A DNA stretch of 64,000 nucleotides from an uncultured Thermoanaerobaculia bacterium. Lineage in GTDB: Bacteria; Acidobacteriota; Thermoanaerobaculia; Thermoanaerobaculales; Sulfomarinibacteraceae. The number at the start of each line of letters is the position of its first letter. Position 1 is the first letter of the stretch. The notes beneath the pieces are model-generated. The model saw nothing but the letters and a program-made list of their open reading frames with translations, was not told the origin of the DNA and did no database searches. This document shows positions 1-64,000 of this stretch, piece after piece. The position numbers and the translations under genes were made by a program. The stretch lies in the NCBI GenBank assembly GCA_964420405.1, contig CAYQTL010000004.1, positions 71,706 through 135,705 of the forward strand, given 5' to 3'.

Positions 1-1632
1 CGCCGCCGCCTCCAGCACCTCGGCGTGCTCGCCGGCGTCGTGGGCCTCCCACATGACGGCGTGCAGCCGCAGGGCGTTCCGGGCGTGCTCGAGCTGGTCG
101 CCGAGGCCGGGGTACGCCTCGAGCTCCGGCCCGGCGAGCCCCTGCAGGCCGGCGACGCCGCGCCGAAGCATGCGGATGCTGCCGATCTCGAGGCCGCCCC
201 GCAGGTCGCGGATGGTGCGCTCGCGGTTGGCGCCGGCGATCGCCGTCATCGCGCGGTCGTACAGCTCGCGCTCGTCCTCGCGCAGGGCGTCGACCTCGTC
301 GTTGGTGATCCCGTCCAGCGCCGTCTCGGCGGTCGCCATGTCACCCTCGTCGACTGCCGCCACCGCCGCCAGCAGCGCGGGATGGACCGGCTGCGGGGCG
401 GGGGTCGGGGTCGGTCGCGCGGCGGCCGTCGGACGCGGCGTCGGCGCGAGCTCGGCGACCGGCGCCATCTGCGGCTCGGCCGGCGACAGCACCCGGCCGG
501 TGAGCGCGGTGACCGCCCCCAACAGGACGACCGACGCCACCGCCGCCGCCACCAGACCCCACGGGGTACGAGGCGGTCCGGAAACGGCCGGACCGGCCGG
601 CTCGAGACGCGGCTCGGGCTCCTCCTCCGGAGACCTCGGTGGGAGGGATGCGGCCGCGGACGGCGACCGTGGAACGGGTCCGGGATCCGGCTCCCACCCG
701 TTCTCGGAGACCGGCGCGCCGATCACCGCCGGATCGAGGGCCGGATCGGTCTTGTTGGGGTCGAATCCGGCGGAGGCATCCTCGGGCGCCGGCTCCAGGA
801 GCTCCCCGCCGCCGAGCACCGCGGCCGGCAGGGCGGTCCACAGGGCCTCGCCGAGCTTCGGGTAGGTGACGTGCCGCCGCGACGGGTCGGCGCACAGGGA
901 CGCGGCGAGGAGGGGCTCGAGCCGATCGGCGGCGCCGAGCCGGGCCCGGACCTCCACAGGCAGCACGACGGTGGGCGCCTGCGAGCCGAGACCTCCGACC
1001 TCGGCGCCGAGCAGCTCGCAGGTGATCAGCGCCAGGGAGTACAGATCCGACTCGACGCCGACCGGGCCGCGATCCGGGTCGAAGCGCTCCGGTGCGGTGA
1101 ACCGGTCCGAGTCGGGCGAGTGGCCGAGCAGGGCACCGGCCCGGCCGTCCTCGAGGAACGCCGCGGTCCCGAAGCCGACGATCGTCGCCTCGTCGCCGCC
1201 GGCGCTCTCCACCACCAGGACGTTGTCGGGGCTCAGGTTGTGGTGGAACACGCTGCCGCGGGACAGCGCCTCCAGGGTCGCCGCGACCTGCAGCACCGCC
1301 TGCAGCGACCGCTCCGGCGGACCCCCGGCGAGGCTGCCGAGGGACACGCCGTCGACGCGCTCCATCACCATGAACGCGCTGCCGTCGTGGGCGAGCCCGA
1401 AGTCGTACAGCTCCGGGAAGCCGCTCGGACGCAGGAGCTGCAGGGCGCCCATCGCCCGGCTGAACTCCCGGCGCCCGCGCTGCGGGTCGGCGCCGGCGGG
1501 CGGCGCGATCAGCTTGACGACGACCGGCCCGCCGTCGGTCCGCCGGGTGGACTCGTAGACCGTGCACTGGGGAGAGGCCGACAGCACCCGCACCATCGGG
1601 TACTCATTGCCGATGTCCCGCAGCTCGCTCAT
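1..1632 (-). CDS. Ser/Thr protein kinase-like protein, first 544 codons (3' end lies beyond the left window edge). Catalytic motifs are degenerate, so this is a predicted pseudokinase, with a Pro-rich linker and one TM helix.
   Basis: Hand translation of the minus strand from the ATG (complement of 1630-1632) gives MSELRDIGNEYPMVRVLSASPQCTVYESTRRTDGGPVVVKLIAPP... The kinase fold is visible, but the catalytic loop reads VFHHNLSPDNVLV (consensus HRDLKPxN) and the DFG position reads VGFG. The frame stays open to base 1, so it is absent from the ORF track. GGGAG lies 7 nt upstream of the ATG. Confidence 0.7.
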   Translation of the reverse strand, partial: MSELRDIGNEYPMVRVLSASPQCTVYESTRRTDGGPVVVKLIAPPAGADPQRGRREFSRAMGALQLLRPSGFPELYDFGLAHDGSAFMVMERVDGVSLGSLAGGPPERSLQAVLQVAATLEALSRGSVFHHNLSPDNVLVVESAGGDEATIVGFGTAAFLEDGRAGALLGHSPDSDRFTAPERFDPDRGPVGVESDLYSLALITCELLGAEVGGLGSQAPTVVLPVEVRARLGAADRLEPLLAASLCADPSRRHVTYPKLGEALWTALPAAVLGGGELLEPAPEDASAGFDPNKTDPALDPAVIGAPVSENGWEPDPGPVPRSPSAAASLPPRSPEEEPEPRLEPAGPAVSGPPRTPWGLVAAAVASVVLLGAVTALTGRVLSPAEPQMAPVAELAPTPRPTAAARPTPTPAPQPVHPALLAAVAAVDEGDMATAETALDGITNDEVDALREDERELYDRAMTAIAGANRERTIRDLRGGLEIGSIRMLRRGVAGLQGLAGPELEAYPGLGDQLEHARNALRLHAVMWEAHDAGEHAEVLEAAA

Positions 1633-1826
1633 GCCCGCGCTCCCATCCCCCGCGGCCGTCCCCGGACCGCCGCCAGGATCACGCCACTGTGGCGTCTCCG
1701 CGCCGGGCGGTCCGTGACGACGGCCACCCGTGACATCGCTCGCCGTGGGTCGAGTATACGACGGGCGTCGTGACGCCCCCCGCGCGACCCGGCAGCGAGC
1801 CGCGGTCCGCGGTGCGCGGCCGGCCG

Positions 1827-4800
1827 CTACCGCGTCTCGTACCCCGGGCGTTCCGGCGGCTGCGGCGGGGCCTCCTCGAGGCGCTCGAGGATCCACTCGA
1901 TCGCCCGCTCGAGCTGGGGGTCGCCGCCGTCGACCATCTGCGCCGGGTCATCGACGACCTCGATGTCGGGAGCCACGCCGACGCCTTCCACCGCCCACTC
2001 GCCCTCGGTGGTGTAGAACGCGAACGTCGGCACGGTGACAACTCCGCCGTCGACCAGCGGAGGCACGCCGGAGATGCCGATCAGGCCGCCCCAGGTGCGG
2101 GTACCGATGAGCGGCCCCAGCCCGGCCTGCCGGAAGTACCAGGGGAACAGATCGCCGCCCGAGCCCGACCAGCCGTTGATCAGCATCGCCTGCGGGCCGT
2201 CGTGGGCGACCGGCGGTGACTGCCAGTCCCTCGGCCCGCGCACCGCCCAGTAGTTCAGCGGCTCCCGGGCGAGCAGCTCGACGAACCGGTCGGGGATCTG
2301 GCCGCCGTTGTTGAACCGCTCGTCGACGATGACGCCGTCCTTGTGGATCTGGGCACGGTACATCCGAAACAGCTCGTCCTGGCCGTCGATGCCGGTGGAC
2401 GGGACGTAGACGTAGCCGACCCGACCGTCGGTGGCCTCCTCGACCATCCGGCGCTTGGCCTCGATCCACTCGAGGTTGCGCAGCCTCGCCTCGTCGTCGA
2501 GGGTCTCGACCAGCACCTCGCGCGCGCCGTCAGTCGACGGCCGGTCGTTGACCGTCAGCGCGACGGTCTGCCCGGCCAACCCCTGGAACGCCGCCCACGG
2601 GTCCTTCGACGGGTCGACCGGGACGCCGTTGACCGCCAGCACCCAGTCGCCCTCGGACACCTCCACGCCGGGCTGGTCGAGTGGCGAGCGCACCTCGCTG
2701 TCCCACGGCGCGCCGCGAACGATGCGGGCGATCCGGTAGGCGCCGTCGGCGAGCTCCCAGTCGACGCCGAGCAGGCCGACCGAGCGCCGCGGCGCCTGCT
2801 CGAGGTCGCCCCCGCCACGGTAGGCGTGGGACGCGTTGAGCTCCCCGATCAGCTCGCCGAGGAGGAAGTTCAGGTCCCAGCGGGTGACGACGTCGTCGAG
2901 CAGCGCGGCGTAGCGCTCGCCGACGGCCTGCCAGTCGACGCCGTGGAGGTTCGGGTCGTAGAAGTAGTCGCGCTGCAGACGCCACGCCTCGCGGAAGATC
3001 TGGCGCCACTCGGCCGGCGGATCGACCGTCGTCTCCAGCCCGTCGAGGTCGAGGGGCTCCTCGAGGCTCTGATCCGCGGCCACGTCCACGATCGCCCAGC
3101 TGCCGCCGGCCGCCACCAGCAGGTGCTCGCCGTCGGAGCTCGGGTCGTAGTCGTCGACGTCCGCGAGGATCTGCTGCTCCTCGCGCTCCTCGAGGTCCCA
3201 CAACGCCAACGGCGTGTCCTCGTCGTCGGCACCGGTGTTCGGCAGACGGCGGTACAGCACCTTGCCCGAGACGGCCGCGAGGTCGGTGTACCGGCCGGGA
3301 TCCAGCGGCAGGCGGACCGCGCGCCGCTCGAATCCCCCCAGGTCGATCGCGACGGGCGGGACCTCGTCGTCGGCGCCGTTCCCGTCCGTCGGGTCGCCAC
3401 CCTCGTCGTCGGCGTCGCCCTCCCCGTCGTCGTCGGCGCCGTCCGCCGTCTCCTCGTCGTTGCGGGGCGCCAGCGGAGACGGGACGTCACTCCGCAGCGG
3501 GACCGCCATCACGAGGGTCGGGTTGGCGTACACCCAGGTGTTGTCGAAGGGGCCGTACAACGCGTCGAAGTGCTGCGCCGAGAGGTAGTACAGGTACTCG
3601 CCGGCGGGGTCGAACACCGGCTGCGACGCGTCGTAGAAGCCCGACGTGACGCGGTGGAGCCCGCCGTCCGAGGTGTCGTAGAGGAACACCGCGTCGAGCT
3701 GGGTCTCGACGACCTTCGAGTACGCCAGCCAGCGGCTGTCGGGCGACCACGCGAGATGGAAGCGCTCCAGCGACGGGTGGTTCATCCACCAGGTGGAGTC
3801 CACCTCGACGACGGTCCCGGCGCTCACGTCCACCATGCGCACGGTCAGCGTGCTGTCGATGAAGGCGAGCCGGGTGCTGTCGGGAGACCACACCGGCGGG
3901 TACCGGAAGCCGCGGCCGATGGCGGTGACGGTGCGTTCCTCGCCGGAGCCGTCGGCCGGCCGCACAACCAGCTCGTACTCGCCCGAGCGGTCCGAGAAGA
4001 AGGCCACGGTCGTCCCGTCGGGCGACCACGCCGGGTAGCGCTCCGCGACCCCCGGCGACCGCGTCAGGTTGCGGGTGACGCCGTGCTCGGCCGGGACCGT
4101 GAACACCTCGCCGCGGGCCTCGAACACCGCCCGCCTGCCGGACGGGAACACGTCGCCCCAGGCGACGTCGGAGCCGACCGGCTCGGCCCGGGGCAACAGC
4201 GTCGCCCGGTCCGTGACGACGTCGACCTCGACCTCGCGCGAAGCCTCGGTCTCGAGATCGAGCAGGTACAGCCGGCCGCCGTTCTCGAACACGATCTCGT
4301 CGGGACCGATCGACGGGAAGCGGACGTCGAAGTCCTCGAACCGCGTCACCTGGCGGAGCTCGTCGGTCGCCAGGTCGTGGGCCCACAGGTTGGAGCGCAT
4401 GCTCTCGTCGCGGTCGGACAGGAAGTAGACGGTGTCGCCGTGCCACATCGGCTGGCCGTCGTTGGCGGGGTGCTCGGTGAGCCGTCGCGAGGTCAGATCC
4501 TCCAGGTCGAACAGCCAGATGTCGGGCGCCATCCCGCCCCGGTACCGCTTCCAGGTCCGGAAGTCGCGGCTCAACGGCGTGTAGGCGATCCTCCGGCCGT
4601 CCGGCGACAGGCTCCCGAACTCGCCGTAGGGGACCGGCAGCACCGCGGGCAGGCCGCCCTCGGCCGACAGCCGGTACAGCTGCCGGAAGCGCTGCTTGCC
4701 CGACGCCATCCCGGAGGCGAGCAGGATCGAGCGGCCGTCGGGGTACCAGTCGAGCATCCGGTCGCCGTCGGGATGGTGGGTCAGCCGCCGCGGCACGCCA

Positions 4801-5087
4801 CCTGCGGTCGGCATCACGTAGATGTCCTCGTTGCCGTCGTAGTTGGCGGTGAAGGCGATCCGCGCGCCGTCGGGGCTGAACCGCGGGAAGCTCTCCTCGC
4901 CCTCCGGCGTGCTGAGCCGGACGGCGGTGCCGCCCTCCTTGGGTGCGACCCAGATGTCCCCCGCGTAGACGAACGCGATCCGGTCGTGGGACACGTCCGG
5001 GAAGCGCAGCATCCGAGCGTCCACCTGGGCCTCGGCGGCCGTGGCGGCGGCGAGCAGCACGAGCGCGACGGCAACGGCGTTCCTCAT
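1827..5087 (-). CDS. Tricorn protease homologue (S41B peptidase with beta-propellers and PDZ), secreted
   Basis: ORF track, 1086 aa. Signal peptide MRNAVAVALVLLAAATAAEA. Repeated propeller motifs RFSPDGARIAF, SLSPDGRRIAY, AWSPDGTTVAF, VWSPDSTRLAF and AWSPDSRWLAY. C-terminal S41-type region with GWSGSGGD. Confidence 0.9.
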   Translation of the reverse strand: MRNAVAVALVLLAAATAAEAQVDARMLRFPDVSHDRIAFVYAGDIWVAPKEGGTAVRLSTPEGEESFPRFSPDGARIAFTANYDGNEDIYVMPTAGGVPRRLTHHPDGDRMLDWYPDGRSILLASGMASGKQRFRQLYRLSAEGGLPAVLPVPYGEFGSLSPDGRRIAYTPLSRDFRTWKRYRGGMAPDIWLFDLEDLTSRRLTEHPANDGQPMWHGDTVYFLSDRDESMRSNLWAHDLATDELRQVTRFEDFDVRFPSIGPDEIVFENGGRLYLLDLETEASREVEVDVVTDRATLLPRAEPVGSDVAWGDVFPSGRRAVFEARGEVFTVPAEHGVTRNLTRSPGVAERYPAWSPDGTTVAFFSDRSGEYELVVRPADGSGEERTVTAIGRGFRYPPVWSPDSTRLAFIDSTLTVRMVDVSAGTVVEVDSTWWMNHPSLERFHLAWSPDSRWLAYSKVVETQLDAVFLYDTSDGGLHRVTSGFYDASQPVFDPAGEYLYYLSAQHFDALYGPFDNTWVYANPTLVMAVPLRSDVPSPLAPRNDEETADGADDDGEGDADDEGGDPTDGNGADDEVPPVAIDLGGFERRAVRLPLDPGRYTDLAAVSGKVLYRRLPNTGADDEDTPLALWDLEEREEQQILADVDDYDPSSDGEHLLVAAGGSWAIVDVAADQSLEEPLDLDGLETTVDPPAEWRQIFREAWRLQRDYFYDPNLHGVDWQAVGERYAALLDDVVTRWDLNFLLGELIGELNASHAYRGGGDLEQAPRRSVGLLGVDWELADGAYRIARIVRGAPWDSEVRSPLDQPGVEVSEGDWVLAVNGVPVDPSKDPWAAFQGLAGQTVALTVNDRPSTDGAREVLVETLDDEARLRNLEWIEAKRRMVEEATDGRVGYVYVPSTGIDGQDELFRMYRAQIHKDGVIVDERFNNGGQIPDRFVELLAREPLNYWAVRGPRDWQSPPVAHDGPQAMLINGWSGSGGDLFPWYFRQAGLGPLIGTRTWGGLIGISGVPPLVDGGVVTVPTFAFYTTEGEWAVEGVGVAPDIEVVDDPAQMVDGGDPQLERAIEWILERLEEAPPQPPERPGYETR

Positions 5088-5174
5088 CCTCTCCTCCAGC
5101 CCCGGTCCGCTCCCGTCGGTCCGGGGACGAACCCGGAGTGTATACCGCCCCGACCCCCGTCCGGTTTCGGCCCC

Positions 5175-5222
5175 GGAGCCGAACCCGTTCCCGATCCCGA
5201 TCCCGTTCCCGATCCCGACGCC
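5175..5222. repeat. HAE single arm of eight hexamer units: ggagcc gaaccc gttccc gatccc gatccc gttccc gatccc gacgcc
   Basis: Read directly from the sequence. It lies in the divergent intergenic region between the tricorn and PilZ genes and ends with the family boundary TCCCGACG. Confidence 0.8.
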
Positions 5223-5366
5223 TTGAGTGGCCGTACCGATCCCCCGCTCCCGGCCGCCGGCGGTGGCGACGCCCGACCATCACAGCTGGTCCGGGATCGC
5301 GGACGGCGGGGCGCTTCCTCCGGCGGCGGTCGAGCGGAATCGGGCGAACCGGTGTACAGTAGCGGG

Positions 5367-6092
5367 ATGCGGTCGCCAACCCACCGGGTGCTGCTCGCCG
5401 GCATGGCGGGCGACGAGGCCAGACCCTACGGCGAAGCCCTCGAGCGGACGGGCTTCGACGTCGTGGTCGTGGCCGAGGCCGAGCGCGCGTCGGCGATGCT
5501 GGAGGGGGGGCGCTTCGGGGCGGTCGTCGCGGCTCATCCCATGCCGCCCGGCGTGCTCGGGCGGCTCCTGACGATCCTGCGCGGTCGCAACTCGGTCAAC
5601 AACGCCGCCGGACTGGTGCTGCTCGCGCCGGCCGACGGGCTGCGGGCGGCGGCGAGCCTGGTCGGCCGCGGAGTCACCCGCGCCCTGTCCCGAAGCGAGG
5701 ATCCGCTCGTGCTGGCAGTGGTCATCCAGCGAATCGTCGAGCTGGGATCCGTCACGATGCGACGGGTCCCGAGCCAGCTCGAGGTGGTCAGCGCCGGCGA
5801 CCGGACCCGCTGGCAAACCGTGGACGTGTCCGGTTTCGGGATGATGGTCGCGACCCGGACCCCACCGGCCATCGGCGGCGACCTCCGGTTCACACTCGAG
5901 CTGCCGTCGGGGCCCGTGTCCGGCAAGCTCCGGGTGGTCCGGCACACGACCTCGGAGCGCGACGGCACCGAGGGGTTCGGCGCCCGGTTCCTCTCCCTCG
6001 ACGGCGACGGCCAGCGGCGGCTGCGTCAGTTCCTGGAGGCGGCCGAGCCGGACGACGGCGACGGCTCGACCCCGGCGCCGGGAGACCGCTGA
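5367..6092 (+). CDS. PilZ domain protein with an N-terminal degenerate receiver-like domain
   Basis: Last 242 codons of track ORF 2343..6092, starting at ATG 5367. PilZ signatures RRVPSQL and DVSGFGMMV (RxxxR and DxSxxG). The N-terminal CheY-like region (VLLAGMAGDE ... GAVVAAHPMPPG) appears to lack the acceptor Asp. Confidence 0.75.
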   Translation: MRSPTHRVLLAGMAGDEARPYGEALERTGFDVVVVAEAERASAMLEGGRFGAVVAAHPMPPGVLGRLLTILRGRNSVNNAAGLVLLAPADGLRAAASLVGRGVTRALSRSEDPLVLAVVIQRIVELGSVTMRRVPSQLEVVSAGDRTRWQTVDVSGFGMMVATRTPPAIGGDLRFTLELPSGPVSGKLRVVRHTTSERDGTEGFGARFLSLDGDGQRRLRQFLEAAEPDDGDGSTPAPGDR

Positions 6093-6474
6093 CCCTCGTT
6101 GGTTGCCGGCACCGGTCTCGCCTCCGGCTCGAGACCGAAGCCCCACGGGCACCGGGTCCAGGTCGTCGCTACGGGCGGCACGGGTCCGAGCGGCCGCGCC
6201 GCCACCGCCCATCCCGGCACCGCCGACACCAGACCGGAGCCGGCGGCGATGCCGACACCGAGCTCACGGCCCCGACCCGGCTCCACGCCGAGGGCGAGCA
6301 CCGTGACCGGACGATGGTCGGCGAACCGGAGCATCGCGACGGCGGCGAACGCCGGGGTCGGTGTCGCGGTCCGACGGGACGACATCCTGTCGCTCCTCGG
6401 GACAGGGCCACGCCGGTCACGCTCCACCGGCGCGTCGGACTCTGCGACAATGGCCGGCGCGGAGGGTCCCGACC

Positions 6475-9114
6475 ATGCTGCACGCCGCCCGGGCCGTCGC
6501 GTCGATCGCGCTCGCCTCGACCTGGCTGGTCGCCGGCGCCGCCACGGCTCTCGAGCCGCCCACCCCGGAGCAGCTCGAGCGGTATCGCCGTGACGGGTCG
6601 CTCGCGAGACGCGCCGCGGCCGCCGCCACCTGGGGCAACCACCTCGTCGCACCCGCCCTCGCGGCCCGGCTCCCATCCGGCGCCGGGCGCAAGGCCCAGC
6701 CCGATCTCCCCGGCGTGCTGCCGAGCAGCGGCAGCCGGCACACGTTCGCGCTGCTGATCTCGTTCGCCGACCAACCGGGCTTCACCGACCCCACGGTGGT
6801 CGACGACGCGCTGTTCGGCGCCGGCGACCCGGACGGGTTCCCGTACGAGAGCCTGCGGGGGTTCTACCTGCGCTCCTCCTACGGCCTGCTCGACCTCGGT
6901 GGCTCGACCCTCGGGTGGTACCAGGCTCCCTACCCCCGCGACCAGGTCCAGGAGACGACCGCCGGGCGCGAGGCACTGATCGTCGAGGCGATCCGGCACT
7001 TCGACGACGCCGGCCACGACTTCGCCCGCTACGACAACGACGGCGACGGCGCGATCGACTACTTCCTGGTCATCTGGACGGGTCCCCACGGGGAGTGGGC
7101 GGAGTTCTGGTGGGGCTACCTGACGAGCGTGCAGCCCTCCAACCCCTTCCGGGTCGACGGCAAGCGGCTGTCGCTGTACTCCTGGCAGTGGGAGGCGTGG
7201 GACTGGCCCGGGACGTTCTCCCCGGGAGTCACGATCCACGAGACCGGCCACGCCCTCGGCCTGCCCGACTACTACGACTACGACGACACCGTCGGACCGC
7301 GGGGCGGCGTCGGCGGGCTCGACCAGATGGCCGGCAACTGGGGCGACCACAACGCGTTCAGCAAGTGGATGCTGGGCTGGGTCGACCCGATCCGGATCCA
7401 CGCTGCCCTGCACGACGTCACCGTCGCGCCCCTCGACCTCGAGCCGGACGCCGTCGTGGTGATGCACGGCGATCCGCCGGCCGACCCCTTTCGGGAGTAC
7501 TTCCTCGTGGAGCACCGGCGCCGCGGCGGCAACGACACGGGGTTCCCAGCCGACGGGCTGCTGATCTGGCACGTCGACGCCCGGACCTCGCCGAGCGGCG
7601 CGTTCCTGTACGACAACTCCTACACCGAGCACAAGCTCCTCCGCCTGATGGAGGCCGACGGGCTCGAGGAGATCGAGCAGGGCGGCCTCGCCAACGCCGG
7701 CGACTTCTACCGCGACGGCGATCTCTTCGGAACCGACACCACGCCGAGCTCCCACCGGTACGACGGCGCGCCCACCAACGTCGAGCTGTCCGAGATCGAG
7801 ACCACGGCCGGCGGGATGGCGTTCGAGGCGTGGCTCGGGTCGGGCTGCGCGATCTTCTGCGACGCCTCCATGCCCGAGACCGCGTGGCCGGGAGGTCCGG
7901 TGCCCTTCGAGATGAGCTTCTCGCTGGAGCTCTGCGGCGGGACCGCGGTCACGGTCGCCCAGGACTTCGGAGACGGCACGCCCGCGGGGGCGGCCGATTC
8001 GAGGCACGTCTACCGGCACCCCGGAACCTACGACTGGTCGCTGGACCTGACGTCGGGCGAGGCCTGGTGCGGCCGCAGCGGCTCGATTCTGGTGTGCGAG
8101 GACCCACGCTGCTGGTCGTGGTCGGAGAAGGCGCCGATGGCGAGGGGTCGCTACTTCCACACCCTGGCCGGCCTGCAGGACGGGACCGCGCTGGCGGTGG
8201 GCGACGGGTCGCCGGAGCGGTACCTTCCGTCCGCGAACGCCTGGTCCCCGACCGCGCCCATGAGCCTGCGGTACCTCGATCTCCGCGCGGTCACGTTGCC
8301 GGACGGGCGCGTGCTGGCAGCCGGCCCGACGCCGCTCGGAGGCTCCGGCGCAGAGCTGTACGACCCCGTTCTCGACCGCTGGTCGGTCACCGGCGGGCCG
8401 CTGCACGGTCGGGTTTCTGGGGGTCTCGCGGTGCTGGCCGACGGCCGTGTCCTCGCCGCCGGCGGGTTCGCGCCCACCACCGGGCAGGCCGTCCTCGAGA
8501 CCGAGCTGTACGACCCCGCGACCGGCGCGTGGAACGACGGCGGCCCGCTGTCCTCCGGCGTCGACGTCGCGGCCCTGACGCCCCTCGACGACGGCGGCGC
8601 CCTGCTCACCGGCGGCACGACCGCGGCACGTTTCGAACCGGCCACCGGCTCGTGGAGACAGCTCCGGGACCTGGCCTTCGAGCGCGTCTACCACGCCGCC
8701 GCACGGCTCCCGGACGGGCGGGTGATGCTCCTCGGAGGGTTCGAGACGACGTGGGTGATGGTGTTCGACCCCGCCACCGAGCGCTGGAGCATCGGCGGTC
8801 GGCTCGGAAGCACCAGGGTCGCACCCTCCGCGGTCCCGCTGTCCACCGGCGAGGTGCTCGTCAGCGGCGGCTTCGACAGCCAGGGCACGGTGCTCGCGAC
8901 CTCCGAGCTGTGGAACCCGGCCACCGTCACGTGGTCCGCGGCGGGCACGATGGGCGAGCGACGTGCCGCCCACGCCGCGGTGCTGCTGCCGGACGGCTCG
9001 ATCCTGGTCGGCGGCGGCCTGCGCTCGGTCCTCGACGGGCTCGAGACGACCGACACCACCGAGCGGTACGCCCCGCCGCCGGCACCCCCGCGGCGACCGT
9101 CCGGACGCCACTGA
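6475..9114 (+). CDS. Secreted M6-family (immune inhibitor A-like) zinc metalloprotease with a PKD-like domain and C-terminal Kelch-type beta-propeller
   Basis: HExxH motif in HETGHALGLPDYYD. Start moved to ATG 6475 (GGAGGG 8 nt upstream; signal peptide MLHAARAVASIALASTWLVAGAATA). PKD-like segment DFGDGT...HVYRHPGTYDW. Repeated LPDGRVL..GG...ELYDP..W Kelch-like units. Confidence 0.85.
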   Translation: MLHAARAVASIALASTWLVAGAATALEPPTPEQLERYRRDGSLARRAAAAATWGNHLVAPALAARLPSGAGRKAQPDLPGVLPSSGSRHTFALLISFADQPGFTDPTVVDDALFGAGDPDGFPYESLRGFYLRSSYGLLDLGGSTLGWYQAPYPRDQVQETTAGREALIVEAIRHFDDAGHDFARYDNDGDGAIDYFLVIWTGPHGEWAEFWWGYLTSVQPSNPFRVDGKRLSLYSWQWEAWDWPGTFSPGVTIHETGHALGLPDYYDYDDTVGPRGGVGGLDQMAGNWGDHNAFSKWMLGWVDPIRIHAALHDVTVAPLDLEPDAVVVMHGDPPADPFREYFLVEHRRRGGNDTGFPADGLLIWHVDARTSPSGAFLYDNSYTEHKLLRLMEADGLEEIEQGGLANAGDFYRDGDLFGTDTTPSSHRYDGAPTNVELSEIETTAGGMAFEAWLGSGCAIFCDASMPETAWPGGPVPFEMSFSLELCGGTAVTVAQDFGDGTPAGAADSRHVYRHPGTYDWSLDLTSGEAWCGRSGSILVCEDPRCWSWSEKAPMARGRYFHTLAGLQDGTALAVGDGSPERYLPSANAWSPTAPMSLRYLDLRAVTLPDGRVLAAGPTPLGGSGAELYDPVLDRWSVTGGPLHGRVSGGLAVLADGRVLAAGGFAPTTGQAVLETELYDPATGAWNDGGPLSSGVDVAALTPLDDGGALLTGGTTAARFEPATGSWRQLRDLAFERVYHAAARLPDGRVMLLGGFETTWVMVFDPATERWSIGGRLGSTRVAPSAVPLSTGEVLVSGGFDSQGTVLATSELWNPATVTWSAAGTMGERRAAHAAVLLPDGSILVGGGLRSVLDGLETTDTTERYAPPPAPPRRPSGRH

Positions 9115-9294
9115 CGCCGGCCGGCATCGCCCCGGCGGACCCCGGCGGACGCCCTCGCGGGCCGAAGGAGGGAGCCCTCGTCTCGCGCCGCCGTCCCATC
9201 CCGGGACCGTGTGTTCCCGATCGGTACAGACGTGTCCGTGAGGATCACTCGACGGGCGGCGCCCATCGTGGCGCGCTCCTTGCAGTCCTTCGAA

Positions 9295-9319
9295 GGCGCC
9301 GGAGCCCCGCTCCGGCGCC
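9295..9319 (+). promoter_or_regulatory. Perfect GC-rich hairpin (11-bp stem ggcgccggagc / gctccggcgcc, 3-nt loop) ending 1 nt before the GGAGGA Shine-Dalgarno of the next gene. Could be terminator-like or a translational control hairpin.
   Basis: Inverted repeat read directly from the sequence. There is no T-tract, so intrinsic-terminator status is uncertain. Confidence 0.4.
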
Positions 9320-9332
9320 TGGAGGATCGACG

Positions 9333-9800
9333 ATGACGCTGATGCACACGCTCGACGAGCTGCAGCGGCTCGAGGTCGCGATGGCCCAGCTGTACCGCTG
9401 GCTGACCGGGCTGTACGCCAGCAGCCACCCGGACGCAGCCGCGTCCTTCTTCCGGCTGTGCATCCAGGAGGAGGGCCACGCCAGCCTGATCCGCTACCAC
9501 CGCCGTCTCGCCCGCTCGGTCACCGGGTCCAGCGAGCGGGCGGGCGTGGTGGCGCCCGAGGTGCGCGAGGCGATCGACCGGATCGACCGATTCCGCCAAG
9601 GGACCGGGGAGCTCCCCCTCGCCGACGCGATCGAGTTCGCCATCGCGATGGAGGACTCCGCCGCCGAGCGCATCCACGGCATCATGGCGGCCGAGGCGGT
9701 CGGCGGCAGCCTGGTCGAGTCCCTCCTCGACGAGGACCGGCGTCACCGTGACATCCTGGTGCGCCTGCAAGAGAGCGTGGCTGCCGAAGCCGTCGCATGA
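9333..9800 (+). CDS. Ferritin-like / rubrerythrin-like four-helix-bundle protein (family call tentative)
   Basis: Last 155 codons of track ORF 6915..9800, starting at ATG 9333 with GGAGGA 6 nt upstream. Helical sequence with paired E..H-type motifs (IQEEGHASLI, AIAMEDSAAERIHG). Confidence 0.6.
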   Translation: MTLMHTLDELQRLEVAMAQLYRWLTGLYASSHPDAAASFFRLCIQEEGHASLIRYHRRLARSVTGSSERAGVVAPEVREAIDRIDRFRQGTGELPLADAIEFAIAMEDSAAERIHGIMAAEAVGGSLVESLLDEDRRHRDILVRLQESVAAEAVA

Positions 9801-10058
9801 AGCGCCGACCGTCCGGCGTCGCGAACCCGATCCCGTCGGAGGCAGCCGCACCAGCCGGCGGACCGTCCCGCTGAGCGACCAGGAGGCGTGCCGCGCACCG
9901 TCCTCTCCGCCCGGCGGCCCCCCGGGGCGCCGCGTACGGCAGCACCCGCGAACCCTCCTGCCGGGGATGGCGCACGGCCCGCCCGTTGGTGGAGCTCTTC
10001 GCGTCTTGTACGTATGCCTGGTTTATGCCATCATGATTCCGGGATGCCACGCGCGAGG

Positions 10059-10094
10059 GCACGACCGAGCGCACGACCGAAAGCACGACCGAGA
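10059..10094 (+). repeat. Three tandem 12-bp direct repeats (gcacgaccgagc gcacgaccgaaa gcacgaccgaga), immediately 5' of an SD and ATG 10104
   Basis: Read directly. It is preceded by an unusually AT-richer stretch (cttgtacgtatgcctggtttatgccatcatgattcc) that could hold a promoter. Confidence 0.6.
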
Positions 10095-10103
10095 GGAGCC
10101 ACC

Positions 10104-10595
10104 ATGGGCCACCAGCATCACACCTCCGGTGCGGCGCACACCCGCCTCGGCCGACCTCCGATCCCGGGGGAACGGGACCTGCTGCTGCGCCTGGATGCCT
10201 GGTGCCGGCAGAACGGGCTGCCGACCACCGGCAACCGGAGCATCGCCGTCGCGGCCCTCCACGATCCGGACCTCGCGCACCCCTGGCGCGACGTCCAGAT
10301 CGCGATCGCACCCGAGGCGCGGGAAGGCCAACCGCTCGGTCCGGACCCCAGGAGGTGGCCGGCAGCCGCCCGGTACCGCTTGGCGGAGCTCGAGCGCGGA
10401 GGCCTCGAGCGTCGATCCGCCCTACGGGCGGTGCGAGCGGAGCGGCAGGGTCCGACGGCGCCGGATCGTCACCGCGCAGCCGCCGGCGGAGCACAGGGCC
10501 CGCCCCTCCGGCAGCGCCGAACCGGTCGCCGCCGCCGCACCACGGCAGCCGCAGACGTGCCGGCCTCCCGCCGGTCCGGGTCCGACGTCGGATGA
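10104..10595 (+). CDS. Hypothetical protein, possibly a small DNA-binding protein (weak call)
   Basis: In frame with track ORF 9888..10595. ATG 10104 is preceded by GAGGAG. Third-position GC is high over about the first 100 codons (MGHQHHTSGAAHTRLGRPPIPGERDLLLRLDAWCRQNGL...). The C-terminal part is Arg-rich and less convincing. Confidence 0.3.
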   Translation: MGHQHHTSGAAHTRLGRPPIPGERDLLLRLDAWCRQNGLPTTGNRSIAVAALHDPDLAHPWRDVQIAIAPEAREGQPLGPDPRRWPAAARYRLAELERGGLERRSALRAVRAERQGPTAPDRHRAAAGGAQGPPLRQRRTGRRRRTTAAADVPASRRSGSDVG

Positions 10596-10653
10596 CCCCC
10601 CCGCGACCGAGGGACCCGTCTTCCGACGCGCGGCGCTGCGAGCAGCGGACCGG

Positions 10654-11295
10654 TCACCCGACCGAGTCCGACCAGTCCGACACGTCGCCGCTCTCGAAGT
10701 CGTCGGCGAAGATCTCCGGCAGCGGGACCGCGTCGACGACGACGAGGTCGAGCCCGAAGCTCTGGCCGTTCACTCCCGCGTAGCGCCACGCGAGCTTCAC
10801 CGACTGGCCGTGGTAGGCGCCGAGGTCCACCGTCACCAGCCGGTACCGGAAGTCGGGCCAGGTCTCGTCCGAGCACATGTCCCAGACGGCTTCGAGGGGG
10901 GTGTCGGCGGCATCGGTCACCACCACCGAGACGGAGGCACCCTCGAACGGACAGAACTGGGTGTCGCTCAGGGCCCAGAAGCTGAGCGTGAGATCCGGCG
11001 TGTCCGGCAGGTCGATGACCGGCGATCGCAGCCACTCGTCCTGGACGAGGGTCCCGTCGAAGTTCACGAACGCGGCGAAGCTCCCGTCCTGCACCACCGA
11101 CGGTGCGGTGACCGCCTGCCAGTTGAACGTCGGGTTGGTGTCGGTGACCGTCCAGCCCGCCGGGGGCACGGCTCCACCCTCGAAGCTCTCGAGAAGGACC
11201 ACCGCCTCGTGGCCGCCGCCGGCCCAGCCGGCGCTCCCCGCCGCTCCCAGGCACACCACCATGACCGCAACCGATCGGAACCACGACCTGCTCAT
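10654..11295 (-). CDS. Secreted protein with a MAM / choice-of-anchor-J-like domain (family call tentative), ending in a FADDFESGDVSDWS tail
   Basis: Track ORF 10654..11331, start moved to ATG 11295 (GGGGAGA upstream; signal peptide MSRSWFRSVAVMVVCLGAAGSAGWA). Domain-start motif ESFEGGAVPPAGWTV. Confidence 0.6.
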   Translation of the reverse strand: MSRSWFRSVAVMVVCLGAAGSAGWAGGGHEAVVLLESFEGGAVPPAGWTVTDTNPTFNWQAVTAPSVVQDGSFAAFVNFDGTLVQDEWLRSPVIDLPDTPDLTLSFWALSDTQFCPFEGASVSVVVTDAADTPLEAVWDMCSDETWPDFRYRLVTVDLGAYHGQSVKLAWRYAGVNGQSFGLDLVVVDAVPLPEIFADDFESGDVSDWSDSVG

Positions 11296-11473
11296 GACGT
11301 CTCCCCGCGCGACCGTCGCCGTGTCGCGCAACCGTTACATGTCGTCGCCGGGACGTCTCCACCGTAGCGCCGGAGCGGACGCAGCGTCAAGCGACGGCAG
11401 TCACAGTGCTCGCGGCCGCGTCGTCCTCGCCGCGCCCCGCCCGTCGCGGACCACGTGCGGCGGGACGGCGGGC

Positions 11474-11659
11474 TCAGGGGGCCGGACGCGCCATCAGCAC
11501 CCGCGTCCGCGGACGGCTGTCGGTGATCTCCCACCGGCAGCCCCGGTAGTCGAACACCGTTCCGGGCCCCGCGGCCGGGGGAAGCTCGACCACCGCGACG
11601 CCGGCATATGGGTCACCCGCCAGTATCACCACCCGGAGCTCGAATGCACCCGACCTCAT
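11474..11659 (-). CDS. Small conserved hypothetical protein (61 aa), paralogue of 34723..34935
   Basis: Track ORF 11474..11674. The internal ATG 11659 has GGAGGAG 6 nt upstream. It aligns by eye with the 34723 protein: RVVI..(x)..V.V.ELP.....G.VF...G..W.IT..R...RVL.A.P. Confidence 0.5.
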   Translation of the reverse strand: MRSGAFELRVVILAGDPYAGVAVVELPPAAGPGTVFDYRGCRWEITDSRPRTRVLMARPAP

Positions 11660-11821
11660 GGGTCGCTCCTCCATGCGTTCCTACCTCGACTCATACGACG
11701 CAGGTGGCGCCCGTTTCGTTCACCGTCGGGCGCACGGGGCGGGCAGGGATCCGGACGGCTTCCCCGAGGATCCGCGCGTCTTCGTTGCCGCGACCCTCCG
11801 CGGGCCCCGAGACAACGAGGC

Positions 11822-12796
11822 TCAGGTGCCGAGCTCCACGAGGTCACGGTCGCGCAGCTCGAAGTCCTTCGCCACGCGCTGGCCCTGGATCTGGCCGCCC
11901 CAGACCTTGGCGTAGGCGAGCTTCGCCGGAAGGTCGCGGTGGATCCGACGGGCGAGGTCGAGGACGGTCGACCCCGCGGGCACCACGAACGGCTCGGAGC
12001 GCTCGGCCTTGGCGCCCGGGGGCTTCGTGTAGACACGCACCATGTCGAGCAGCCGCCAGATCCCGATCTTGAGCTGCTGGAAGCCGACCCGCGAGACCGC
12101 GCTGAACCGCAGGATCGGAAAGCGTTCGCCGTACAGCTCCTCGAGCACCGCCAGATCGTCCTCGGCCACCCTGTCGACCTTCGTCAGCACCATCAGCGTG
12201 GGCAGCGGCATCTCCAGCTCGTCGGCCTCGTCGGGGAGCTCGCCGACCAGCGGCAGGTGCACCTCGGCGAGCCTTTCACAGATCTCCTCGATTCCGGCGA
12301 GCACCCCCGGGGTCGACGGGTCCGCCACCAGCAGCGCGGCGTCGGCGGTCTGGACCACGTTCGGGATCCAGCTGTCCATGTGCTCGGCCGTGACCGGCGG
12401 AAGGTCCACGAGCTGTACCTGCACGTCCTCGAACCGCATCATGCCGGGCTGCGGCCGGGTGGTCGAGAACGGGTAGTCCGCGATGCTCGGCTCGGCGGAG
12501 GTGACGGCCGCCAGGATCGACGACTTGCCGGCGTTCGGCGGACCGAGCAGCACCACCTGTCCGGCGCCCTCCGGGTCGACGTGGACGTGATGGGCCTTCG
12601 GCGTCGCCCGGCGCTCCGCCTCCTGCCGGAGTCTGGCCAGGCGGCGTTTGATGTCCGCCTGCATCTTCTCGGTACCCTTGTGCTTGGGGATCGCCGCCAG
12701 CATCTCGCGGAGGGCCTCGCGGGTCTCCTCCGCGTTCCTCGCCTCCCGGAGCTTGGCTTCGGCGGCGCGGTACGGGGCCGTCAGGTTGGCCGGCAC
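11822..12796 (-). CDS. DRG/Rbg-type Obg-family GTPase with C-terminal TGS domain
   Basis: 324 aa. G1 motif GPPNAGKSS, G3 motif DLPP, G4 motif LTKVD. The N-terminal helical region KHKGTEKMQADIKRRLARLRQE resembles the DRG family. TGS-like C-terminus (VYTKPPG...VPAGSTVLDLARRIHRDL). Confidence 0.85.
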   Translation of the reverse strand: MPANLTAPYRAAEAKLREARNAEETREALREMLAAIPKHKGTEKMQADIKRRLARLRQEAERRATPKAHHVHVDPEGAGQVVLLGPPNAGKSSILAAVTSAEPSIADYPFSTTRPQPGMMRFEDVQVQLVDLPPVTAEHMDSWIPNVVQTADAALLVADPSTPGVLAGIEEICERLAEVHLPLVGELPDEADELEMPLPTLMVLTKVDRVAEDDLAVLEELYGERFPILRFSAVSRVGFQQLKIGIWRLLDMVRVYTKPPGAKAERSEPFVVPAGSTVLDLARRIHRDLPAKLAYAKVWGGQIQGQRVAKDFELRDRDLVELGT

Positions 12797-13068
12797 CGTC
12801 CGATTGTACCGCCGGCGCCGGGTTCGTGCCCCGTGACATCTCCACCGAGGCGTCGGCCATCCCGCTGCCGACGACGGGGCCGGAGGCGCACATGCCCTGC
12901 GGTTCCCACACGGCGCACCCGGTCACGGACGCCACCTCCGCTGCCTGCTGTCGCCACCACTCGTCCCGAAGCCGACGCTGGCCTCGGCCCCGCAGCGGAC
13001 ACGGAGCCCCGCAGACGACCCGCCTGACGGCGGGCCCGGGCCGTGCCCGCGCGAGGCTCCTCGCCGGG

Positions 13069-13698
13069 TCAGGGAACCGGCGGCACGGTGACCGGGATCA
13101 GGACCTCGTTGCGGCGCATGAACCACGGCGTGTACGGCGGGTCGTAGCGCGCCACCACCGGCGGACCTGCGGCCTCGAGGCCCCGCTCCGACATCCACCC
13201 GCGAAGCTCGTCAGCGGCGGCGTCGAACCGTGCCTCCCGCCACGTTCCCGAGAACCGGATCGCCGCCACGGTACGCTCCGGGACGCTCCGCAGCTCCACC
13301 GTCGGATCGGTCGGCGCCGGGGCCGACCCGGAATCGAAGCGCGCAGGCAACAGGAACGCCACCGTCCATCCGTCGGCGTCGCCGGCCTGCGTCACCGGCG
13401 CGGTCATGTCGATCCGCGTACCCGCCGGCCGCTGCGCGACCGGAGAGGTCATCTCGATCGTCACCCCCGGCCGGTTGGCGCCCGAGATGTAGCGGAACAG
13501 CCGCCCGAAGGCGACGTCGCCCGCGCGACCGAACGATCCCGTCACCCGGGTCTCCACCAGCACCTGCGGGTCGTACCGTCGCAGCTCCATCGGGCCTTCG
13601 CCGTCGAGAACCTCGTACGCCGCCTCCTCGACGGCGGCAGCGCTCCTCGGCACGACGAGCAGGGCCAGGCAGAGGACCGGGACGACGGTCATCTTCAT
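13069..13698 (-). CDS. SOUL heme-binding family protein, secreted
   Basis: Last 209 codons of track ORF 13069..14766, starting at ATG 13698 (MKMTVVPVLCLALLVVPRSAAA). Typical SOUL start EEAAYEVLDGEGPMELRRY. Confidence 0.8.
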   Translation of the reverse strand: MKMTVVPVLCLALLVVPRSAAAVEEAAYEVLDGEGPMELRRYDPQVLVETRVTGSFGRAGDVAFGRLFRYISGANRPGVTIEMTSPVAQRPAGTRIDMTAPVTQAGDADGWTVAFLLPARFDSGSAPAPTDPTVELRSVPERTVAAIRFSGTWREARFDAAADELRGWMSERGLEAAGPPVVARYDPPYTPWFMRRNEVLIPVTVPPVP

Positions 13699-13733
13699 CG
13701 TGAGTCTCCCCGAAATGCGCAACCCGGATGGCG

Positions 13734-14840
13734 TCACCCGCCCTTCCCGGCCGCGCCGGAGTACACCCGCGCGAGACGTGGGGCGAGCCGGCCGCAGGTG
13801 AAGCGGTCGCGGACGAACCGGCGGCCCGACTCGCCCAGAGCCCGGGCGGCGCCGGCGTCGGCAGCGAGGCGCGACACGGCTTCCGCCATCGCCGCCACAT
13901 CGCCGGCTGCCACCCGCACGCACCCGGCACCGGACCACTCGCGGGTGCCGCCCACGTCGGCCACCACCACCGGGGTGCCCTCCGCCAGGGCCTCCACTCC
14001 CAGGATGCCGAACGGCTCCTGCCACACGGCCGGGAACAGCAGCATCCGCGACCCGCGCAGCAGGCGGCGGAGCCCCTCGCCGTCGAGCCAGCCGAGCACT
14101 TCGGCGCCGGCGAGCCCATCGGCCGCAGGACCCTCCCCCGCAACCCGCAGCGGCATCGGCCGGCCCGCTTCCCGCCACGCGCGCCAGCCGTCGGCGATCC
14201 CCTTGTGGGACACGAGCCGGCCGCCCATCGCGACCCCCTCGCCGGAGCTCGTCCGTGGCGGCCCGGCCGCGGTCCAGGGCGGGATGACCTCGGCGCCCTC
14301 CAGCCCGACGGCCGCGAGCTCGTCCGCCATGAACCGCGACAGCACCACCAGCCGCGCTCCGCGGAGAGCGTCCCTGCGCGATCGCGTCAGCGCCAGCGTC
14401 CGCTCGAGGTAGTCCCCGTCGGGAAGGCACCGGCGGCACGGCTCCTCGGCCATCGGCACGGCGCACCGGCGTCCGTCCGGAAGGGTCTTGCCGACCGCGG
14501 GGCACAGCACCCGATGGTCCTGGACGGTGGCGACCGCCCGGCCCGTCGCCACCGCGCGCCGGATCGCAACCGGGTTCATGACGTTCTGAATGTGGACCAG
14601 GTCCGCCGAGGTCACGAGCCCGTCCAGGCCCGCCAGGCGGGCAGAGCTCGCGACCTTGGACCCGAGCCCCCGCATCGTGTGCACCGTCACTCCGCGGGGC
14701 GGTCCGACGCCGTTCTCCGCCCGTCCACAGGCCACCGCCACCTCGTGACCCTCCGCCACCGCCCACGCCATCACCTGGCGCAGGTGCAGGTCGGCGCCGC
14801 CCCGGCGGGAGAGGCGGTCGGTGAGGTACAGCAGCCGCAC
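13734..14840 (-). CDS. Glycosyltransferase family 4 (GT-B fold)
   Basis: 368 aa. N-terminus MRLLYLTDRLSRRGGADLHL. C-terminal EPFGILGVEALAEGTPVV (E-x7-E-type motif region). Confidence 0.8.
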   Translation of the reverse strand: MRLLYLTDRLSRRGGADLHLRQVMAWAVAEGHEVAVACGRAENGVGPPRGVTVHTMRGLGSKVASSARLAGLDGLVTSADLVHIQNVMNPVAIRRAVATGRAVATVQDHRVLCPAVGKTLPDGRRCAVPMAEEPCRRCLPDGDYLERTLALTRSRRDALRGARLVVLSRFMADELAAVGLEGAEVIPPWTAAGPPRTSSGEGVAMGGRLVSHKGIADGWRAWREAGRPMPLRVAGEGPAADGLAGAEVLGWLDGEGLRRLLRGSRMLLFPAVWQEPFGILGVEALAEGTPVVVADVGGTREWSGAGCVRVAAGDVAAMAEAVSRLAADAGAARALGESGRRFVRDRFTCGRLAPRLARVYSGAAGKGG

Positions 14841-14862
14841 GGAAACCCGTCTCCGACGGCCG

Positions 14863-15276
14863 TCAGCCGTAGCGCTGGAGAGTCCGCCCCGTCGGCACGT
14901 ACACGGCCGCCGGCTCGGACCCTCCCGTCGTCCTCACCTCGACCGTCGCGCGCTGGTACAGCCCTTCGGCGACACCCTCGTAGGCGTCCGTCCGTCGCCA
15001 GTCGTCGGCGTCGAGACCGCGGTACAGACGCCCCTCGACCACCGATCCCGCCTGCCGCACCAGCACCGGCCACGCGAGCCGATCGAGGGTCGCCACCGCC
15101 CACCCCCGCAGTGACGCCGGCTCGGACGCCACCGGGTGCTCGAGCAGCCGCTCGAGGAACGCGGTGTCGAGCAGCGAGCCGTAGGTGAACAGCGGCAGCG
15201 GAGATCCCCCGCCGGGGTCCACCCCCGGCGACGCCGGCAACAGCCCCCGCGCCTCGTCGTCCGCCATCGGACCCAT
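14863..15276 (-). CDS. Gamma-glutamylcyclotransferase / AIG2-like family protein
   Basis: Track ORF 14863..15405, trimmed to ATG 15276. Contains the LFTYGSLLD motif and GRLY...D..E segment. An alternative ATG is at 15267. Confidence 0.7.
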   Translation of the reverse strand: MGPMADDEARGLLPASPGVDPGGGSPLPLFTYGSLLDTAFLERLLEHPVASEPASLRGWAVATLDRLAWPVLVRQAGSVVEGRLYRGLDADDWRRTDAYEGVAEGLYQRATVEVRTTGGSEPAAVYVPTGRTLQRYG

Positions 15277-15361
15277 CCTACCCGCTCCGCCGCGACGGAG
15301 CCGCCCCGACGACGCCAGCTCCCGGCTGGCACCGGCAGCCGGCTTCGAGCTCGCGGGCATT

Positions 15362-15480
15362 GCAGGCCGTCGCGGGCTTCCGTAGCGCCACCTTCCAGGT
15401 GGCATGCCTCGCAGGCCGCCGCAAGCTCTCGTAGCGCCACCTTCCAGGTGGCATGCCTCGCAGGCCGTCGCGGGCTCCCG
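15362..15480. repeat. 49-bp tandem repeat, about 2.4 copies. Each full unit contains the perfect hairpin gccacct-tcc-aggtggc followed by the palindrome ggcatgcc.
   Basis: Units at 15362-15410, 15411-15459 and 15460-15480, read directly. The 29-nt core gtagcgccaccttccaggtggcatgcctc is identical in both full units. The 12-mer ccggctggcacc flanks the array at 15322-15333 and 15514-15525. Confidence 0.8.
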
Positions 15481-15797
15481 CCTGTCGATGCACCGGGCTC
15501 GGGCGTCTGCGTGCCGGCTGGCACCCCACCGGAGGGAGCGGTTGCGGTTGAGGCCACTGGGGGTCGAAGAGGGTGGGTGGGGTGGCCATCAACCGCCCGC
15601 TCATCCCGGGGGGTCGCCGGGCGCGACGCGCACGAGCAGGCCGGCGCGCTCCAGGCAGCCGGGGCTGCGGGCTGCCGTCAGCGCCCCGCTCCGCGCCGCG
15701 CGCTGCAGTGGTAGACTCCCCGTGCAGACGTGACACAGATCAGGACCTGCGCCCCGTCCACCGTCCGTCCCGGGACCGCCGCGGCGGAGCCCTCGCG

Positions 15798-17285
15798 ATG
15801 AAGCTGCTGCCCCGGGTCGTCCTCGTCGACGACGATCCGCGGCGGTCCGAGGTGGTGTCGCTCGTGATCCGCGGAGCGTTCGGCGACGCGCCCCTGACCG
15901 TCGCCAGCGACGGCGTCGCCCTCGCCCGCCGCCTCCACGAGGCCGCGATCGGTCTCGTCCTGCTCCGCGCCGGCCTGGCCTGGGCGCCGGTGGACGAGGC
16001 TGCCGCGCTCCTGCGCGAAGCGCACCCCGACGCGGCCCTCGTCGTGCTGCTCGACCGGCTCGGTGAGGATCAGGTGGACGCGGCCCTCCGCGCCGGCGCC
16101 GACGGCGTGGTGTCCACCGACGGCGGCGGCCTCGCCCGGCTCCCGGAGGCGCTCCACACCGCCGTCTTCCGGGCCCGCCGACGGCGCCTCGCGGCCGGTC
16201 GTGACCACCCGTACCGCAGCCTGTTCCGATCCATGTCGCACGGCGCGTTCCTGGCGGACCGAGACGGCATCGTCCTCGAAGCGAACCGGGCGGCGGCCAC
16301 TCTGCTCGGCGTCGACGGGCCCGAGCGCCTCGCCCGGCACGCGATCGGCGACCTGCTCGACGACCCCGCCTGCCGGACGGCGTGGCGCGACGGTCTGGCC
16401 GGACCGGCGGGAGCGGTCGAGCTCGAGGTCGCGATGCGGGCGCCCGGAGGCCCGCCGGTGCGCGTCCGCCTGCACGCCTGGCGCGTACCGGCCGCGGCCG
16501 ACGGCGAGGACGCCGTCCACGGGACCCTCGAGGCCGCCGGACCGTCCGGATCGGAGCCGGTTGCCGGCCGGGACGACGGCCGCTCGTCAGCGGAGATCGA
16601 GCAGCTCGCCTCGGCCATCTCCCACGACCTGCGGCAGTCGCTGCGGGTCGTCGACCGGTCCCTGGAGCTGCTCACCGGGTCGGCCGGCGACCGTCTCGGG
16701 CAGGACGAGGTCCGGCACGTGGAGCGCGCGCGCTCCGCCGCCACCGACCTCGACCGGCTGCTGGAGGGGATCCTGCGGTGGGCGAGGCTGCCGTCGCCCG
16801 GCGAGGGTCTCGGTCCGGTGGCGCTCGACCGCGTCCTCGACCGGGTGCTCGAGAGGCTCGAGGCGGAGCGCCGGGAGCGCGCCGCCACCATCGCCCGCGA
16901 GCCGCTGCCGACCGTCGCCGCCGACGAGAGCCAGATGGAGCTGCTGCTGCAGAACCTGCTCGACAACGCGCTCAAGTTCGGGGGTGACGAGCCGCCCAGG
17001 ATCCACGTCTCGGCGCGCCGGGAGGACGGCGGCTGGAGGGTCTCGGTGGCGGACTCCGGCGTCGGTATCGAGCCCGCCGCCGCCGAGCGCGTGTTCGGGC
17101 TGTTCCAGCGCCAGGAGGGCTCACAGGAGACGCCGGGTCACGGCATCGGGCTCGCCGTCTGCCGCCGGATCGTCTCCGGACACGGCGGCCGGATCTGGGT
17201 CGAGTCGCGGCCCGGCGCCGGCGCGATCTTCCACTTCACGCTGCCCGACCGCGACGCGCCCGGCGCGGACGGAGGAGAGCCATGA
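15798..17285 (+). CDS. Sensor histidine kinase: degenerate N-terminal receiver, PAS, HisKA, HATPase_c
   Basis: Track ORF 15573..17285, trimmed to ATG 15798 (MKLLPRVVLVDDD). H-box ISHDLRQSL. N box LLQNLLDNALKF. G boxes DSGVGI and GHGIGLAVC. The receiver acceptor position reads LVLLRAGL. Confidence 0.85.
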   Translation: MKLLPRVVLVDDDPRRSEVVSLVIRGAFGDAPLTVASDGVALARRLHEAAIGLVLLRAGLAWAPVDEAAALLREAHPDAALVVLLDRLGEDQVDAALRAGADGVVSTDGGGLARLPEALHTAVFRARRRRLAAGRDHPYRSLFRSMSHGAFLADRDGIVLEANRAAATLLGVDGPERLARHAIGDLLDDPACRTAWRDGLAGPAGAVELEVAMRAPGGPPVRVRLHAWRVPAAADGEDAVHGTLEAAGPSGSEPVAGRDDGRSSAEIEQLASAISHDLRQSLRVVDRSLELLTGSAGDRLGQDEVRHVERARSAATDLDRLLEGILRWARLPSPGEGLGPVALDRVLDRVLERLEAERRERAATIAREPLPTVAADESQMELLLQNLLDNALKFGGDEPPRIHVSARREDGGWRVSVADSGVGIEPAAAERVFGLFQRQEGSQETPGHGIGLAVCRRIVSGHGGRIWVESRPGAGAIFHFTLPDRDAPGADGGEP

Positions 17286-19381
17286 GCGAGCCGCTGCGGA
17301 TCCTCCTGATCGAGGACAGGGCGACCGACGCCGACCTGATCCGGGCGGAGCTCCGCGCCGTGCGCCGGCCACGCGTCGAGACCGAGCACCGCACGAGCCT
17401 CGGCGCGGGTCTGAAACGCCTCGACGACGGCGGCGTCGACCTCGTTCTGCTCGACTTCTCGCTGCCGGACAGCGAGGGGCTCGGGACCTACCACCGGGTC
17501 CGCGACGCCCACCCGGAGGTGCCGGTCATCGTCCTCACCGGCCTCGACGACGACGGCGTCGCCGCGGCGGCCGTCGGCGACGGCGCCCAGGACTACCTGG
17601 TCAAGCGCGAGATGGACCACCGCGTGCTCGCCCGCGCGATCCGCTACGCCCTCGGCCGCCACCGGGCGGACGAGGCGCTGCGGCGCAGCGAGGAGCGGTA
17701 CGCGCTCGCGGTCCGCGGCGCCAACGACGGCCTGTGGGACTGGGACGTGGCAGCCGGCCGGATCTACCTCTCGCCACGCTGGAAGCAGATGCTCGGCTAC
17801 CGCCCCGACGAGCTCGACGATCGGCAGGACAGCTGGTTCGGCTGCGTCCATCCCGACGACGTGGGCGAGCTGCGCTCGGCGCTCGAGGTGCACTTCGCGG
17901 GCGCCGGCGACCGGTTCGAGCGCGAGCACCGGATGCGCCGCAGGGACGGTGGCGACGTGTGGGTCCTCACCCGCGGAGTCGTGGTGCGGGACCCCGCGGG
18001 GCGTGTGACCCGCATGGCGGGCTCCATGACCGACGTCGACGCCCGCAAGCGGGCCGAGGCGAAGCTGGTCCACGACGCGTTCCACGACGCCCTCACCGGC
18101 CTCGCCAACCGGGCGCTGTTCGTCGACCGGATGGCGGTCGCCCAGGCGGCGTCGCTGCGCCGGTCGGGAGACCGGTTCGCGGTCCTCTTCCTCGACCTGG
18201 ACCGTTTCAAGAACGTCAACGACAGCCTCGGCCACGTCGTCGGCGACCGTCTGCTGCAGGCGATCGCCGCCCGCCTCCTCGACCTGGTCCGCCCCGGCGA
18301 CACGGTCGCACGGCTCGGCGGCGACGAGTTCGCGGTCCTGGTCAACCGGATCGCCGATCCGTCCGACCCGATCCGGGTCGCGGAGCGGGTGCAGGACGTG
18401 CTCGCCGAGCCGTTCCAGACGGCGGGTCACGAGGTGTTCGTCACCGCCTCCATCGGCATCGCCTACGGCGGCGGCGACGACAGTCTGTCGCCCGAGTCGC
18501 TGCTGCGGGACGCCGACATCGCCATGTACCGGGCCAAGGCCGCGGGCCGCGCCCAGTACGTGGTCTTCGACGACGAGATGCACCGCAGCGCGGTGCGGCT
18601 GCTGCGGCTGGAGACCGAGCTGCGGCGCGCGGTGGACACCGAGGCCTTCGTGATGCACTACCAGCCGATCGTCGACCTCGCCACCCACGAGATCGTCGGC
18701 TTCGAGGCGCTGGTGCGTTGGAACCACCCGGAGCGCGGGCTGGTGCCGCCGGCGGTGTTCATCGGCGTCGCAGAGGAGACCGGCCTGATCGTCCGGCTCG
18801 GCTGGTGGGTCCTCGAGCAGGCCTGCCGCCAGACCGTCGACTGGCAGCGACGCCACCCTTCGACGCCGCCCCTGTTCAGCAGCGTCAACTTCTCCGGCAA
18901 GCTGTTCGTCCAGCCGGACGTGGTCGAGCGCGTGACGGCGATTCTCGACGACACCGGCCTGCCGGCCACCAGCTTGCGGCTCGAGATCACCGAGAACGTG
19001 GTCCTCGACCACGGTGACCGGGCGGTGACGCGCCTCGACGAGCTCCGGTCCCTCGGCGTGCAGCTGTCGGTGGACGACTTCGGCACCGGCTACTCGTCGC
19101 TCAGCTACCTGCAGCGGTTCCACTACGACTCGCTCAAGATCGACCGCTCGTTCGTCGCCCGCATCGGCTCGCCCAACGGCGAGTCCCAGGCGATCGTCGA
19201 GAGCATCCTCGCCCTCGCCGACTCCCTCGGAATCGGCGTTATCGCCGAGGGCGTCGAGACCGCCGAGCAGGCGGCCTGGCTGCGGAACCTGCGCTGTCCC
19301 CACGGCCAGGGTTTCTGGTTCGCCCGCCCGGTCGACGCCGACCGCGCCGAGGCGCTCCTTCGCACCGGCCTGCCGAGCTGA
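17282..19381 (+). CDS. Response regulator with REC-PAS-GGDEF-EAL architecture (c-di-GMP turnover)
   Basis: 699 aa. ATGA overlap with the upstream kinase gene. REC acceptor LVLLDFSLPD. Intact GGDEF (RLGGDEFAV) and EAL (GFEALVRW, DDFGTGYSS) motifs. Confidence 0.9.
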   Translation: MSEPLRILLIEDRATDADLIRAELRAVRRPRVETEHRTSLGAGLKRLDDGGVDLVLLDFSLPDSEGLGTYHRVRDAHPEVPVIVLTGLDDDGVAAAAVGDGAQDYLVKREMDHRVLARAIRYALGRHRADEALRRSEERYALAVRGANDGLWDWDVAAGRIYLSPRWKQMLGYRPDELDDRQDSWFGCVHPDDVGELRSALEVHFAGAGDRFEREHRMRRRDGGDVWVLTRGVVVRDPAGRVTRMAGSMTDVDARKRAEAKLVHDAFHDALTGLANRALFVDRMAVAQAASLRRSGDRFAVLFLDLDRFKNVNDSLGHVVGDRLLQAIAARLLDLVRPGDTVARLGGDEFAVLVNRIADPSDPIRVAERVQDVLAEPFQTAGHEVFVTASIGIAYGGGDDSLSPESLLRDADIAMYRAKAAGRAQYVVFDDEMHRSAVRLLRLETELRRAVDTEAFVMHYQPIVDLATHEIVGFEALVRWNHPERGLVPPAVFIGVAEETGLIVRLGWWVLEQACRQTVDWQRRHPSTPPLFSSVNFSGKLFVQPDVVERVTAILDDTGLPATSLRLEITENVVLDHGDRAVTRLDELRSLGVQLSVDDFGTGYSSLSYLQRFHYDSLKIDRSFVARIGSPNGESQAIVESILALADSLGIGVIAEGVETAEQAAWLRNLRCPHGQGFWFARPVDADRAEALLRTGLPS

Positions 19382-19960
19382 GCACCCGACACGACGACAA
19401 TCGCCGGCATGATCCGACCGGTGCCGCCGTCCTGGCTTCGGCGCACACCGATCGCCCTCCCGGACAGATCGCGGTCCACATCGAGGTCGCGACCTCCGAG
19501 GACCTCCTCTCGCTGCTCATCCACGACGCCGTCCACGCGCTCGTGCTCCGGGCTCTGCTGCCGCCGGGACGCGCCCCGTCGCGGTGGCTGGACGAGAGGT
19601 TCGCCGACGACGTCGGCACCTCCACAGTGCGCACGCGCCGGCTCGAGCTGGGCGATCGCGCCGTCCCCCTGCCCGCTCGGCAGGTCGAACTCGGCGGCCG
19701 CCCACCGCACGTCGGCCGGCAGACCGGTATTCCACGGCGGCTCGAGGGCGTGTCGGGCCGCCGCCAGGTCGCCGAGGCGACCGCACACCGCCGTCGGTGC
19801 CCGACGGACACGGGGATCCGGGGTGGAGGCGTCCCGCGTCGCGAGTCGAGCCACCCTCCTGCGCGCACGCTGCCAGCCTCCGCAGCTGCCGGCGTCACAC
19901 GGCGGCGGGCGCCCGGGGGGTCCAACGCGGAATCCTCGGTGCCACGTCGCACGCCGTACA

Positions 19961-20806
19961 ATGCCCCCCATGACGCGAACCACCGAGATCGACGGCGTGA
20001 CACTCCACCTCGCGCGGCCGGCCGCGCCGGCACCCGAGTGGGTCGGCCAGCGGGAGGTCCTGCTGCAGCTGCTGGCGGCCTGGACCTGCTTCTCCGAACG
20101 CGACCTGCCTCTCAACCCCCGGCTGCTCGGCAAGCCGGGGGTCGGCAAGACGACCCTCGCCTGCGCCGCGGCGCGGGAGCTCGGACGCGACACCTTCATC
20201 GTCCAGGCGACGATGGACACCCGCCCCGAGGACCTGATCGTCACGCCGGTGCTCGACCCGTCGGGCGGCGTCCGCTACATGGCCTCGCCGCTCGTCACCG
20301 CGATGGTCACGGGCGGCGTCTGCATCCTCGACGAGGGCAACCGGATGTCGGAGAAGTCGTGGGCCTCCCTCGCACCCCTGCTCGACCACCGCCGCAGCGT
20401 CGAGTCGGTCGTCGCCGGGGTCACGGTCCACGCCGCCGACGACTTCCGGTTCGTCACCACCATGAACGAGGACGCCTCGACCTACGAGATCCCGGAGTAC
20501 ATCCACTCGCGGCTGATGCCGCAGATCACCATCGACTTCCCCGACGAGGACGAGGAGCGGGCGATCCTCGAGGCCCAGGTGCCGGACGCCGAGGCCGAGG
20601 TGCTCGACTACGTGGCGGCGTTCCTCGTCGCGGCCCACGGCGCGGACCTGCGGTACTCGGTACGCGACGGCATCAACGTCGCCCGCTACGCCATGAAGCG
20701 GCTGCGCCGGGGCGAGGCGGCGACCGAGCTCGACGCCGTCGTCACCGCCCTCGAGCTCGCCCTCGGGGCCGATGAGGCGCAGCCGTTCCTGGAGCTGCTG
20801 CGGTGA
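19961..20806 (+). CDS. AAA+ ATPase of the MoxR/CbbQ/NorQ-like (AAA_5) type
   Basis: C-terminal part of track ORF 19409..20806. Walker A GKPGVGKTT. Walker B VCILDEGN. ATG at 19961, with an alternative ATG at 19970. Confidence 0.8.
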   Translation: MPPMTRTTEIDGVTLHLARPAAPAPEWVGQREVLLQLLAAWTCFSERDLPLNPRLLGKPGVGKTTLACAAARELGRDTFIVQATMDTRPEDLIVTPVLDPSGGVRYMASPLVTAMVTGGVCILDEGNRMSEKSWASLAPLLDHRRSVESVVAGVTVHAADDFRFVTTMNEDASTYEIPEYIHSRLMPQITIDFPDEDEERAILEAQVPDAEAEVLDYVAAFLVAAHGADLRYSVRDGINVARYAMKRLRRGEAATELDAVVTALELALGADEAQPFLELLR

Positions 20807-22823
20807 CCGGCCGGCGCGGTCCGGAGCGGCGGTGAACGACCTCGACCTCGAGGCCGTCGCACCGGCGGCGACCCCGGGGATCCGGATCGTCCCCGTGCTG
20901 CACGAGCGGGTCGACCTGGCGGCCCTGGTCCGCGCGGTCCTCGAGGCCGTCGACCCGGCCGCGGTCGCCGTCGAGCTGCCCACGACCCTCGCCGACGCGG
21001 CGGCCCGCGCGGTGGCGCGGCTGCCGAAGCTGTCGGCGGTGGTGGCCGAGCCCGAAGGGGACGACGCCCTGGTGTGGGTGGTCTCCCCCGGCGACCCGCT
21101 GGTGGAGGCGATGCGCTGGGCGGCCGAGCGCGACCGCACGGTGGTTCCCGTCGACCCCGACGTGGCCTACCACCACCGCCACCGCGACCCGCTGCCGGAC
21201 CCGCACGTGCTGTGGACGCTCGGCCCGGCCCGCTGGGCCGCCACCGTCCGCGCCGCCGCCGGGCGGCGGCCGCCGTCCGACGCCGACCGGCTCCGCGAGC
21301 AGGGGATGGCGCACCACCTCCGCGAGGCCGCGGAACGGACCGACGGGACGATCGTCGCGCTCGTCGGCGCGGCCCACGCCGACCGGGTCGCCGCCGCCCT
21401 CTCCGGCCCGACCGCGCCGCCGCTGGCGCGGGTCCGGCGGTCGAGCGTGCTGCTGCGCCACGTCCATCCCGACAGCCTCACCGCGCTCATGCCCGACCCG
21501 CCCCTCGCCCACGCCGTCTGGGAGGTGATCCGGGACGGCGCCGTGCCGGAGGAGGTGGCGGTGGGCGACGCGGTCGCCCCGCGGATGGAGCTGGTCCGGC
21601 ACGGCCTCACCGTCATCGCCGGCGGCTTCGACGAGGACCGCGCCGCGCGCCGTCGCGCGCTGGTCGACTTCGCCGCCCACCACGCCGCGCGTCGGGCCTG
21701 GGGCGGCCGGCCCGCCCCGGATCGCGCCGCCCTGTCGCGCGCCGTGTGGCGTCTCGGCGCGGCGTCGTATGCCGAGCAGACGCGGGAGGAGACGGCGCCG
21801 TGGCAGCACCGGCTGTTCTTCGACGTCGCCCGGCGCTACGCCCGCATCCAGGGCCAGCTCGTCCCGGGCCTGTACGAGCTGGTGATGGCCGCCCGGGGCT
21901 GTGCGGACGACAACCTCGCGTGGGAGGTGTTCGACACCGCCCGCTGCTACCCCTGGCAGCAGGAGCGGGCCGAGATCGAGACCGCGCGGATCGACGGCGA
22001 CATGCTCGACCTCGGCACCCGCGCGATCCGGTTCCGGCGCCGGTTCTTCCGCGTCAAGCAGCGGCCGGTTCGGGTACCGGTCCGCCAGCGGCCCGAGGCC
22101 GACGATCCCCGCGACTGGCTCGAGGGGTTCGAGGGCGGGATGCTGTGCTCCTACCCGCCCGAGGACGTGGTGATCGAGGACTACGGCCGGTTCCTGCAGC
22201 GCAAGGCGGTGTCGGTGCTGTCGGCGGAGCGGACGCGCTCGGAGCCGTTCTCGACCTCGATGCTCGACGGGCTCGACCTTCGGGAGACCCTCGCCCACTG
22301 GTACGAGGGGCGCCCGTGGGTGCGCGAGCTCGGCCGCGTGGCCGGCGACGCCGGCTCGGTGGTCGTGATCTTCGACGAGGATCCCGGCGGCGACCTCTTC
22401 CCGTACCTGATGTCGTGGCTCGGGGAGCACGACCAGGAGTCGGACATGGCGTTCTACGCCACCGACCCGACGCGGCAGATCGTCGGCCCCGGCATCATGC
22501 GGGCGACCCACGGCGGGTTCATGCTGACCTACCCGCCCGGGCGGCTCTTCGACGTCTGGCGCGACCCCGACTACCGGGAGGCACGATCCAAGTCCGAGGT
22601 CCTGCTGCTGGCCGCGATCGACTACAGCACCGAGAAGCTCGTGGTGCACGTCGCCGCCGCGCCGCCCCCCGAGCGCGTCAAGGCCCACGCCGCCCGCCAG
22701 CGCAAGCGGATCGTCCACATCCCCGTCGGCAGCCTCTCCCCCGTCACCCTGAAGAGGATCCGCGTCCTCCACATCCTCGCCGGTCACGACAAGCGCGCCG
22801 TCGCGCGGGACTACGTGTGGTAG
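20772..22823 (+). CDS. Large uncharacterised protein with an N-terminal TraB/PrgY/GumN-like region (possibly DUF5682-like), partner of the AAA+ ATPase
   Basis: 683 aa. IRIVPVLHERVDLAALVRAVLEAVDPAAVAVELP and GTIVALVGAAHADRV resemble the TraB-family motifs (GTAHVS...AVELC and GAGH). The start is either ATG 20772 (35-nt overlap with the AAA+ gene) or the in-frame GTG 20832. Confidence 0.65.
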   Translation: MRRSRSWSCCGDRPARSGAAVNDLDLEAVAPAATPGIRIVPVLHERVDLAALVRAVLEAVDPAAVAVELPTTLADAAARAVARLPKLSAVVAEPEGDDALVWVVSPGDPLVEAMRWAAERDRTVVPVDPDVAYHHRHRDPLPDPHVLWTLGPARWAATVRAAAGRRPPSDADRLREQGMAHHLREAAERTDGTIVALVGAAHADRVAAALSGPTAPPLARVRRSSVLLRHVHPDSLTALMPDPPLAHAVWEVIRDGAVPEEVAVGDAVAPRMELVRHGLTVIAGGFDEDRAARRRALVDFAAHHAARRAWGGRPAPDRAALSRAVWRLGAASYAEQTREETAPWQHRLFFDVARRYARIQGQLVPGLYELVMAARGCADDNLAWEVFDTARCYPWQQERAEIETARIDGDMLDLGTRAIRFRRRFFRVKQRPVRVPVRQRPEADDPRDWLEGFEGGMLCSYPPEDVVIEDYGRFLQRKAVSVLSAERTRSEPFSTSMLDGLDLRETLAHWYEGRPWVRELGRVAGDAGSVVVIFDEDPGGDLFPYLMSWLGEHDQESDMAFYATDPTRQIVGPGIMRATHGGFMLTYPPGRLFDVWRDPDYREARSKSEVLLLAAIDYSTEKLVVHVAAAPPPERVKAHAARQRKRIVHIPVGSLSPVTLKRIRVLHILAGHDKRAVARDYVW

Positions 22824-22859
22824 GAAGACCCAGATCCCCCCTGCGCCGTACGACCGTCC

Positions 22860-22889
22860 GATCCCGTTCCCGATCCCGATCCCGTTCCC
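22860..22889. repeat. HAE single arm: gatccc gttccc gatccc gatccc gttccc
   Basis: Read directly. It lies between convergent gene ends (22823 and 22998). Confidence 0.8.
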
Positions 22890-22997
22890 GATGGGCGTGA
22901 CGGTCGCGACCTCGGCCCGAAGCGGGAGTCGTACCCCGCCAAGCGCATCGAGGTGCTCGCGCGGTGGGTCGGCGAACGGTGCGCCTCACCCCTCCCC

Positions 22998-24239
22998 CTA
23001 CAGCGACGTCTCGCGGGAACCGGGATAGACATCGAAGGGAGCGCGGTCGCCGAGGGGCTCGCCGGCTGCCATCCGCTCGGCGGCGTCGAGGAAGAACTCC
23101 CGCTCGCCGTCCCGGGCGGTCTCGACGGCGCGGCGCTGGATCTCGAGGGCCTCGTCCACGTCGCCGCGGAGGTACAGAATCCGGCCGAGTGTGTCGGCGA
23201 TGTCGGGATCCCGCTCGCGGTCCCACGCCGCCCGCGCCATCTCGAGCGCCAGGTCGAGGTCGGTGCGGGCGAGGTACAGCTGCCACGCGCCCTGGTTGAG
23301 CTGGTCGGCCGTCAGACGGTCGCAGGCGCCCGCGAACCACTCGCGGTAGGCCCGTGCCGCCAGCTCGTAGTGGCCGTTGCGAAATGCGAAGTCCGCCACA
23401 CCGCCGACATCCTCCAGCGGGATGTCGCCCTCCCGGTAGGGCGTGAGCAACGCCGCCGCGTCGTCGCGCCGCGCCTGGCGCAGCCGGGCCGCCTGGGCGG
23501 CCGGGGGCAGCTCGGCGAGGCCGTCCTCGACCGCCCCCCGGAGGTGGTCGAGCCCGGCGGCGTCGGGCAGCGCCGGGGGAGCGTCGAGGCCGTCCCGGTA
23601 CAGCCGCCCCACCCGTTCGTACACCCGCTCGAGGAGCGCACTCCGGGCCTCGAACATGAGCTTGCGGCAGACACCCTCCCGGTGGCCGCTCGAGGACCTG
23701 TGGTACGCCTCGACCCGCTCGATCGCGCTCTCGGGATCAGCCCGCTCCAACAGGCCCTCGACCGCCCGACGGACGGCGTCGGCGTCGGCGGGGTCCTCGG
23801 CCAGCTCCTCGAGGCACGCGACGAAGGTGTCGCCGGCGCGGATCCGGCGGATGTCGGCGACGAAGTCGTCCGGCGGTCTGTAGCCGACGATCCGGTCCAC
23901 CTCGCGGCCGTCGGCGTCGGTGAACACCACCGTCGGGTAGCTCACCACGTCGAACCGCCGCGCCAGCTCGCGCCCCTCGTTCTCGGCGTCCTGCTCGATC
24001 GCCACCAGGCCGTCGATCTCGCGCCGCACCTCGTCACTGGCGAGGGTGTCGGCCTCCAGCCGCCGGCACCATGAGCACCACTCGGTGGTGAACTGGACCA
24101 TCACGAGGGTGCCCCGTGCGGCAGCCTCCGCGCGAGCCTTCTCGAAGTCGCCGTCGTAGTAGAGGTCTCCGGCTCCCCGGCAGGCCGCCAGCACCCCAGC
24201 CGCCGCGAGGGCGGCCCCGACCGCGATCGTCCTGTTCAC
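22998..24239 (-). CDS. Thioredoxin-fold lipoprotein with a C-terminal helical/TPR-like region
   Basis: Track ORF 22998..24452, trimmed to GTG 24239 (GGGAGG upstream). Lipobox VNRTIAVGAALAAAGVLAAC. CxxC motif in TTEWCSWCRRLE. Confidence 0.75.
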   Translation of the reverse strand: MNRTIAVGAALAAAGVLAACRGAGDLYYDGDFEKARAEAAARGTLVMVQFTTEWCSWCRRLEADTLASDEVRREIDGLVAIEQDAENEGRELARRFDVVSYPTVVFTDADGREVDRIVGYRPPDDFVADIRRIRAGDTFVACLEELAEDPADADAVRRAVEGLLERADPESAIERVEAYHRSSSGHREGVCRKLMFEARSALLERVYERVGRLYRDGLDAPPALPDAAGLDHLRGAVEDGLAELPPAAQAARLRQARRDDAAALLTPYREGDIPLEDVGGVADFAFRNGHYELAARAYREWFAGACDRLTADQLNQGAWQLYLARTDLDLALEMARAAWDRERDPDIADTLGRILYLRGDVDEALEIQRRAVETARDGEREFFLDAAERMAAGEPLGDRAPFDVYPGSRETSL

Positions 24240-24390
24240 CCGGTACCTCCCTGACGCCCCCGGAGCGAGCCCGCGCCACCGCCAGCGGGGCGCAGTCGGT
24301 CCGCACTCCCGGAGGTACGTCGCGTCCCGCGGGGAGTTGCGCGCCACCCGAAGGGCCCAACCGCGACCGCCGGTCGGGCGTTCCCGTGAC

Positions 24391-25584
24391 CTACTCGGTC
24401 CGCAACGCCTCCACCGGGTCGAGCCCGGCCGCTCGCCTGGCCGGGGCGACACCGCTGAGAATCCCCACCACCACGCTCATCGTGACCGCGGCGACGACCG
24501 CCAGGGGTGGCGTCGCCACCGGCAGGCCGGGCACCGCCAACCGCACCAGCCCGATCAGGCCGAGCCCCGCCGCCACCCCGAGCGCGCCGCCGGCTCCTGC
24601 CAGCACCACCGACTCCAGCAGGAACAGCCGCTCGACGTCGTGTCGCTCGACGCCGAGCGCGCGCAGCAGCCCGATCTCGGCGGTCCGTTCGTGGACCGAG
24701 ATCCACATGATGGTGAGGATCCCGATCGCACCGACCACCAGCGAGATCCCGGCGATGCCCGACACCGCCACCGTCACGATCCCGATCACCCGGTCGAAGG
24801 TCTCCAGCATCTCGGTCTGGGTGGTGACGGTGAAGTCCTCCTCGCCCCGGTGGCGCTCGGTCAGCACAGAGGTGATGCCGGCCACCACCTCCGGGATCCG
24901 CTCGGTGCTGTCGGCGACGACGTCGATCTCGAGCAGCTCGTCGACGTTGAAGAGCGACAGCGCGGTGGCCGCCGGGATGAAGCCCGTGTCGTCGAGGTCG
25001 AAACCGAGGAGCTGGCCCTTGGGCGCCATCACGCCGACGACCCGGAACGAGCGACCGCCGATCCGCACCCGCTCGCCGAGGGGCGAGGCGTCGTCGAACA
25101 GCTCCTGCGCCAGACCCGCCCCGAGCACGCACTCGACCCCTCCGCGGCGCGGGTCGCGGTCGGGCAGGAAGCGGCCCTGCCCGACCTCGAGCCGCCATGC
25201 CTCGGCGGCCTCGCCGCCGACGCCGTACAGCATCACGCTGCGGCCGCGGCCGCCGCCCTCGACCCTCGCCGGGCCGCCGACCACCGGCACCACGTGCTCG
25301 ACGCCCGGCAGCCGGCGCAGCGCCTCGGCGTCGTCGATGGTCAGCGGGTGGGTGGTGCCGCCGAGCACGCCTGGCACGCCGAAGGTGGTGGCCTTGCCCG
25401 GGTTGACCGCGATCAGGCTGGTGCCGAACTGGGTGAACTGGTTGACGATGTAGCCGCGGGCGCCCTCCCCCACCGAGGTCAGGACGATCACCGCCGCGAC
25501 GCCGATGGCGACCCCCAGGGCCGACAGGACCGACCGCAGCCGGTGCCCCGCCAGCGCCCCCACCACGTAGCGGATCAGGTCCAT
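24391..25584 (-). CDS. ABC transporter permease, MacB/FtsX family
   Basis: Last 397 codons of track ORF 24391..26127, starting at ATG 25584 (MDLIRYVVGALAGHRLRSVLSALGV). FtsX-type C-terminus RTAEIGLLRALG ... PARRAAGLDPVEALRTE. Confidence 0.85.
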   Translation of the reverse strand: MDLIRYVVGALAGHRLRSVLSALGVAIGVAAVIVLTSVGEGARGYIVNQFTQFGTSLIAVNPGKATTFGVPGVLGGTTHPLTIDDAEALRRLPGVEHVVPVVGGPARVEGGGRGRSVMLYGVGGEAAEAWRLEVGQGRFLPDRDPRRGGVECVLGAGLAQELFDDASPLGERVRIGGRSFRVVGVMAPKGQLLGFDLDDTGFIPAATALSLFNVDELLEIDVVADSTERIPEVVAGITSVLTERHRGEEDFTVTTQTEMLETFDRVIGIVTVAVSGIAGISLVVGAIGILTIMWISVHERTAEIGLLRALGVERHDVERLFLLESVVLAGAGGALGVAAGLGLIGLVRLAVPGLPVATPPLAVVAAVTMSVVVGILSGVAPARRAAGLDPVEALRTE

Positions 25585-25621
25585 CGCGGCTCCGCACCCA
25601 CTCCGCGCGATCGACCCATCC

Positions 25622-25903
25622 GATCCCGATCCCGTCCCCGATCCCGATCCCGACGCTGGCTGCCACCGGACGCGGCGACGGCTTCGGACGAGCAAGCGGC
25701 TGCACGGCCTTCCACACGCCCTCTCCGGAGAGCGGAGTCCCTGCAACCCTCTCGGCGACACCCACGAACGCTCCTCCGCAGACCCTCCCGGTGGTCCGAC
25801 TCGAACGCACCTCGTGTCGTATCTGCCATTACGAGCTGGGGGGAGTCGTGGTCGACGAGCTCCGGGGACCTGGCCCTTCGGGATCGGGATCGGGATCGGA
25901 GCG
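25622..25903. repeat. HAE full copy (282 bp). Left arm gatccc gatccc gtcccc gatccc gatccc; right arm gggatc gggatc gggatc ggagcg. Located between the two permease genes of one operon.
   Basis: Arms read directly. The left boundary CATCCGATCCCGAT and inner boundary TCCCGACG are shared with other copies. The interior has short matches (atggcaga, ggaggag, gtgtcgc) to the reverse complement of the 50189 copy. Confidence 0.75.
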
Positions 25904-25933
25904 GGCTCGTGGCAGATTGCGACATTCTGTCCA

Positions 25934-27133
25934 TCACCTTCCGGCGAGGGCGACGACGGGGTCGAGCTTCGCGGCCCGGCGCGCCGGCACGACACCGAAC
26001 ACGAGGCCGACCGCCACCGACACCGCGAGCGCGGCGCCGATCGCCCAGCCCGGGGGCGCCGCCGGGAAGCTCGGCCAGATCCCGACCAGCAGCCTGACCA
26101 CCGCCCAGCCGCCGGCGAGTCCGACAAGGCCGCCCGCGGTCGACAGCACCGCGGCCTCGGCGACGAACACCCCCAGCACCTGCGCGGTGCTCGCGCCGAG
26201 CGCCTTCAGCAGGCCGATCTCTCGCCGCCGCTCGGCCACCGCCACCAGCATCACGTTCATGATCCCGACCCCGGCCACCGTCAGCGACACCGACGCGATC
26301 GCCGCCAGGGTGAGGGTCAGCACCCGCAGGATCGAGGACAGGGTGTCGACCACCGCGTCCTGGGTGATGACGGTGACGTCCTCGGCCCGATGGCGTTCGG
26401 CGAGCAGGGCGACGACCGCCTCGGCGCCGGCGTCGAGCTCCCGCTCGGAGCGCAGCTCCACCAGGATCCGGAACAGGGAGCTGCGGTCGAACATCTGCAT
26501 CGCGGTGCGCACCGGCACCATGACCAGGTCGTCGAAGTCGAAGCCGAGGGAGCGGCCGCGCGGCGCCAGCACGCCCACCACCCGGAACCGCCAGTCCCCG
26601 ATCCGCACCACCTGGCCGAGCGGGTTGCGCGCCCCGAAAAGCTCCCGCGCGACCTTCACCCCGAGCACCACCTCGGTGCCGCCGCGGTCGGGGTCGCCCG
26701 GCGTCAGGAAGCGGCCGGCGCCGACCTCGAGCCGCCGCACCTCGAGCAGCTCGGCGGTGGTCCCCAGCACCGGCACCGCACGGCCCCGCGAGCGCCACTG
26801 GACGGTCTCGGTGCCGGTGGCGAGCGGCGCGGCCCGGGCCACCATCGGGAGTCGCGTCGCCACCGCCCGGAAGTCGTCGAGCGTGAGATCGTGGGTCGTG
26901 CCGCCGAACGGCAGCACGCCGGTGGTCTCGACCTTGCCGGGGATGACGATCAGCAGGTTGCTGCCGAGGGAGGTGAACTCCTGGACGACGTAGCGCCGGG
27001 CGCCTTCGCCGAGGGCGGTCAGCGCCACCACCGCCGCGATCCCCACCGCCACCCCGAGCATCGACAGCCCGGTCCGGAGCCTGTGGCCGGTCAACCCGCC
27101 GACGGCGAATCCAATGAGGTCGCCGGGCCGCAT
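25934..27133 (-). CDS. ABC transporter permease, MacB/FtsX family
   Basis: 399 aa (MRPGDLIGFAVGGLTGHRLRTGLSMLGV...). 1-nt start/stop overlap with the upstream ATPase gene. Confidence 0.85.
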   Translation of the reverse strand: MRPGDLIGFAVGGLTGHRLRTGLSMLGVAVGIAAVVALTALGEGARRYVVQEFTSLGSNLLIVIPGKVETTGVLPFGGTTHDLTLDDFRAVATRLPMVARAAPLATGTETVQWRSRGRAVPVLGTTAELLEVRRLEVGAGRFLTPGDPDRGGTEVVLGVKVARELFGARNPLGQVVRIGDWRFRVVGVLAPRGRSLGFDFDDLVMVPVRTAMQMFDRSSLFRILVELRSERELDAGAEAVVALLAERHRAEDVTVITQDAVVDTLSSILRVLTLTLAAIASVSLTVAGVGIMNVMLVAVAERRREIGLLKALGASTAQVLGVFVAEAAVLSTAGGLVGLAGGWAVVRLLVGIWPSFPAAPPGWAIGAALAVSVAVGLVFGVVPARRAAKLDPVVALAGR

Positions 27134-27825
27134 CAGCTGCGCTCCACGATGGCGCCGTCCTCCATCACGATGCGGCGGCGTGCGTGCTCGGCCACCCGCG
27201 GGTCGTGGGTCACCAGCACCACCGTCTGGCCGGCGGCATGCATCCGCTCCAGAAGCGCGATGACCTCCTCGGCCGACAGCCGGTCGAGGTTCCCGGTGGG
27301 CTCGTCGGCGAGCAGCAGCGCCGGCTCCATCACCGTCGAGCGCGCGATCGCCACCCGCTGCCGCTGGCCGCCCGAGAGCTGGTCCGGCCGGTGGTGCGCC
27401 CGGTCCGACAGCCCTACCCGCTCGAGCGCCCGGTCCGCTCGGGCGCGGCGCTCCGCGGCGGGAACGCCCGCGAACAGCATCGGGAGCTCCACGTTCCGCC
27501 GGGCGTCGAGCCGGGGAAGGAGGTGGAAGAACTGGAACACGAACCCGATGTCGTGGCGGCGCAGGCGGCTGCGCTCGGCGTCACCGAGGGCCGCGACGTC
27601 CTGGCCGCGGAGCCGGTAGGTGCCGGCCGTCGGACGGTCCAGACAGCCGAGCACGTTGAGCAGCGTCGACTTGCCCGAGCCCGACGGGCCGATGACGGCG
27701 AGGAAGTCGCCCGCGTCGATCGTCAGGTCCACCGCCCGCATGGCGTGGACCTCCGAGCCGCCGACGCGGTAGGTCCGCCACAGACCCTCGAGCTCGATCA
27801 GCGGCTCGCCGCCGGGCGGGGTCAC
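27133..27825 (-). CDS. ABC transporter ATP-binding protein (MacB/LolD-like)
   Basis: Track ORF 27133..27909, trimmed to GTG 27825, which lies 1 nt after the adaptor gene stop. Walker A GPSGSGKST. Signature LSGGQRQRVAIAR. Walker B LLLADEPT. Confidence 0.85.
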   Translation of the reverse strand: MTPPGGEPLIELEGLWRTYRVGGSEVHAMRAVDLTIDAGDFLAVIGPSGSGKSTLLNVLGCLDRPTAGTYRLRGQDVAALGDAERSRLRRHDIGFVFQFFHLLPRLDARRNVELPMLFAGVPAAERRARADRALERVGLSDRAHHRPDQLSGGQRQRVAIARSTVMEPALLLADEPTGNLDRLSAEEVIALLERMHAAGQTVVLVTHDPRVAEHARRRIVMEDGAIVERS

Positions 27826-27826
27826 G

Positions 27827-28966
27827 TCAGCCGTCGTCCCCGGCGGGAGCCGCCGCCACCCCGGGCCGCACCTGCGTGGAGCCGCGGACCAGCACCACGC
27901 GCTCCCCAACCTCGAGACCCTCCAGCACCTCGACCCAGTCCCAGCTGCGCAGGCCCGTCCGGACCGTCCGCTCCTCGAGAACGCCGTCGGCGAGCACCAG
28001 CGCCGAGCCGCCGCCGCCGACCGCCGAGGCCGGAACGCGCAGCACGTCGTCGCGCCGGTCGAGCACGATCTCCACGTCGGCCGAGGTCCCCGGCAGCAGG
28101 CCGGCGACCGCCTCCTCGAGCTCGACCTCGACCTCGACCGTCCGGTTCTGCTCGAGCTGGTCGAGCACGTACGGCGCGATCCGCGATATGCGCCCGGCCA
28201 GCACCGCGTCGGGCCGCGAGTCCACCGTCACCCGGACCGGCATCCCCACCGCCACGCGCTCGGCGTCGATCTCGTCGATGGGCGCGCTGACGTACACCGA
28301 GCGGGGGTCGAGCAGGTCGATCACCGGCGGGATCGGGACTCCCGGCGGCGACGGCGTGATCCACTCGCCCACCTCCGTCGAGACCTCCGCCACGATGCCG
28401 CCGAACGGTGCCGCGAGACGGGTGAACGAGAGCTCCACCTCGGCGGCTTCGACCTGCGCGGCGGCCTCGGTGACGGTGGCACGGGCCGCGGCGCACGCCG
28501 CCGCGGTGCGGTCGCGGTCGGTGCGCAGGGCGTCCAGCGCCTGGTTCGACGCGATACCGCGCTCGTGCAGAGCCGTCGTCCGGTCCAGCTCGACCCGCGC
28601 CAGCTCGGCAGCCAGGCACGCCTCCTCGGCCCGCGCCTCGGCCGCGGTCACGCGGCGCCGCGCGAGCTCGAGCTGGGCCCGCTGCGCACGGTCGTCGAGG
28701 CCCAGGAGCAGGTCGCCCGCCGCGACCCGCGCCCCCTCCCGGTGCGGCAGCGTCGTGACCAGGCCTCCGATCTGCGGCGACAGCCGCGCCCGGGTGCGGG
28801 CCTGCACCGTGCCGGCCCGGGTGTTGGTCACCGTGGCCTCGACCGGGCCGCGCGCGACCTCCTGCACCCGTACCTCGACCGGCTCGACGCGCAGCAGCCC
28901 CCACCACACGCCGAACGCCACCGCTGCGAGCACGACCGCCACCACCAACCAGCGCAGCCATCTCAT
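27827..28966 (-). CDS. Efflux periplasmic adaptor subunit (HlyD/MFP family)
   Basis: 379 aa. N-terminal TM MRWLRWLVVAVVLAAVAFGVWW. Coiled-coil hairpin region and beta-barrel C-terminus typical of MFPs. Confidence 0.85.
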   Translation of the reverse strand: MRWLRWLVVAVVLAAVAFGVWWGLLRVEPVEVRVQEVARGPVEATVTNTRAGTVQARTRARLSPQIGGLVTTLPHREGARVAAGDLLLGLDDRAQRAQLELARRRVTAAEARAEEACLAAELARVELDRTTALHERGIASNQALDALRTDRDRTAAACAAARATVTEAAAQVEAAEVELSFTRLAAPFGGIVAEVSTEVGEWITPSPPGVPIPPVIDLLDPRSVYVSAPIDEIDAERVAVGMPVRVTVDSRPDAVLAGRISRIAPYVLDQLEQNRTVEVEVELEEAVAGLLPGTSADVEIVLDRRDDVLRVPASAVGGGGSALVLADGVLEERTVRTGLRSWDWVEVLEGLEVGERVVLVRGSTQVRPGVAAAPAGDDG

Positions 28967-29093
28967 GACCGTGGATTGTACGGCCGCCGCGGTCGGAAGA
29001 TGTTGCGGGTTCGTGACAGGAGTGGCTCGTTCGCGTCCACGCCTCGCGGGATCCGATCAGTGCCGCCTGCTCTGCTACCCTTCGCCGACGGCG

Positions 29094-30461
29094 ATGGAGG
29101 ACGGCATGACCGAAGGTCGCTCGACGTGGCGCTTCCCGCGCGCCTTCTGGACCGGCAACGCCGCCGAGCTGTTCGAGCGGGCGGCGTACTACGGGACATT
29201 CATCGCGCTGCGGACCTACCTGATCCGGGTGGTGGGTCTCGACGACGTCCAGGCCGGCTGGGTGGCGGCGCCGTTCGCAGCGCTGATCTACCTGCTGCCG
29301 TTCTTCACCGGCGCGCTGGCCGACCGGATGGGGTTCCGGCCGGCGCTGGCGCTGGCGTTCGCGCTGCTGACCGTCGGCTACGGCACGCTCGGGGTGTTCT
29401 CGACCCTCGGGCCGGTGCTGGTGGGCCTCGCGCTGATCGTGATCGGCGGCGCGTTCGTCAAGCCGGTGATCACCGGCACCGTGTCGACGTCGTCGGACAC
29501 CGCCAACCGCGCGAGAGCGTTCTCGATCTTCTACATGGTGGTGAACATCGGCTCGTTCACCGGCAAGACGATCGTGGCCCCGATCCGGATCGAGATGGGG
29601 GTCGAGAACGTGCCGTGGTTCTCCTCGGCGGCCAGCTTCATCGCACTGCTGCTGGTGCTCGTCATCTTCCGTCCCCCGTCACGTGACGACGTGCGGCCGC
29701 GCAACATTCGCGAGACCCTGGACGGCATGTGGCTCGCCATGTCCAACGTCCGGTTCCTGCTGCTGATCCTGATCACGGCCGGCTTCTGGGCGATCCAGGG
29801 CCAGCTGTACGCGGCGATGCCCGACTACGTGCTGCGGATGGCGGGTGAGACCTACAAGCCCGAGTGGTACGCAAACGTCAACCCCTTCGTGGTGGTGCTC
29901 TTCGTCGTCGCCGTCACCCAGTGGACACGGAGGTGGAAGCCCCACAACTCGATCCTGATCGCGCTCGGCCTGATCCCGTTCTCGGCGCTGTCGATGGCGC
30001 TGTCGGCGTTCTTCGAGGGGCCGATCGGCGCGTTCGGGATGGCGTTGCACCCGATCACGGTGATGATGGTGATCGGCATCGCGATCCAGGGCATCTCCGA
30101 GTGCTTCCTGAGCCCCAAGTACCTGGAGTTCGCGTCGATCCAGGCGCCCGACGGCAAGGAGGGGGCGTTCCTCGGCTTCGCCCACATGAACACGTTCTTC
30201 GCGTGGCTGTTCGGGTTCGTGCTGTCGGGCTACCTGCTGGAGGCGTACTGCCCGGCGCCGTCGACCCTCACCCCCGAGCTGCAGGCCGCCCACGCCGCCT
30301 GGCTCGCCGGAGCCGGCCCGATGCCCGAGGCGTACGCGAACGCCCACTACCTCTGGTACGCCTACACCGGCATCGGCGTCGTGTCGTTCATTCTCATGGT
30401 GGTGTACGTGGTGGTCACCACCCGGATCGACCGCGACACGGCGTCGTCGCCGGGGGTCTGA
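29094..30461 (+). CDS. Proton-dependent oligopeptide transporter (POT/PTR2, MFS)
   Basis: C-terminal part of track ORF 27876..30461. POT motifs ELFERAAYYG and FTGALADRMGFR. About 12-14 hydrophobic segments. Start at ATG 29094 or ATG 29106. Confidence 0.85.
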   Translation: MEDGMTEGRSTWRFPRAFWTGNAAELFERAAYYGTFIALRTYLIRVVGLDDVQAGWVAAPFAALIYLLPFFTGALADRMGFRPALALAFALLTVGYGTLGVFSTLGPVLVGLALIVIGGAFVKPVITGTVSTSSDTANRARAFSIFYMVVNIGSFTGKTIVAPIRIEMGVENVPWFSSAASFIALLLVLVIFRPPSRDDVRPRNIRETLDGMWLAMSNVRFLLLILITAGFWAIQGQLYAAMPDYVLRMAGETYKPEWYANVNPFVVVLFVVAVTQWTRRWKPHNSILIALGLIPFSALSMALSAFFEGPIGAFGMALHPITVMMVIGIAIQGISECFLSPKYLEFASIQAPDGKEGAFLGFAHMNTFFAWLFGFVLSGYLLEAYCPAPSTLTPELQAAHAAWLAGAGPMPEAYANAHYLWYAYTGIGVVSFILMVVYVVVTTRIDRDTASSPGV

Positions 30462-30488
30462 GAACCGGTCTCGCCGGATTGCGTATCT

Positions 30489-30509
30489 CCCCGTGACAGG
30501 CTCACGGGG
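30489..30509 (+). terminator. Hairpin ccccgtga-caggc-tcacgggg downstream of the POT gene and 8 nt before the pspC-like start
   Basis: Perfect 8-bp inverted repeat read directly. There is no T-tract, so function is uncertain. Confidence 0.35.
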
Positions 30510-30516
30510 GATCGAC

Positions 30517-30738
30517 ATGACCACCAACCCGCTCGTCCGCTCACGGTCCGACCGGATCCTGGCCGGCGTGTGCGGCGGCTTCGCCCGCTGGCTCGGATGG
30601 AGGCCGCTCACGTTCCGCGTGCTGTACGTCGTGGTCTCGATCCTCTCCGCGGCGTTCCCAGGCATCCTCGTCTACCTGGTGCTGTGGCTGGTCATGCCCC
30701 AGGAGCCCGCCGACGGCTCCGAACCGATCCGGCCGTGA
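30517..30738 (+). CDS. PspC domain-containing membrane protein
   Basis: Track ORF 30493..30738, trimmed to ATG 30517. Contains RSRSDRILAGVCGGFARWLGW, the typical PspC motif, followed by a TM helix. Confidence 0.75.
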   Translation: MTTNPLVRSRSDRILAGVCGGFARWLGWRPLTFRVLYVVVSILSAAFPGILVYLVLWLVMPQEPADGSEPIRP

Positions 30739-30795
30739 CGCCGTTAACCGGACCAGGCCTCGCCCGTTGAAGGGGTGAGCGCAACGGAGGTTCCC

Positions 30796-31329
30796 ATGCG
30801 ACGGATCGCGATTGCCGCAGCCATCCTGGCCCTCGCCGCCCTGCCGGCGGCGGCCGACACCCCGGCCCGCTGGATCAACGTCCACGTCACCGAGGCGTCG
30901 TCCAACGCCAACGTCGAGGTCCACCTGCCGCTGAGCCTGGTGGTGTCGGTGCTGCACGGCATCGACGTCGACGAGTTCCGCGGCGGCAAGATCCGGCTCG
31001 ACGTGGACGACGTCGACGTCGACTGGAACACCATCATGGCCGAGCTCGCCGACGCGCCCGACGGCAGGTTTGTCACGATCACCTCCGACGACGCCGACGT
31101 CGCCATCCGCAAGGAGGCGGGGTTCATGTACATGCACGTGGACGAGAAGGGTGGCGACAACGCGAAGGTCGACGTCACCGTCCCCGTGTCCATGGTCCGC
31201 GCCCTGACGATCGACGAGAACAACGAGCTTGACGTGGCGGCGCTGCTCACGAGCCTCGACGAGCTGCCGGACGGCGAGCTCGTGCGGGTCAGCTCGAACG
31301 ACGCGAACGTCCGGGTCTGGATCGAGTAG
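30796..31329 (+). CDS. Secreted hypothetical protein, tandem paralogue A
   Basis: Track ORF 30775..31329, trimmed to ATG 30796 (GGAGG upstream). Signal peptide MRRIAIAAAILALAALPAAA. Aligns with the next gene product. Confidence 0.6.
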   Translation: MRRIAIAAAILALAALPAAADTPARWINVHVTEASSNANVEVHLPLSLVVSVLHGIDVDEFRGGKIRLDVDDVDVDWNTIMAELADAPDGRFVTITSDDADVAIRKEAGFMYMHVDEKGGDNAKVDVTVPVSMVRALTIDENNELDVAALLTSLDELPDGELVRVSSNDANVRVWIE

Positions 31330-31333
31330 ACCG

Positions 31334-31873
31334 ATGCGCGAGCGAGGGATCTCGTCGGTCGGCGCCGCGGTGCTGGCGGGCCTGCTCGGGCTCGCCACCG
31401 CCACGGCGATGATGGACTGGATGGTGGTGGACGTCCGCACGGGCGGCGAGGACGCGACGCGGATCGTGGTGCCCTTCCCGCTCGTGGCGGCCGACATCGC
31501 CCTCGGCTTCGTCCCACCGGAGGCGCTCGAGGAGGCGGAGCTGCCCGCCGAGGTCGGCGCCCAGCGCGAGGCCATCCTCGGCGCCGTCCGCGCTCTCGCG
31601 GACGCCCCCGACGCGGTGCTGGTCCGCGTCACCGAGCCCGGCACCGAGGTGCTGGTGGCCAAGGACGGCGACACGCTGACGATCACCGTGGACGAGGGCG
31701 AGACCCACGTCCGGTGTGCGATCCCGATCCGCGCGGTTCGGGACGTGCTCGAGGACTGGGACTGGCAGCGGGTCGACCCGCAGATGCTGCTCGACGTCGT
31801 CCACGCCGCCGGCCCTGGCACCCTCGTCCGCGTCGACGACGGCGACACCCGCGTCGCCATCCACACCTGGTAG
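31334..31873 (+). CDS. Membrane-anchored/secreted hypothetical protein, tandem paralogue B
   Basis: C-terminal part of track ORF 31229..31873, starting at ATG 31334, 5 nt after the previous stop. Shared blocks ADAPD...V.V/I, GDxxxV.V and a C-terminal G.LVRV...D..V.I. Confidence 0.6.
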   Translation: MRERGISSVGAAVLAGLLGLATATAMMDWMVVDVRTGGEDATRIVVPFPLVAADIALGFVPPEALEEAELPAEVGAQREAILGAVRALADAPDAVLVRVTEPGTEVLVAKDGDTLTITVDEGETHVRCAIPIRAVRDVLEDWDWQRVDPQMLLDVVHAAGPGTLVRVDDGDTRVAIHTW

Positions 31874-31994
31874 CGTGCCCGCCTGACGGCGCGCACGCCC
31901 TGCGGCGACGGCCGACACCTCGGATCCTCTCCCCCGTCTCCACGAGCCTGCGGAGCACGCGAGTACGCACCGAGGGAATCGTCCGACGGTTCCC

Positions 31995-32255
31995 TCAGTG
32001 CGAGCACTCGATCGAGAAGCGGTAGATGTCGCCGTCGCGCCTCATGTCCTTCAGGTCGACCGAGACGAGCTCCGGTGAGGCCGCGAGCCGCGACAGGAGG
32101 TTCGCGACCGCCGACGGCAGGTGGACGACCGGTCGCAGGATGCCGCTCGCGAAGGGTGCCAGACACCGGTCGGACACGGCCAGCCGGATCCGACGCCGGA
32201 CGCCGAGCCGGCGGCGCCACCGCTCGGCGAGCGCGCCGGCAGGACGCGGAGGCAC
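31995..32255 (-). CDS. Small hypothetical protein (weak call)
   Basis: 3' part of track ORF 31995..32558. Third-position GC is very high over the last ~70 codons (…ILRPVVHLPSAVANLLSRLAASPELVSVDLKDMRRDGDIYRFSIECSH). The start must lie below 32319 because of the well-supported plus-strand gene. In-frame GTGs are at 32255 (GAGG upstream) and 32264. Confidence 0.3.
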   Translation of the reverse strand: MPPRPAGALAERWRRRLGVRRRIRLAVSDRCLAPFASGILRPVVHLPSAVANLLSRLAASPELVSVDLKDMRRDGDIYRFSIECSH

Positions 32256-32318
32256 GGACGCCACCTCGCTGGCGCCGGGACCGGGACCGGATCGTCCGAC
32301 AGTGCTACTTTTCGCCCG

Positions 32319-33005
32319 ATGGAGATCGGGTACGCGGAGGTGGACCGGGAGCGGACGCCGCTCGGGGAGCTGGTGCTGCGGCGGTTCCGGGCGGAGACCG
32401 GCGAGGAGGGGTTCGAGATCCTGCTCGACGGGGCGTTCCTGATGGCGACCCACGGCAGCCACAGCGAGCGGCTGATGGCGCGGCTGGCCTGGGAACGCCT
32501 CGCGGAGGGACGACGCACCGGGCTCGCGGTGCTCGTCGGCGGGCTCGGCGCGGGCCACACCCTGCGGGCGGCGCTCGACCTGCCGGGCGTGGCGCGGGCG
32601 ACGGTGGCCGAGATCGGGCGCCGGGTGCTCGAGTGGAACCGCGGCCCGCTGTCGCCGTTCAACGGCCGCGCGGTCGAGGATCCCCGCGTCGAGGTCGTGG
32701 TGGCCGACGTCCGGCGGCTGCTCGGGGACCGGCCGGGGAGGTTCGACCTGGTTCTCCTCGACGTGGACAACGGCCCCGGCTGGCTCGCGGCACCCGCCAA
32801 CGCCGCCCTGTACGGGGGCGCCGGCCTGGCGGCCTGCCGCGCCTCGCTCCGGCCCGGCGGCGTGGTCGCCGTGTGGGCGCCGGCGCGCAACCCGGACCTG
32901 GAGCGCGGTCTCGCGCGGACGTTCCCCTGGTGGGAGGCGGTCGACACCTCGCCGGAGGGCCGCATCGAGGGAGAGCCCGGCATGGTCGTCTACCTCGCCG
33001 GATGA
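32319..33005 (+). CDS. Spermidine synthase-like SAM-dependent transferase
   Basis: Track ORF 32121..33005, trimmed to ATG 32319. SAM-binding VLVGGLGAGHTLRAAL. Also DLVLLDVDNGP. Confidence 0.7.
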   Translation: MEIGYAEVDRERTPLGELVLRRFRAETGEEGFEILLDGAFLMATHGSHSERLMARLAWERLAEGRRTGLAVLVGGLGAGHTLRAALDLPGVARATVAEIGRRVLEWNRGPLSPFNGRAVEDPRVEVVVADVRRLLGDRPGRFDLVLLDVDNGPGWLAAPANAALYGGAGLAACRASLRPGGVVAVWAPARNPDLERGLARTFPWWEAVDTSPEGRIEGEPGMVVYLAG

Positions 33006-33059
33006 GGGGCTCTCGTGGCCGGACCGTCACCGCCGCGGCACCCCGCGCCGGCCCGTCTG

Positions 33060-34229
33060 TCACCGCACCGCGAGCAGTGTGCCGAGGGCCTCCAGGGTGC
33101 CGACGTAGTCGACCCGGTACACGAGGGACGCGACGCCGTCGGTGATGATGCCGTCGAAGGTGACGGCCTCGACGCTCGCGCCCGGAACGTCTTCGCTGCC
33201 GCCGCGCACGCGCCCGTCGGGACCGATCTGGAGCCGCAGCTCACCGAAGGTCGGCGACGTGCCGACGAGCTCGACCCCCCATGGCCCGAAGCTGCCGAGC
33301 AGCACGTCCTGGGGCGGGTCCGAGCCCCCGAGCACCGGCCCGCCGAGGTCGAGCTGGAGCATCGCGGCGCCGGTCGCGGGCGTCAGCGACAGGTTGAGCA
33401 CCGCCGACCCGTTGCTGCCGAAGCTCTGGTTGACCCACTCCCCGACGTAGCTCCCGGCAAGACCGCCAGCTTCGAGCTGGCCGACCTCCGCCGAGGTGGC
33501 CGACAGGGTCAGCGGGTCGCCGCTGCCGGCGTCGATCCGCGAGCCCACCACCCACGCCGAGCCGTCGCGGATCTCGACATCGGCGACCACGTTGCCCGGC
33601 GTCCCTCCGACCACCTCGGTCAGCGGCAGGTACACCGCCTCCCAGGGCTCGGCGAGCAGCGACTCCGTTCCGATCACAGTGCCGAACGGCTGGCGGGCGA
33701 CGACCCCGAGCTCGGCGCCGCGGGCGCCGGCGACCACGAACAGGTTCGAGCGGGCGTCCGCGCCCTGCCGCAGACCGGCGACCGTCACGGTCCGCCCGGC
33801 TGCGACCGCCCGGCCCGCCGCGAGGGCGTCGAAGCCCTGGCCGAAGGTGGTGCCTCCCAGGAGGTTGTAGATCCGGCTCGTGGCCGCGACCGGGCGCGGG
33901 GCGACGACGCGGACGGCACCGGCTCCCTCCTGCAGCCCGAAGCGCTCCAGCACCACGTCCTCGAGCACCGCGGTCGCCCCGCCGAGCAGCGTCAGCGTCC
34001 GCGTCAGCGGCACCGGGTTGGCGACGCCGCGCTCGAGCCACTGCAGCTGGACCGTCATCGTCTCGTCGCTCGGGTTGGTGACGAGCAGGTCCATCCGCCA
34101 CACGGATCCGCCGGCGCCCGGGCCCCGCGCCGCGGCCGGGATCACCAGCTCGGTGGCGAGCTCCGCCGCGCCCGCGAGAGATGCCACACCGCACAGGACG
34201 AGGACTGCCGCGAGCCGCGATGAGCGCAT
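33060..34229 (-). CDS. Secreted hypothetical protein
   Basis: 389 aa with a signal peptide (MRSSRLAAVLVLCGVASLAGAAE) and a coherent, non-Arg-rich composition. N-terminal motif VIPAAARGPGAGGSVWRMDLLVTNP. Confidence 0.65.
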   Translation of the reverse strand: MRSSRLAAVLVLCGVASLAGAAELATELVIPAAARGPGAGGSVWRMDLLVTNPSDETMTVQLQWLERGVANPVPLTRTLTLLGGATAVLEDVVLERFGLQEGAGAVRVVAPRPVAATSRIYNLLGGTTFGQGFDALAAGRAVAAGRTVTVAGLRQGADARSNLFVVAGARGAELGVVARQPFGTVIGTESLLAEPWEAVYLPLTEVVGGTPGNVVADVEIRDGSAWVVGSRIDAGSGDPLTLSATSAEVGQLEAGGLAGSYVGEWVNQSFGSNGSAVLNLSLTPATGAAMLQLDLGGPVLGGSDPPQDVLLGSFGPWGVELVGTSPTFGELRLQIGPDGRVRGGSEDVPGASVEAVTFDGIITDGVASLVYRVDYVGTLEALGTLLAVR

Positions 34230-34722
34230 CCGGACCTCCAGTCGGCGGCGGTCGCCGCCGCCCCCGATGATACTCGCCCGGTCACGTCGCCGGGACGGCG
34301 CCGGCCGCGCGGGTGATCCCCGTCACCAGGACGGCGGGCGAGTCTCCGTCGGACCCCCTTCGGACCCGAGTGACCGCCGCCGGACGGTTCGCACCCCGCT
34401 CCGGGCTGCGGCTCGAGCCGTCGCCGGCGATCGGGGATCGCACCCCGTTGCGCCGGCCGCCCTGCGGCACAGATGCCGGCCGGCCCTCCGTGGCTGCGGA
34501 CGCGATGTCCTCCGTGGGTGTCGCGGGGTGTCACTTCGGGAGGCCGATTCGGCACGCCGACCGGTCCGCGGGTCCCGCGGTATCCTGGAGATGGACCTGC
34601 AACCGGGCGCAGTCGGCCGGGGTCGCGCGGCGCGATGGTAACGGCACGTCTGTTGCACCGTTATGCTGGTATGCGGGTGTGACTCCGGCGGTGGCCGACT
34701 GCGCCGGACAGCGGGGCGAGGC

Positions 34723-34935
34723 ATGGAGACGCCGACGACAACGCGGAGCTCGGGCAGCGCCGGAGAGGTGGCGCCGCGCGTGGTGATCTTCGAGGAGAAC
34801 ACCGGCGCCCGGGTGGAGGTGCTCGAGCTTCCCTCGACCACGCACCTCGGCGCGGTGTTCCACCACAGCGGCCACACCTGGAGAATCACCGCCACGAGGT
34901 CCCACTCCCGGGTCCTGTTCGCAGAGCCGACCTGA
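34723..34935 (+). CDS. Small conserved hypothetical protein (70 aa), paralogue of 11474..11659
   Basis: Track ORF 34663..34935, trimmed to ATG 34723. About 20 identities over 54 aligned positions with the 11474 protein, counted by eye. Confidence 0.5.
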   Translation: METPTTTRSSGSAGEVAPRVVIFEENTGARVEVLELPSTTHLGAVFHHSGHTWRITATRSHSRVLFAEPT

Positions 34936-35071
34936 CGGTCCCGGAGGTGGTGCGGCGGCGCCCGGCGGTCACCTGAAGCGCCGCACGCCTGAACCTCGGC
35001 ACACGATCGTCGTATAGGCGTTGGAAGCGACCGCGCGGCCGATCGGTTCGCCATGTATGCCGGGAGATCAG

Positions 35072-35776
35072 ATGATGCTGAGTCTCAGAAACATCCACAA
35101 GTCCTACGGCGGCGACACCACCCGGCTGCACGTGCTCAAGGGAATCGACCTCGAGATCGGGGCCGGCGAGATGGTCGCCATCATGGGGCACTCCGGCTCG
35201 GGGAAGTCGACGCTGCTGAACGTGCTCGGGATCCTGGACCGCTACGACGACGGGGAGTACCGCCTGGACGACCTCCTGATCCGCGGCCTGACGGAGCGCC
35301 AAGCAGCCAGGGTCCGCAACGCCATGCTCGGCTTCGTGTTCCAGTCGTTCAACCTGATCCCCTTCAAGAACGCGGTCGAGAACGTGGCGCTGCCACTGTA
35401 CTACCGCGGCGTCGGCCGGCGGCGGCGCAACCGCATCGCGCTCGAGTACCTGGAACGGGTCGGTCTCGCGCCCTGGGCCGCCCACCTGCCGTCCCAGCTG
35501 TCGGGTGGCCAGCAGCAGCGGGTCGCCATCGCCCGCGCCCTGATCACCGAGCCGAAGGTGATTCTCGCGGACGAGCCGACCGGCGCACTGGACTCGACCA
35601 CGTCCTACGAGGTCATGCGGCTGCTCGGCTCCATCAACGGGGACGGCACGACGGTGGTGATCGTCACCCACGAGGATGACATCGCCCACCTGTGCCGGAG
35701 GATCATCCGACTCGACGACGGCGTCATCGCGGGAGACCACCGGGTCGTGCCCGCGGCGGCCGCCGCCACCGCCTGA
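35072..35776 (+). CDS. ABC transporter ATP-binding protein (MacB/LolD-like)
   Basis: Track ORF 35021..35776, trimmed to ATG 35072 (GGGAGA upstream). Walker [10 protein letters not shown]. Signature [13 protein letters not shown]. Walker B ILADEPT. Confidence 0.9.
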
Positions 35777-35783
35777 GGGACCC

Positions 35784-37016
<1,233 letters not shown>

Positions 37017-37022
37017 GCGCTG

Positions 37023-38282
37023 ATGCTCGACCTCGACCACTGGAACGAGATCTGGGTCTCGCTGGCGCGCAACAAGGTGCGCACCGCGCTGACCGCGTTC
37101 GGCGTGTTCTGGGGCCTGTTCATGCTGATGGCGATGCTGGGCTCCGGCAACGGGCTGTCCAACGGCGCCGAGGCGGGCTTCGCCGGCACCGCCACCAACA
37201 GCTTCTTCATGTGGGGCCGTCGGACCACCGAGCCGTACCGAGGTCTTCCCGCCGGCCGGCCGATCGAGATGACCAACGCGGACTACCGGGCGCTGCTCGA
37301 CCGGCTGCCGGAGGCCGAGACCATCGCACCCCGCAACCAGCTCGGCGGCTACCGCGACGGCACCCCGGTCGTCCGCGGCGCCAACACCGGGGCGTTCTCG
37401 ATCATGGGGGACTACCCGGCGATCCGGGGCATCCAGTCTCTCACGATCCTCGACGGCCGGTTCCTCAACCCGTTCGACCTGTCCGAGCGCCGCAAGGTCG
37501 CGGTGATCGGCACCCGGGTGCGGGAGGTGCTGTTCGAGGCCGGCGAGGACCCGGTCGGGGAGAGCATCGAGATCAACGGCGTCTACTTCCGGGTCATCGG
37601 GGTGTTCGGCTCCCACCAGACCGGCGAGCGGGCGGAGCAGGACACCCAGACGATCTACGTTCCCTTCACCACCTTCCAGCAGGCGTTCAACTTCGGCGAC
37701 CGGATCGGCTGGTTCGCGATCACCTCGCGGCCGGGCACCCCCGCCTCGGTGGTCGAGGAGAAGGCCCTGACGATCCTCAGGAGCCGCCACAAGGTTGCGC
37801 CGTGGGACGAGCGCGCCTTCGGGCACTGGAACATGGAGGAGGAGTTCAACCGCATCCGCGGGGTGCTCACCGGCATCCACACCCTGGTGTGGATCGTCGG
37901 TGTCGGGACCCTCGCCGCCGGCGTCATCGGGGTGTCCAACATCATGCTGATCATCGTCCGCGAGCGCACCAGGGAGATCGGCGTCCGGCGGGCGATCGGG
38001 GCCACGCCGGTCGCGATCACCGGCCAGATCGTGCTGGAGGCGGTGCTGCTGACCGGGGCCGCCGGCGCCCTCGGGCTCATGCTCGGGGTCGGCCTGCTGG
38101 AGGCCGTCAACACGATGCTGCAGGCGGGCCCCGGCAGCCCCATGTTCCGGCGCCCCGGGGTCGAGCTCGGCACCGCCCTGTACGCCCTCGGGATCCTGGT
38201 CGTCGCCGGCGTGCTCGCCGGCCTCATGCCGGCGTGGCGGGCGCTCCAGATCCAGCCCGTCGAGGCCCTCCGCGCGGAGTGA
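37023..38282 (+). CDS. ABC transporter permease, MacB/FtsX family
   Basis: 419 aa, paralogous to the preceding permease. C-terminus RTREIGVRRAIGA...PAWRALQIQPVEALRAE. Confidence 0.85.
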   Translation: MLDLDHWNEIWVSLARNKVRTALTAFGVFWGLFMLMAMLGSGNGLSNGAEAGFAGTATNSFFMWGRRTTEPYRGLPAGRPIEMTNADYRALLDRLPEAETIAPRNQLGGYRDGTPVVRGANTGAFSIMGDYPAIRGIQSLTILDGRFLNPFDLSERRKVAVIGTRVREVLFEAGEDPVGESIEINGVYFRVIGVFGSHQTGERAEQDTQTIYVPFTTFQQAFNFGDRIGWFAITSRPGTPASVVEEKALTILRSRHKVAPWDERAFGHWNMEEEFNRIRGVLTGIHTLVWIVGVGTLAAGVIGVSNIMLIIVRERTREIGVRRAIGATPVAITGQIVLEAVLLTGAAGALGLMLGVGLLEAVNTMLQAGPGSPMFRRPGVELGTALYALGILVVAGVLAGLMPAWRALQIQPVEALRAE

Positions 38283-38297
38283 GCATGCTCCGCATCC

Positions 38298-38321
38298 GAT
38301 CCCGATCCCGTTCCCGTTCCC
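38298..38321. repeat. HAE single arm: gatccc gatccc gttccc gttccc
   Basis: Read directly, with boundaries CATCCGATCCCGAT and TCCCGACG. It lies inside the plus-strand ABC operon, between the permease and adaptor genes. Confidence 0.8.
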
Positions 38322-38385
38322 GACGGGTCCGCCCGCGCGGTCCGGAACCCCTCCACGACGACACCGACCACGAGGACCACCTGAC

Positions 38386-39489
38386 ATGCTCAAGAAGATC
38401 TTCGGCACGCTGCTCGCGCTCATCCTGCTCGCCGCCTTCGCCGGCACCCTGTGGCTGCTGTACCGCAAGTCCCAGGAGCCGCCGGTCACCTTCGAGACGC
38501 GCCAGCCGTTCGTCGCCGACATCATCAAGAAGACTGTCGCCACCGGCTCCGTGGTCCCCCGCCAGGAGGTCGACGTCAAGCCCCAGGTGTCGGGCATCAT
38601 CGAGGAGATCTTCGTCGAGCCGGGCCAGGAGGTGGCACGGGACGACCTCATCGCGCGGGTCCGGATCGTGCCCGACATCGGCAGCCTCGCGGCGGCCGAG
38701 AACCGGCTCGAGGTGGCCCGCATCAACGCCGAGAACGCGCGGCTCGAGTACCAGCGCAACCGGGAGCTCTTCGAGCAGGGGTTGACGGCGGAGTCCGACT
38801 TCCTCCGCTTCGACCTCGCGCTGAAGAACGCCGAGCAGGAGATCGAGGCCGCCGAGGACAACCTGGCCGTCATCCGCGAGGGTGCCCGCCGGCGCTCCGG
38901 CGACCCGTCGGCCACCAACACCCTGGTCCGCGCCACCACCGCAGGCATGGTGCTCGAGGTGCCGGTCGAGCTCGGCGACTCGGTGATCGAGACCAACACC
39001 TTCAACGACGGCACGACCATCGCCACCATCGCAGACATGGACGAGATGGTGTTCGAGGGCACGGTCGACGAGTCGGAGGTCGGCAAGCTGCGCGAGGGGA
39101 TGGGCCTGCTGCTGACCATCGGCGCCGTCGAGCAGGAGCGGTTCGAGGCGGTGCTCGAGTACATCTCGCCGAAAGGCGTCGAGGAGGAGGGGGCGATCCA
39201 GTTCGAGATCCGCGCTGCCCTCGCCCTCGAGGACCGCGCCACCTTCATCCGCGCCAACTACAGCGCCACCGCTGACATCGTGCTCGACCGCCGCGACGCG
39301 GTGCTGGCGGTGCAGGAGAGCTGGCTGCTGTTCGACGAGGGCGAGCCCTACGTCGAGGTCGAGACCGCGCCCCAGCAGTTCGAGCGGCGGGACGTGGTGC
39401 TCGGCCTGTCCGACGGGATCGTGATCGAGGTCGTCGACGGCCTGGATGCGACGGACCGGGTCAAGGACCCGAACTCGGCGGCCGCATGA
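38386..39489 (+). CDS. Efflux periplasmic adaptor subunit (HlyD/MFP family)
   Basis: 367 aa. N-terminal TM MLKKIFGTLLALILLAAFAGTLWLL. Lipoyl-like VKPQVSGIIEEIFVEPGQEV. Coiled-coil region. Confidence 0.85.
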   Translation: MLKKIFGTLLALILLAAFAGTLWLLYRKSQEPPVTFETRQPFVADIIKKTVATGSVVPRQEVDVKPQVSGIIEEIFVEPGQEVARDDLIARVRIVPDIGSLAAAENRLEVARINAENARLEYQRNRELFEQGLTAESDFLRFDLALKNAEQEIEAAEDNLAVIREGARRRSGDPSATNTLVRATTAGMVLEVPVELGDSVIETNTFNDGTTIATIADMDEMVFEGTVDESEVGKLREGMGLLLTIGAVEQERFEAVLEYISPKGVEEEGAIQFEIRAALALEDRATFIRANYSATADIVLDRRDAVLAVQESWLLFDEGEPYVEVETAPQQFERRDVVLGLSDGIVIEVVDGLDATDRVKDPNSAAA

Positions 39490-39905
39490 TCTGCGCCGCG
39501 CGCCTCGCCGCGTTCCTCCTCGTCCCCGCCGCGCTGGCGACCGGCTGCCAGACCGGCCTGTACGGCGGCACCTCCGAGTGGTCGCGGACCTACCTCCAGA
39601 CCGAGGAGCGGGTCTGGCAGGCGCTGCTCGACACCCTCGCCGAGGAGGGCTTCCACCTCGACGACCTCGACCGGGAGACCGGCCGGGTGCGCGCGACGGG
39701 CGGCCATCCCGACGCGTACCGCGAGGCGCTGCTCGACGTGCGGCTGCGGCCGGTCTCCGAAGGCCTCCGGGTCGACGTGGAAGGCCGCATGGGGCTCGAC
39801 CCGGGCGCCGAGCTGTACCGCCTCGACCGCCTGATCGAGGCGATCCTCACCGCCCTCGACGAGAAGATCCTCGGCCGCCCCACCACCTCCGCCGGCCCAC
39901 GCTGA
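39486..39905 (+). CDS. Lipoprotein of unknown function, last gene of the ABC/MFP operon
   Basis: 139 aa. ATGA overlap with the adaptor gene. Lipobox LATGC. Confidence 0.6.
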   Translation: MICAARLAAFLLVPAALATGCQTGLYGGTSEWSRTYLQTEERVWQALLDTLAEEGFHLDDLDRETGRVRATGGHPDAYREALLDVRLRPVSEGLRVDVEGRMGLDPGAELYRLDRLIEAILTALDEKILGRPTTSAGPR

Positions 39906-39941
39906 CGCCGCTGACGCCATCAGGTGACGGACGGCTCACTC

Positions 39942-40222
39942 GACCCCGATCCCGTTCCCGATCCCGATCCCGACGCACGGTCTCGAGAGGTCGGAACACG
40001 GCATCCGCAGGGGGCGGAGGCACGCAGAGGCGAGGCAGTTGCGGGCGTTGGAGCCCTCTCACCGCCTCGTATCGGCCGATCCCCCGAGGACCGGCTCCTC
40101 TCGCCGCGAAAGGCGGACGAGAGGCTGCCGGACGAGGCCGCCCTGCTTCCCCTGCGTCCTCTGTGCCTTCGACTTCCGTCTCGCCCCGGTCATGAACCCC
40201 ATCGTCGGGATCGGTCGGATCG
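39942..40222. repeat. HAE full copy (about 281 bp). Left arm gacccc gatccc gttccc gatccc gatccc; right arm degenerate (gggatc ggtcgg atcg).
   Basis: Read directly. The interior shares gaggctgccg (40121-40130) and the block pair ggaggcac.cagagg / cctctgtgcc with the 46357 copy. Confidence 0.7.
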
Positions 40223-40243
40223 TGACCTCCGGTCCGTGCGTCG

Positions 40244-41359
40244 TCACAGCTCGCGGTGGAGCTCCGCGAGGCGCTGACGGCACTCGACCATCATCGCCTC
40301 GAAGCCGTCGCTGTCGCCGGCCTCGACCGCCGCGGCCCACCGGCCGACGGCGTCGGCGAGATGCCGCGCCCGACCGCCGACGTCACCCGCGAGACGCTGG
40401 ATCTCGAAGTACAGCGCCGGGTTCTCCCACGCCACCTGGCGTGTGGTGTGCAGCTGCCGGCCGAAGGTGACGCTGGCCACGTCGGCGAGCTCCTCGGAGC
40501 CGATGCCGCTGCGGGCGACCGCGAGCCCGAACGCCAGGTTCAGCAGGTGTGTCATCCCCAGCACCACCCCCATCCGCCGGTCGTGCTCGGCGACGGACAT
40601 CTCCACGAGGCGCGCACTGGTGCCGGCGAACAGGCCACGCACCAGCGCCACGTCGTCCGCCGAGCCGTCGCTGCAGAAGACGATCGAGCGCCCCTCGAGC
40701 ATCCGCACATCGGGCCCGAACATCGGATGGAACGACACCACCCGCACGCCGGCCGCCCGGGCGGCTTCGAGGTCGCCCGCGAGGTGCGCCTTGATGCTCG
40801 CCATCTCGGCCACGACGCCCCGCGGGCGGAGCTCGACCAGCTCCGCGAGGACCCCGGCACAGGCCGACATCGGCACCGCCAGCACCACCAGGTCGGCGTC
40901 CGCGACCTCGGCGAGCTCGCCGACCTCCGGAAACGACGTCTCACCGTCACCGGGGTCCAGCACCCGCACCCGGTGCCCCTGGCCGGCGAGGTACCGCGTG
41001 ATCCACCGGCCCATGCCGCCCTTGCCGCCGGCGACCACCACGTCGAGAGCGTCGCCCGACCAGCGCACCTCCTGTTGCACCGCCTGCTCCTCGACCGCCT
41101 TCTCGATCAGGAGTCGCGCCAGGTCGCGGCCGAGGCGGTCGTCGAGGCCGAGCAGGCGGCTGGCATCCTCGAATCGGCGGTAGACCGCGGTCTCGACCTC
41201 GAAGTCGCGCAGCGGCACGCCGAGCCCGCTCTTCAGCTTCCCGATCTGGCGCGCCAGCTCGAGCCGCTCGCACACCAGGTGCAGGATGCGGCGGTCGAGG
41301 GCCTCGATGTCCCGGCGGTGCTGCTCGAGCAGCTCGCGGCTGGGCGGTGCGTCCGTCAT
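40244..41359 (-). CDS. tyrA: Bifunctional chorismate mutase / prephenate dehydrogenase
   Basis: 371 aa. N-terminal CM_2-type helix bundle (ELLEQHRRDIEALDRRILHLVCERLELARQIGKLK). NAD-binding VVVAGGKGGMGRW. Prephenate dehydrogenase core (SFHPMFGP). Confidence 0.85.
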   Translation of the reverse strand: MTDAPPSRELLEQHRRDIEALDRRILHLVCERLELARQIGKLKSGLGVPLRDFEVETAVYRRFEDASRLLGLDDRLGRDLARLLIEKAVEEQAVQQEVRWSGDALDVVVAGGKGGMGRWITRYLAGQGHRVRVLDPGDGETSFPEVGELAEVADADLVVLAVPMSACAGVLAELVELRPRGVVAEMASIKAHLAGDLEAARAAGVRVVSFHPMFGPDVRMLEGRSIVFCSDGSADDVALVRGLFAGTSARLVEMSVAEHDRRMGVVLGMTHLLNLAFGLAVARSGIGSEELADVASVTFGRQLHTTRQVAWENPALYFEIQRLAGDVGGRARHLADAVGRWAAAVEAGDSDGFEAMMVECRQRLAELHREL

Positions 41360-41517
41360 CGGTTCCTCCCGAGGGGCGGCCGACGACGGTGGAGGGTCCC
41401 GCCGTCGCCGGCGGGCCCGTCGCGCTCAGCTCACGCGCACGCCCGCCGGCCGAAGGTCAGCCGATAGTGGATCCAGGCGATCGCGGAGCTCATGAGCTCA
41501 TCGTACCGCACTTCCTC

Positions 41518-41553
41518 CCTCGTCCGTTTCCGCGTCCGTGTCCGAGCCCGAGC
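41518..41553. repeat. Hexamer array, CGTCCG flavour: ctcgtc cgtttc cgcgtc cgtgtc cgagcc cgagca
   Basis: Read directly. It contains gcgtccgtgtccg, which is also found in reverse complement at about 60086-60100 and, one base shorter (cgtccgtgtccg), near 60349-60360. Confidence 0.6.
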
Positions 41554-41669
41554 AGCGAGGGGATCAGCGGCAGGGGCAGATGGCGGCGACGGAGATCAGC
41601 GGCGGTGGGCAGACTCATCGACGGCATCGCCGGGGCTGCACGGCAGGAGGTGCGTGCTGGAGATCGAGG

Positions 41670-42113
41670 TCAGCTCGACTCCGCCCGCAGCGGGTGGTGC
41701 CACCGCAGGCCGGGGAACCGGTCGAAGTCGGAGTCGGTGCTCACCAGGGTGCAGCCGTGCTCGATCGCGACCGCGGCGTGCTGGGCGTCGGCGACGAGCT
41801 TCCCCGTCGCACCGGCAGTCCGGCATAGCCGTTCGAAGATCTCCAGATGGCGCGGACCCGGCGACACGATCCGGGCGGTGGGGCGGGCCGTGAGCTCGGC
41901 CACGAAGGCGAACACCTCGGCGAGCGTCGACGGGCGCCGGAAGACCTTCGGGTTGGTGGCGATCCGGACCACGCCGCCGAGCACCAGAGTCGAGAGCGCG
42001 AACGGCGACGGCGACGTCGCCAGCCCGGTGACCCACCGGGCGTATGCCGGGTGCTCGTCGCAGGCGTCGATCCGGTGGGCGTACACGAGGACGCTCACGT
42101 CCGGCAGGATCAC
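41670..42113 (-). CDS. vapC: PIN-domain toxin of a type II toxin-antitoxin system
   Basis: 3' part of track ORF 41670..42371. GTG 42113 forms a GTGA overlap with the antitoxin stop. Sequence VILPDVSVLVYAHR...DAQHAAVAIEHGCTLVSTDSDFDRF is typical of PIN. Confidence 0.8.
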   Translation of the reverse strand: MILPDVSVLVYAHRIDACDEHPAYARWVTGLATSPSPFALSTLVLGGVVRIATNPKVFRRPSTLAEVFAFVAELTARPTARIVSPGPRHLEIFERLCRTAGATGKLVADAQHAAVAIEHGCTLVSTDSDFDRFPGLRWHHPLRAESS

Positions 42114-42367
42114 CGCCGCTCCCCGTACCGCGCCTCGTCCTCCGCGACCATCAGCTCCCGGGGCCGGTCGAGATCGACCCCTTCGCGGAGCCCGTCGCCA
42201 CCGACCGTGACGAGGCGGAACGGCCGATCCGGTTCCGGCTGCTGCTCGCGCTTGAGCGCGTCGTCCAACACCTTCGCGATGAACCCGCTGAGGCTGGCGC
42301 CCTCCGCCGCAGCCCGCCGCTTCGCCGCCTCGAGCAGATGTTCGTCGAGCGAGATCGTCGTTCTCAT
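42110..42367 (-). CDS. vapB: Type II antitoxin (VapB-like, RHH/MazE-type N-terminus)
   Basis: Track ORF 42110..42481, trimmed to ATG 42367 (MRTTISLDEHLLEAAKRRAAAEGASLSGFIAKVLDDAL). 4-nt overlap with vapC. Confidence 0.7.
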   Translation of the reverse strand: MRTTISLDEHLLEAAKRRAAAEGASLSGFIAKVLDDALKREQQPEPDRPFRLVTVGGDGLREGVDLDRPRELMVAEDEARYGERR

Positions 42368-42779
42368 GCATACGATCATACCATCATGATGCACTGATGC
42401 CACATTTGAGGTGCTCGGAGGCCGAGAGTGCGCTGCGGGCGGTGGAAGGTCTCCGTCCGTCGCCGGACGAGCCGTCAGCATGGGTGCCGACTCGGCCCGG
42501 TCTCATCGAGGTCAACTTCATCGGCATGGACCCCGCGCTCGGCGACGCCGGCGACACCTGCGTGCTCGAGGACGTCGAGCTCCCCCTGCTGGTCTTCGGG
42601 TAGCTCGCCCTGGTCCGCCCGGGCAGGACGCTGGAGGTCGACGGTGCGCAGGTGCCGCTGCCGCGGCCCGCCGGTCTGGCGCTGGAGAAGCTCCTCACCG
42701 ACCGGTCGGGCGTCCAGGGTCGTCCGACGACGGGCGCCGCGACGGGTGGCATACGCAGCACATCCGCTACGATGGGCCG

Positions 42780-43238
42780 ATGATCCTGATCGCCGCGATG
42801 GGGCCGGACCGGGTGATCGGGGCCGGGGACGGGATGCCGTGGTCGGTGCCGGCGGAGTACGCGCGGTTCCTCGACCGGATCCGCGACCAGACCGTGCTGA
42901 TGGGCCGGCGATCGTGGGAGATCTTCGGCGGCGACCTGACGTCGGCAGAGAACGTCGTCGTCAGCCGGAGTCCGGCACGTGTCGGGGGCGCGCACGCCTG
43001 CGGCTCGATGGAGGCCGCGGTCGCCCTGGCCCGGTCGTTCGGTCGGAAGGTGTTCTCGGCCGGCGGCGCATCGGTCTACCGCCAGACCATGCCCCTCGCC
43101 GACGCCATGGAGCTGTCGGTCATCGCGGGCGAGTGGGAGGGAGACACGTACTTCCCCGAGTTCGACCCGGCGGTGTGGCGGGTCGCCTCCCGCGAGCCCG
43201 GCGACGGCTTCGAGGTCCTGCACTACCGCCGCCGCTGA
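42780..43238 (+). CDS. folA: Dihydrofolate reductase
   Basis: Last 152 codons of track ORF 42411..43238 (MILIAAMGPDRVIGAGDGMPWSVPAEYARF...VLMGRRSWE...GGASVY). Confidence 0.85.
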   Translation: MILIAAMGPDRVIGAGDGMPWSVPAEYARFLDRIRDQTVLMGRRSWEIFGGDLTSAENVVVSRSPARVGGAHACGSMEAAVALARSFGRKVFSAGGASVYRQTMPLADAMELSVIAGEWEGDTYFPEFDPAVWRVASREPGDGFEVLHYRRR

Positions 43239-43266
43239 CCACCGAAGGAGCGCGTTCTCCCCATCC

Positions 43267-43319
43267 GATCCCGATACCCGCACGAGACGAGAAGCACCGT
43301 CAGGATCGGAGAGGCGGGT
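43267..43319. repeat. Short degenerate HAE-like hairpin (gatccc gatacc ... aggatc ggagag) between convergent gene ends
   Basis: Read directly. It carries the left boundary CATCCGATCCCGAT. Confidence 0.4.
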
Positions 43320-43328
43320 GGATGCGGT

Positions 43329-44123
43329 TCACGACTGCACCCGCCGCACCCAGGCGACGATCATCTCGGCGAGCTCCCGCGGGCGCTCGACGACGACCGC
43401 GTGACCGGCGCCCTCGAGGACCCGGAACGTGGCACCGGGGATCGTCTCGGCGAGCGCCCGGCACCGCTCCCGCGGAATGAACCCGTCCTCGCCGGCCGCC
43501 GCCACGAGAGTCGGGCACCGGATCGCGCCGAGCTCGCCGCCGAGCTCGAAGCTCTCGGCCGAGTCGAGCAGGCCGATCAGGCCCTCGAACCAGGACGGGG
43601 GCAGCTTCGAGATCTGCCGCCGGCGCTCGGCCCGCTCCTCGCCGTGGGACTCCAGGTACGCCCGCGAGTACACCACCGGCTCGAGGACGTCCGACAGGTG
43701 GCCCCGGTCGTCGCTCTCCAGGGAGTCGACGCACGCCTGCCGCCAGCGGGCCACCTCGTCCGCCATCGACGCCGTGAACCCGTCGGCGGACGCGATCGAG
43801 ACCAGCGACCGCACCCGTCCTGGCCTCCGGGCGGCCAGCAACGCGCCGACCGCCCCGCCGAAGGAGGTCCCGACGACGTGGACCGAGCCCTCGCCGACGG
43901 TATCGAGCACCGCGGCCACGTCAGGCACGTGGTCGCCGACATCGGCCGGTGCCGGCCCACCTGTCAGCAGCTGCCCGCGCAGGTCGCACCGGATCACCCG
44001 CAGGTGCGGCCGCAGCCCCGCCGCCACCGGCTCCCAGCTCACCGCCGACATGGCGATGCCGTTGAGCAGCAGCACCGGCGGGCCGTCCGGGTTGCCGTCG
44101 ACCAGGTGGAACAGCCCGGCCAT
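43329..44123 (-). CDS. Alpha/beta hydrolase
   Basis: 3' part of track ORF 43329..44909, starting at ATG 44123. Nucleophile elbow GTSFGG. C-terminal GAGHAVVVERP. Confidence 0.8.
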   Translation of the reverse strand: MAGLFHLVDGNPDGPPVLLLNGIAMSAVSWEPVAAGLRPHLRVIRCDLRGQLLTGGPAPADVGDHVPDVAAVLDTVGEGSVHVVGTSFGGAVGALLAARRPGRVRSLVSIASADGFTASMADEVARWRQACVDSLESDDRGHLSDVLEPVVYSRAYLESHGEERAERRRQISKLPPSWFEGLIGLLDSAESFELGGELGAIRCPTLVAAAGEDGFIPRERCRALAETIPGATFRVLEGAGHAVVVERPRELAEMIVAWVRRVQS

Positions 44124-45007
44124 CAGTCCTCCGGCGGGGTCCAGTCGAAGTCGAGCCGCTTGGTGCGGGCGAACTCGAGGATCATGCCGAAGAAGGTCCT
44201 CGGCTGCTCGATGTAGACGACGTGGCCACTGCCCGGGATCGTCTCCCACCGGGTGCTCGGGAGGATGTCGAGGATCTTGCGCTGCTGCCACAGCGGGATC
44301 GCGCGATCCTGCTCGCCCGCGACCATCAGCGTCGGGGTCCGGATCGCACGGTACCCCGGCATGTTCTCCTCGAGGGCGTCGAAGAACGGGTCCTGCGCCT
44401 CGGTCAGCCGGATCAGGCAGTGGCGATGGTCGATGTAGCGGTCGTAGAACCGTTGCCGCATGGCGTCGAGCTGGGCGGGGTCGAGCCGGGACACGAACGC
44501 CTCGCCGAAGATCTTCTCGTACATGTAGTGGGTGTACAGGTCGAACGCCTCCGGGCTGCCGCGGTAGAAGCGCAGCGACAGGGCCTCGTACATCTCGAAC
44601 AGGGCCTCGTGGCTGAGGAGGATCCCCGACAGGACCAGGGTGTGGAGACGGTGCTGGTACAGCCGCGCGAAGTCGAGCGCGATGAACCCGCCGTAGGAGA
44701 TCCCCATCAGGTGGACCTTCGCGACCCCGGCCTCGTCCATGATCAGGTCGAGGTAGCGCGCGAACTCGGGGATCGAGTACGGGATGTCGTCCTTCGACGA
44801 GTCGCCCTGGCCGAGGTAGTCGTACAGGATGACGTCGTGGCTCGGCGCCAGCAGCGGCAGGAACCCGTACCACGCCTTGGTGTGCATGGCGAGCCCGTTG
44901 AGCAGGCACACCGCTTCACGGTCGCCTGTGCCGTGATACTCCCACCACACCCTCTGCCCGTCTCCGACGTCGAGGTGCCCGCTGCGATCCGGCTGGATGT
45001 CTGGCAT
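44123..45007 (-). CDS. Alpha/beta hydrolase
   Basis: 294 aa. Nucleophile elbow GISYGG. C-terminal GSGHVVYIEQP. 1-nt overlap with the next hydrolase gene. Confidence 0.8.
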   Translation of the reverse strand: MPDIQPDRSGHLDVGDGQRVWWEYHGTGDREAVCLLNGLAMHTKAWYGFLPLLAPSHDVILYDYLGQGDSSKDDIPYSIPEFARYLDLIMDEAGVAKVHLMGISYGGFIALDFARLYQHRLHTLVLSGILLSHEALFEMYEALSLRFYRGSPEAFDLYTHYMYEKIFGEAFVSRLDPAQLDAMRQRFYDRYIDHRHCLIRLTEAQDPFFDALEENMPGYRAIRTPTLMVAGEQDRAIPLWQQRKILDILPSTRWETIPGSGHVVYIEQPRTFFGMILEFARTKRLDFDWTPPED

Positions 45008-45018
45008 GTGGTCGCTCC

Positions 45019-45110
45019 GATCCCATTCCCGATCCCGCTCCCGATCCCGATCCCGATCCCGATGCCCGCCCCGTCGGGATCGGGAGCGGGACCGGGATCG
45101 GAATCGGAGC
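45019..45110. repeat. Arms-only HAE: an imperfect 92-bp hairpin with 8 left units (gatccc attccc gatccc gctccc gatccc gatccc gatccc gatgcc), a 9-nt spacer, and 6 right units (gggatc gggagc gggacc gggatc ggaatc ggagc)
   Basis: Read directly. It fills the whole gap between the thiolase stop (45110) and the hydrolase start (45007). Confidence 0.85.
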
Positions 45111-46315
45111 TAGCTCGCCGCCCGCAGCACCGTGCAGACGCTGGCGCAGATCGGGCCGCCGATGTTGAACGTGGCGGCGAGCCTCGGCGCCGACACCTGC
45201 AGCGGCTCCGGCGCCTTGCCGAGCAGCTGCATGGCGCTCCAGCCGATCATGGCGACGCCGGTGGCTCCCACCGGGTGCCCCTTGGCGATCAGCCCGCCGG
45301 AGGTGTTGACGGCGCACTCGCCGCCGGGGGCCGCCTTGCCGTCCTTCCAGTACGCCGCGCCCTGGCCAGGGCCGACCTTGCCGAGGACCTCGACGCCGAT
45401 CGCGCCCATCACCGTGAAGCAGTCGTGGACCTCGGCGACGTTGACGTCGGCGGCGGTCGCGCCGGCCATCTCGTAGGCCGCGGCCATCGCCCGGTAGGCG
45501 CCCTGCGGCCGCAGCACGTCGCGCCCCTCCTTCATCAGCGGGTCGGTCGCCTGGCCGTAGCCGGCGATCTCGACGCACTCGGCCTTCGGCACGCCGAGCC
45601 GCTCGAGCCCCTCGTCGGTGGCCAGGATCAGCCCGGCGTAGCCGTCGGAGATCTGCGAGCAGTCGTACGTCTTCAGCGGCAGCCCCTCGACGATGTAGCG
45701 GTTGCGGCCCTCCGGCGACGCCGCCTGCTCCAGCGTCACCTCGATCCCCTTCATCTGGGCGTAGGGATTGTGCTGGGCGTTGGCATACTCCTGGACCGAG
45801 ATCCGCGCCAGATCCTCCTCGGTCACGCCCCAGTTGTTCATGTAGTCCCACATGACCTCGGCGAACAGGTGCGGGAAGACGTAGACCTTGCCCTCGCGCT
45901 CGTCGGGATGGCTGAAGTAGCCGAGCACCTCGCCGATCAGCGCGCCGTCCATCTTGCCCTCGTCGTTGCGCATCTTCTCGTAGCCGACGGCGATGCCCAC
46001 GTCGCCGTGGCCGAGGCGCAGCTTCTGGATCACCGACACCACCGCCTGGCCGCCGGAGGCGCACGCGTTCTCGACCGCCTCGATCGGCTTGCCCCCGAGG
46101 CCCGGCACCATCGCCACCAGGCCGGCCAGCAGACCCTGCTGGTTGAGCGAGAAGTTGCAGGTGGCGCCGATCGAGGCGACGTCGACCGCCGACGCCTCGA
46201 CGCCGATCTCCCCGCAGGTCTCGGTGACCGACGCCGCCACGATCTGCGGCACCGTCATGTCGAGCAGCTTGCCGAACTTCGATTGATGGTACGCGGCGAT
46301 GTAGATCGGTTTCAT
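45110..46315 (-). CDS. Thiolase, SCP-x / archaeal-type acetyl-CoA acetyltransferase-like
   Basis: Track ORF 45110..46327, with ATG 46315 preferred (GGAGGG 4 nt upstream). Active-site region VENACASGGQAV. C-terminal GHPVGATG and NIGGP. Confidence 0.85.
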   Translation of the reverse strand: MKPIYIAAYHQSKFGKLLDMTVPQIVAASVTETCGEIGVEASAVDVASIGATCNFSLNQQGLLAGLVAMVPGLGGKPIEAVENACASGGQAVVSVIQKLRLGHGDVGIAVGYEKMRNDEGKMDGALIGEVLGYFSHPDEREGKVYVFPHLFAEVMWDYMNNWGVTEEDLARISVQEYANAQHNPYAQMKGIEVTLEQAASPEGRNRYIVEGLPLKTYDCSQISDGYAGLILATDEGLERLGVPKAECVEIAGYGQATDPLMKEGRDVLRPQGAYRAMAAAYEMAGATAADVNVAEVHDCFTVMGAIGVEVLGKVGPGQGAAYWKDGKAAPGGECAVNTSGGLIAKGHPVGATGVAMIGWSAMQLLGKAPEPLQVSAPRLAATFNIGGPICASVCTVLRAAS

Positions 46316-46356
46316 TCTTCCCTCCATCTCGGTCCCCTTGTTGTCGTCGCCCTTCC

Positions 46357-46633
46357 GATCCCGTTCCCGATCCCCTTCCCGATCCCGACGAAACCCCTCG
46401 AATCGCGTGCGACGGCCGACGACGGAGGCACAGAGACACGGCGAAGCGCGTCAGATGCGGGCGGTGACGACCTCTCGCCGGGTCGCATCACCCGATCCTC
46501 GTGGACCCGCGCGTCGAGCCAGGAGAGACACCCCCGAGGCTGCCGAGTGCCCTCCTCTGAACCTCTGTGGCTCCACCTCGTTCCGGTCACGATCCACGTC
46601 AACGGGATCTGGATCGGGATCGGGATCGGATCG
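46357..46633. repeat. HAE full copy (277 bp). Left arm gatccc gttccc gatccc cttccc gatccc; right arm gggatc tggatc gggatc gggatc.
   Basis: Read directly. The interior shares the exact blocks cacagagacacg (46429-46440) and gtcgcatcac (46482-46491) with the 50189 copy, and gaggctgccg (46536-46545) with the 39942 copy. Internal complementarity between ggaggcacagag (46424-46435) and cctctgtggctcc (46562-46574). Confidence 0.85.
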
Positions 46634-46640
46634 GACGGCG

Positions 46641-48188
46641 TCACTGGTCTTCGTCTCCGTGGGACCTCCCCCACAGCTTCGCCAGCTCCGCCTTGACGAC
46701 CTTGCCGTACGGGGTGCGCGGAAGATCCTCCACCACCCGCACGTGCTTCGGGATCTTGTACCGGGCGAGGCGCGCCTCGAGAAACATCGACAGCTGCTCG
46801 ACCGTCGGCTCCGCGCCTTCCACCGGCACCACGAACGCCGCCCCCACCTCGCCCCACGTGTCGTCGGCGACGCCGATGACGGCGACGTCGGCCACGTCCG
46901 GGTGCTGCAGCAGCTGGCTCTCGATCTCGGCGGGGTAGACGTTGACCCCGCCGGAGATGAACATGTCCTTGGCGCGGCCGGCGATGTAGAAGAAGCCGTC
47001 GTCGTCGACCCGTGCCATGTCGCCGGTGTGGAACCAGCCCTGGGCGTCCCGCGACTCGGCGGTCGCCGCCGGGTCGTCCCAGTAGCCGGCGCTGACGTGG
47101 GGCCCGCGGAACACCAGCTCTCCGACCTCTCCCGGCGGCAGCTCGTGGCCCGACTCGTCGACCACCCGGGCCTCGGTGAACATCAGCGGCCGGCCGATCG
47201 AGCCCGCCTTGGCCCACGCCTCCTCGTCCGACATGGCGAAGCAGTTGACGCCGACCTCGGTGAGCCCGTAGCCCTGCCGCAGGACCACTCCCCGCTCGCG
47301 GTACAGCTCGACCAGGTGCTTCGGCAGCGGCGCTCCGCCGGAGATGAACCAGCGGACGTGGTCCAGCGACACGGTCCGGAGCTCGGGGGCCTCGGCGAGC
47401 ATCGACCAGATCGTCGGCACCCCGAGCACCACGGTGCACCGCTCCCGTTCGATCACCCGCCACACCTCCGATGCGTCGAACGCCGTGTGCAGCACGACCG
47501 TGCCGCCGGCCGCCACCAGCGGCGTCAGGAACGCACCGAGACCGCCGGCGTGGTACAGCGGAGTGAACACCGGGCTGACGTCGTCCTCGCCGAGCTGCCA
47601 GCACACCACGGTGTTGTAGGCGTTCCACGCCACCATCCGGTGCGGCGTCACCACGCCCTTCGGCCGGCCGGTGGTCCCGCTGGTGTACAGCAGGCAGTAG
47701 GGCGCCTCCGGGTCGGGTCGGGCCCACACCTGGCCGCCCGCCGCCTGGGCCGCCACCAGCTCGCCGTGGCGGTCGTCGAGATCGCCCACCGGTGCGTCGA
47801 GAGCCACCCAGCGCTCCACCTCGACCTGCGGCCGCAGCTCGCGGACGGTGGCCTCGAAGGCTCCGTCGTAGACCAGCGCCTTGAGGCCGCAGTGCCCGAC
47901 GATGTAGGCCAGCTCCGCGGCCCGCAGCTTGGTGTTGAGCGGCACCAGCACGACGCCGCTCTTGCCGGCCGCGAAGAACGCGTCGAGCATCTCCAGCCGG
48001 TTGCCCGCCAGGATCCCGATCCGGTCGCCGGGCTTCAGGCCGAGCTCGAACATCCACATCCTTGCGCAGGCCACCGCCCGCCGGTCGAGCTCGGCGTAGG
48101 TCAGGCGGCGGCCGTCCGCCGCCAGCACCAGCGCGGTGCGGTGCGGTGACAGCCGCGCCCGCTCGCCGAGCAGGTCGCCGTGGATCAT
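46641..48188 (-). CDS. AMP-dependent acyl-CoA synthetase/ligase (ANL superfamily)
   Basis: 3' part of track ORF 46641..48452, starting at ATG 48188 (GGAGAGGAGGA upstream). Motifs YTSGTTGRPKGV, GYGLTE, TGDMARVDDDGFFYIAGRAKD and PRTPYGKV. Confidence 0.9.
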   Translation of the reverse strand: MIHGDLLGERARLSPHRTALVLAADGRRLTYAELDRRAVACARMWMFELGLKPGDRIGILAGNRLEMLDAFFAAGKSGVVLVPLNTKLRAAELAYIVGHCGLKALVYDGAFEATVRELRPQVEVERWVALDAPVGDLDDRHGELVAAQAAGGQVWARPDPEAPYCLLYTSGTTGRPKGVVTPHRMVAWNAYNTVVCWQLGEDDVSPVFTPLYHAGGLGAFLTPLVAAGGTVVLHTAFDASEVWRVIERERCTVVLGVPTIWSMLAEAPELRTVSLDHVRWFISGGAPLPKHLVELYRERGVVLRQGYGLTEVGVNCFAMSDEEAWAKAGSIGRPLMFTEARVVDESGHELPPGEVGELVFRGPHVSAGYWDDPAATAESRDAQGWFHTGDMARVDDDGFFYIAGRAKDMFISGGVNVYPAEIESQLLQHPDVADVAVIGVADDTWGEVGAAFVVPVEGAEPTVEQLSMFLEARLARYKIPKHVRVVEDLPRTPYGKVVKAELAKLWGRSHGDEDQ

Positions 48189-49156
48189 GTCGCGTCCTCC
48201 TCTCCGCCGGCCGACGACGCGGTCACGGGCGCCGGAGGCGGCTGCGACAGCACGGCGGAGAGGGCGTCGAGCAGCGCCGCCGGGCACTCCCGCTGGGGGA
48301 TGTGACCGCAGCCCTCGACGAGCGTCAGACGGGCGGCCGGCAGGCCGTCCATCAGCCGCGCCGCGTAGTCGAGGTCCATCAGCTCGTCGGCCTCGCCCCA
48401 CACCAGGTCCACCGGCACCGTCACCTCCTCGAGCCGGCCGTCGAGCACCCACTCCCCCATTTCGCCGGCGGTCCGGGCGAACCGCGCGGCCGGCCCGACG
48501 CGGGCGTGGCGCACGACGTGGTCGAGGACGAAGCCGGGGATCTCCGGCGTGTCGGGACCGGTCAGCCCGGCCATCGTGCGTCGCGCCGCGTCACGGTCGG
48601 TCGGGAACACGTCCACCCGCGGATCGGGCTCGATGATCGCGCCGCCGTTGACGGCCACGATCCGGGACACCTCCGAGGGTCGCTCGCGGGCGATCAGCAT
48701 CGCGAGCCACGCCCCCAGCGAGTTGCCCACCAGGATCGGAGGCTCCTCGACCTCGGCGTCGAGCACCGCCCGTACGCCGCCGAGCAGCATCGGCACCGAG
48801 ATCGGCCCATCGTCCGGGTCACTGCCCCAGTGCCCGGGCAGGTCCGGGATCACCAGCCGGTGGCGTTCGGCGAGGGGCCGTACCACGCGGCCCCAGGCGC
48901 CCGCCTGGTCGCCGGCGCCGTGCAGCAGCACCAGGGTCGGACCGCCGGCGCCTCCCGCGAAGTAGGTGACGGCCCCGTCGGGCCCGGACACGGTCCGCTC
49001 CTCGAGGCCCGCCTGACGCAGCGCCGCGCGGCTGAAGTAGGCGTCGACCGTCAGCGGTCGCTTCCACATCATCCACCCGCCGGTGGCGAGGGCGGCGAGC
49101 CCGAGCACCACCAGCACGGTCACGATCCGGATGACGATCCGTCCTCCTCCGGCCAT
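48185..49156 (-). CDS. Alpha/beta hydrolase with an N-terminal TM anchor
   Basis: Track ORF 48185..49219, trimmed to ATG 49156 (GAGGAGG upstream). Contains HGAGD, nucleophile elbow GNSLGA, and C-terminal GCGHIPQ. ATGA overlap with the ligase gene. Confidence 0.8.
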   Translation of the reverse strand: MAGGGRIVIRIVTVLVVLGLAALATGGWMMWKRPLTVDAYFSRAALRQAGLEERTVSGPDGAVTYFAGGAGGPTLVLLHGAGDQAGAWGRVVRPLAERHRLVIPDLPGHWGSDPDDGPISVPMLLGGVRAVLDAEVEEPPILVGNSLGAWLAMLIARERPSEVSRIVAVNGGAIIEPDPRVDVFPTDRDAARRTMAGLTGPDTPEIPGFVLDHVVRHARVGPAARFARTAGEMGEWVLDGRLEEVTVPVDLVWGEADELMDLDYAARLMDGLPAARLTLVEGCGHIPQRECPAALLDALSAVLSQPPPAPVTASSAGGEEDAT

Positions 49157-49178
49157 TCCCACCTCCTCGGGGGCGCCG

Positions 49179-50168
49179 CTACAGCCGGAACGCGGCTCCG
49201 GCCTGGTTGTACCCCACACCGGAGCCGACGAACACCACCAGATCTCCCGGACCGGCCTTGCCGTGCTCGAGAGCGTCGTCGAATGCGATCGGGACGCACG
49301 CCGATCCGGTGTAGCCCCACTTCTCCATCACCGTGTGGGCCTTCGACATCGGCAGGCCGAGATCGTCCATCACGACCTCGATGGACGGCCTGCGGACCTG
49401 GGTGAAGACCGCGAGGTCGATCTCGTCGAGCGCGAAGCCCCCGTTCGCCGCCAGCGCCCGCACCACCTTCGGCCAGCCCTCGTGGTTGACCTCGGGCGGG
49501 TAGCGCTCGAGCATCCGCACCGTGGTGCGGCCACCGCGAACCGCGTCCTCGGTCGCCGGCTCGGCGGTGCCGCCGGCGTAGATCCCCCAATGGCGGTGGA
49601 ACGCCCCGTCGGCCCGCGACGCCGACGCCACGAACCCCGGCGACGCGGCCGGCTCGAGCACCGCCGCGCCGGCGCCGTCGCCGTAGAAGAAGACCATCGG
49701 GTCGTCGGGCGCCGCCAGCTTGTGCATCATGTAGACGCCGACCACCAGCACCGTCCGCAGGTTTGGGTTGGTGGCGATCATGCCGGCGGCGGCGGCGAGG
49801 CCGGTCGGGAAGGACGCGCACGCGCAGCCGATGTCGAAGGTGCCGGCGTTGACCGCCCCGAGCTTGTGCTGCACCACCACCGAGGTGGCCGGCGTGATGT
49901 AGTCAGGCGAGTCCGTGCCGACGATCAGGAGGTCGACCTCCTTCGGGTGGCGGCCCGCCCGCTCCAACGCCTGCCGCGCAGCCGGCAGCGCCACGTCGGA
50001 GGTCGCCCAGTCGTCCGGCGCCCAGAACCGCGTCCGGATCGCCGACGACGCCTCCATCTTGTCGACGAAGTCGGGCAGGTGCGCGAACCGCTCCCGCAGG
50101 ACGTCGTTGGAGACCTCGATCTCGGGAATGTAGCGTCCCGTGGACATGATCCTGGCGTATCGCGTCAT
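49179..50168 (-). CDS. KASIII (FabH)-like thiolase-fold enzyme with a non-canonical active site
   Basis: Track ORF 49179..50255, trimmed to ATG 50168 (GGAGGAA upstream). The Cys region DIGCACASF is present. By-eye alignment to E. coli FabH puts Thr at the His244 position (VFTQVRRPSIE versus VPHQANLRII) and Tyr at the Asn274 position (GYTGSACVP versus GNTSAASVP). Confidence 0.8.
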   Translation of the reverse strand: MTRYARIMSTGRYIPEIEVSNDVLRERFAHLPDFVDKMEASSAIRTRFWAPDDWATSDVALPAARQALERAGRHPKEVDLLIVGTDSPDYITPATSVVVQHKLGAVNAGTFDIGCACASFPTGLAAAAGMIATNPNLRTVLVVGVYMMHKLAAPDDPMVFFYGDGAGAAVLEPAASPGFVASASRADGAFHRHWGIYAGGTAEPATEDAVRGGRTTVRMLERYPPEVNHEGWPKVVRALAANGGFALDEIDLAVFTQVRRPSIEVVMDDLGLPMSKAHTVMEKWGYTGSACVPIAFDDALEHGKAGPGDLVVFVGSGVGYNQAGAAFRL

Positions 50169-50188
50169 CGTTCCTCCGTCCGAGCCCT

Positions 50189-50492
50189 GTTTCCGCTCCC
50201 GATCCCGTTCCCGTTCCCGACGGGAGCTCTCGAGTCGCGCGCGCCGGTCAACCACAGAGACACGAAGGCACGGAGGAGAGCTTCCGATGGCAGACCCGGA
50301 GTAACCTCACCGTGTCGCATCACACTCTCGTCGAGACTCGAGCTCACGCGTCCCGACGGACCCGCCGATGGCCGGTCGACGCTATCCTCGCTGCTCGCTC
50401 TCCGTGCCTCCGTTGCTCCGTGGTTCCACCCCATCCCGGTCCCGAGCCGCGTCATCGGGACCGGGATCGGGATCGGGATCGGGATCGGAACG
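50189..50492. repeat. HAE full copy (304 bp). Left arm gtttcc gctccc gatccc gttccc gttccc; right arm gggacc gggatc gggatc gggatc gggatc ggaacg.
   Basis: Read directly. Shared blocks cacagagacacg (50253-50264) and gtcgcatcac (50314-50323). Internal complementarity between gaaggcacggaggagagc (50264-50281) and gctctccgtgcctcc (50397-50411). Confidence 0.85.
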
Positions 50493-50526
50493 GACGTCCC
50501 GGCGGCGGGTGATCGGTGTCGCGCAC

Positions 50527-51309
50527 TCACGTCCCGATCACCAGCCCACCATCGACCGACAGCACGGCGCCGGTGATCCACGAGGCGGCATCGGAGGCGA
50601 GCCAGCAGTACGCCTCGGCGATGTCCTTCGGGTCGCCGATCCGGCCGAGCGGGGTGTGCTGGACCATCCCGTCGAGGACCTTCTGGGGCATCGACGCGAG
50701 GATCTCGGTGGCGACGAAGCCCGGCGCGACCACGTTGACCCGGATCCCGTACCGCCCGAGCTCCCGCGCCCAGGTCCTGGTCATGCCGATGACGCCGGCC
50801 TTGGTGGCGACGTAGTTGGTCTGGCCGAAGTTGCCGTTGAGGCAGGCCACCGAGGAGGCGTTGAGCACCACCCCTCCGCCGGCCTCGACCAGGTGCGGCA
50901 CCACCGCCCGCGTGCAGTTGAAGACGCCCGTCAGGTTGACCCCGATGACGGCGTTCCACTGCTCGTCGCTCATCCGGCCTTTGAGCTCGCCGTCCTTGAG
51001 CTTGACGAGCTGGCCGTCGCGCACGATGCCGGCGTTGTTGACCAGCACGTCGATGCGGCCCCACCGGTCGTGGACCTCGCCCGCGGCGGCGTCCACCGCC
51101 GCGGGGTCGGACACGTCGACCCGCTGGAACAGCGCCCGACCTCCGGCGGCCTCCAGCTCCCGCAGGAGCTCGTCCGTGCCGTCCTCGGTCACGTCCCACA
51201 CGGCAATCAGCGCGCCCTCGGCGGCGAACCTCTCGGCGGTCGCGCGGCCGATCCCGGCGGCCCCGCCGGTCACGACCACGGCCTTGTCCCTGAGCCCAGT
51301 CTCGATCAT
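50527..51309 (-). CDS. Short-chain dehydrogenase/reductase, FabG-like 3-oxoacyl reductase
   Basis: 3' part of track ORF 50527..51969, starting at ATG 51309 (GGGGGAGAG upstream). Motifs TGGAAGIGRA, NNAG and YVATKAG (catalytic YxxxK). Confidence 0.85.
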   Translation of the reverse strand: MIETGLRDKAVVVTGGAAGIGRATAERFAAEGALIAVWDVTEDGTDELLRELEAAGGRALFQRVDVSDPAAVDAAAGEVHDRWGRIDVLVNNAGIVRDGQLVKLKDGELKGRMSDEQWNAVIGVNLTGVFNCTRAVVPHLVEAGGGVVLNASSVACLNGNFGQTNYVATKAGVIGMTRTWARELGRYGIRVNVVAPGFVATEILASMPQKVLDGMVQHTPLGRIGDPKDIAEAYCWLASDAASWITGAVLSVDGGLVIGT

Positions 51310-51440
51310 CACTCTCCCCCTCGTCGTGGTGTCTCGCAGCGGTCGGCGCACACGCCGCGGGGCTCGTACCCCGCGGCGCCGCGTCCCGTGTCGGTGCGCG
51401 ATCGGGCGCGATGGCGGACCACTTCCGTCACGGTCATCCG

Positions 51441-51498
51441 CCCCGTGCCGGTCCGCGCCGTCGGTGACGGACGCGGACGCTGGCACGGACGCGGAGAC
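51441..51498. repeat. Imperfect hairpin built from CGTCCG-flavour hexamers: ccccgtgccggtccgcgccgtc / ggtgac ggacgc ggacgc tggcac ggacgc ggagac
   Basis: Read directly. It lies between the TonB-dependent receptor stop (51510) and the SDR start (51309). Confidence 0.6.
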
Positions 51499-51509
51499 CA
51501 CATCACTGT

Positions 51510-54257
51510 CTAGAAGCGGTATCGAAGGCCCAGCTGGACCTCCCTCGGGTTGAGCGTCGCCCGGTAGTTGCCGAAGTTCGGGTTGTTCACGTACGCCGCC
51601 GTCGGGTTGGCGAGCGTCGGACCTGCGAAGAACTCCGCGTTGTCGACGGACGTCACGTCGTAGTTGGTCCAGTCGAACAGGTTGAACGCCTCGACGATGA
51701 GCTCGAGCTCGCCGGCGTCGCCGAACCGGAAGGCCTTTGCGAGCCGCAGGCTGACCGACTTGAACTCGGGTCCGTCCATGCTGTTGCGCTCGACGCCGGC
51801 GGGGCGGTCCGAGTTCTTGCCGTCGCCGTTGAAGTCGTAGCCGAGGATGTGGTTCCACGGCTGGCCGGTGCCGTACTCGAGGATCGGCGCGATGGTGATG
51901 TCCCACGGCGCGAAGAACACGCCCGAGATCACCACGCGGAGCTCCTCGTCGGAACGGCTGCGTCCCCACTCGCCCTCGATGTTCGCCGGATCCGACGGGT
52001 AGCCGGTCGGGAACGCCGGGCTGAAGTCGTCGGCGATGTTCTTCTTGTCCGAGTAGGTCGCCGACGCCGTGATGAGGTGGCCGGCGTCACCGATGGTGCC
52101 GTTCACGCTCAGCACCACCGCCTTGTACTCCGAGTGACCTTCGTTGGAGTACACGTTGATCTGGTTGTAGCTCGGGTTGAGCCGCACCGGGTTCTGGTTG
52201 CCGCCGAAGTTCTGGTCGCGGATCACGATCTCGTTCTCTCCCTCGACCCAGACCCCCTCCAGATCGGCGTACAGCGCGGTCTCGCCGAGCCGCTGGGTGA
52301 AGCCGAGGGTCGCCTGCAGCGACTCGGGGGTCCGCAGGCTGTCCTCCATCAGGGTGATGTCGGGGTTCAGTGCGAAGCCGGTGTTCTCCGGATCGTTGGG
52401 ATCGATGAAGATGCCGAACTGGGGCAGCGCCACGTTGGTGCGCGTGACGCGCCCGGTGACGCCGTTCTGCTGCTCCTCGGTGAACTGGGGCACCAGCAGG
52501 TAGCGTCCCGCGAACAGGCCGACGCCGCCGCGCATCACGCTACGGCCGTCGCCCGACAGGTCCCAGCTGAAGCCGGCCCGGGGCTGGAAGTTGTTCCCGT
52601 CGACCGACCGGCGGCCGGTCAGCGGGTGGACGAAGTCCGGGTTGTTGCCGTCGGTGTCGTAGTCGTAGCGCATGCCGAAGCTGAACGTGAAGTTGGGCGT
52701 CACGCGCCAGTCGTCGTGGACGAACGCGCTGAAGATGTCGGTGTCGACGTCCACGTCTGACGAGCCCTCGCCGTAGATGTAGGCCGCCAGGAACGAGCGG
52801 TCGTCGAACGCCCACAGGAAGAGCCCCTCCTGGAAGGTGTCGATCACCGAGCGCTCGGCGACGTTGAACCACGACGCGCCCACCTTGAGGTCGTGCGAGC
52901 CGACCTGCCAGTGGAAGGTGTCGCGCAGCTCGAAGTAGTCGCCCTCACCGATCAGGTCGCCGACGGTGTTGTTGCCGATCCGCAGCGTGGTGCCGCCGGA
53001 GAACCACTCCTCGGGCTCACTGGAGTTGGTGGGCTCGTCGTAGTCGCGGCTGCCGATCTGGAACCGCGCCTCGTTGAGCCGGCTGCCGTCGCCGAGGACC
53101 CAGGTGTTGCCGAGCGTGAGGTTCCAGTTGTCGCGGTTCAGCGCCTGGCCGTTGGAGACGTCCGCCACCCCGCCCACCCGGAAGTTCTCCTCCCGGTACC
53201 GCTCGTACACCAGCTTGGCCATGCCGCTGATGGACGAGGTGAACTGGTGGTCCAGGCTGAGCAGACCGAGGGTCCGCTCCTTCGGGTTCGCGTAGTCGGT
53301 CGCCTGGTCCGCGAACGCGCCGCCCGGCCGGAAGGGGGCGATGTCCTCCTCGTCGATGTACTCCAGCGACAGGAAGTAGTGGGTCTTGTCGGGCACGATC
53401 GGGCCACCGATGGTGGCGCCGACCTGATAGCGCTGGAAGTCCTGCTCGCCGGTCTCGAGCTCGCCGGTGGCGCGCATCGAGTCGTCCCGGTAGAAGCCGA
53501 ACACGGAGCCGTGGACCTCGTTCGTGCCCGACTTGGTGACCACCGACAGGGCGCCGCCGGCCGAGCCGCCGATCTCCGAGTCGAACCGGCTGCTGACGAC
53601 CCGGAACTCGCGGATCGCGTCCTGGGAGAACCGCGCCCGCGACAGGCCGAGCGCCTGGTCGGTGAACTCGACGCCGTCGACCAGGATCGACGACTGGCTG
53701 GCGTTGCCGCCGGCGCCGATCACCGGCCCGCCGCCGATGAAGCGGAAGGCGCCGCGCTCGCGCTGTACGCCCGGGGTGATGAAGGCGAGCTTCTCGAACT
53801 CGCGATCCTGCACCGGCAGCGCCTGGATCTGCTCGGGCACCACGTTCGTCGACGAGTCGACCTTGAAGACGTCGACGATCGGCGCCTCGGCGGTGACGGT
53901 GATGGTCTCCGACACCTGGCCCCGCATCCTCATCACCAGCCGCGCGGTCTGGCCGACCCGCAGCACCACCTCGTCCTGGACCACCGGCGCGAACCCGTCG
54001 AGGTTCGCCTCCACCCGGTAGGTCCCCGGCGGCAGGGCCTTGAAGGTGGCGGCGCCGGTCTCGTTGCAGATGCCGATCCGCTCGGCGCCGGTCTCCGTGT
54101 TCTCGACCCGGACCGTCACGCCGGGCAAGGCCAGTGCGTCCGCGTCCCGGACCTCCACCTCCACGACACCGGTGCTGACCTGCGCCGACGCCGGCACCGC
54201 CAGCGCCAGCAGCACGACCGGCACCACCCAGCGACACACGACCCCAAACCCTCTCAT
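51510..54257 (-). CDS. TonB-dependent receptor with an N-terminal carboxypeptidase-regulatory-like domain (Oar-like)
   Basis: Track ORF 51510..54602, trimmed to ATG 54257 (GGGGAGGA upstream). Signal peptide MRGFGVVCRWVVPVVLLALAVPASA. CarboxypepD_reg-like GVVEVEVRDADALALPGVTVRVEN...PGTYRVEA. Plug region and C-terminal beta-barrel ending LGLRYRF. Confidence 0.85.
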   Translation of the reverse strand: MRGFGVVCRWVVPVVLLALAVPASAQVSTGVVEVEVRDADALALPGVTVRVENTETGAERIGICNETGAATFKALPPGTYRVEANLDGFAPVVQDEVVLRVGQTARLVMRMRGQVSETITVTAEAPIVDVFKVDSSTNVVPEQIQALPVQDREFEKLAFITPGVQRERGAFRFIGGGPVIGAGGNASQSSILVDGVEFTDQALGLSRARFSQDAIREFRVVSSRFDSEIGGSAGGALSVVTKSGTNEVHGSVFGFYRDDSMRATGELETGEQDFQRYQVGATIGGPIVPDKTHYFLSLEYIDEEDIAPFRPGGAFADQATDYANPKERTLGLLSLDHQFTSSISGMAKLVYERYREENFRVGGVADVSNGQALNRDNWNLTLGNTWVLGDGSRLNEARFQIGSRDYDEPTNSSEPEEWFSGGTTLRIGNNTVGDLIGEGDYFELRDTFHWQVGSHDLKVGASWFNVAERSVIDTFQEGLFLWAFDDRSFLAAYIYGEGSSDVDVDTDIFSAFVHDDWRVTPNFTFSFGMRYDYDTDGNNPDFVHPLTGRRSVDGNNFQPRAGFSWDLSGDGRSVMRGGVGLFAGRYLLVPQFTEEQQNGVTGRVTRTNVALPQFGIFIDPNDPENTGFALNPDITLMEDSLRTPESLQATLGFTQRLGETALYADLEGVWVEGENEIVIRDQNFGGNQNPVRLNPSYNQINVYSNEGHSEYKAVVLSVNGTIGDAGHLITASATYSDKKNIADDFSPAFPTGYPSDPANIEGEWGRSRSDEELRVVISGVFFAPWDITIAPILEYGTGQPWNHILGYDFNGDGKNSDRPAGVERNSMDGPEFKSVSLRLAKAFRFGDAGELELIVEAFNLFDWTNYDVTSVDNAEFFAGPTLANPTAAYVNNPNFGNYRATLNPREVQLGLRYRF

Positions 54258-54270
54258 GATGTCCTCCCCT

Positions 54271-54948
54271 TCAGTCGTCCGTCGCCGAAGCGACGGCGCC
54301 GCCCCCGGCGGATGCCGGCGCTTCCCCGCGCGGGAGCACGCCGTACCGGAGGATGCGGATGAACTCGTCCACCGCCTGCGAGGCGTCCATGCCGAAGTGC
54401 ATGGGTACCCCGAAGCACTTCTCGACCGTGTAGAAGTAGTAGAGCCAGCGGGTCGCCACCATGACGCCCACCAGAGGGTCGACGGCGCCGAGGCGGCCAT
54501 CCCTCCGGCGCTGCTCGAACGACGCGCTGTAGGCCTCGCGAAACCGCTCGGCCATCGTCTCGTAGAACCGGCGGATATGCTTGCCCCGAAACTCGATGAC
54601 ATCGATGAAGATGAGCATGATCGACGGCGCGTCGTCCTCGACGTTGGCCTCGATGGCCTCCGCCATTCGCTCGAGGTCGTCCGGGAAGCCCGCCTGGTTG
54701 AACACCTGCTGGAGACGGTTGCCGGGATCCAGCAGCCGGTCCCAGTAGTCGTCGATGAGCTGCTGGAAGATCGCCTCCTTGGAGCCGAAGTGGTGGTAGA
54801 GGTTGCCCACCGAGATCCCGCTCGCGGCCGAGATCTGGCGCATCGAGGTGGCGCCGTAGCCCTGGCGCGAGAACAGCTCGAGCGCCGTCTCGCGAGCCCG
54901 CGCGATCGCGACCTCCGACCGTTCCGCCTGGCGTCCGTTACCCTTCAC
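54271..54948 (-). CDS. TetR/AcrR family transcriptional regulator
   Basis: 225 aa, GTG start. HTH region ALELFSRQGYGATSMRQISAASGISVGNLYHHFGSKEAIF. Confidence 0.85.
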   Translation of the reverse strand: MKGNGRQAERSEVAIARARETALELFSRQGYGATSMRQISAASGISVGNLYHHFGSKEAIFQQLIDDYWDRLLDPGNRLQQVFNQAGFPDDLERMAEAIEANVEDDAPSIMLIFIDVIEFRGKHIRRFYETMAERFREAYSASFEQRRRDGRLGAVDPLVGVMVATRWLYYFYTVEKCFGVPMHFGMDASQAVDEFIRILRYGVLPRGEAPASAGGGAVASATDD

Positions 54949-54954
54949 TTTGAC

Positions 54955-54972
54955 AAACCGAACGTTCGTTTT
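54955..54972. promoter_or_regulatory. Candidate TetR operator: 18-bp near-perfect palindrome aaaccgaacgttcgtttt, 7 nt upstream of the TetR start
   Basis: Read directly, with one mismatched pair. It sits in a locally AT-richer stretch (tttgacaaaccgaacgttcgttttggaatata) that also contains ttgaca and a -10-like aatata. Confidence 0.5.
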
Positions 54973-55294
54973 GGAATATAGGGCCGGCCGCGGCTCCCGT
55001 CAAGGCCGGCCGCAGGGTTCGTCCGGGACGACCGGGAGGATCGGCACGATCCCGTGGGCTCGGGGCGATCCTCGTCCCTCCCGGTACGCCGTGGCACCCG
55101 GAGGTGCACGGGTCGCCTCGCGTTCGCCATCCCGCCCGGCGCCATCCGGGACATCCACCCTCGGCACCGCCCCTGATCCTGCCGTTACCCCTGTCGTGGA
55201 CGCCGGCACACGGAGCGCGCCGACCCGGCGGGCCCGGCACGGGAGTTGCTCCCGGCGATCCAACAACGGCGAGCCGAGTGCCGCAGGAGGTCCG

Positions 55295-57322
55295 ATGGCA
55301 GAACCCACGTCCCGTCACCCACTGTGCGCCCCCGGGGCCGTCCGCCACCGACCGGAGCACCTCCGGCCGCAAGGCCACCCCCTCGGCGTGCCGTCCCGTG
55401 CAGGAGCCCCATCACGCCTGCCCGCGGTCGTCCTGTCTACAGCGCTGGTGCTGGCCCCGACCGCTCCCGGAGCTGCGGCCGACCTCTCCGTGTGGACCCA
55501 CCGCCACCGCGGAACGCTGCCGACGGACCTCCGGGCGATCGCGGTGTCGCCGTCGGGGTCCCGGGTGGTCGCGGTCGGGACCGACGGCGGCGCGGCCTGG
55601 AGCCACGACGGCGGCGCGTCCTGGAGCTTCGCCCACCTCGGGACCGCCGCCGACGCCACCGGCGTCGCCTTCCAGGACGACAGTCGCGTCTGGGCGACCG
55701 GCGAGCTGCCGTCGGGCTGGACCGCCTCCGGGGTGCTGCTGCGCTCGGACGACGGCGGTCGGACGTGGACCACCGCGGTGTCCGACCACCCAGTGCCGCT
55801 GACATCGGTCGCGTTCGCCGACGCCGATCACGGAGTCGCCGGTCAGCCTGTTGACGGTTTCCTCGAGACGACCGACGGCGGCACGACCTGGGTCGCGGTC
55901 GGCCACCCGGGCCTCGGCCTGGCCGCCGTCGAGTTCGTCGACCCGCTGCTCGGTCTCGCCGCGGGCACCGGCTTCGACTTCACGCTGTCGCGGACCACCG
56001 ACGGCGGCTCGAGCTGGACACAGGTGTACACCTGCCCCGACGGGACGATCACCGGGCTGTCGGTTCCCGACGGCCTCACCGGGTACCTCGCGTCGCCGGT
56101 GTCGGTGGCGCGGACGGTCGACGCCGGCGCGAGCTGGAGCCCGCGGGCGGCGATCCCCGCGACCTGGATCGACGATCTGGCGTTCGCCGACCCTCTGAAC
56201 GGCTGGATCGGGGGGATTCGCCAGGCGGGGAACGACCGCCGCGGCACGATCGTCGCGACCTCGGACGGCGGCGCGACCTGGAGCGACCGCGGCCTCGACG
56301 AGCCTGACCGGATCGCGGCGCTCGCGGTCGCTCCCGGTCCGGTCGTGCTCGGCGCCGGCGGCGGGGGCACCGTGCTGCGATCGACCGACGGCGGCGTCAC
56401 GTTCCGCGATGTCGCCGGGACGCCGGCCAACCACCTCCGGGATCTGCTGCTCGACTCGGCCACCGCCGGCTGGGCGGTCGGCCCCACGGGGGCGGTCCAC
56501 CGCACGACCGACGGCGGACGGTCCTGGACGGTCGCAGGCGGCCATGGCGCCGGCACCCTCGAGTCGGTCGTCCGCGCCACCGGATCGACCCTGTACGCGT
56601 GCGGCTCGTACGCGTTCGTCGCGTCGGACGACGACGGCGCGAGCTGGCAGATGCGATATACGTATCTCGACTGCCACGTCCTGTGGTTCGAGACTGCGCT
56701 GGTCGGCCTCGCCGGCACCCGCTACGGCGTCTTCCGGACCGACGACGGCGGCACGACCTGGACCATCGCCGACAACGGCGGAACCGGCACCGGCGGCGTG
56801 TTCGACCTCGAGATGCTCGACGCCTCCCACGGCTTCGCCGCCGCCGGCATCGGCACCGTCCTCGAGACCGTGGACGGCGGCCTCCACTGGCAGGTGGTCC
56901 ACTCGGAGCCGCCCGGATTCATCTCCTACCTGCTCGGCATCGACTTCTCGAGCGCGTCCGTCGGCTGGGCGGTCGGGATGGATGGCGTGGTCCTGAAAAC
57001 GACCGACGGCGGCGCGAGCTGGGTCCACCAGTCGAGCGGGACCACCGCCGATCTCCACGACGTCCGCGCGCTCGGCCCGGCCGAGGTGCTGGTCGTCGGC
57101 GAAGGCGGCCTGCTGCTGACGACCTCGGACGGGGGCGCCTCCTGGCAGATCGCCGACTCGGGCACCTCCGCCGACCTGTGGGCGATCGCCCTGGCCGACC
57201 CTGCGACCCCGCTCGTCTCCGGCGACTGGGGCACTCTCCTCGAGCCCGGCGACCCCGCCCTCGTGTTCGCCGACGGCTTCGAGAGCGGCGACTCGACGCT
57301 CTGGTCCACCACCGTGCCGTGA
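55295..57322 (+). CDS. Secreted BNR/Asp-box repeat protein, Ycf48/photosystem II stability factor-like double beta-propeller, ending in a FADGFESGDSTLWS tail
   Basis: Track ORF 54950..57322, trimmed to ATG 55295 (AGGAGG 4 nt upstream). More than 10 repeats of the S.DGG.(S/T)W type (SHDGGASW, SDDGGRTW, TTDGGTTW, TTDGGSSW, TSDGGATW, TTDGGRSW ...). Confidence 0.75.
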   Translation: MAEPTSRHPLCAPGAVRHRPEHLRPQGHPLGVPSRAGAPSRLPAVVLSTALVLAPTAPGAAADLSVWTHRHRGTLPTDLRAIAVSPSGSRVVAVGTDGGAAWSHDGGASWSFAHLGTAADATGVAFQDDSRVWATGELPSGWTASGVLLRSDDGGRTWTTAVSDHPVPLTSVAFADADHGVAGQPVDGFLETTDGGTTWVAVGHPGLGLAAVEFVDPLLGLAAGTGFDFTLSRTTDGGSSWTQVYTCPDGTITGLSVPDGLTGYLASPVSVARTVDAGASWSPRAAIPATWIDDLAFADPLNGWIGGIRQAGNDRRGTIVATSDGGATWSDRGLDEPDRIAALAVAPGPVVLGAGGGGTVLRSTDGGVTFRDVAGTPANHLRDLLLDSATAGWAVGPTGAVHRTTDGGRSWTVAGGHGAGTLESVVRATGSTLYACGSYAFVASDDDGASWQMRYTYLDCHVLWFETALVGLAGTRYGVFRTDDGGTTWTIADNGGTGTGGVFDLEMLDASHGFAAAGIGTVLETVDGGLHWQVVHSEPPGFISYLLGIDFSSASVGWAVGMDGVVLKTTDGGASWVHQSSGTTADLHDVRALGPAEVLVVGEGGLLLTTSDGGASWQIADSGTSADLWAIALADPATPLVSGDWGTLLEPGDPALVFADGFESGDSTLWSTTVP

Positions 57323-57372
57323 CCGCCGGAGGTCCCGGGGAAGCCTGCGACCTCGTGGCGCCGCCCCCCGGG

Positions 57373-57499
57373 GCTGTACCCTGTCGCTGACGATTCCGCT
57401 GACGCTGACCCTGTCGCTGACGTCGTCCCTGTCACTGCCCCTGCTCCTGACTTCGAGCCGTCGACCATCGGGAACGGGATCGGGATCGGGATCGGATCC
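57373..57499. repeat. Composite hexamer array: about 14 units of CTGNCG flavour (ccctgtcgctgacg occurs twice, 30 bp apart), then gggaac gggatc gggatc gggatc ggatcc
   Basis: Read directly. It lies between convergent gene ends (57322 and 57606). Confidence 0.7.
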
Positions 57500-57605
57500 G
57501 CGACACCCACCACTCACTGCGGCAGGCGCAGCAATCAGCGGCAGCAGCAGCGACAGCGCCAGGACCGGCACATAGGCGGTCGGTCGGGGTAACCCGCGTC
57601 CCTGG

Positions 57606-59879
57606 TCAGCGCCGGCGCCTGGGCGGCTTCGCGCCGCGGTCGCCGGTGCGCCCGCGGGGCGGCTTCTTCGGACGCGCCTTGCGGTCGGCGCCGCTCGGGC
57701 GGCGCCGCTCGGGCGGCGGTCCAGCGGGCACCAGCTCGACCTGGTGGGTGATCGGGTCCACCCGCACCACCTGCACCCGGATCGGATCGCCCAGCCGCCA
57801 CACGCGGCCGGAACGTTCCCCCACCAGGCGGTGATGGTCGGGGTCGTGCTCGTAGTGGTCGTCGAGCAGCTCGGAGACGTGCACCAGGCCGTCGACGAAC
57901 ACGCCGGCCAGCTCCACGAACAGGCCGAACGGCGTCGCCCCGGTGACGAACCCGTCGAAGGTCTCACCGACCCGGCCGGCGAGCCACGCCACCGCCTTCC
58001 AGCGGACCGCCGTGCGCTCGGCGGACTCGGCCCGCCGCTCCGACTCCGAGCACGACTGCCCGAGCCGCTCGAACCGCTCGTGCAGCTGCGCCGCCTCCTC
58101 CTCCGGAACCGCGCGGCCCTCCTCCAGCAGCCGCAGCAGCATGCGGTGGACGACCAGGTCCGGGTAGCGCCGGATCGGCGACGTGAAGTGGACGTACTCG
58201 CGGGTCGCGAGGGCGTAGTGGCCGCGCGGCTCGGGCGAGTACAGCGCCTGAGCGAGCGAGCGCAGCACCAGGGTCGAGACCAGCCGCTCCTCTGGACGGC
58301 CGGCCACCTCGTCGAGCAGTGCCTGCAGGTCCCGCGGCGCGGGCCGGCCCTCCTCGCGCCGGAGCCGGAAGCCGAGCCGCTCGACCGTGTCGGCCAACGC
58401 CTCGACCCGCTGCGGGTCGGGATCGTCGTGGACCCGGTGCAACGCCGGCTGGCCTGCCTTCATCAGCAGGCGCGCCACCGCCGTGTTGCCCGCCACCATC
58501 AGCTCCTCGATCAGCCTGTGGGCGCGATGGCGTGCCGACGGCTGGATCGACTCCACCCGGCCCTCGGGGTCGAGCAGCACCACCGGCTCGGCGAGGTCGA
58601 AGTCGAGGCTGCCCCGCTGCCGGCGCGCCTTCCCCAGCCGGTCGGCGGCCTCCACCAGCTGCTCGAGCGAGTCGGCGAACGGGGCGGTCTCCGCCGGCCA
58701 CTCCGCCCGCGGCCGTTCGATCCATTCGAACACCTCGTCGTAGGTGCACCTCCGCCGCGACCGGATCACCGAGCGGAACGCACCCTGACGGACGATCCCG
58801 CCGTCGGGCGTGACCTCGAACCGGACGGTGAACGCCAGCCGATCCTCGTCAGGCCGCAGCGAGCACAGGTCGCCAGACAGCCGCTCGGGCAGCATCGGCA
58901 CGACCCGACCCGGCAGGTAGACGCTGGTCCCCCGCCGGCGCGCCTCGCGGTCGATCGGCGAGCCGAGCTCGACGAATCGGGCGACGTCGGCGATGTGGAC
59001 CTCCACCGCGATCCGGCCGCCCGACCCGGCACGCGCGTTGACCGCGTCGTCGAAGTCCCGCGCCGCCACCGGGTCGATGGTGATCACCGGCCGGTCGCGA
59101 AGGTCCTTGCGACCCTCCAGGTCGCCATCGGTCACCGCGAGGGGAAACGCTCGCGCCGCGATCTCGGCCTCCGGCGGCATCTCCACCGGGATCCGGTACA
59201 GCCGAAGCACCGCCCGCTCGTCCACGTCCGGCTCGCCGAACGCGCCGAGCACCTCCACCACGGTGCCGCTCGCACGGCCACGGGCGGTCGCCGTCGTGTC
59301 CAGGGCGACCACCACCACCTCGCCGTGACGCGGCTCCCGCTCGGCGGCGACCCTGGTCGGCAGCACCGCCACCTTCAGCCTCGGGTCGAGCGGCCGCACC
59401 ATCGGCCGCGGGCCGTCGACCGTCCACACCCCGACGACCTCCTCGCGGCGGCGCTCGAGCACCTTGACGACCACGCCCTCGCGCTTGCGCTGATCCCGCG
59501 CCTGTTGGCGGGGCGTCTCCAGGCGCACCTGCACCAGGTCGCCGTCGAACGCGCCCCGCAGGCCGCGCCGGCCGATCCAGATCGGCGCGCCGGGCCCCTC
59601 GGGGTCGACCGTCCCGTTGCCGTCCGCCGTCTGCCGAAGGCGGCCCGTCACCAGGTCCGACGCCTCCGCCGCCACGTACCGCTTGCCCCGCGCGACCACC
59701 ACGTGGCCGTCCCGTTCCAGTCGCTTCACGACCGGTCGCAGCAGCCGTCTGGCCTCGGAGCGGTCGACCCCGCTCTCACCCGCCAGGTGCGCCACCAGCA
59801 TCGTCAGCGACATCCCCTTGCGGCCCCGCCGCCGGATCAGCTGCAGGATCTCCCGGTCCAGGTCGCCTTCTCGCATCAT
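57606..59879 (-). CDS. rnr: Ribonuclease R (RNB-family 3'-5' exoribonuclease with a C-terminal S1 domain and basic tail)
   Basis: Track ORF 57606..60194, trimmed to ATG 59879 (MMREGDLDREILQLI). RNB motifs ITIDPVAARDFDDAV, TSVYLPGRVVPMLPERLS and HFTSPIRRYPDLVVHR. S1 region GFVTGATPFGLFVEL. Confidence 0.9.
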   Translation of the reverse strand: MMREGDLDREILQLIRRRGRKGMSLTMLVAHLAGESGVDRSEARRLLRPVVKRLERDGHVVVARGKRYVAAEASDLVTGRLRQTADGNGTVDPEGPGAPIWIGRRGLRGAFDGDLVQVRLETPRQQARDQRKREGVVVKVLERRREEVVGVWTVDGPRPMVRPLDPRLKVAVLPTRVAAEREPRHGEVVVVALDTTATARGRASGTVVEVLGAFGEPDVDERAVLRLYRIPVEMPPEAEIAARAFPLAVTDGDLEGRKDLRDRPVITIDPVAARDFDDAVNARAGSGGRIAVEVHIADVARFVELGSPIDREARRRGTSVYLPGRVVPMLPERLSGDLCSLRPDEDRLAFTVRFEVTPDGGIVRQGAFRSVIRSRRRCTYDEVFEWIERPRAEWPAETAPFADSLEQLVEAADRLGKARRQRGSLDFDLAEPVVLLDPEGRVESIQPSARHRAHRLIEELMVAGNTAVARLLMKAGQPALHRVHDDPDPQRVEALADTVERLGFRLRREEGRPAPRDLQALLDEVAGRPEERLVSTLVLRSLAQALYSPEPRGHYALATREYVHFTSPIRRYPDLVVHRMLLRLLEEGRAVPEEEAAQLHERFERLGQSCSESERRAESAERTAVRWKAVAWLAGRVGETFDGFVTGATPFGLFVELAGVFVDGLVHVSELLDDHYEHDPDHHRLVGERSGRVWRLGDPIRVQVVRVDPITHQVELVPAGPPPERRRPSGADRKARPKKPPRGRTGDRGAKPPRRRR

Positions 59880-59907
59880 GGCTCGCAGTCTACGCTTCCT
59901 TCCATCC

Positions 59908-60106
59908 GATCCCGATCCCGATCCCGATCCCGACGAGATGATCCGCCATCTCCGGGCCGACGGGGGCCGCTGGCTCTCACCCAGCTTCCCACGGCCGCCG
60001 AAGCTGCGACATGGGTGCAGGACCCAACACGGCTGGGGGCCTCGCAGCGTGATCGCCGTCCCGCCACGCTGCCACCGGGCGCGGGTACGGACACGGACGC
60101 GGGAGA
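59908..60106. repeat. HAE-like copy (about 199 bp). Left arm (gatccc)x4; right arm of the other flavour (gggtac ggacac ggacgc gggaga).
   Basis: Read directly, with boundaries CATCCGATCCCGAT and TCCCGACG. It lies between the rnr start and tRNA-Leu. Confidence 0.65.
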
Positions 60107-60164
60107 ACGCCGTCGCGGGTTGACACTCGAAGTCCCGGAACCTACACTCCGCCCTGCGCCGCGT

Positions 60165-60253
<89 letters not shown>

Positions 60254-60321
60254 GCACCCCCTGACCATCGGAGGCCGTCACGGCCCCTTTTTCGTGTCCG
60301 GCACCTGGCGTGCCGCGGCCC

Positions 60322-60448
60322 CGCTTCCCGCGTCCGCGTCCGTGCCCCCGTCCGTGTCCGATGCGACGAGCGCAGCGGCAGCGGCATCCGATTCCCGCGC
60401 GTCGCGGCGGTGGCGGCGACTTTCGGGCACGGACGCGGACGCGAGCTC
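60322..60448. repeat. CGTCCG-flavour element: an 18-bp perfect inverted repeat gcgtccgcgtccgtgccc (60330-60347) / gggcacggacgcggacgc (60425-60442) enclosing 77 nt
   Basis: Read directly. It starts about 70 nt downstream of tRNA-Leu. Confidence 0.8.
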
Positions 60449-60511
60449 GCTGGCACCCACGTCGAGCGTGTCGGCACGCGACCGCGATACACTCCCACCG
60501 TGACGATCCGC

Positions 60512-61051
60512 ATGACTCCGCGCGTGGGACCGCTCGTGGCACTCCTCGCGTGTGTGACCGCACCGGCGCTCTGCAACGACACCTGCCAGCAGTGGCTCGC
60601 GGGGTTCGCCGACTACGACCGCCGCGTGGAGGCGATCGTCGACGGCGAGCCCGAGCACCTGCTCCAGGACCTGCAGACCCTCCGGATCGAGCGGCTCGCG
60701 GGCAACCGCCTGGCGGCAGTGGCGGTTCGCACCGAGGTGGCCGCGACCACCGACGCGCTCGACGAGGTCGAGCCCCCCGCCGACCTGGCCACCTACCACG
60801 ACCGGCTGGTCGCGTTCCACCGCGCGGGTCTGGCCTCCGCCGACGCGTTCCTCAGCGATGACCTGGCGGACGACGCGCCCGCTCTCCGCGCGGTCCACGA
60901 GGCGCTGCTCGGGTACTTCGTCGAGGTCGAGTCCCTGCTCGTCGCCCACGACTGCCCCCCGGGAGACGTCGAGGCGGTCCAGGAGGCGATCCGCGGCCTG
61001 CGCCGGATCCTCGACACGGGCGCCCTGGAGCCTCCCAGCGCGGACCCCTGA
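60512..61051 (+). CDS. Hypothetical secreted/lipoprotein-like helical protein
   Basis: 3' part of track ORF 60206..61051, starting at ATG 60512 (GTG 60500 is also possible). N-terminus MTPRVGPLVALLACVTAPALC. Acidic helical remainder with plausible composition. Confidence 0.45.
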   Translation: MTPRVGPLVALLACVTAPALCNDTCQQWLAGFADYDRRVEAIVDGEPEHLLQDLQTLRIERLAGNRLAAVAVRTEVAATTDALDEVEPPADLATYHDRLVAFHRAGLASADAFLSDDLADDAPALRAVHEALLGYFVEVESLLVAHDCPPGDVEAVQEAIRGLRRILDTGALEPPSADP

Positions 61052-61149
61052 CACCCGTCAACGGAACTCCGCCGACGCCGCCTCAGAGAACCGCCCCGGC
61101 CCTTCCACCGCCGCGACCACCCCCTCTGACACGGACGGCACCGCCCGGC

Positions 61150-61256
61150 GCTGCACGCTGACACTGTCGTTGCCCCTGTCGCTGGGCAATGCCGCTGTCG
61201 CTGATCCCACCGCCGCCATCGGGTCCAGCACCCGGATCGGGGCAGGGATGGGAGGC
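61150..61256. repeat. Degenerate CTGNCG-flavour hexamer array (…cgctga cactgt cgttgc ccctgt cgctgg … ccgctg tcgctg atccca) followed by a weak G-rich arm (gggtcc … cggatc ggggca gggatg)
   Basis: Read directly. It shares ccctgtcgctg with the 57373 array. The boundaries are fuzzy. Confidence 0.4.
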
Positions 61257-61574
61257 GCTGGCGCCCGGGCTCCGGAGCTCGGCGGAGATCCTCCGACTCT
61301 CTCCGAGCCCTGGAGGGCGCTCGTGTCGCCCGGCATGATGAGCAGGGATGATCGCCTCAGCGCCGTCCTCCTGAGCGACCGGAGTGCCCCTCGGAGCATG
61401 AAGGGAGTCGAGGGACCTCCCTCGACCTCCGCCCATGGATCACCGCCCTCCCGATCCCACGTCCGTTCCCGACGAGGGTGGAGGATCGGACGTACGTCGC
61501 GGCTCCGGCCCGCGTCACCGAAGGACTCCGGTCCGCGGCTCGGCCACCTGCACTCCGGGTCCCCGCTCACCCGT

Positions 61575-61580
61575 TAGAAT
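61575..61580 (+). promoter_or_regulatory. -10-like hexamer tagaat ending 6 nt before ATG 61587. No Shine-Dalgarno is visible, so this is a possible leaderless transcript.
   Basis: Read directly. The hexamer overlaps an in-frame TAG stop, so the ATG is the first possible start. Confidence 0.3.
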
Positions 61581-61586
61581 CGACCC

Positions 61587-64000
61587 ATGCAACCGGAGCG
61601 TATCGGACCGTACCGGATCGAAGGGGTGCTGGGCTCCGGCGGCATGGGGACGGTGTACGCCGCCTACGACGAGCGGCTCGACCGGCGGGTGGCGATCAAG
61701 ACCATCCGCCAGGGCTCGGATGTCACCCCCGAGCGGCGCGAGCGGCTGTGGCGGGAGGCGCGGGCGACGGCGGCGTTGGAGCACCCGGCCATCGCCCGCA
61801 TCTACGACGTGCTCGGCGAGGGGGACGATCTGCACATCGTCATGGAACGGGTGGTCGGCCGCCCGGTGAGCGACCTCCTCGCCGAAGGGCCACTGCCGGT
61901 CGTCGACGCGCTCGCCCTGGGGCAGCAGATCGCCGAAGGCTTGGCCGCCGCCCACGCGCGCGGCATCGTCCACCGCGATCTCAAGGCCGCCAACGTGATG
62001 GTGACCGACGAGGGCCGGGTCAAGATCCTCGACTTCGGCCTCGCCAAACGGCTCGACGCTCCGGCCACCGACACCGCGCTGACCCAGGACGGAGTGGTGC
62101 TCGGGACCTGCCACGCCATGTCACCCGAGCAGGCGATGGGGCGGCCGCTCGACGGGCGCTCGGACCTGTTCGCGCTCGGCTCGCTGCTCTACCAGACGCT
62201 GACCGGCCAGCACCCGTTCGCGGTACCGTCGCCGATGGCGACCCTGCATCGGATCGTGCAGCACCGGCCGCCGCGGGCCGACCTGCTGCGGCCCGAGGCC
62301 TCGCGGGCGGTCGGCGAGCTGGTGGAGCGCCTGCTCGTCAAGGAGCCCGAGCGGCGCCCGGCCCGCGCCGCCGACGTGGCGATCGCGCTCGCCGAGCTGC
62401 GCACGCCGTCGGCCGAGGTGCCGGAGCAGGCCACGACGATCACCAGCCACCGCCCGCCATGGTCACGCCCGAAGCTGACGCTGACGGCAACGGCGGTGGC
62501 CGCACTGGCGGTCGCCACGACCCTGGTCGCCATGCTCGTGCTGCGCGCCGGAGACCCGCCGCCGAGGACCGTCGCGGTCCCGGCCGCCACCACCACCGGC
62601 GACGCGGACGAGGGTACGCTGCTCGCGGGGCGGGCTGTCCGCGAGGCGATCCTCGGCTCGGTGTCGCGGCTCGAGCGTCTCGCCGCCGTCGACCCCCGTA
62701 CGGTCGACGCCGCCTCCGGCGACGCCGTCGCCGTCGCGCGCGCAGTGGCCGCGGACGAGGTCGTGTTCGCGGAGCTGGAGGCCACCGACCGGGGCTTCCG
62801 GGTGACGCTCCGCCGCATCGACGGCGCCACCGGCACCATGCTGTGGACCGGCGGTCTGGTGGAGGTGCCCACCCACGACCTGACGCTGCTCGCCGACGCC
62901 GTGGCCGCGCGCCTGGCCAGCGGCTACCCCGACCGCTCCACCGACGAAACGCGCCACCGCTCGATCGCGGAGCCGGAGGACTACGCCGACTACCTCCGGA
63001 TCGAGGCGCAGCTGCTCGACCCACCGCCGGGAGTGGACGAGGCCGAGCTGCTCGACGGGCTGGCCGCGATCCGGCACCGCTCGCCGCGGCTGCTCGAGGC
63101 GTCGCTGCTGGAGGCCAACACCGCCGCGTACCTGTTCGAGACCACCGGCCACCACCGTTGGATCGAGCGGGCCCGGCAGGTGGTGCAGGAGGCGCTGCGG
63201 ATCGCGCCGCGGGACCCCCGCCCCGTGCGGGCCGCGGTCGAGGTCGCGATCGCCGGGCGTCGGCCCGACGAGGCACGGCGGTGGCTCGCGGAGCTGGAGC
63301 GGCTCGATCCCGGCTCCACCGCCGGCCTCGACCTGGCCGCCCGCACCGCCGAGCTGGAGGGCGACCTCGACCGCGCCGCCGAGCTGTACCGTCGACTGGT
63401 GTCCGCCAGGCCCAACTGGTACCACCTGCGCAACGCCGCGCTGATCGAACGCCGCCGAGGCCGGGTCCACGAGGCCCGCGAGCTCCTGACGCTCGCCCTG
63501 GAACGCGCACCGGGCAACCGCTACGTCCAGTCCACCCTGGCGGAGATCGAGCTGGTCCACGGAGACCCCGAGCGCGCGGCGCGGCTGTACACCGACCTGC
63601 TCGAGCGCGCCCCGTCCCCCGTCTACCGGAGCAACCTCGGCGTGTCGCTGATGCTCGCCGGCCGCTACGACGTCGCCCGGGAGACCTTCGCACGGGCCCT
63701 CGAGGCGGTACCGGCCGACCCGACGACGCTGTTGAACCTGGCCGATTGCCTGGAGCTGACCGGGCGGGACGAGGCCGCCGAGGCACGCTACCGTGAAGCG
63801 CGTGCGGCGGTCCAGGAACGCCCGGAGCAGGACGTCGAGGCGCTGTCCGTGTCCGGCCAGGTCGCCGCGCACCTCGGCGAGCGCGCGGACGCGGCGTACT
63901 TCGCGCGCCAGCTGCTGGTGGCCGCTCCCGAGGACCCACAGGTCCAGTTCGAGGTCGCGCTGATCTATGCGCTGATCGGCGAGCTCGACTCCGCGGAGGT
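61587..64000 (+). CDS. Ser/Thr protein kinase (active-type motifs) with one TM helix and a C-terminal TPR-repeat region. The 3' end lies beyond the right window edge.
   Basis: Hand translation from ATG 61587 gives MQPERIGPYRIEGVLGSGGMGTVYAAYDERLDRRVAIKTI... Contains HRDLKAANVMV, KILDFGLAK and SPEQ. TM segment LTLTATAVAALAVATTLVAMLVL. TPR-like helices follow to base 64000. It is absent from the ORF track because there is no stop in the window. Confidence 0.85.
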   Translation, partial: MQPERIGPYRIEGVLGSGGMGTVYAAYDERLDRRVAIKTIRQGSDVTPERRERLWREARATAALEHPAIARIYDVLGEGDDLHIVMERVVGRPVSDLLAEGPLPVVDALALGQQIAEGLAAAHARGIVHRDLKAANVMVTDEGRVKILDFGLAKRLDAPATDTALTQDGVVLGTCHAMSPEQAMGRPLDGRSDLFALGSLLYQTLTGQHPFAVPSPMATLHRIVQHRPPRADLLRPEASRAVGELVERLLVKEPERRPARAADVAIALAELRTPSAEVPEQATTITSHRPPWSRPKLTLTATAVAALAVATTLVAMLVLRAGDPPPRTVAVPAATTTGDADEGTLLAGRAVREAILGSVSRLERLAAVDPRTVDAASGDAVAVARAVAADEVVFAELEATDRGFRVTLRRIDGATGTMLWTGGLVEVPTHDLTLLADAVAARLASGYPDRSTDETRHRSIAEPEDYADYLRIEAQLLDPPPGVDEAELLDGLAAIRHRSPRLLEASLLEANTAAYLFETTGHHRWIERARQVVQEALRIAPRDPRPVRAAVEVAIAGRRPDEARRWLAELERLDPGSTAGLDLAARTAELEGDLDRAAELYRRLVSARPNWYHLRNAALIERRRGRVHEARELLTLALERAPGNRYVQSTLAEIELVHGDPERAARLYTDLLERAPSPVYRSNLGVSLMLAGRYDVARETFARALEAVPADPTTLLNLADCLELTGRDEAAEARYREARAAVQERPEQDVEALSVSGQVAAHLGERADAAYFARQLLVAAPEDPQVQFEVALIYALIGELDSAE

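Follow-up and report, generated by a model that had tools for sequence, protein, structure and literature searches.

The BIMEs and REP sequences of enterobacteria are mosaics of palindromic units that lie between the genes of operons. In the case of malE-malF, the REP sequence stabilises the upstream mRNA.

Arrays of GGGAATC or GGGGA(C/T)T units, capable of forming G-quadruplexes (G4), occur in Xanthomonas and Nostoc. They are ~90% intergenic, lie mostly between co-directional genes and are found near stop or start codons (Rehm et al., 2015; PMC4692102). Xanthomonas genomes contain 183-186 arrays each. Arrays of four units, the smallest number that allows a G4, are preferred. Each Xanthomonas genome also has 70-75 inverted pairs of facing arrays, the stem-loops of which would compete with the G4. 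The G-rich array follows stop codons, and the pairs are convergent. No function has been assigned to these arrays since their description (Rehm et al., 2015; PMC4692102). The TAACTGA heptamer arrays of Beggiatoaceae, Cyanobacteria and Bacteroidetes are AT-rich and intergenic, have 2-6 copies and lie near start codons. They comprise 169 direct sets and one indirect set, and a post-transcriptional role has only been proposed (MacGregor, 2015; PMC4679880).

Here, we describe a repeat-armed element between the two permease genes of an ABC transporter operon in an uncultured Thermoanaerobaculia bacterium (Acidobacteriota; genome G000 in our comparisons). The whole stretch of DNA analysed, referred to as the window, is 64,000 nucleotides long. 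The element is akin to the inverted GGGAATC arrays of Xanthomonas, though with hexamer units and reversed polarity, and has a BIME-like mosaic build. In what we consider the probable explanation, a non-coding mosaic repeat from a lineage-specific burst makes up the spacer and was added, most likely as a tolerated passenger, once this lineage had separated from its nearest sampled relatives. By itself, the copy is nothing unusual in a repeat family of very high abundance. It also makes a clean case, in which a repeat element appears to have entered an overlapping stop/start junction with both genes left unbroken and a 7-bp duplication regenerating the start codon.

The hexamer family and its described relatives

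The element had been read as one copy of a hexamer-armed family, and it does belong to this family, which comprises 1090 arrays and 236 pairs in the genome. Allowing at most one mismatch, (GGGATC)3 has 1286 matches in the genome compared with 0 for the reversed control, and CCGATCCCGATC occurs 50 times in the window where 1.8 are expected. Two genomes of genus g3 have 164 and 68 (GGGATC)3 matches; other searched relatives have 0-11. The family is a lineage-specific burst in this Thermoanaerobaculia genome.

Gene context was assigned with crude custom gene calls. On this basis, 83% of the 1090 arrays fall in the non-coding 13% of the genome. Pairs between co-directional genes account for 116 of the 217 classified; 51 are between convergent and 50 between divergent genes. 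Thirty-four of the 116 fill their gap as the focal element does, and five co-directional gene junctions in the window carry arrays. When two arrays lie within 400 nt of each other, the order is C-rich then G-rich in 234 cases and the reverse in 14. Solo arrays are also polar with respect to genes. On the sense strand, C-rich arrays favour stops over starts (82 versus 10) and G-rich arrays favour starts over stops (67 versus 35); the ratio of C-rich to G-rich arrays after stops is 82 to 35.

The arms are length-variable microsatellites of 2-14 units. Unit numbers from two to six are about equally common (120, 122, 136, 143 and 105 arrays, respectively), with a mode of five. Of 679 seeded arrays, 33% run into the inner head CCGACG, with which the C-rich arm of the focal element also ends. 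Interiors vary continuously in length from 4 to ~430 nt and are mostly unrelated singletons; 77 of the 236 share any similarity, and the focal interior matches none of them. Second-tier (CTGWCG)n arrays occur in other copies of the family.

Like the arrays described by Rehm and co-workers, those of G000 have short, G-rich tandem units (a G-run with A, T and C), number hundreds per genome, vary in unit number and are in some cases paired as inverted repeats. They share the bias towards non-coding DNA and co-directional genes. The differences are as follows. The unit is the hexamer GGGATC rather than a heptamer (GGGNATC or GGGANTN); the G3 tract and ATC are kept, with one base fewer. The number of arrays is about six times that of a Xanthomonas genome, with no sharp preference for four units. 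The polarity is reversed, since C-rich arrays follow stops and G-rich arrays precede starts, and pairs run C-rich then G-rich whereas Xanthomonas pairs are convergent. Finally, a fixed inner head, CCGA(C/T)G, marks the G000 arrays, and their arms enclose other repeat modules. G4 potential takes the form of a G3N3 motif, predicted from sequence alone.

The resemblance to BIME and REP sequences lies in a non-coding, palindromic and intergenic element that has no terminator U-tract; BIMEs are often intercistronic and co-transcribed. The mosaic build is also shared, with hexamer arrays, a second repeat (module M, below), CTGWCG arrays and a REP-like palindrome as its parts. Unlike REP sequences, which are fixed palindromes of ~35 nt, the G000 arms are microsatellites. 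TAACTGA arrays are similarly abundant, tandem, short in unit and intergenic near start codons, but are almost all direct, AT-rich, not G4-capable and not paired into hairpins.

The sequence-only reading took the behaviour of the element to be typical of MITEs, that is, non-autonomous transposons with terminal inverted repeats that are moved by a transposase, and proposed insertion in the opposite orientation. Several features do recall MITEs. The focal element is small, non-coding and multi-copy, has inverted ends and is bracketed by a 7-bp direct repeat; genome-wide, flanking direct repeats of at least 7 nt are slightly in excess (43% versus 35%). However, this excess is weak and the repeats have no fixed position; no consistent target duplication is seen across the family, and the focal duplication sits 29-34 nt outside the arms. 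Size classes and a conserved interior are also lacking. A Y1_Tnp (PF01797) profile search of the genome gave two matches, neither flanked by hexamer arrays, and pointed to no cognate Y1 transposase. Variable arms and unrelated interiors of continuous length largely refute the MITE reading, which we dropped as very improbable. The better of the two Y1 matches is a RAYT-like open reading frame (C183:289-894); the palindromes on its flanks, of the classical REP-like kind, belong to the GTAGCGCCACCTTCCAGGTGGCA and GCCGGCTATAAGCCGGC types. A REP/RAYT link to the hexamer arrays was rejected, as the RAYT-like gene carries these different repeats.

The spacer between the permease genes

The features of the locus are listed in Table 1. 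The operon had been described as tight apart from the permease gap, and this is the case. The GTG start of the ATPase gene is 1 nt past the adaptor stop (a junction read from the sequence), and the permease-1 ATG shares 1 nt with the ATPase TGA; the spacer of 349 nt then follows. The length of this gap was also given correctly, as was its occupation for the most part by a single armed element. C-rich units, (CCGATC)6, are on the left and G-rich units, (GATCGG)~4, on the right. At 282 nt, the repeat-armed element makes up 81% of the spacer.

Table 1. Coordinates of the operon genes, the spacer and its parts. Positions refer to the window.
Feature	Position	Strand	Evidence or remark
Adaptor gene, HlyD family	27827-28966	-	First gene of operon; Pfam HlyD_3 8e-16, HlyD_D23 1.5e-14
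ABC ATPase gene	27133-27825	-	Pfam ABC_tran 6.5e-35
Permease 1, 399 aa	25934-27133	-	Pfam MacB_PCD 1.1e-45, FtsX 3.2e-21
TGATGGAC	25929-25936	-	Permease-1 stop overlapping putative relic ATG-GAC; first GATGGAC copy
Non-coding spacer, 349 nt	25585-25933	.	Six-frame coding score negative; GC3 periodicity absent
G-rich arm (TTCGGGATCGGGATCGGGATCGGA), TTCGGG ATCGGG ATCGGG ATCGGA	25877-25900	+	5' C-rich arm in operon mRNA
Element interior, 220 nt	25656-25875	.	First ~125 nt module M; other ~90 nt unique
Module M copy, dispersed hairpin	25651-25800	+ (C-rich strand modelled)	Covariance model R1, 119 bits, E 2e-19
C-rich arm, CCGATC CCGATC CCGTCC CCGATC CCGATC CCGACG	25620-25655	+	3' G-rich arm in operon mRNA
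Canonical G4 motif GGGATCGGGATCGGGGACGGG	25631-25651	- (mRNA strand)	Regular expression G3+N1-7; predicted motif only
GGAG, Shine-Dalgarno-like motif	25590-25593	-	5 nt upstream of permease-2 ATG; putative role
Second GATGGAC copy	25579-25585	-	Carries present permease-2 start, ATG 25584-25582
Permease 2, 397 aa, intact	24391-25584	-	Pfam MacB_PCD 2.5e-44, FtsX 4.6e-20

Five of the six frames are open through the gap. Hence the spacer might be coding sequence, either an N-terminal extension of permease 2, the frame of which is open as far as 26127, or a small bridging protein. The latter would start at the relic ATG (25934), which gives a frame of 119 codons, and end 10 nt beyond the permease-2 ATG. 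However, an open frame of 117 codons has a chance of ~16% at 73% GC, as estimated from base composition. The codon log-odds of the spacer are -0.41 to -0.79 bits per codon across six frames, where the first percentile for short genes is +0.17 and the two permeases score +0.80 and +0.83. GC3 is 0.67-0.72 in the spacer, without periodicity, versus 0.96 in the permeases. Furthermore, orthologues of permease 2, with full-length identities of 61-74%, begin MDL... and their alignments start at residue 1-2. Codon score and GC3 refute a conserved gene in the spacer, be it extension or bridging frame, and a coding role is close to impossible.

Searches of 24300-29300 with E. coli-type consensus found no σ70 promoter and no intrinsic terminator on either strand. 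A terminator would be a GC-rich hairpin with a U-tract behind it; the sequence past the 3' arm is ATGGGTCGATCGCG. A tRNA was the sole match to Rfam 15 in the window at the gathering score, and a permissive scan of 25500-26000 gave no score with E below 2.

The 7-bp sequence GATGGAC is duplicated at the two ends of the spacer (chance ~0.003). In its first copy, TGATGGAC, the ATG overlapping the permease-1 stop is probably the ancestral permease-2 start. Such a start-codon relic is unique among the 116 co-directional elements, the control rate being ~0.003 per element. In the tight-junction relatives L064, L068 and L111 the junction reads TGATGGACGC or TGATGGACAC, and TGATGGAC is the actual junction in three tight relatives.

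Comparison with orthologous operons, proposed as a check by the sequence-only reading, bears out the addition of a spacer to an otherwise tight operon. The nearest neighbours of G000 lack the insert and have junctions of 11 nt (G016) and 5 nt (G020). Junctions of 3-29 nt are found in every one of the 28 rows outside the focal clade, the exception being one gene-fragment duplication that two of these rows share. Taken together, the short junctions of the nearest relatives and the GATGGAC duplication that brackets the spacer indicate, from sequence comparison, that the spacer is derived. By parsimony, one gain at the base of a 23-row clade with two losses is nearly equal to three gains. A search of genome and metagenome collections for strain-level relatives gave nothing closer than about 74-76% protein identity, and hence no empty site at nucleotide resolution.

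Alternatively, the spacer could have grown in place by slippage and hairpin-primed template switching, with further sequence recruited piecemeal and no insertion of a unit. The arms are microsatellites of variable unit number, no family-wide target duplication is seen and ~90 nt of the interior are unique. In addition, related genomes have the whole series of intermediate lengths between 47 and 349 nt at the junction. Against this, module M has homologues at more than 10 other loci in the genome; since it is dispersed, at least this part came from elsewhere. The GATGGAC duplication at the outer ends is also a better fit to a single event. We give growth in place a slim chance.

Our preferred explanation is the addition of a mosaic repeat. 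A (CCGATC)n array and an inverted (GATCGG)n array would enclose a copy of module M and ~90 nt of unique sequence. The junction would originally have been the overlapping stop and start TGATGGAC; the element would have entered it once the nearest sampled relatives had branched off, and its addition would have duplicated GATGGAC. As a consequence of the duplication, the stop codon of permease 1 would have been retained and a start codon restored to permease 2. Under a single insertion, the empty site would be TGATGGACCTG, the filled unit would be 343 nt and empty-site reads would join ...TGATGGACCTGATCCGC directly. Because the spacer has no terminator or promoter consensus, the operon is probably still one RNA. 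Translation of permease 2 would now rely on its own GGAG instead of stop-start coupling. Replication slippage is the most likely origin of the arms and of changes in their length. The inverted partner most likely derives from template switching, or from an array copied with its CCGA(C/T)G head, and not from the action of a transposase.

Arms, interior and module M

The two arms are 91% complementary over 23 nt, and the computed energy of their RNA duplex is about -45 kcal/mol. In the operon mRNA, where the 5' C-rich arm lies 33 nt past the permease-1 stop, they could close a predicted helix of ~24 bp around a structured loop of 220 nt. The fold of the whole spacer was not more stable than that of shuffled sequences (z -1.2), a comparison with little power at 73% GC. 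The predicted G4 motif, GGGATCGGGATCGGGGACGGG, stops 46 nt short of the permease-2 ATG; two more G3 runs lie after it.

The element combines independent modules, namely the hexamer arms and the interior. Compared by blastn with the other 235 pair interiors, the focal interior gave no match at E<1e-3. Module M was detected only by searching the whole genome. There, the best other copy has 78.6% identity over 112 nt (blastn), while the remaining ~90 nt of the interior had no significant blastn match elsewhere in the genome. Module M has 26 matches in G000 and is present in 17 of 24 searched genomes of the same family; hence, this second repeat is spread through a whole bacterial family. Its fold energy is -69.3 kcal/mol for the sense strand versus -51.7 for the antisense strand. 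The covariance alignment contains ~15 G-U cells versus ~14 A-C or C-A cells. With these counts so similar there is no RNA-strand signal, and module M behaves as a palindrome at the DNA level.

The interior had been said to match, in short stretches, the reverse complement of the copy at 50189, which suggested insertion in the opposite orientation. These matches are at the level of chance. Smith-Waterman scores were 19 in both orientations, where shuffled sequences gave ~20. Against the 50189 and 46355 interiors, both orientations and 300 dinucleotide shuffles gave z-scores from -0.3 to -1.4 (-0.3 to -0.6 for 50189). By contrast, homology is evident between the 50189 and 46355 interiors (z 9.5). 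The alignment with 50189 therefore says nothing on orientation, and the failure to align in either direction is a result that the sequence-only reading had itself named as counting against it. The arms cannot mark orientation either, as they are unchanged under reverse complement.

The one part that can be orientated is module M. Its G-rich strand is the operon sense strand here, as in five of six co-directional copies. Thus, where orientation had been held to be independent of transcription, the placement of module M hints, weakly, at the opposite.

The permease junction in related genomes

In a sister clade, all 16 members have a repeat-armed or palindromic insert of 55-318 nt at the same junction. 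Their arms consist of heptamer units, unlike the hexamers of G000, and one class of insert keeps a length of 129-139 nt. Heptamer-armed spacers of 136 nt occur in relatives such as the L010, L011 and L037 types. The arms covary. Paired cells make up 87.3% compared with 81.8% in shuffles (0/500), and the covariation score is 0.162 against 0.087 shuffled and at most 0.06 with slid partners, although in tandem arms one unit change is counted many times. The junction has carried repeat-armed hairpins over a long divergence (~70% protein identity), in which changes of the repeat unit have left the arms complementary. These alignments suggest that such hairpins may be more than passengers.

Such observations raise the prospect of a selected regulator, with the repeat-armed hairpin, or a competing G4, functional between the permease cistrons. 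It could fix the ratio between the two permeases, shield the mRNA upstream of it or control the translation of permease 2, and the G000 element would be the version of its own lineage. The universal sister-clade insert, its class of near-constant length and its covarying arms are in keeping with this, as are the position of the G000 G4 motif on the mRNA strand and the gene polarity of solo arrays. Conversely, a tight junction suffices for G016 and G020, the nearest relatives of G000, and likewise for all genomes outside the clade. The G000 element differs from those of the sister clade in unit length, arm polarity and interior, and its family also occurs between convergent and divergent genes. 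Moreover, the covariation could come from arm-to-arm copying instead of selection. We therefore regard a selected regulator as rather unlikely. Most likely, the G000 element is a tolerated passenger, and any REP/BIME-like influence that it has on the stability of the mRNA or on the ratio between the two permeases would be modest at most.

A broader proposal is that the permease junction of this Thermoanaerobaculia clade is a maintained site of an evolvable intercistronic hairpin, in which selection or arm-to-arm copying preserves the helix as the unit turns over between lineages. The junction would then exemplify a new class of cis-acting operon element, tuning the relative output of neighbouring cistrons through competition between hairpin and G4. 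We think this quite unlikely. With its natural tight controls and compensatory variants, the junction makes the function of G-rich intergenic arrays testable. The repeat units found at this site within the clade are GGAATTC, GGAATTA, GGATTTC, GAATTAT and GAGAAGG, with GGGATC in G000.

A non-coding mosaic repeat between two intact cistrons

The spacer between the permease genes was given as 349 nt by the sequence-only reading, and rereading confirms this length. Coordinates are collected in the table. Both permeases give full-length MacB_PCD and FtsX matches. The arms of the hexamer-armed element (HAE) that occupies the spacer are 23 nt long and 91% complementary. They can pair into a helix of ~24 bp, with a computed energy of about −45 kcal/mol for the RNA duplex of either strand.

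Features of the MacB-type operon and of the spacer between its permease genes
Feature	Position	Strand	Remarks
MacB-type ABC operon	24391-28966	-	adaptor, ATPase, permease 1, permease 2
HlyD-family adaptor gene	27827-28966	-	
ABC ATPase gene	27133-27825	-	GTG start 1 nt past adaptor stop
Permease 1 gene	25934-27133	-	ATG shares one base with ATPase TGA
Permease 2 gene	24391-25584	-	
Permease-1/permease-2 gap	25585-25933		349 nt
(CCGATC)-type array	25620-25655		CCGATC CCGATC CCGTCC CCGATC CCGATC CCGACG
Inverted array	25877-25900		TTCGGG ATCGGG ATCGGG ATCGGA
Module M copy	25651-25800	+	first ~125 nt of interior; whole-genome blastn

The gap is non-coding. Its codon log-odds range from −0.41 to −0.79 bits per codon over the six frames, where the permeases reach +0.80 and +0.83 and short genes have their first percentile at +0.17; GC3 is 0.67-0.72 vs 0.96. 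Only one of the six frames is closed in the spacer; the five open ones include that of permease 2 (25575-26127, minus strand). Since the DNA is 73% GC these frames are uninformative, and they are a trap for ORF-based annotation of high-GC genomes. One open frame of 119 codons starts at a relic ATG (25934) and ends 10 nt beyond the real permease 2 ATG; incidental translation from the relic ATG may occur. Alignments of permease 2 orthologues begin at residue 1-2. Hence, MDLIRY is the true N-terminus. A GGAG sequence lies 5 nt upstream of the ATG, and on the mRNA strand the 3′ arm matches the canonical G4 motif, with its end 46 nt short of that ATG. The spacer contains neither a terminator U-tract nor a σ70-type promoter, and the fold of the whole spacer is no more stable than that of shuffled sequences (z −1.2). 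Taken together, the element is a non-coding mosaic repeat between two intact cistrons.

The operon would thus still be read as a single transcript, in which the arms may fold around a structured loop of 220 nt. Independent initiation at GGAG would take over from stop-start coupling for permease 2. The net effect is probably small, akin to that of intercistronic REP/BIME hairpins.

The hexamer-array family and module M

The source genome, G000 (5.45 Mb, 211 contigs, 72.5% GC), contains 1090 arrays when 3 or more units and no more than 3 mismatches are required. When one mismatch is allowed, (GGGATC)3 has 1286 matches and its reversed control none. Neighbouring arrays within 400 nt are arranged C-rich then G-rich in 234 cases, and in the reverse order in 14. 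Using our own codon-model gene calls (4223 genes, 87% coding), 83% of arrays are non-coding. Co-directional genes flank 116 of the array pairs, convergent genes 51 and divergent genes 50; in 34 of the 116 co-directional cases, the permease element among them, the gap is filled to within 80 nt. Unit numbers of 2-6 are roughly equally frequent in seeded arrays. The inner end of an array is defined, being CCGACG (33% of 679 seeded arrays) or CCGATG, with the mirror C(A/G)TCGG. Directly beyond the outer end, 74% have a T.

Five co-directional gene junctions in the window carry arrays. Because arrays recur at such junctions, an intra-operon position is routine for the family, and the permease-junction copy is itself ordinary for this genome. 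A second MacB-type operon (35072-39905, plus strand) has a solo C-rich array (38290-38319, plus strand) 8 nt past its second-permease stop, giving a gap of 103 nt to the adaptor gene; another array (39940-39975) follows its last gene.

We compared the interior of the element with that of the 50189 copy. The local alignment score was 19 in both orientations, and the mean for 300 dinucleotide shuffles was ~20. The interiors of the 50189 and 46355 copies align with each other (z 9.5). The sequence-only reading had noted that the interior matches the 50189 copy, reverse-complemented, over short stretches, and took this to suggest insertion in the opposite orientation. Such matches are at chance level and the arms, identical on both strands, carry no orientation, so that argument is void. 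The insert is nevertheless a real, derived member of the family.

The first part of the interior is a copy of module M, a dispersed hairpin repeat of ~120-150 nt that is independent of hexamer arms. The copy shares 67-79% identity with at least eight other loci. The M consensus is a long hairpin (GAGCGAGTGGGTGT...ACACCCACGATCGCTC); on the sense strand, the copy in the permease spacer folds at −69 kcal/mol. A covariance model gave 26 matches at E<0.01 in G000; Rfam has no match for M. Multiple copies occur in 17 of 24 same-family genomes searched and in none of 16 from the neighbouring family. Several of the ten best-scoring copies begin right after a (CCGATC)n array with a CCGA(C/T)G head. By our tally, ~15 G-U and ~14 A-C cells are balanced among the pair types. 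Hence, M resembles a palindrome of the DNA more than an RNA specific to one strand. In 5 of 6 co-directional contexts, the permease spacer included, the G-rich strand of M is the sense one; this number is too small for significance, and lends no support to the earlier claim that orientation is not tied to transcription. Whole-genome blastn gave no other significant match in G000 to the last ~90 nt of the interior. Further M copies are found at C197:271-418, C26:52896-53041, C11:15859-16009 and C4:29507-29656, with a weak one at window 15509-15641. One copy lies between two tRNA genes, and a relative (G019) carries tandem copies ~194 nt apart (C4:10452-10985).

The HAE is therefore two microsatellite arms enclosing whatever lies between, not a single element with a homologous core. 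The interiors of 236 collected pairs cover a continuous length range from 4 to ~430 nt that peaks near 80-100 nt, and only 77 show any mutual similarity. The printed copies suggest that second-tier (CTGWCG)n hexamer arrays may largely account for this similarity. The MITE-like behaviour proposed from sequence is not borne out: the pairs fall into no size classes, their interiors are not conserved, target duplication is not consistent (flanking repeats of at least 7 nt in 43% vs 35% of mismatched controls) and a search for Y1 transposases (PF01797) gave two hits, neither of them flanked by hexamer arrays. A RAYT-like Y1 transposase gene is present in G000 (C183:289-894, plus strand; 201 aa, HVH motif). 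Its neighbours are classical REP-like palindromes, not hexamer arrays; GTAGCGCCACCTTCCAGGTGGCA and GCCGGCTATAAGCCGGC precede the gene. The former palindrome also forms a tandem of 49-nt period at window 15362-15480 and adjoins an M copy on contig C1. The REP/RAYT system is separate from, and co-exists with, the hexamer arrays.

The closest described system is that of the GGGAATC and GGGGA(C/T)T arrays of Xanthomonas and Nostoc. These are 89-93% intergenic, mainly between aligned ORFs, vary in unit number, form G4 structures in vitro and have no known function; Xanthomonas genomes each have 70-75 inverted pairs (Rehm et al., 2015, PMC4692102). The likeness is one of general behaviour, and the G000 arrays differ in four ways. 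Their unit is 6 nt, a preference for four units is absent, polarity toward genes and within pairs is reversed, and a fixed inner head and other enclosed modules are present. Solo arrays that are C-rich on the sense strand number 82 beside an upstream stop vs 10 near a start; for G-rich arrays, 67 are beside a downstream start vs 35 near a stop. Genome-wide, arrays are C-rich on the coding strand after stop codons and G-rich ahead of start codons, the reverse of the Xanthomonas report. BIMEs share the mosaic build, but their REP/RAYT association is absent from the hexamer arrays. A more distant parallel is found in the TAACTGA heptamer arrays of Beggiatoaceae (PMC4679880). Our literature search found no paper on such repeats in Thermoanaerobaculia.

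Probable insertion at the permease junction

The operon is kept in 60 of 61 relatives searched, which are MAGs labelled Acidobacteriota, Thermoanaerobaculia, Candidatus Sulfomarinibacteraceae or "Holophagae". Permease-1/permease-2 junctions were taken from 30 genomes and 34 metagenome contigs, and further ones from named genome records that partly overlap with the 30 genomes. We mapped 51 junctions onto a tree of the two permease proteins. All 28 rows outside the focal clade have tight junctions of 3-29 nt, most often of the form TGAGATG, TGACATG or TGATGG, except for two with a 337-nt partial permease-gene duplication. The nearest neighbours of G000 (G016 and G020) have junctions of 11 and 5 nt. 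The collections searched contain no relative closer than ~76% protein identity and, hence, no nucleotide-level empty site.

The 337-nt insert (L026, L056 and L110, from G055 and matching contigs) is a fused permease-gene fragment bounded by the direct repeat TAGCCATGGAGAAC. It is missing from L058, which encodes identical proteins and has an 11-nt junction. The insert is either a polymorphic tandem partial duplication or an assembly difference.

In G000, permease 1 stops at TGATGGAC, where TGA overlaps ATG-GAC, and permease 2 starts at GATGGAC. Exactly TGATGGAC is the actual junction in three tight-junction relatives (L064, L068 and L111). The downstream start hexamer occurs within 20 nt of the upstream stop in only 1 of 116 co-directional elements, that of the permease spacer; mismatched controls give ~0.003 per element. 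We infer that an ancestral junction with overlapping stop and start codons received ~343 nt, with duplication of 7 bp. The duplication would have kept the permease-1 stop and regenerated the permease-2 start, and it is this putative regeneration that sets the junction apart.

Repeat-armed hairpins in the sister clade

The junction is expanded, to 55-318 nt, in all 16 rows of the sister clade (support 100/96). Nearly all inserts are palindromes with tandem-heptamer arms, whose units differ by lineage (GGAATTC, GGAATTA, GGATTTC, GAATTTC, GAATTAT and GAATGAT). Some other relatives, not all on the tree, have GCAAATT/GGAATTT or GAGAAGG units. The GAGAAGG type is found in L089, a MAG labelled uncultured Holophagae, as a 147-nt palindrome with GAGAAGG / CCTTCTC-type arms, and is unrelated to GGAATT-type or GGGATC units.

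We read the G000 copy as a probable independent acquisition, because unit length, arm polarity and interior all differ from those of the relatives and the GGGATC burst is G000-specific. The G000 unit is 6 nt and junction arms in relatives are mostly heptamers; on the sense strand, the C-rich arm comes first in G000 and the GG-bearing arm first in relatives; and the G000 interior is unlike their inserts. Two genus g3 genomes have 164 and 68 matches to (GGGATC)3, and each other relative searched has 0-11. A history of three gains is only slightly more parsimonious than one with a single early gain and two losses, and recombination between the 7-bp duplicates would precisely restore a tight junction.

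In one insert class, which keeps to 129-139 nt, a CCACCC...GGGTGG stem lies on the inside and the start codon is preceded by a G-rich stretch. For eight sequences of this class, arm pairing was 87.3% of cells vs 81.8 ± 1.4 for shuffled arms (0/500). The covariation score was 0.162 vs 0.087 shuffled (0/500), and at most 0.06 with partners slid. Whole-unit changes, CG to AU and AU to UA, are compensated. Independent covariation events are few, since one unit change is counted in every repeat, and arm-to-arm copying could yield covarying arms as well as selection. These long-lived, unit-shifting hairpins are a defined system in which to ask whether repeat-armed hairpins act.

Elsewhere in the related genomes, heptamer arrays number in the hundreds and have units peculiar to each lineage; these array families arise and turn over quickly between species. 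Counts of (CGGAATT)3 are 256 in G025 and 226 in G027; G033, a congener of G025 in genus g4, has only 8. Conversely, (CGGATTT)3 occurs 132-492 times in genus g6 (G005, G027 and G034; 492 in G027) and is absent from both g4 genomes (G025 and G033).

Follow-up and report, generated by a model that had tools for sequence, protein, structure and literature searches.

Inverted hexamer arrays in the intergenic DNA of a Sulfomarinibacteraceae bacterium: a probable lineage-specific family of REP/REPIN-like elements

In several bacteria with large genomes, the DNA between genes is filled with long arrays of 6-7-nt repeats whose origin and function are unexplained. Among them are the cyanobacterial short tandemly repeated repetitive (STRR) heptamers, which Mazel et al. 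reportedly described in 1990. The TAACTGA heptamer repeats of Beggiatoaceae, cyanobacteria and Bacteroidetes are direct repeats, with one indirect case in 170 sets, and lie just upstream of start codons (MacGregor 2015; PMC4679880). The GGGAATC repeats of Xanthomonas and the GGGGA(C/T)T repeats of Nostoc are quadruplex-forming and intergenic (Rehm et al. 2015; PMC4692102): about 90% of them lie between genes, mainly co-oriented or convergent and rarely divergent, tens of nucleotides from the end of an ORF, and each genome has 70-75 cases of inverted pairs that could fold into stem-loops. The repeats are transcribed, their length varies among close species, no link to insertion sequences was found and their function is unknown, and most of them are flanked by the same genes in two species (PMC4692102).

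Here we describe arrays of GATCCC and GTTCCC hexamers, and of their complement, in a 64-kb stretch of DNA (64,000 nucleotides, hereafter the window) from an uncultured Thermoanaerobaculia bacterium. The window has a G+C content of 72% and carries ordinary chromosomal genes (kinases, ABC/FtsX transporters, a fatty-acid/thiolase operon, RNase R, tRNA-Leu); the top protein matches that bear names are few and all come from Acidobacteriota metagenome-assembled genomes (Thermoanaerobaculales, Holophagae, 'Sulfomarinibacteraceae'). The window genes that were scanned include none for a transposase, reverse transcriptase or nuclease. The arrays occur at 11-12 sites, every one of them intergenic, and the one at 46357-46633 has the build that the original prediction had described. 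Our preferred reading, to which we give a probability of about 0.55, is that this 277-bp feature is one copy of a lineage-specific, recently expanded family of REP/REPIN-like palindromic intergenic DNA whose arms are hexamer microsatellites. The sites are given below by window position, together with two hairpins of sibling families; L100 is a contig of a close relative.

46354..46390, left arm of the focal element: TCC, then the units GATCCC, GTTCCC, GATCCC, CTTCCC and GATCCC, then GACG; C-rich on the + strand, G-rich on the - (sense) strand
46391..46600, interior of the focal element: homologous to 39976-40202 and 50223-50452; quasi-palindromic, with inverted 7-8-mers (CACAGAG... and ...CTCTGTG)
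46601..46634, right arm of the focal element: GGGATC-type array, 85-86% complementary to the left arm
50175..50494, second full copy: in a - strand operon, with the KASIII and short-chain dehydrogenase genes on either side; L100 lacks 50179-50525
39942..40222, third full copy: between convergent genes; missing from L100
25617..25903, GATCCC inverted pair whose 220-nt interior is unrelated: flanked by two FtsX-type permease genes
45017..45110, arms-only inverted pair: 92-nt hairpin, predicted RNA energy -81 kcal/mol (sense strand); missing from L100
43262..43322, inverted pair, short and degenerate: flanked by convergent genes; not in L100
5175..5222 (+), single arm: C-rich on the + strand; divergent intergenic region
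22858..22892 (+), single arm: 36 nt past the stop codon of a + strand gene (convergent pair)
38293..38325 (+), single arm: four units, 15 nt past a stop codon, within a + strand operon
57467..57495 (-), single arm: C-rich on the - strand; inside a (CTGACG)n...(CAGCGG)n hairpin at 57381-57562
59903..59935 (+), single arm: CATCC(GATCCC)4GACG, directly upstream of the RNase R gene
9823..9841 (+), two-unit miniature: AACCCGATCCCGTCGG, 23 nt past a stop codon
60318..60445, sibling hairpin: (CGCGTC/CGTGCC)n...(GGCACG/GACGCG)n, downstream of tRNA-Leu
51436..51500, sibling hairpin: (GGACGC)-type; conserved in L100

The claim of a recurrent, strictly intergenic family was borne out, as the intergenic DNA, which makes up 14.4% of the window, contains 11 of 11 sites (P about 5e-10). 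The neighbouring genes are co-oriented members of operons at five sites and convergent at four, and two sites are in divergent regions; most arms begin 0-36 nt past a stop codon, and two single arms sit upstream of genes and not downstream. Microsatellite noise at the level of shuffled sequence, which had been argued against at the outset, does not account for the arrays: their motifs are hundreds-fold commoner in the window than in shuffles, with 27 occurrences of GATCCCGWTCCC against 0.07 expected and 12 of the array-plus-boundary pattern CCCGWTCCCGWTCCCGACG (at most one mismatch) against none. The two-unit motif CCCG[AT]TCCCG occurs 43 times, of which 41 are in listed sites, one is in the intergenic mini-copy at 9823-9841 and one is coding; the original list of sites had missed this mini-copy and the arm at 57467-57495. 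The outer boundary, the 14-mer CATCCGATCCCGAT, is present at the four sites where it had been noticed, with coordinates one base off those first given (25617, 38293, 43262 and 59903; expected 0.0003). The inner boundary, TCCCGACG, had been credited to seven sites and in fact terminates nine arms, seven on the + strand and two on the - strand, but since it occurs 11 more times elsewhere in the window it is not specific on its own. Two candidate signals were rejected: a shared core motif, TCGCATC or CATCGC, is no more frequent than expected, and GATC, considered as a methylation or restriction target, is present at its expected frequency.

Outside the window, a metagenome scan for a left arm, 210-240 nt and a right arm returned 21 matches, all of them chance matches in coding DNA, and no further full copy was found there or in the relatives' loci examined. 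A scan of a genome collection with the array-plus-boundary pattern returned at least 99 loci from many phyla, mostly single chance or coding matches; among the matches listed were (GGGATC)n and (GGGAAC)n arrays, single or paired, in assemblies of other Acidobacteriota and of Myxococcota.

The basic module of the family is an arm of 30-45 nt, which consists of an outer C-N-TCC, 3-8 units of GATCCC or GTTCCC (more rarely GCTCCC or GGTCCC) and an inner GA(C/T)G. Over all arms, which are few, the unit count ranges from 1 to 8 and is mostly 4-6, and both boundaries are conserved at up to 17 arms, single arms included. Three arrangements were found: single arms (5175, 22858, 38293, 57467 and 59903, plus the mini-copy at 9823), abutting inverted pairs (the 92-nt hairpin at 45017-45110 and the degenerate pair at 43262-43322) and inverted pairs around ~220 nt, with arms 215-235 nt apart (25617, 39942, 46354 and 50175). 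This gives 5-6 singlets and 6 doublets, all intergenic. The arms of the four full copies are terminal inverted repeats of 28-39 nt and are 74-91% complementary. All six GATCCC pairs have the same polarity, the C-rich arm coming first in the 5' to 3' direction whichever strand is read, and the same holds for nearly all of the sibling-family pairs that are asymmetric in G and C.

Four full elements with a shared interior had been proposed. The interiors at 39942, 46357 and 50189 (~210 nt) are indeed homologous, with 62-67% identity, alignment z of 5.6-9.9 and nhmmer E below 1e-50, but the interior at 25622 is unrelated to these three (z at most 2.4), and a profile search with the interior matched the three window copies only. 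Each of the homologous interiors is itself a quasi-palindrome, in which inverted 7-8-mers such as AACCACAGAGACACGAAGGCACGGAG and CTCCGTGCCTCCGTTGCTCCGTGGTT form a second tier. Two of the interior blocks first cited as shared fared less well: GAGGCTGCCG occurs eight times in the window and is not diagnostic, and the pair 'GGAGGCAC.AGAG' has no literal match. Because the three interiors are homologous, sequence has been copied between loci; the three copies all lie within 10.5 kb and are 33-38% diverged, so that they may have spread only locally and not very recently.

Compared with the Xanthomonas and Nostoc repeats, the GATCCC arrays are likewise tandem G3 tracts with a short spacer (GGGATC/GGGAAC, 3-8 units, where that class starts at two and is reported to favour four), intergenic at 11 of 11 sites, close to ORF ends, with few in divergent regions, often in inverted pairs and variable in length. 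They differ in having a unit of 6 nt and not 7, in belonging to another phylum and in their conserved array boundaries, and some pairs enclose a shared 210-nt interior. Those earlier repeats are mostly at the same gene junctions in two species, whereas most GATCCC sites differ from a close relative. The polarity may also differ: the GATCCC pairs have the C-arm first, whereas the Xanthomonas and Nostoc pairs are termed 'convergent', which we take, from the term and not from the figure, as G-arm first. The likeness to the STRR and TAACTGA repeats lies in abundant 7-nt intergenic arrays, such as two more distant relatives (L103 and L129) carry, with lineage-specific units and an unexplained origin; unlike the TAACTGA repeats, the GATCCC family is typically an inverted pair downstream of a stop codon. 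We read the family as a hexamer variant of the known long intergenic 6-7-nt repeats, that is, of Xanthomonas GGGAATC and the cyanobacterial heptamers. The family had been put forward as apparently undescribed, and our literature search found no paper on a GATCCC hexamer family, on the interior motifs or on a composite of 280 bp whose copies have an interior in common; intergenic G-rich 6-7-nt inverted arrays, on the other hand, are described (PMC4692102).

As with the REP, BIME and REPIN sequences of proteobacteria, the arms are extragenic and occur as singlets and as hairpin-forming inverted doublets; they also form mosaics with other motifs, lie at gene 3' ends and in operon interiors, appear to have expanded in one lineage and show no target duplication. 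A REP unit, however, is an imperfect palindrome of just 20-40 nt whose 5' tetranucleotide, GTAG, is conserved, whereas the GATCCC arm is a tandem hexamer array that is bounded by CNTCC and GACG, contains no internal palindrome beyond GATC and cannot fold on itself. Like the MITE-like ERIC/IRU and Correia elements, the full copies are imperfect palindromes in the range of 100-300 bp, lie in what would be transcribed intergenic regions and have variants, both shorter and longer, that arise by internal deletion or insertion. Those elements are well conserved (Correia with TA duplications), whereas the GATCCC copies are 62-67% identical, have no duplications and end in microsatellites. The Foldback elements of Drosophila and other eukaryotes have long inverted termini of tandem short repeats and a variable middle. 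They are far larger and make target duplications, and the likeness is one of structural analogy only.

The turnover of the family could be followed in a close relative, represented by contigs L100/L101, L125 and L130, all from one sample set, that is syntenic with the window over 42.5 kb (L100, L125 and L130 together) at 87-92% nucleotide identity (~90%), with a divergence of 0.19 at 4-fold sites. Since two independent assemblies of this relative agree at 99.86% with no gap, the differences from the window are not assembly artefacts. At nine comparable GATCCC sites, the element is shared at three, present only in the window at six and only in the relative at none, a split that is unlikely under symmetric loss (about 0.03). 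In principle, the six window-only sites could be six precise losses in the relative. The family differs from the relative in presence and absence as mobile DNA does, and clean empty sites, which the original prediction had suggested looking for, were found at three of the nine positions. The 50189 site is empty and consists in the relative of a stop codon, two bases and a ribosome-binding site; the 45019 and 39942 sites are also empty, the element is absent from the 43267 site, and junctions that hold complete elements in the window can be just 10 bp long in the relative. At the 25622 junction, L125 has a 120-nt (CGCGTC)n/(GACGCG)n hairpin instead. At the 46357 site, L100 has a 55-nt mini-hairpin that retains the loop-proximal GACGTGGATCGTGAC of the full element and is an internal-deletion derivative. 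The CGCGTC hairpin at 51436 is kept in both genomes.

At shared sites the unit number differs by 1-2 between the window and the relative, the 38298 arm having four units in the window against two in L100 and the 57467 arm four against three in L130. At the 59908 site, L130 has a complementary (CGCGTC)n...(GGACGC)5 hairpin (window 59936-60106) with identical flanks and a 75% identical interior, and the window carries in addition CGTC(GGGATC)4GG next to a degenerate remnant of the GGACGC arm. A GATCCC arm was added here beside a hairpin of a different family, and the supposed 199-bp variant at 59908-60106 turns out to be one GATCCC arm beside a CGCGTC/GGACGC hairpin. Read at the level of sequence, the comparison shows that the family multiplied in the window's genome after its split from the ~90%-identical relative, that new copies went in without target duplication, either into the few bases that separate a stop codon from the following ribosome-binding site or at convergent gene ends, that arrays in place gain and lose units, as replication slippage would do, and that there is dispersal between loci.

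Presence and absence of this kind would also be seen with a classical MITE, a deletion derivative of an insertion sequence whose transposase is encoded elsewhere and binds the hexamer-array inverted termini. The terminal inverted repeats of 28-39 nt, the defined termini CNTCCGATCCC, the size of 280-350 bp and the lack of coding sequence all agree with it. We nevertheless regard it as improbable: there is no target-site duplication at the three clean empty sites (50189, 45019 and 39942, compared with L100), the homologous copies are merely 62-67% identical and the near-identical copies of a burst were not seen in the window, in the metagenome scan or in the relatives' loci, single arms and arms-only forms match full copies in frequency, the 25622 interior is unrelated, and the window genes scanned include no transposase. 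The MITE-like element that had been offered as a first explanation was not upheld in the sense of a classical MITE.

The window also carries sibling array families of like architecture, (CGCGTC)n/(GACGCG)n and (CTGACG)n/(CAGCGG)n. More distant relatives, namely L102 (thiolase 85% identical) and L103 (81%) for the operon and L128 and L129 (76%) for the transporter locus, have this architecture at the same junctions with units of other 6-7-nt sequence. Hairpins of other units, for example (CGCGTC)n, (AGTTTTT)n and (TCCAAAG)n, stand at window-equivalent operon junctions of L102, L103, L125 and L129. The units are (CGCGTC)n, (GAGTGAG)n and (CAGTGA)n in L102, and (AGTTTTT)n/(AACTAAA)n, (CTGTTAG)n/(CTAAAAG)n and (CCCTCT)n/(GAGGGA)n in L103; L129 has 23 non-overlapping heptamer arrays in 21 kb. 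In L102 and L129, genes for 23S-rRNA-IVS four-helix-bundle proteins adjoin arrays; a link of the arrays to these genes was dropped, as the window has no such gene. The arms of a pair are often not perfect complements, the mismatch falling at the same position of every unit, and each arm has therefore been homogenised separately, which is a signature of slippage that copying from arm to arm would erase.

Such features recommend a purely local growth of microsatellites, in which slippage independently inflates both arms of each junction's own hairpin with no copying between loci. Units differ between junctions and between genomes, with another heptamer pair at almost every junction of L129, the arrays of L103 and L102 begin at the stop codon and incorporate it, the arms are homogenised separately, and relatives differ in length by one unit. 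For the GATCCC family we think local growth unlikely, because the unit and the two boundaries are common to seventeen arms of one genome, with one 14-mer present four times against 0.0003 expected, three ~210-nt interiors are homologous, complete elements stand where the relative has a junction of 10 bp, and a GATCCC arm lies beside a GGACGC arm with the flanks unchanged. Beyond the preferred reading of a dispersed REP/REPIN-like family, we put forward tentatively, as a possibility well short of an even chance, that one unrecognised DNA-level process makes and spreads inverted microsatellite pairs at stop-proximal junctions, without transposase or target duplication, in the GATCCC elements and their Acidobacteriota siblings alike. 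An example would be a template switch, primed by microhomology, to an array already in place, with later slippage in each arm; the process would have an intrinsic polarity that places the C-rich arm 5' on both strands.

The elements have strong predicted RNA folds, with energies of -152 to -196 kcal/mol for the full copies, beside the -81 kcal/mol of the 92-nt pair. For five of five GATCCC elements between co-oriented genes, the sense-strand fold is predicted to be better by 11-20 kcal/mol, an advantage that is weak when hairpins of all families and loci are pooled (about 12/19). G.U asymmetry was considered as a sign of RNA-level selection and rejected, being positive for the five GATCCC elements and not across all families. 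The original prediction had also proposed a structured RNA, and a non-coding RNA or riboregulator encoded by the interior would be in line with three alignable interiors and with the long predicted fold of the full copies (z -2.2 to -3.7). This we find scarcely credible. In RNAalifold, the covariation term of the three copies is unfavourable (+4 kcal/mol), with double changes in 19 of 84 pairs and many pairs broken, so that these copies give no covariation support for any particular fold. A search of the window against Rfam found only tRNA-Leu at the gathering threshold and, up to an E of 5, merely sub-threshold microRNA hairpin models, in agreement with the expectation that no family would match the elements. 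No sigma-70-like promoter or U-tailed terminator was found within the elements, and the interior is missing or replaced at the orthologous sites of the close relative, including the equivalent operon.

The arms themselves could be the functional part, as G-quadruplex or i-motif regulatory repeats of the kind proposed for Xanthomonas GGGAATC that act as four-stranded DNA or RNA close to gene ends, with the inverted layout secondary. Four GGGATC units make up a canonical G3N3 quadruplex motif, most arms have at least four G-tracts, 12 of the 20 G3N1-7 x4 motifs in the window and 12 of the 14 intergenic ones are GATCCC arrays, and the bias in position and gene orientation is like that reported (PMC4692102). 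In the pairs, however, the complementary arm competes, and with the C-arm first, an order that favours the duplex, the complement is present before the G-arm is made. The sibling families CGCGTC, CTGACG, AGTTTTT and TCCAAAG, alike in architecture, cannot form quadruplexes, and the close relative does without arrays at six junctions of equivalent operons, so that we see only a slim chance for this role as the explanation of the family. Very unlikely, in our view, is a protein-binding platform, for example one that loads Rho on the C-rich, G-poor leading arm as a two-sided terminator, or one for a repeat-binding RNA or DNA protein. It would fit the C-rich-first order on both strands of six of six GATCCC pairs and of nearly all asymmetric sibling pairs, the four sites between convergent genes, and a region in which no U-tailed intrinsic terminator was found; the AT-rich sibling units are unfit for Rho loading, and two single arms lie upstream of genes.

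Returning to the REP/REPIN-like reading, we propose that the elements would spread by copying and not by cut-and-paste. A possible route is template switching at the GGAG- or GGGA-like microhomology of ribosome-binding sites, and an alternative would be a trans-acting enzyme encoded outside the window. The elements are probably co-transcribed with the flanking genes, and the 5' C-rich arm and the 3' G-rich arm would then pair into a long stem-loop that joins the ends of the insert, so that an operon could tolerate the insert because its ends are brought together. By analogy with REP and ERIC, likely side-effects would be a barrier to 3' exonucleases and partial, possibly Rho-dependent, termination. 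The hairpin at 45017-45110 begins at the thiolase stop codon, and its base is predicted to pair with the GGAGC ribosome-binding site of the next gene; in this model it would occlude the site until relieved by the terminating ribosome.

In practical terms, the elements break assemblies and mislead gene callers in high-GC genomes through spurious ORFs that run across them, and they account for most of the predicted quadruplex motifs. The present genome pair is close enough to catch gains, changes in unit number, an internal deletion and an arm added beside another family, a conserved operon has one hairpin architecture with different units in four or five lineages, and the rule of C-arm-first polarity is not predicted by a simple hairpin model. 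The question of origin thereby becomes testable with a few complete genomes and RNA-seq. If one DNA-level process does underlie these arrays, it would also explain the 30-year-old STRR puzzle of the cyanobacteria and the GGGAATC pairs of Xanthomonas.

Besides the GATCCC/GTTCCC arms, a second array family is found in the window, composed of (CGCGTC/CGTGTC)n and the complementary (GACGCG/GGCACG)n, and its arrays form hairpins that are built like the inverted pairs of the GATCCC family. CGCGTC-family units predominate in L102, a contig of a more distant relative, as well as in L125 and L130, two contigs of the close relative with ~90% nucleotide identity. A third family combines (CTGACG/CTGTCG)n with (CAGCGG/CAGCGA)n and occurs in the window, in L102 and in L129, another distant relative. 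In both L102 and L129 the CTGACG-family arrays are adjoined by genes of the 23S-rRNA-intervening-sequence (four-helix-bundle) family, of which the window has no member.

Arrays of the CGCGTC and CTGACG families.
Window 41490-41560: CGCGTC family
Window 51436-51500: CGCGTC family, kept in L100, a contig of the close relative
Window 60318-60445: CGCGTC family
Window 57381-57562: CTGACG family
Window 61130-61200: CTGACG family
L102 13315-13396: CTGACG family
L129 20780-20850: CTGACG family

The 21-kb locus of L129 (ENA ERZ25039603 contig_15125), from a relative with 64% G+C, holds 23 non-overlapping heptamer arrays. Inverted pairs occupy nearly all of its gene junctions, with an AT-rich unit that differs each time, and the gene at 14250-15062 has the same mosaic of 8-mer and 7-mer arrays on either side.

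In this high-GC genome several elements of the window are covered by spurious ORFs, such as that at 44123-45109, in which the arrays are translated as RSRSRS/DRDRDR. For RNase R, too, the longest ORF (57606-60194, minus strand) crosses the element at 59903-60106; because the homologues are 753-757 aa long, the true start is placed at ~59879, leaving the element upstream of the gene. Downstream of RNase R in L131, a contig of an 81%-identical relative, ~3 tandem copies of a ~130-bp unit (GGGATGCTGGCGCCACGAGGGGCG...GCCTGCCAGCAGG) lie at 12255-12650, followed by a second repeat in 2 copies that contains CCGCGGACTCCG.GAAT.ACGGGAG.

Other tandem repeats of the window include a 49-bp unit (2.4 copies, 87% matches) in the divergent intergenic region at 15362-15480, every copy of which carries the palindrome CGCCACCTTCCAGGTGGC, and 3.5 copies of the 12-mer CGAGAGCACGAC at 10054-10095, between convergent genes whose 853-bp gap is without a Pfam-recognisable ORF. 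CTAG is nearly missing from the whole window (2 observed versus 32 expected from trinucleotide frequencies). A VapBC-type toxin-antitoxin pair (41670-42379, minus strand), comprising a ribbon-helix-helix antitoxin and a PIN-domain toxin, is kept in L100; the flanking 400 bp (42380-42779) align poorly to that contig.

Arrays of (GGGATC/GGGAAC) are also found in frame within two paralogous Ser/Thr kinase genes of L041, a contig of another Acidobacteriota assembly, where they lie between conserved kinase motifs and are followed by (GACCTCAA)n.

In-frame (GGGATC/GGGAAC) arrays.
L041 4070-4100: kinase gene
L041 6830-6870: kinase gene

In L041 the GATCCC-type repeat appears to have been put to coding use in the kinase genes.

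Follow-up and report, generated by a model that had tools for sequence, protein, structure and literature searches.

A nested tandem-repeat hairpin cassette between two genes of a Thermoanaerobaculia operon and the turnover of such cassettes in related genomes

The 304-bp element at 50189-50492 is a composite palindromic repeat in which inverted arrays of short tandem repeats are nested. It is one of a lineage-wide class of fast-changing and little-studied cassettes that fill the spacers between a stop codon and the next Shine-Dalgarno (SD) sequence. Over short evolutionary distances these cassettes are replaced as whole units, with their arms staying complementary. Our best reading, which we hold tentatively, is that of a REP-like intercistronic RNA hairpin cassette that is not an intrinsic terminator.

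Results and Discussion

Anatomy and Gene Context of the Element

The element lies in a 64-kb window, the whole stretch of DNA analyzed here, whose host is a member of the Thermoanaerobaculia (Acidobacteriota). Its sequence is non-coding and takes up most of the 358-nt spacer between an SDR gene and a KASIII-like gene of a minus-strand operon; the coordinates and context proposed in an earlier, sequence-only reading were correct. The operon order sdr-kas-abh-acs-thiolase-abh is kept across Acidobacteriota. By KASIII protein, the nearest relatives recovered through a metagenome scan and an exact-protein look-up share at most 83% amino-acid identity, except for one identical 1.7-kb Logan contig. 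The parts of the element and the two flanking genes are as follows.

49179-50168, minus strand: KASIII-like gene, downstream of the element (Pfam ACP_syn_III / ACP_syn_III_C)
50189-50220, minus strand: outer arm, left on the plus strand, with hexamers GTTTCC GCTCCC GATCCC GTTCCC GTTCCC (TRF period 6)
50250-50281, minus strand: inner left arm, octamer array AACCAC AGAG ACAC GAAG GCAC GGAG GAGAGC
50282-50396, minus strand: core of ~115 nt with small hairpins of its own, holding the shared block GTCGCATCAC
50397-50427, minus strand: inner right arm, octamer array GCTCTCC GTGCCTCC GTTGCTCC GTGGTT (TRF 50400-50422, period 8)
50429-50471, minus strand: local short hairpin CCCGGTCCCGA-GCCGCGTCA-TCGGGACCGGG in the MFE structures, adjoining and overlapping the right outer array
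50454-50492, minus strand: outer arm, right on the plus strand, (ATCGGG)6 (TRF 50454-50488, period 6, 93% matches)
50527-51306, minus strand: SDR gene, upstream of the element (Pfam adh_short)

The nesting runs from hexamers on the outside, (CCCGNT)n/(GGGATC)n, through octamers on the inside, AACCAC(RRAGNCAC)n...(GTGNCTYY)nGTGGTT, to the core in the middle. On the mRNA, ~35 nt separate the SDR stop codon from the 5′ C-rich arm formed by 50454-50492. The stretch 50189-50220 supplies the 3′ G-rich arm, GGGAAC GGGAAC GGGATC GGGAGC; this arm ends close ahead of the SD sequence GGAGGA, 20 nt short of the KASIII ATG, and a G3N3 x4 quadruplex motif is present at 50198-50218 on the minus strand. These outer arms are paired in the MFE fold. 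The inner arms pair both in the MFE fold and by sequence, and the self-complementarity previously noted within them was confirmed: 50264-50281 (GAAGGCACGGAGGAGAGC) pairs with the reverse complement of 50397-50411 (GGAGGCACGGAGAGC). The short hairpin at 50429-50471 resembles a miniature hexamer hairpin.

Related Copies and Hexamer Arrays in the Window

At least 10 hexamer-array sites were located in the 64-kb window. All 10 are intergenic, five as inverted pairs and five solo, and the arrays comprise 5-8 units of period 6 (GGGATC, GGGAAC, and GGGAGC). The other elements and arrays are listed below.

46355-46634, minus strand: full homologous copy within the operon, flanked by the AMP-ligase stop (46641) and the thiolase ATG (46315/46327)
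39941-40223, no strand assigned: third homologous copy, between convergent genes, with a degenerate right arm (CGTCGGGATCGGTCGGATCG)
25620-25899, minus strand: hexamer-armed element with shared outer arms and an unrelated interior
45014-45110, minus strand: short form, a hairpin of hexamer arrays in which 37-nt arms enclose a 23-nt loop (inverted repeat 89% complementary)
51440-51505, minus strand: (GTCCGY)n / (RCGGAC)n hairpin from another hexamer family, in the spacer that precedes the SDR gene
5179-5218, no strand assigned: solo hexamer array, C-type on the plus strand, upstream of a gene
22858-22892, 38296-38323, and 59906-59933: solo C-type arrays, the one at 59906 upstream of a gene
57467-57499: solo G-type array

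Homology of the 50-kb element to the 46-kb and 39-kb copies extends from end to end; for the two full copies in the operon it was assessed by global alignment against dinucleotide shuffles. The stretches 46357-46633 and 50189-50492 are 76% identical with a z of 35.7, whereas control intergenic regions gave z <= 2.7 against the elements and against one another, and the reverse complement gave z -0.4. This formal alignment upheld the kinship proposed earlier from shared blocks, which do occur in the same order and orientation (CACAGAGACACG at 46429/50253 and GTCGCATCAC at 46482/50314). With the hexamer arms removed, the interiors of the 46-kb and 50-kb copies are 72% identical (z 7.5-9.0). The third copy matches the 46-kb copy at 70% identity over 114 nt by blastn (E 6e-7; z 12.2), and alignments show the core at 50282-50396 to be homologous to the cores of the 46-kb and 39-kb copies. 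The element at 25620-25899 was considered as a fourth homologous copy and rejected, as the arms alone are shared and its interior gave a z of about -1 against the other copies. Where two related insertions had been noted, the operon holds three hexamer-armed elements and one (GTCCGY)n hairpin. A blastn search of the four element interiors against all fetched loci found no homologues outside the window at that sensitivity; copies in Prado016 were recognized through the octamer array. The nested tandem-repeat architecture, the cross-phylum octamer family described below, and the third copy at 39941-40223 all go beyond the sequence-only reading.

Read on the coding strand, every hexamer pair is ordered C-then-G, with the C-rich arm after a stop codon and the G-rich arm before a start codon. 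Canonical quadruplex motifs number 21 in the window, 13 of them within arrays. The short form at 45014-45110 is flanked by the stop codon of the thiolase gene and the ATG of the hydrolase gene. Its 5′ stem base contains the TAG stop, the only SD-like GGAG is in the 3′ base on the opposite strand of the stem, and the ATG follows 6 nt past the stem. In an independent short-read assembly, a contig breaks at an array, as would be expected for a dispersed repeat. Inverted termini, which the MITE criterion asks for, are present on the element, and inspection by eye of the flanks of the three long copies found no evident target-site duplication. With identities of only 72-76% and no target-site duplication seen, the suggestion that these copies mark recent mobility is unsupported.

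An Octamer Hairpin Family across Phyla

Judged from its sequence, the inner stem of 50189-50492 appears to belong to a family of AACCAC...GTGGTT octamer hairpins that occurs in ~10 phyla and is absent from Rfam. The left arm at 50250-50281, AACCACAGAGACACGAAGGCACGGAG, has an AACCAC 5′ end followed by octamer units CAC-RRAG-N, of which the family definition asks for at least 2-3. It carries the pattern AACCACRRAGACACSAAG, which retrieves hairpins in ~10 phyla; because this pattern was partly derived from the window copy, the AACCAC-pattern test is circular for that copy and independent for the other phyla. The family criterion is an in-register partner ending GTGGTT, and 50397-50427 ends CTCCGTGGTT and pairs with the left arm. 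Elsewhere, 44 clean octamer hairpins were found with total spans of 51-139 nt. The inner hairpin of the window measures ~178 nt around its ~115-nt structured core and exceeds the 50-140 nt span of the family.

The sequence of the octamer hairpins is near-constant across the ~10 phyla, a pattern difficult to account for unless constraint or active horizontal spread is at work. By placement, 13 lie between convergent genes, 14 between co-directional genes, and 2 between divergent genes. Octamer hairpins often occupy the whole gap between two stop codons. An Rfam search on 15 octamer-hairpin loci returned nothing relevant. The hexamer array was also followed in a genome-collection scan, where (GGGATC)4 gave sporadic matches in many phyla, with several copies in a few Thermoanaerobaculales, Holophagae, Planctomycetota, and Desulfobacteraceae bins. 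In the same kind of scan, GATCCCGATCCCGACG was too unspecific a pattern in high-GC genomes.

Replacement of Cassettes in Related Genomes

Across relatives, the SDR-KASIII junction shows an element-like distribution, on which the sequence-only reading had depended. The junction measures 0-30 nt in most (distant) Acidobacteriota, and in the nearest clade it extends to 60-400 nt and is occupied by repeat-armed hairpins. It is empty in L116 and L312, where the stop codon overlaps the Shine-Dalgarno sequence (GGGACCTGAGGAGGTCGTCATG), and it is filled by the (GTCCGY)n / (RCGGAC)n unit family in L138, L317, and L318. This one junction hosts many different unit families across genomes. Analogous hairpins with 6-8-nt repeat arms occupy the same operon junctions in related genomes, and sister genomes use the AT-rich heptamers GAGTTTT, GAATTCG, and TTATGAG with the same architecture at the same junctions. 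Short-period arrays number 4-10 per 10 kb in the nearest clade versus ~0 in Terriglobia. Median distances in a set of 74 operon hairpins were 13 nt from the stop codon to the hairpin and 24 nt from the hairpin to the start codon.

Whole cassettes are swapped at a fixed junction between strains that are 96-97% identical, and indels of one unit occur as well. Slow vertical drift of the arrays, considered for the junction-specific unit families, was set aside in view of this whole-cassette replacement between strains 96% identical. Cassette turnover is real at the clade level, although recent mobility of the copies in the window is unsupported. The arms were followed at the orthologous thiolase-abh1 hairpin in 12 genomes, which is 91.6% paired. 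Double-change cells numbered 18, compared with 9.4 ± 2.0 after shuffling (0 of 500 shuffles as high), and the covariation collapsed in slid controls.

Predicted Folding, Strand Signal, and Other Signals

As had been expected from the sequence, either strand is predicted to form a long imperfect hairpin. The transcribed strand gives the more stable one. The predicted RNA fold of 50185-50495 reached -180.9 kcal/mol on the minus (sense) strand, a value that none of 100 shuffles matched (z -6.07), and -162.0 kcal/mol on the plus strand (z -5.52). For the copy at 46350-46636 the minus strand gave -148.8 kcal/mol, only a marginal gain over shuffles (z -2.2), and the short form at 45014-45110 folded at -80.9 kcal/mol on the minus strand versus -69.9 kcal/mol on the plus strand. 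For all window elements, the minus-strand folds were better by 11-19 kcal/mol, and minus is the transcribed strand for the four window elements in minus-strand operons. A consensus fold of the three long copies, and hence of three sequences only, showed double changes in 19 of 84 pairs.

The sense strand was the more stable in 83 of 111 spacers, and 176 wobble pairs favored sense versus 117, a count that takes related hairpins as independent. Strand composition confounds this greater stability of the sense strand. The GC skew is -0.043 for the 64-kb window and -0.10 to -0.14 for the elements, and the same signal would also come from a C-to-T bias on the non-template or leading strand.

No terminator-like site or U-tract was found in any element, and the terminator scan of 43500-52000 returned one site, inside a gene. 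The promoter scan detected no sigma-70-like promoter within any element. Rfam 15 at the gathering threshold identified one tRNA only in the whole window, and an Rfam E-value scan of 39800-51600 gave just spurious sub-threshold miRNA-hairpin matches, also at 50429-50471.

Comparison with Known Repeat Systems

The closest published arrays are the G-rich heptamers GGGAATC of Xanthomonas and GGGGA(C/T)T of Nostoc, which occur singly or as inverted pairs (Rehm et al. 2015, PMC4692102). They are ~90% intergenic, lie mostly between co-oriented and rarely between divergent genes, and form 70-75 inverted pairs per genome that are able to fold into stem-loops (PMC4692102). Array length differs between related species, the single or pair type is usually kept, and the Xanthomonas unit forms G4 in vitro with four units preferred; no function was found for the Xanthomonas arrays (PMC4692102). 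The window arrays likewise use a tandem GGG-containing unit, GGGATC, one base from the Xanthomonas unit, and share the intergenic bias and the close inverted pairs. Against the criterion of Rehm et al. of at least two, typically four, G3-tract units, they have 5-8 units, with G3N3 x4 in both arms. Unlike the GGGNATC/GGGGAYT heptamers, they have a period of 6 and an Acidobacteriota host. Their arm polarity is opposite, with the C-rich arm after the stop and the G-rich arm before the next start, and the long form in the window adds a nested octamer hairpin and a conserved core.

Paired tandem octamer and heptamer sites have been described in Geobacter metallireducens, with class 1 GTTGCTYN x4, class 2 TCTCCGTS x3, and class 3 MTYCTGA x5 (Aklujkar et al. 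2009, PMC2700814). These sites consist of 3-5 tandem 7-8-nt units paired on opposite strands at variable distance, and dozens of copies lie between genes, also inside operons such as proB-proA (PMC2700814). They were proposed as putative IHF/HU or global-regulator binding sites (PMC2700814). Compared with the published consensus only, the inner right arm of the window element (50397-50419) fits class 2 through TCTCCGTG and class 1 through GTTGCTCC. Unlike the Geobacter sites as described, the window octamers are nested inside G-rich hexamer arms.

Cyanobacterial STRR heptamers were reportedly described by Mazel et al. in 1990. Related arrays include the TAACTGA direct repeats of Beggiatoaceae, Cyanobacteria, and Bacteroidetes, with only one inverted case in the Beggiatoa genome (MacGregor 2015, PMC4679880), and the (TTTTGAA)n repeats of Nostoc (bioRxiv 10.1101/2022.06.06.494920). 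All are intergenic tandem repeats near start codons, as in the window. Units identical to these or nearly so occur in the sister genomes, where GAATTTT is TTTTGAA rotated and GAACTGA and ACTGAGA resemble TAACTGA. The cyanobacterial and Beggiatoaceae heptamers are, however, mostly direct arrays of period 7, whereas the window genome uses periods 6 and 8.

REP/BIME elements stabilize upstream mRNA segments. Like the REP/BIME/REPIN elements of Enterobacteria and Pseudomonas, the window elements are extragenic imperfect palindromes that are abundant, species-specific, and located at gene 3′ ends or between cistrons. The REP/BIME analogy drawn in the sequence-only reading fits in placement, given the median gaps to stop and start codons and the rarity of octamers between divergent genes. 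REP arms are unique sequences of ~20-40 nt, whereas the arms in the window consist of tandem hexamers and lack a unique REP consensus. MITE and ERIC elements resemble the window elements in size (100-300 bp), in having inverted repeats at their ends, in forming a hairpin once transcribed, and in inserting between genes; unlike them, the window elements have tandem repeats as termini, and no target-site duplication or sequence similarity to them was found. Our literature search returned no papers on Thermoanaerobaculia intergenic repeats and none in which the strings of the hexamer or octamer arrays appear for bacteria.

Interpretation of the Cassette

We consider a REP-like intercistronic RNA hairpin cassette to be the best explanation, at a confidence slightly below even. 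The cassette would be co-transcribed with the operon and would leave transcription unterminated. It would act at the RNA level, in REP/BIME-like fashion, as a very stable stem-loop bracketing the intercistronic spacer. This stem-loop may be a barrier or a processing site in mRNA decay, and the cassette may affect the coupling of downstream-gene translation to the upstream gene. We infer these steps, from read-through transcription to effects on decay and translation, together with the mode by which cassettes spread. Several points go against an RNA hairpin: half of the sites (5 of 10) are solo arrays, which are unable to work as hairpins, and the G-rich arms could form quadruplexes instead. 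The marginal fold of the 46-kb copy, the strand signal confounded by composition, and the three-sequence consensus also weigh against it.

The cassettes could instead be selfish or neutral repeat DNA that arose by slippage, spread or was replaced by recombination or transposition, and is tolerated in spacers with no host benefit. We regard this as somewhat unlikely. It would account for the whole-cassette swaps between strains 96% identical and the one-unit indels, for the many unit families at the same junction, and for the short-read contig break at an array; no function was found for the Xanthomonas and Geobacter analogues, and the empty sites in L116 and L312 indicate that the operon works without a cassette. 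However, covarying arms at an orthologous site in 12 genomes, the precise placement, which begins directly past the stop and ends directly ahead of the SD sequence, the lack of a visible target-site duplication at the three long copies, and the near-constant octamer over ~10 phyla are all at odds with purely selfish DNA. A selfish origin is also compatible with an RNA-level effect. Action at the DNA level, as a G-quadruplex/i-motif, a cruciform, or a multi-site platform for a nucleoid or global regulator that modulates local transcription or replication, is less probable. Every hexamer arm reads G3N3G3N3G3N3G3 on one strand, arrays hold most of the quadruplex motifs in the window (13/21), and the solo arrays at 5179 and 59906 lie upstream of genes. 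The near-identical Xanthomonas GGGAATC forms G4 in vitro (PMC4692102), and the paired octamers of Geobacter were proposed as IHF/HU or global-regulator sites (PMC2700814). The sister genomes, however, place AT-rich heptamers that cannot form G4 at the same junctions, and quadruplex formation is therefore not the general property; as a general explanation it was ruled out by the GAGTTTT, GAATTCG, and TTATGAG arrays. The unit sequence varies from genome to genome, and the compensatory changes preserve arm complementarity, not a fixed binding sequence.

A transcription terminator or attenuator that partitions operon expression is very unlikely. In its favor, the stem-loops have very high stability, octamer hairpins are overrepresented between convergent genes and often fill the stop-to-stop gap, and several phyla with octamer hairpins have few canonical intrinsic terminators. 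Termination, which the sequence-only reading had also entertained, was nevertheless rejected on the basis that no terminator-like site was found in the elements and no U-tract follows the stems. Moreover, 3-4 hairpins lie within a conserved six-gene operon in which the genes farther downstream presumably have to be expressed, and the arms are C-rich at 5′ and G-rich at 3′ on both strands, not A-tract and U-tract.

The REP-like RNA hairpin reading may be set in a wider frame. Exchangeable intercistronic cassettes could form one unrecognized class in many phyla, joining the Thermoanaerobaculia hexamer and heptamer families, the AACCAC...GTGGTT octamers, and the Xanthomonas, Geobacter, and cyanobacterial arrays, and homing to stop-to-RBS spacers, swapping as whole units, and keeping their arms complementary. 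We see this extension as unlikely, though a little less so than DNA-level action. Homing, whole-unit swaps, and complementary arms would together imply a dedicated mobilization or arm-copying mechanism, or a conserved host factor that reads the cassettes.

Conclusions

Herein, intergenic arrays of 6-8-nt units, known piecemeal from cyanobacteria, Xanthomonas, Geobacter, and Beggiatoaceae, each with a different guess at function, are brought together at one locus. Several array families occur in a single conserved six-gene operon, and more than 150 orthologous loci can be compared. Empty and filled junctions, cassette replacement at ~96% identity, and compensatory arm evolution make this operon a natural test bed. 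In practical terms, the cassettes break short-read assemblies and inflate apparent intergenic variability. The octamer hairpin family is common to ~10 phyla, yet it is absent from Rfam. If the cassettes are purely selfish, they would be unusual mobile DNA with microsatellite ends. An effect on mRNA decay or on translational coupling, if there is one, would make them a widespread, overlooked layer of operon tuning in poorly studied phyla.

Architecture of the Element between the SDR and KASIII Genes

The element at 50189-50492 lies inside a 358-nt minus-strand spacer between the SDR stop codon and the KASIII-like ATG, in a window of 72.5% G+C. The minus-strand gene order is SDR, KASIII, alpha/beta-hydrolase, AMP-dependent ligase, thiolase-like protein and alpha/beta-hydrolase, and a TonB-type outer-membrane protein gene is located upstream of the cluster. 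The element was found to be a nested composite of outer hexamer arms, inner octamer arms and a core. Read along the mRNA, the C-rich arm is the first, ~35 nt past the SDR stop codon, and the G-rich arm is the last, ending 20 nt ahead of the KASIII ATG and directly upstream of a GGAGGA ribosome-binding site.

Features of the SDR-KASIII junction (arms in plus-strand reading)
50527-51306, minus strand: short-chain dehydrogenase (SDR) gene (adh_short, E 1.6e-60)
49179-50168, minus strand: KASIII-like gene (ACP_syn_III and ACP_syn_III_C)
50189-50220: outer left arm, GTTTCC GCTCCC GATCCC GTTCCC GTTCCC
50250-50281: inner left arm of tandem octamers, AACCAC AGAG ACAC GAAG GCAC GGAG GAGAGC
Between the inner arms: core with small hairpins, ~115 nt
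50397-50427: inner right arm of tandem octamers, GCTCTCC GTGCCTCC GTTGCTCC GTGGTT
50429-50471: miniature hexamer hairpin adjoining the right arm (predicted fold)
50454-50492: outer right arm, (ATCGGG)6

A sequence-only reading had described this element and the copy at 46 kb as related insertions with homologous interiors and a long imperfect hairpin, and this observation was confirmed. Both copies contain the blocks CACAGAGACACG and GTCGCATCAC in identical order. Full-length alignment of the two gave 76% identity, and the interiors without arms gave 72% (z 9.0 and 7.5 against dinucleotide shuffles), while control intergenic regions and the reverse complement reached z 2.7 at most. Positions 50264-50281 pair with 50397-50411 around a 3-nt bulge, and the hairpin was predicted on both strands, with the minus strand folding to -180.9 kcal/mol (z -6.07) and the plus strand to -162.0 kcal/mol (z -5.52). 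The interpretation attached to the observation, a REP/BIME- or ERIC-like role or recent mobility, was supported in part.

Hexamer Repeats within the Window

The 64 kb contain 10 hexamer-array sites of the GGGATC/CCCGNT type, all intergenic, and GGGATCGGGATCGG with at most 2 mismatches has 64 matches in the window versus 3.3 expected. The paired elements are listed here; the family also includes five solo arrays.

Paired hexamer elements of the window
39941-40223, 46355-46634 and 50189-50492: long copies, homologous throughout
25620-25899: arms-only element, outer arms as in the long copies, interior unrelated
45014-45110: short form, 37-nt arms and a 23-nt loop

The three long copies have a mean column identity of 75%, with a pairwise z of 12 between those at 39 and 46 kb and of 7.5 between those at 46 and 50 kb. 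Double changes occur in 19 of the 84 pairs of their consensus fold, which is built from just three sequences. Since these copies are only 72-76% alike and no target-site duplication was evident at their flanks, they do not look recent, and the suggestion of recent mobility was not supported for them. All paired elements run from a C-rich arm to a G-rich arm, a polarity that holds on both strands because the elements are palindromic. These arrays contribute 13 of the 21 canonical quadruplex motifs in the window. A hairpin of another hexamer family, (GTCCGY)n, takes up part of the spacer that precedes the SDR gene.

Other repeats were also recorded in the window. Short-period (CTGACG / GCTGAC)n arrays lie at 39900-39918 and at 57378-57455, the latter directly upstream of a solo G-type hexamer array (57467-57499). 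A plus-strand tRNA gene (60165-60248) is divergent from a minus-strand gene whose upstream region carries a solo hexamer array (59906-59933), and further (GTCCGC)-like arrays lie nearby at 60077-60100 and 60328-60360. At 15338-15484, a 49-nt unit is repeated three times in tandem (71-87% alike), each with the palindrome GCCACCTTCCAGGTGGC. Two neighboring plus-strand genes at 36-38 kb have DNA segments in common that are 71-84% identical (36197-36288 and 37445-37536; 36573-36845 and 37830-38102) and appear to be tandem paralogues.

Repeat-Armed Cassettes in Related Genomes

The best relatives of the KASIII protein (83% identity) belong to MAGs of the Acidobacteriota class Thermoanaerobaculia labeled Candidatus Sulfomarinibacteraceae or 'Holophagae', and genome and metagenome collections yielded nothing closer except one identical contig. 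This contig (Logan SRR15425350, 1694 bp), an independent short-read assembly, matches window 48907-50491 exactly and terminates inside the hexamer array, which fits a repeat that is dispersed throughout the genome and interrupts assembly.

The six-gene order is kept across Acidobacteriota. The SDR-KASIII junction measures 0-30 nt in Terriglobia and many Thermoanaerobaculia and 60-400 nt in the remainder of the nearest clade. In loci L116 and L312, whose KASIII identity of 83% is the top value found, the stop codon of the SDR gene and the ribosome-binding site overlap (GGGACCTGAGGAGGTCGTCATG in L312); L117 and L313 also reach 83%, but their junctions are filled. Another species, Thermoanaerobaculales Prado016, has the same composite of hexamer arms and octamer arrays as the window (L026 7514-7700, L103 6540-6718), and a (CACAGAGA)n hairpin stands alone in L116.

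In nearly every genome, the long spacers hold a hairpin whose arms are tandem 6-8-nt units, and the unit varies by genome. Many of these hairpins share a G+C-rich inner clamp, CCGCCCACC...GGTGGGCGG.

Examples of unit families (paired arms joined by "with")
GAATTAG / GAATTCG
GAGTTTT with AACTCAA
GAATTTT with AATTCAA
ATTTCGG with GAAATCC
TTATGAG with TTCATCA
GTCCGC with GCGGAC (hexamer)
CCCGNT with GGGATC (hexamer)

In this clade and a second subclade, Tandem Repeats Finder detected 4-10 short-period arrays per 10 kb, and in Terriglobia and the other Thermoanaerobaculia loci essentially zero. The repeat-armed hairpins occupy four recurring operon junctions. Across 74 hairpins, the median span was 98 nt, with the 5' base a median of 13 nt past the stop codon and the 3' base a median of 24 nt before the start codon, just room for a ribosome-binding site.

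Closely related strains reveal how these cassettes change. L128 and L339 share 96-97% DNA identity and one and the same SDR-KASIII cassette. At their KASIII-hydrolase (kas|abh2) junction (L128 2400-2545), the flanks are identical and the hairpins wholly different, with GAGTTTT/AACTAAA arms and one loop versus GAATTTT/ATTCAAA arms and another loop. At the ligase-thiolase (acs|thiolase) junction (L128 5010-5200), a solo GAATTAG array in one strain stands against an ATTTCGG/GAAATCC hairpin in the other. The entire SDR-KASIII cassette differs between L139 (6795-7005) and L347 (2335-2455), which are 96% identical, and array length differs by one 7-nt unit between L334 and L356. Cassettes are therefore exchanged whole, and arrays also slip.

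Several related genomes also carry a ~60-nt conserved spacer motif, TTGACCGGAGGTGCCTGGCATCCCGATTCGCCGCGAATCGGCGTGCCTGGCATCCTCTCG (L122 292-453, L123 406-557, L136 2048-2440, L152 6836-7000, L319, L320, and the acs|thiolase spacers of L120 and L122), which holds two TGGCAT-N5-TTCGC / TGGCATCC elements resembling sigma-54 promoters.

An Octamer Hairpin Found across Phyla

The inner hairpin of the window element belongs to a family that spans phyla. Species-representative genomes (596 Gb) were scanned with AACCACRRAGACACSAAG, giving at least 120 stretches where ~139 matches are expected by chance. Among the matches listed, nearly all were extended by further CAC-RRAG units, 72 of 119 loci had a partner in inverted orientation that forms 14 or more Watson-Crick pairs, and 44 were clean AACCAC...GTGGTT hairpins of 51-139 nt. 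By the labels on the MAG records, the clean hairpins come from about ten phyla: Cyanobacteriota, Bacteroidota, Chloroflexota, Planctomycetota, Verrucomicrobiota, Acidobacteriota, Pseudomonadota, Bacillota, Elusimicrobiota and Calditrichota. Across these, AACCAC(RRAGNCAC)n...(GTGNCTYY)nGTGGTT is near-identical in sequence (L392-L511; for example, L395 559-627, L409 1677-1773, L434 2259-2324 and L489 3486-3536). In-register arm variants include CACAGAG/CTCTGTG and CACCAAG/CTTGGTG, and their counts come from a set chosen for complementarity and are biased as a covariation test. In genomes of at most 62% G+C, the gene context among the matches listed was convergent in 13, co-directional in 14 and divergent in 2, and the hairpins frequently span the whole gap between two stop codons. 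On 15 loci carrying them, Rfam gave zero family matches.

Evidence for Pairing Constraint and Possible Function

At the thiolase-hydrolase junction, hairpins could be aligned across 12 genomes. One variable position of the unit is G-C in some hairpins and A-U in others, changing in both arms together, and 91.6% of cells are paired, falling to 21-57% in controls with the partner shifted by 1-3 columns. Double-change cells numbered 18 versus 9.4 +/- 2.0 in shuffles, with 0 of 500 shuffles as high, and the covariation score was 0.197 versus 0.124.

The sense strand had the more stable fold in 83 of 111 operon spacers, and transition mismatches gave G-U on the sense strand 176 times versus 117 on the antisense. 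For every window element, the minus-strand fold is 11-19 kcal/mol more stable than the plus-strand fold; for the four that lie in minus-strand operons, minus is the strand transcribed. GC skew is -0.043 for the window and -0.10 to -0.14 for the elements (25612-25905, 39935-40232, 45010-45112, 46350-46636 and 50185-50495), and the excess of minus-strand G lies within stems despite the near-palindromic elements. Because G is also enriched on the minus strand, the strand signal is confounded, and the sense-strand folding advantage is therefore consistent with RNA-level selection without proving it.

We consider it quite possible, though slightly short of probable, that the cassette has an RNA-level, REP/BIME-like role. 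Transcribed as part of the operon mRNA, it would form a long stem-loop bringing the end of one cistron near the start of the next, and this stem-loop would serve as a barrier to decay or a site of processing and affect translational coupling. The short form (45014-45110) illustrates the coupling most clearly: its stem has the thiolase TAG stop codon at the 5' base and, in the 3' base, the next gene's only SD-like GGAG, with a 6-nt spacer to the ATG. This layout suggests structure-dependent translational coupling, in which ribosomes finishing the upstream gene would open the base of the stem and free the GGAG.

Transcription termination, also proposed in the sequence-only reading, is unlikely because no U-tract follows the stems and several hairpins sit within a single conserved operon. 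The G-rich arrays, above all those that are solo, may have a quadruplex or protein-binding role. However, sister genomes keep the same architecture with AT-rich units, so such a role is not the common denominator. The cassettes may also be purely selfish repeat DNA, which is compatible with an incidental RNA effect.

Relation to Known Repeats

The window element is a variant of a known, unexplained kind of bacterial repeat. Cyanobacterial STRR heptamers were reportedly described by Mazel in 1990. Xanthomonas genomes carry ~185 GGGAATC arrays each, 70-75 as inverted pairs; these are intergenic and form G4 in vitro, their length differs from one species to another, and no function is known for them (Rehm et al., PMC4692102). 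Geobacter metallireducens has paired tandem octanucleotide sites (GTTGCTYN x4; TCTCCGTS x3) and heptanucleotide sites (MTYCTGA x5, e.g., between proB and proA), which the authors guessed to be binding sites for IHF/HU or an unknown global regulator (Aklujkar et al., PMC2700814). Similar to the octanucleotide sites, the window's inner right arm includes TCTCCGTG and GTTGCTCC. Beggiatoaceae, Cyanobacteria and Bacteroidetes have TAACTGA direct repeats upstream of start codons (MacGregor, PMC4679880), and (TTTTGAA)n, treated in a Nostoc preprint, is the GAATTTT unit of the relatives' cassettes. The literature, covered incompletely, gave no account for Acidobacteriota, the hexamer GGGATC version, the nested composite or the cross-phylum octamer hairpin.

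New in the window element are the hexamer arms, the opposite polarity, the nested octamer hairpin and the phylum. The most interesting by-products are the clade-wide behavior of cassettes at fixed intercistronic sites and the cross-phylum conservation of the octamer hairpin.
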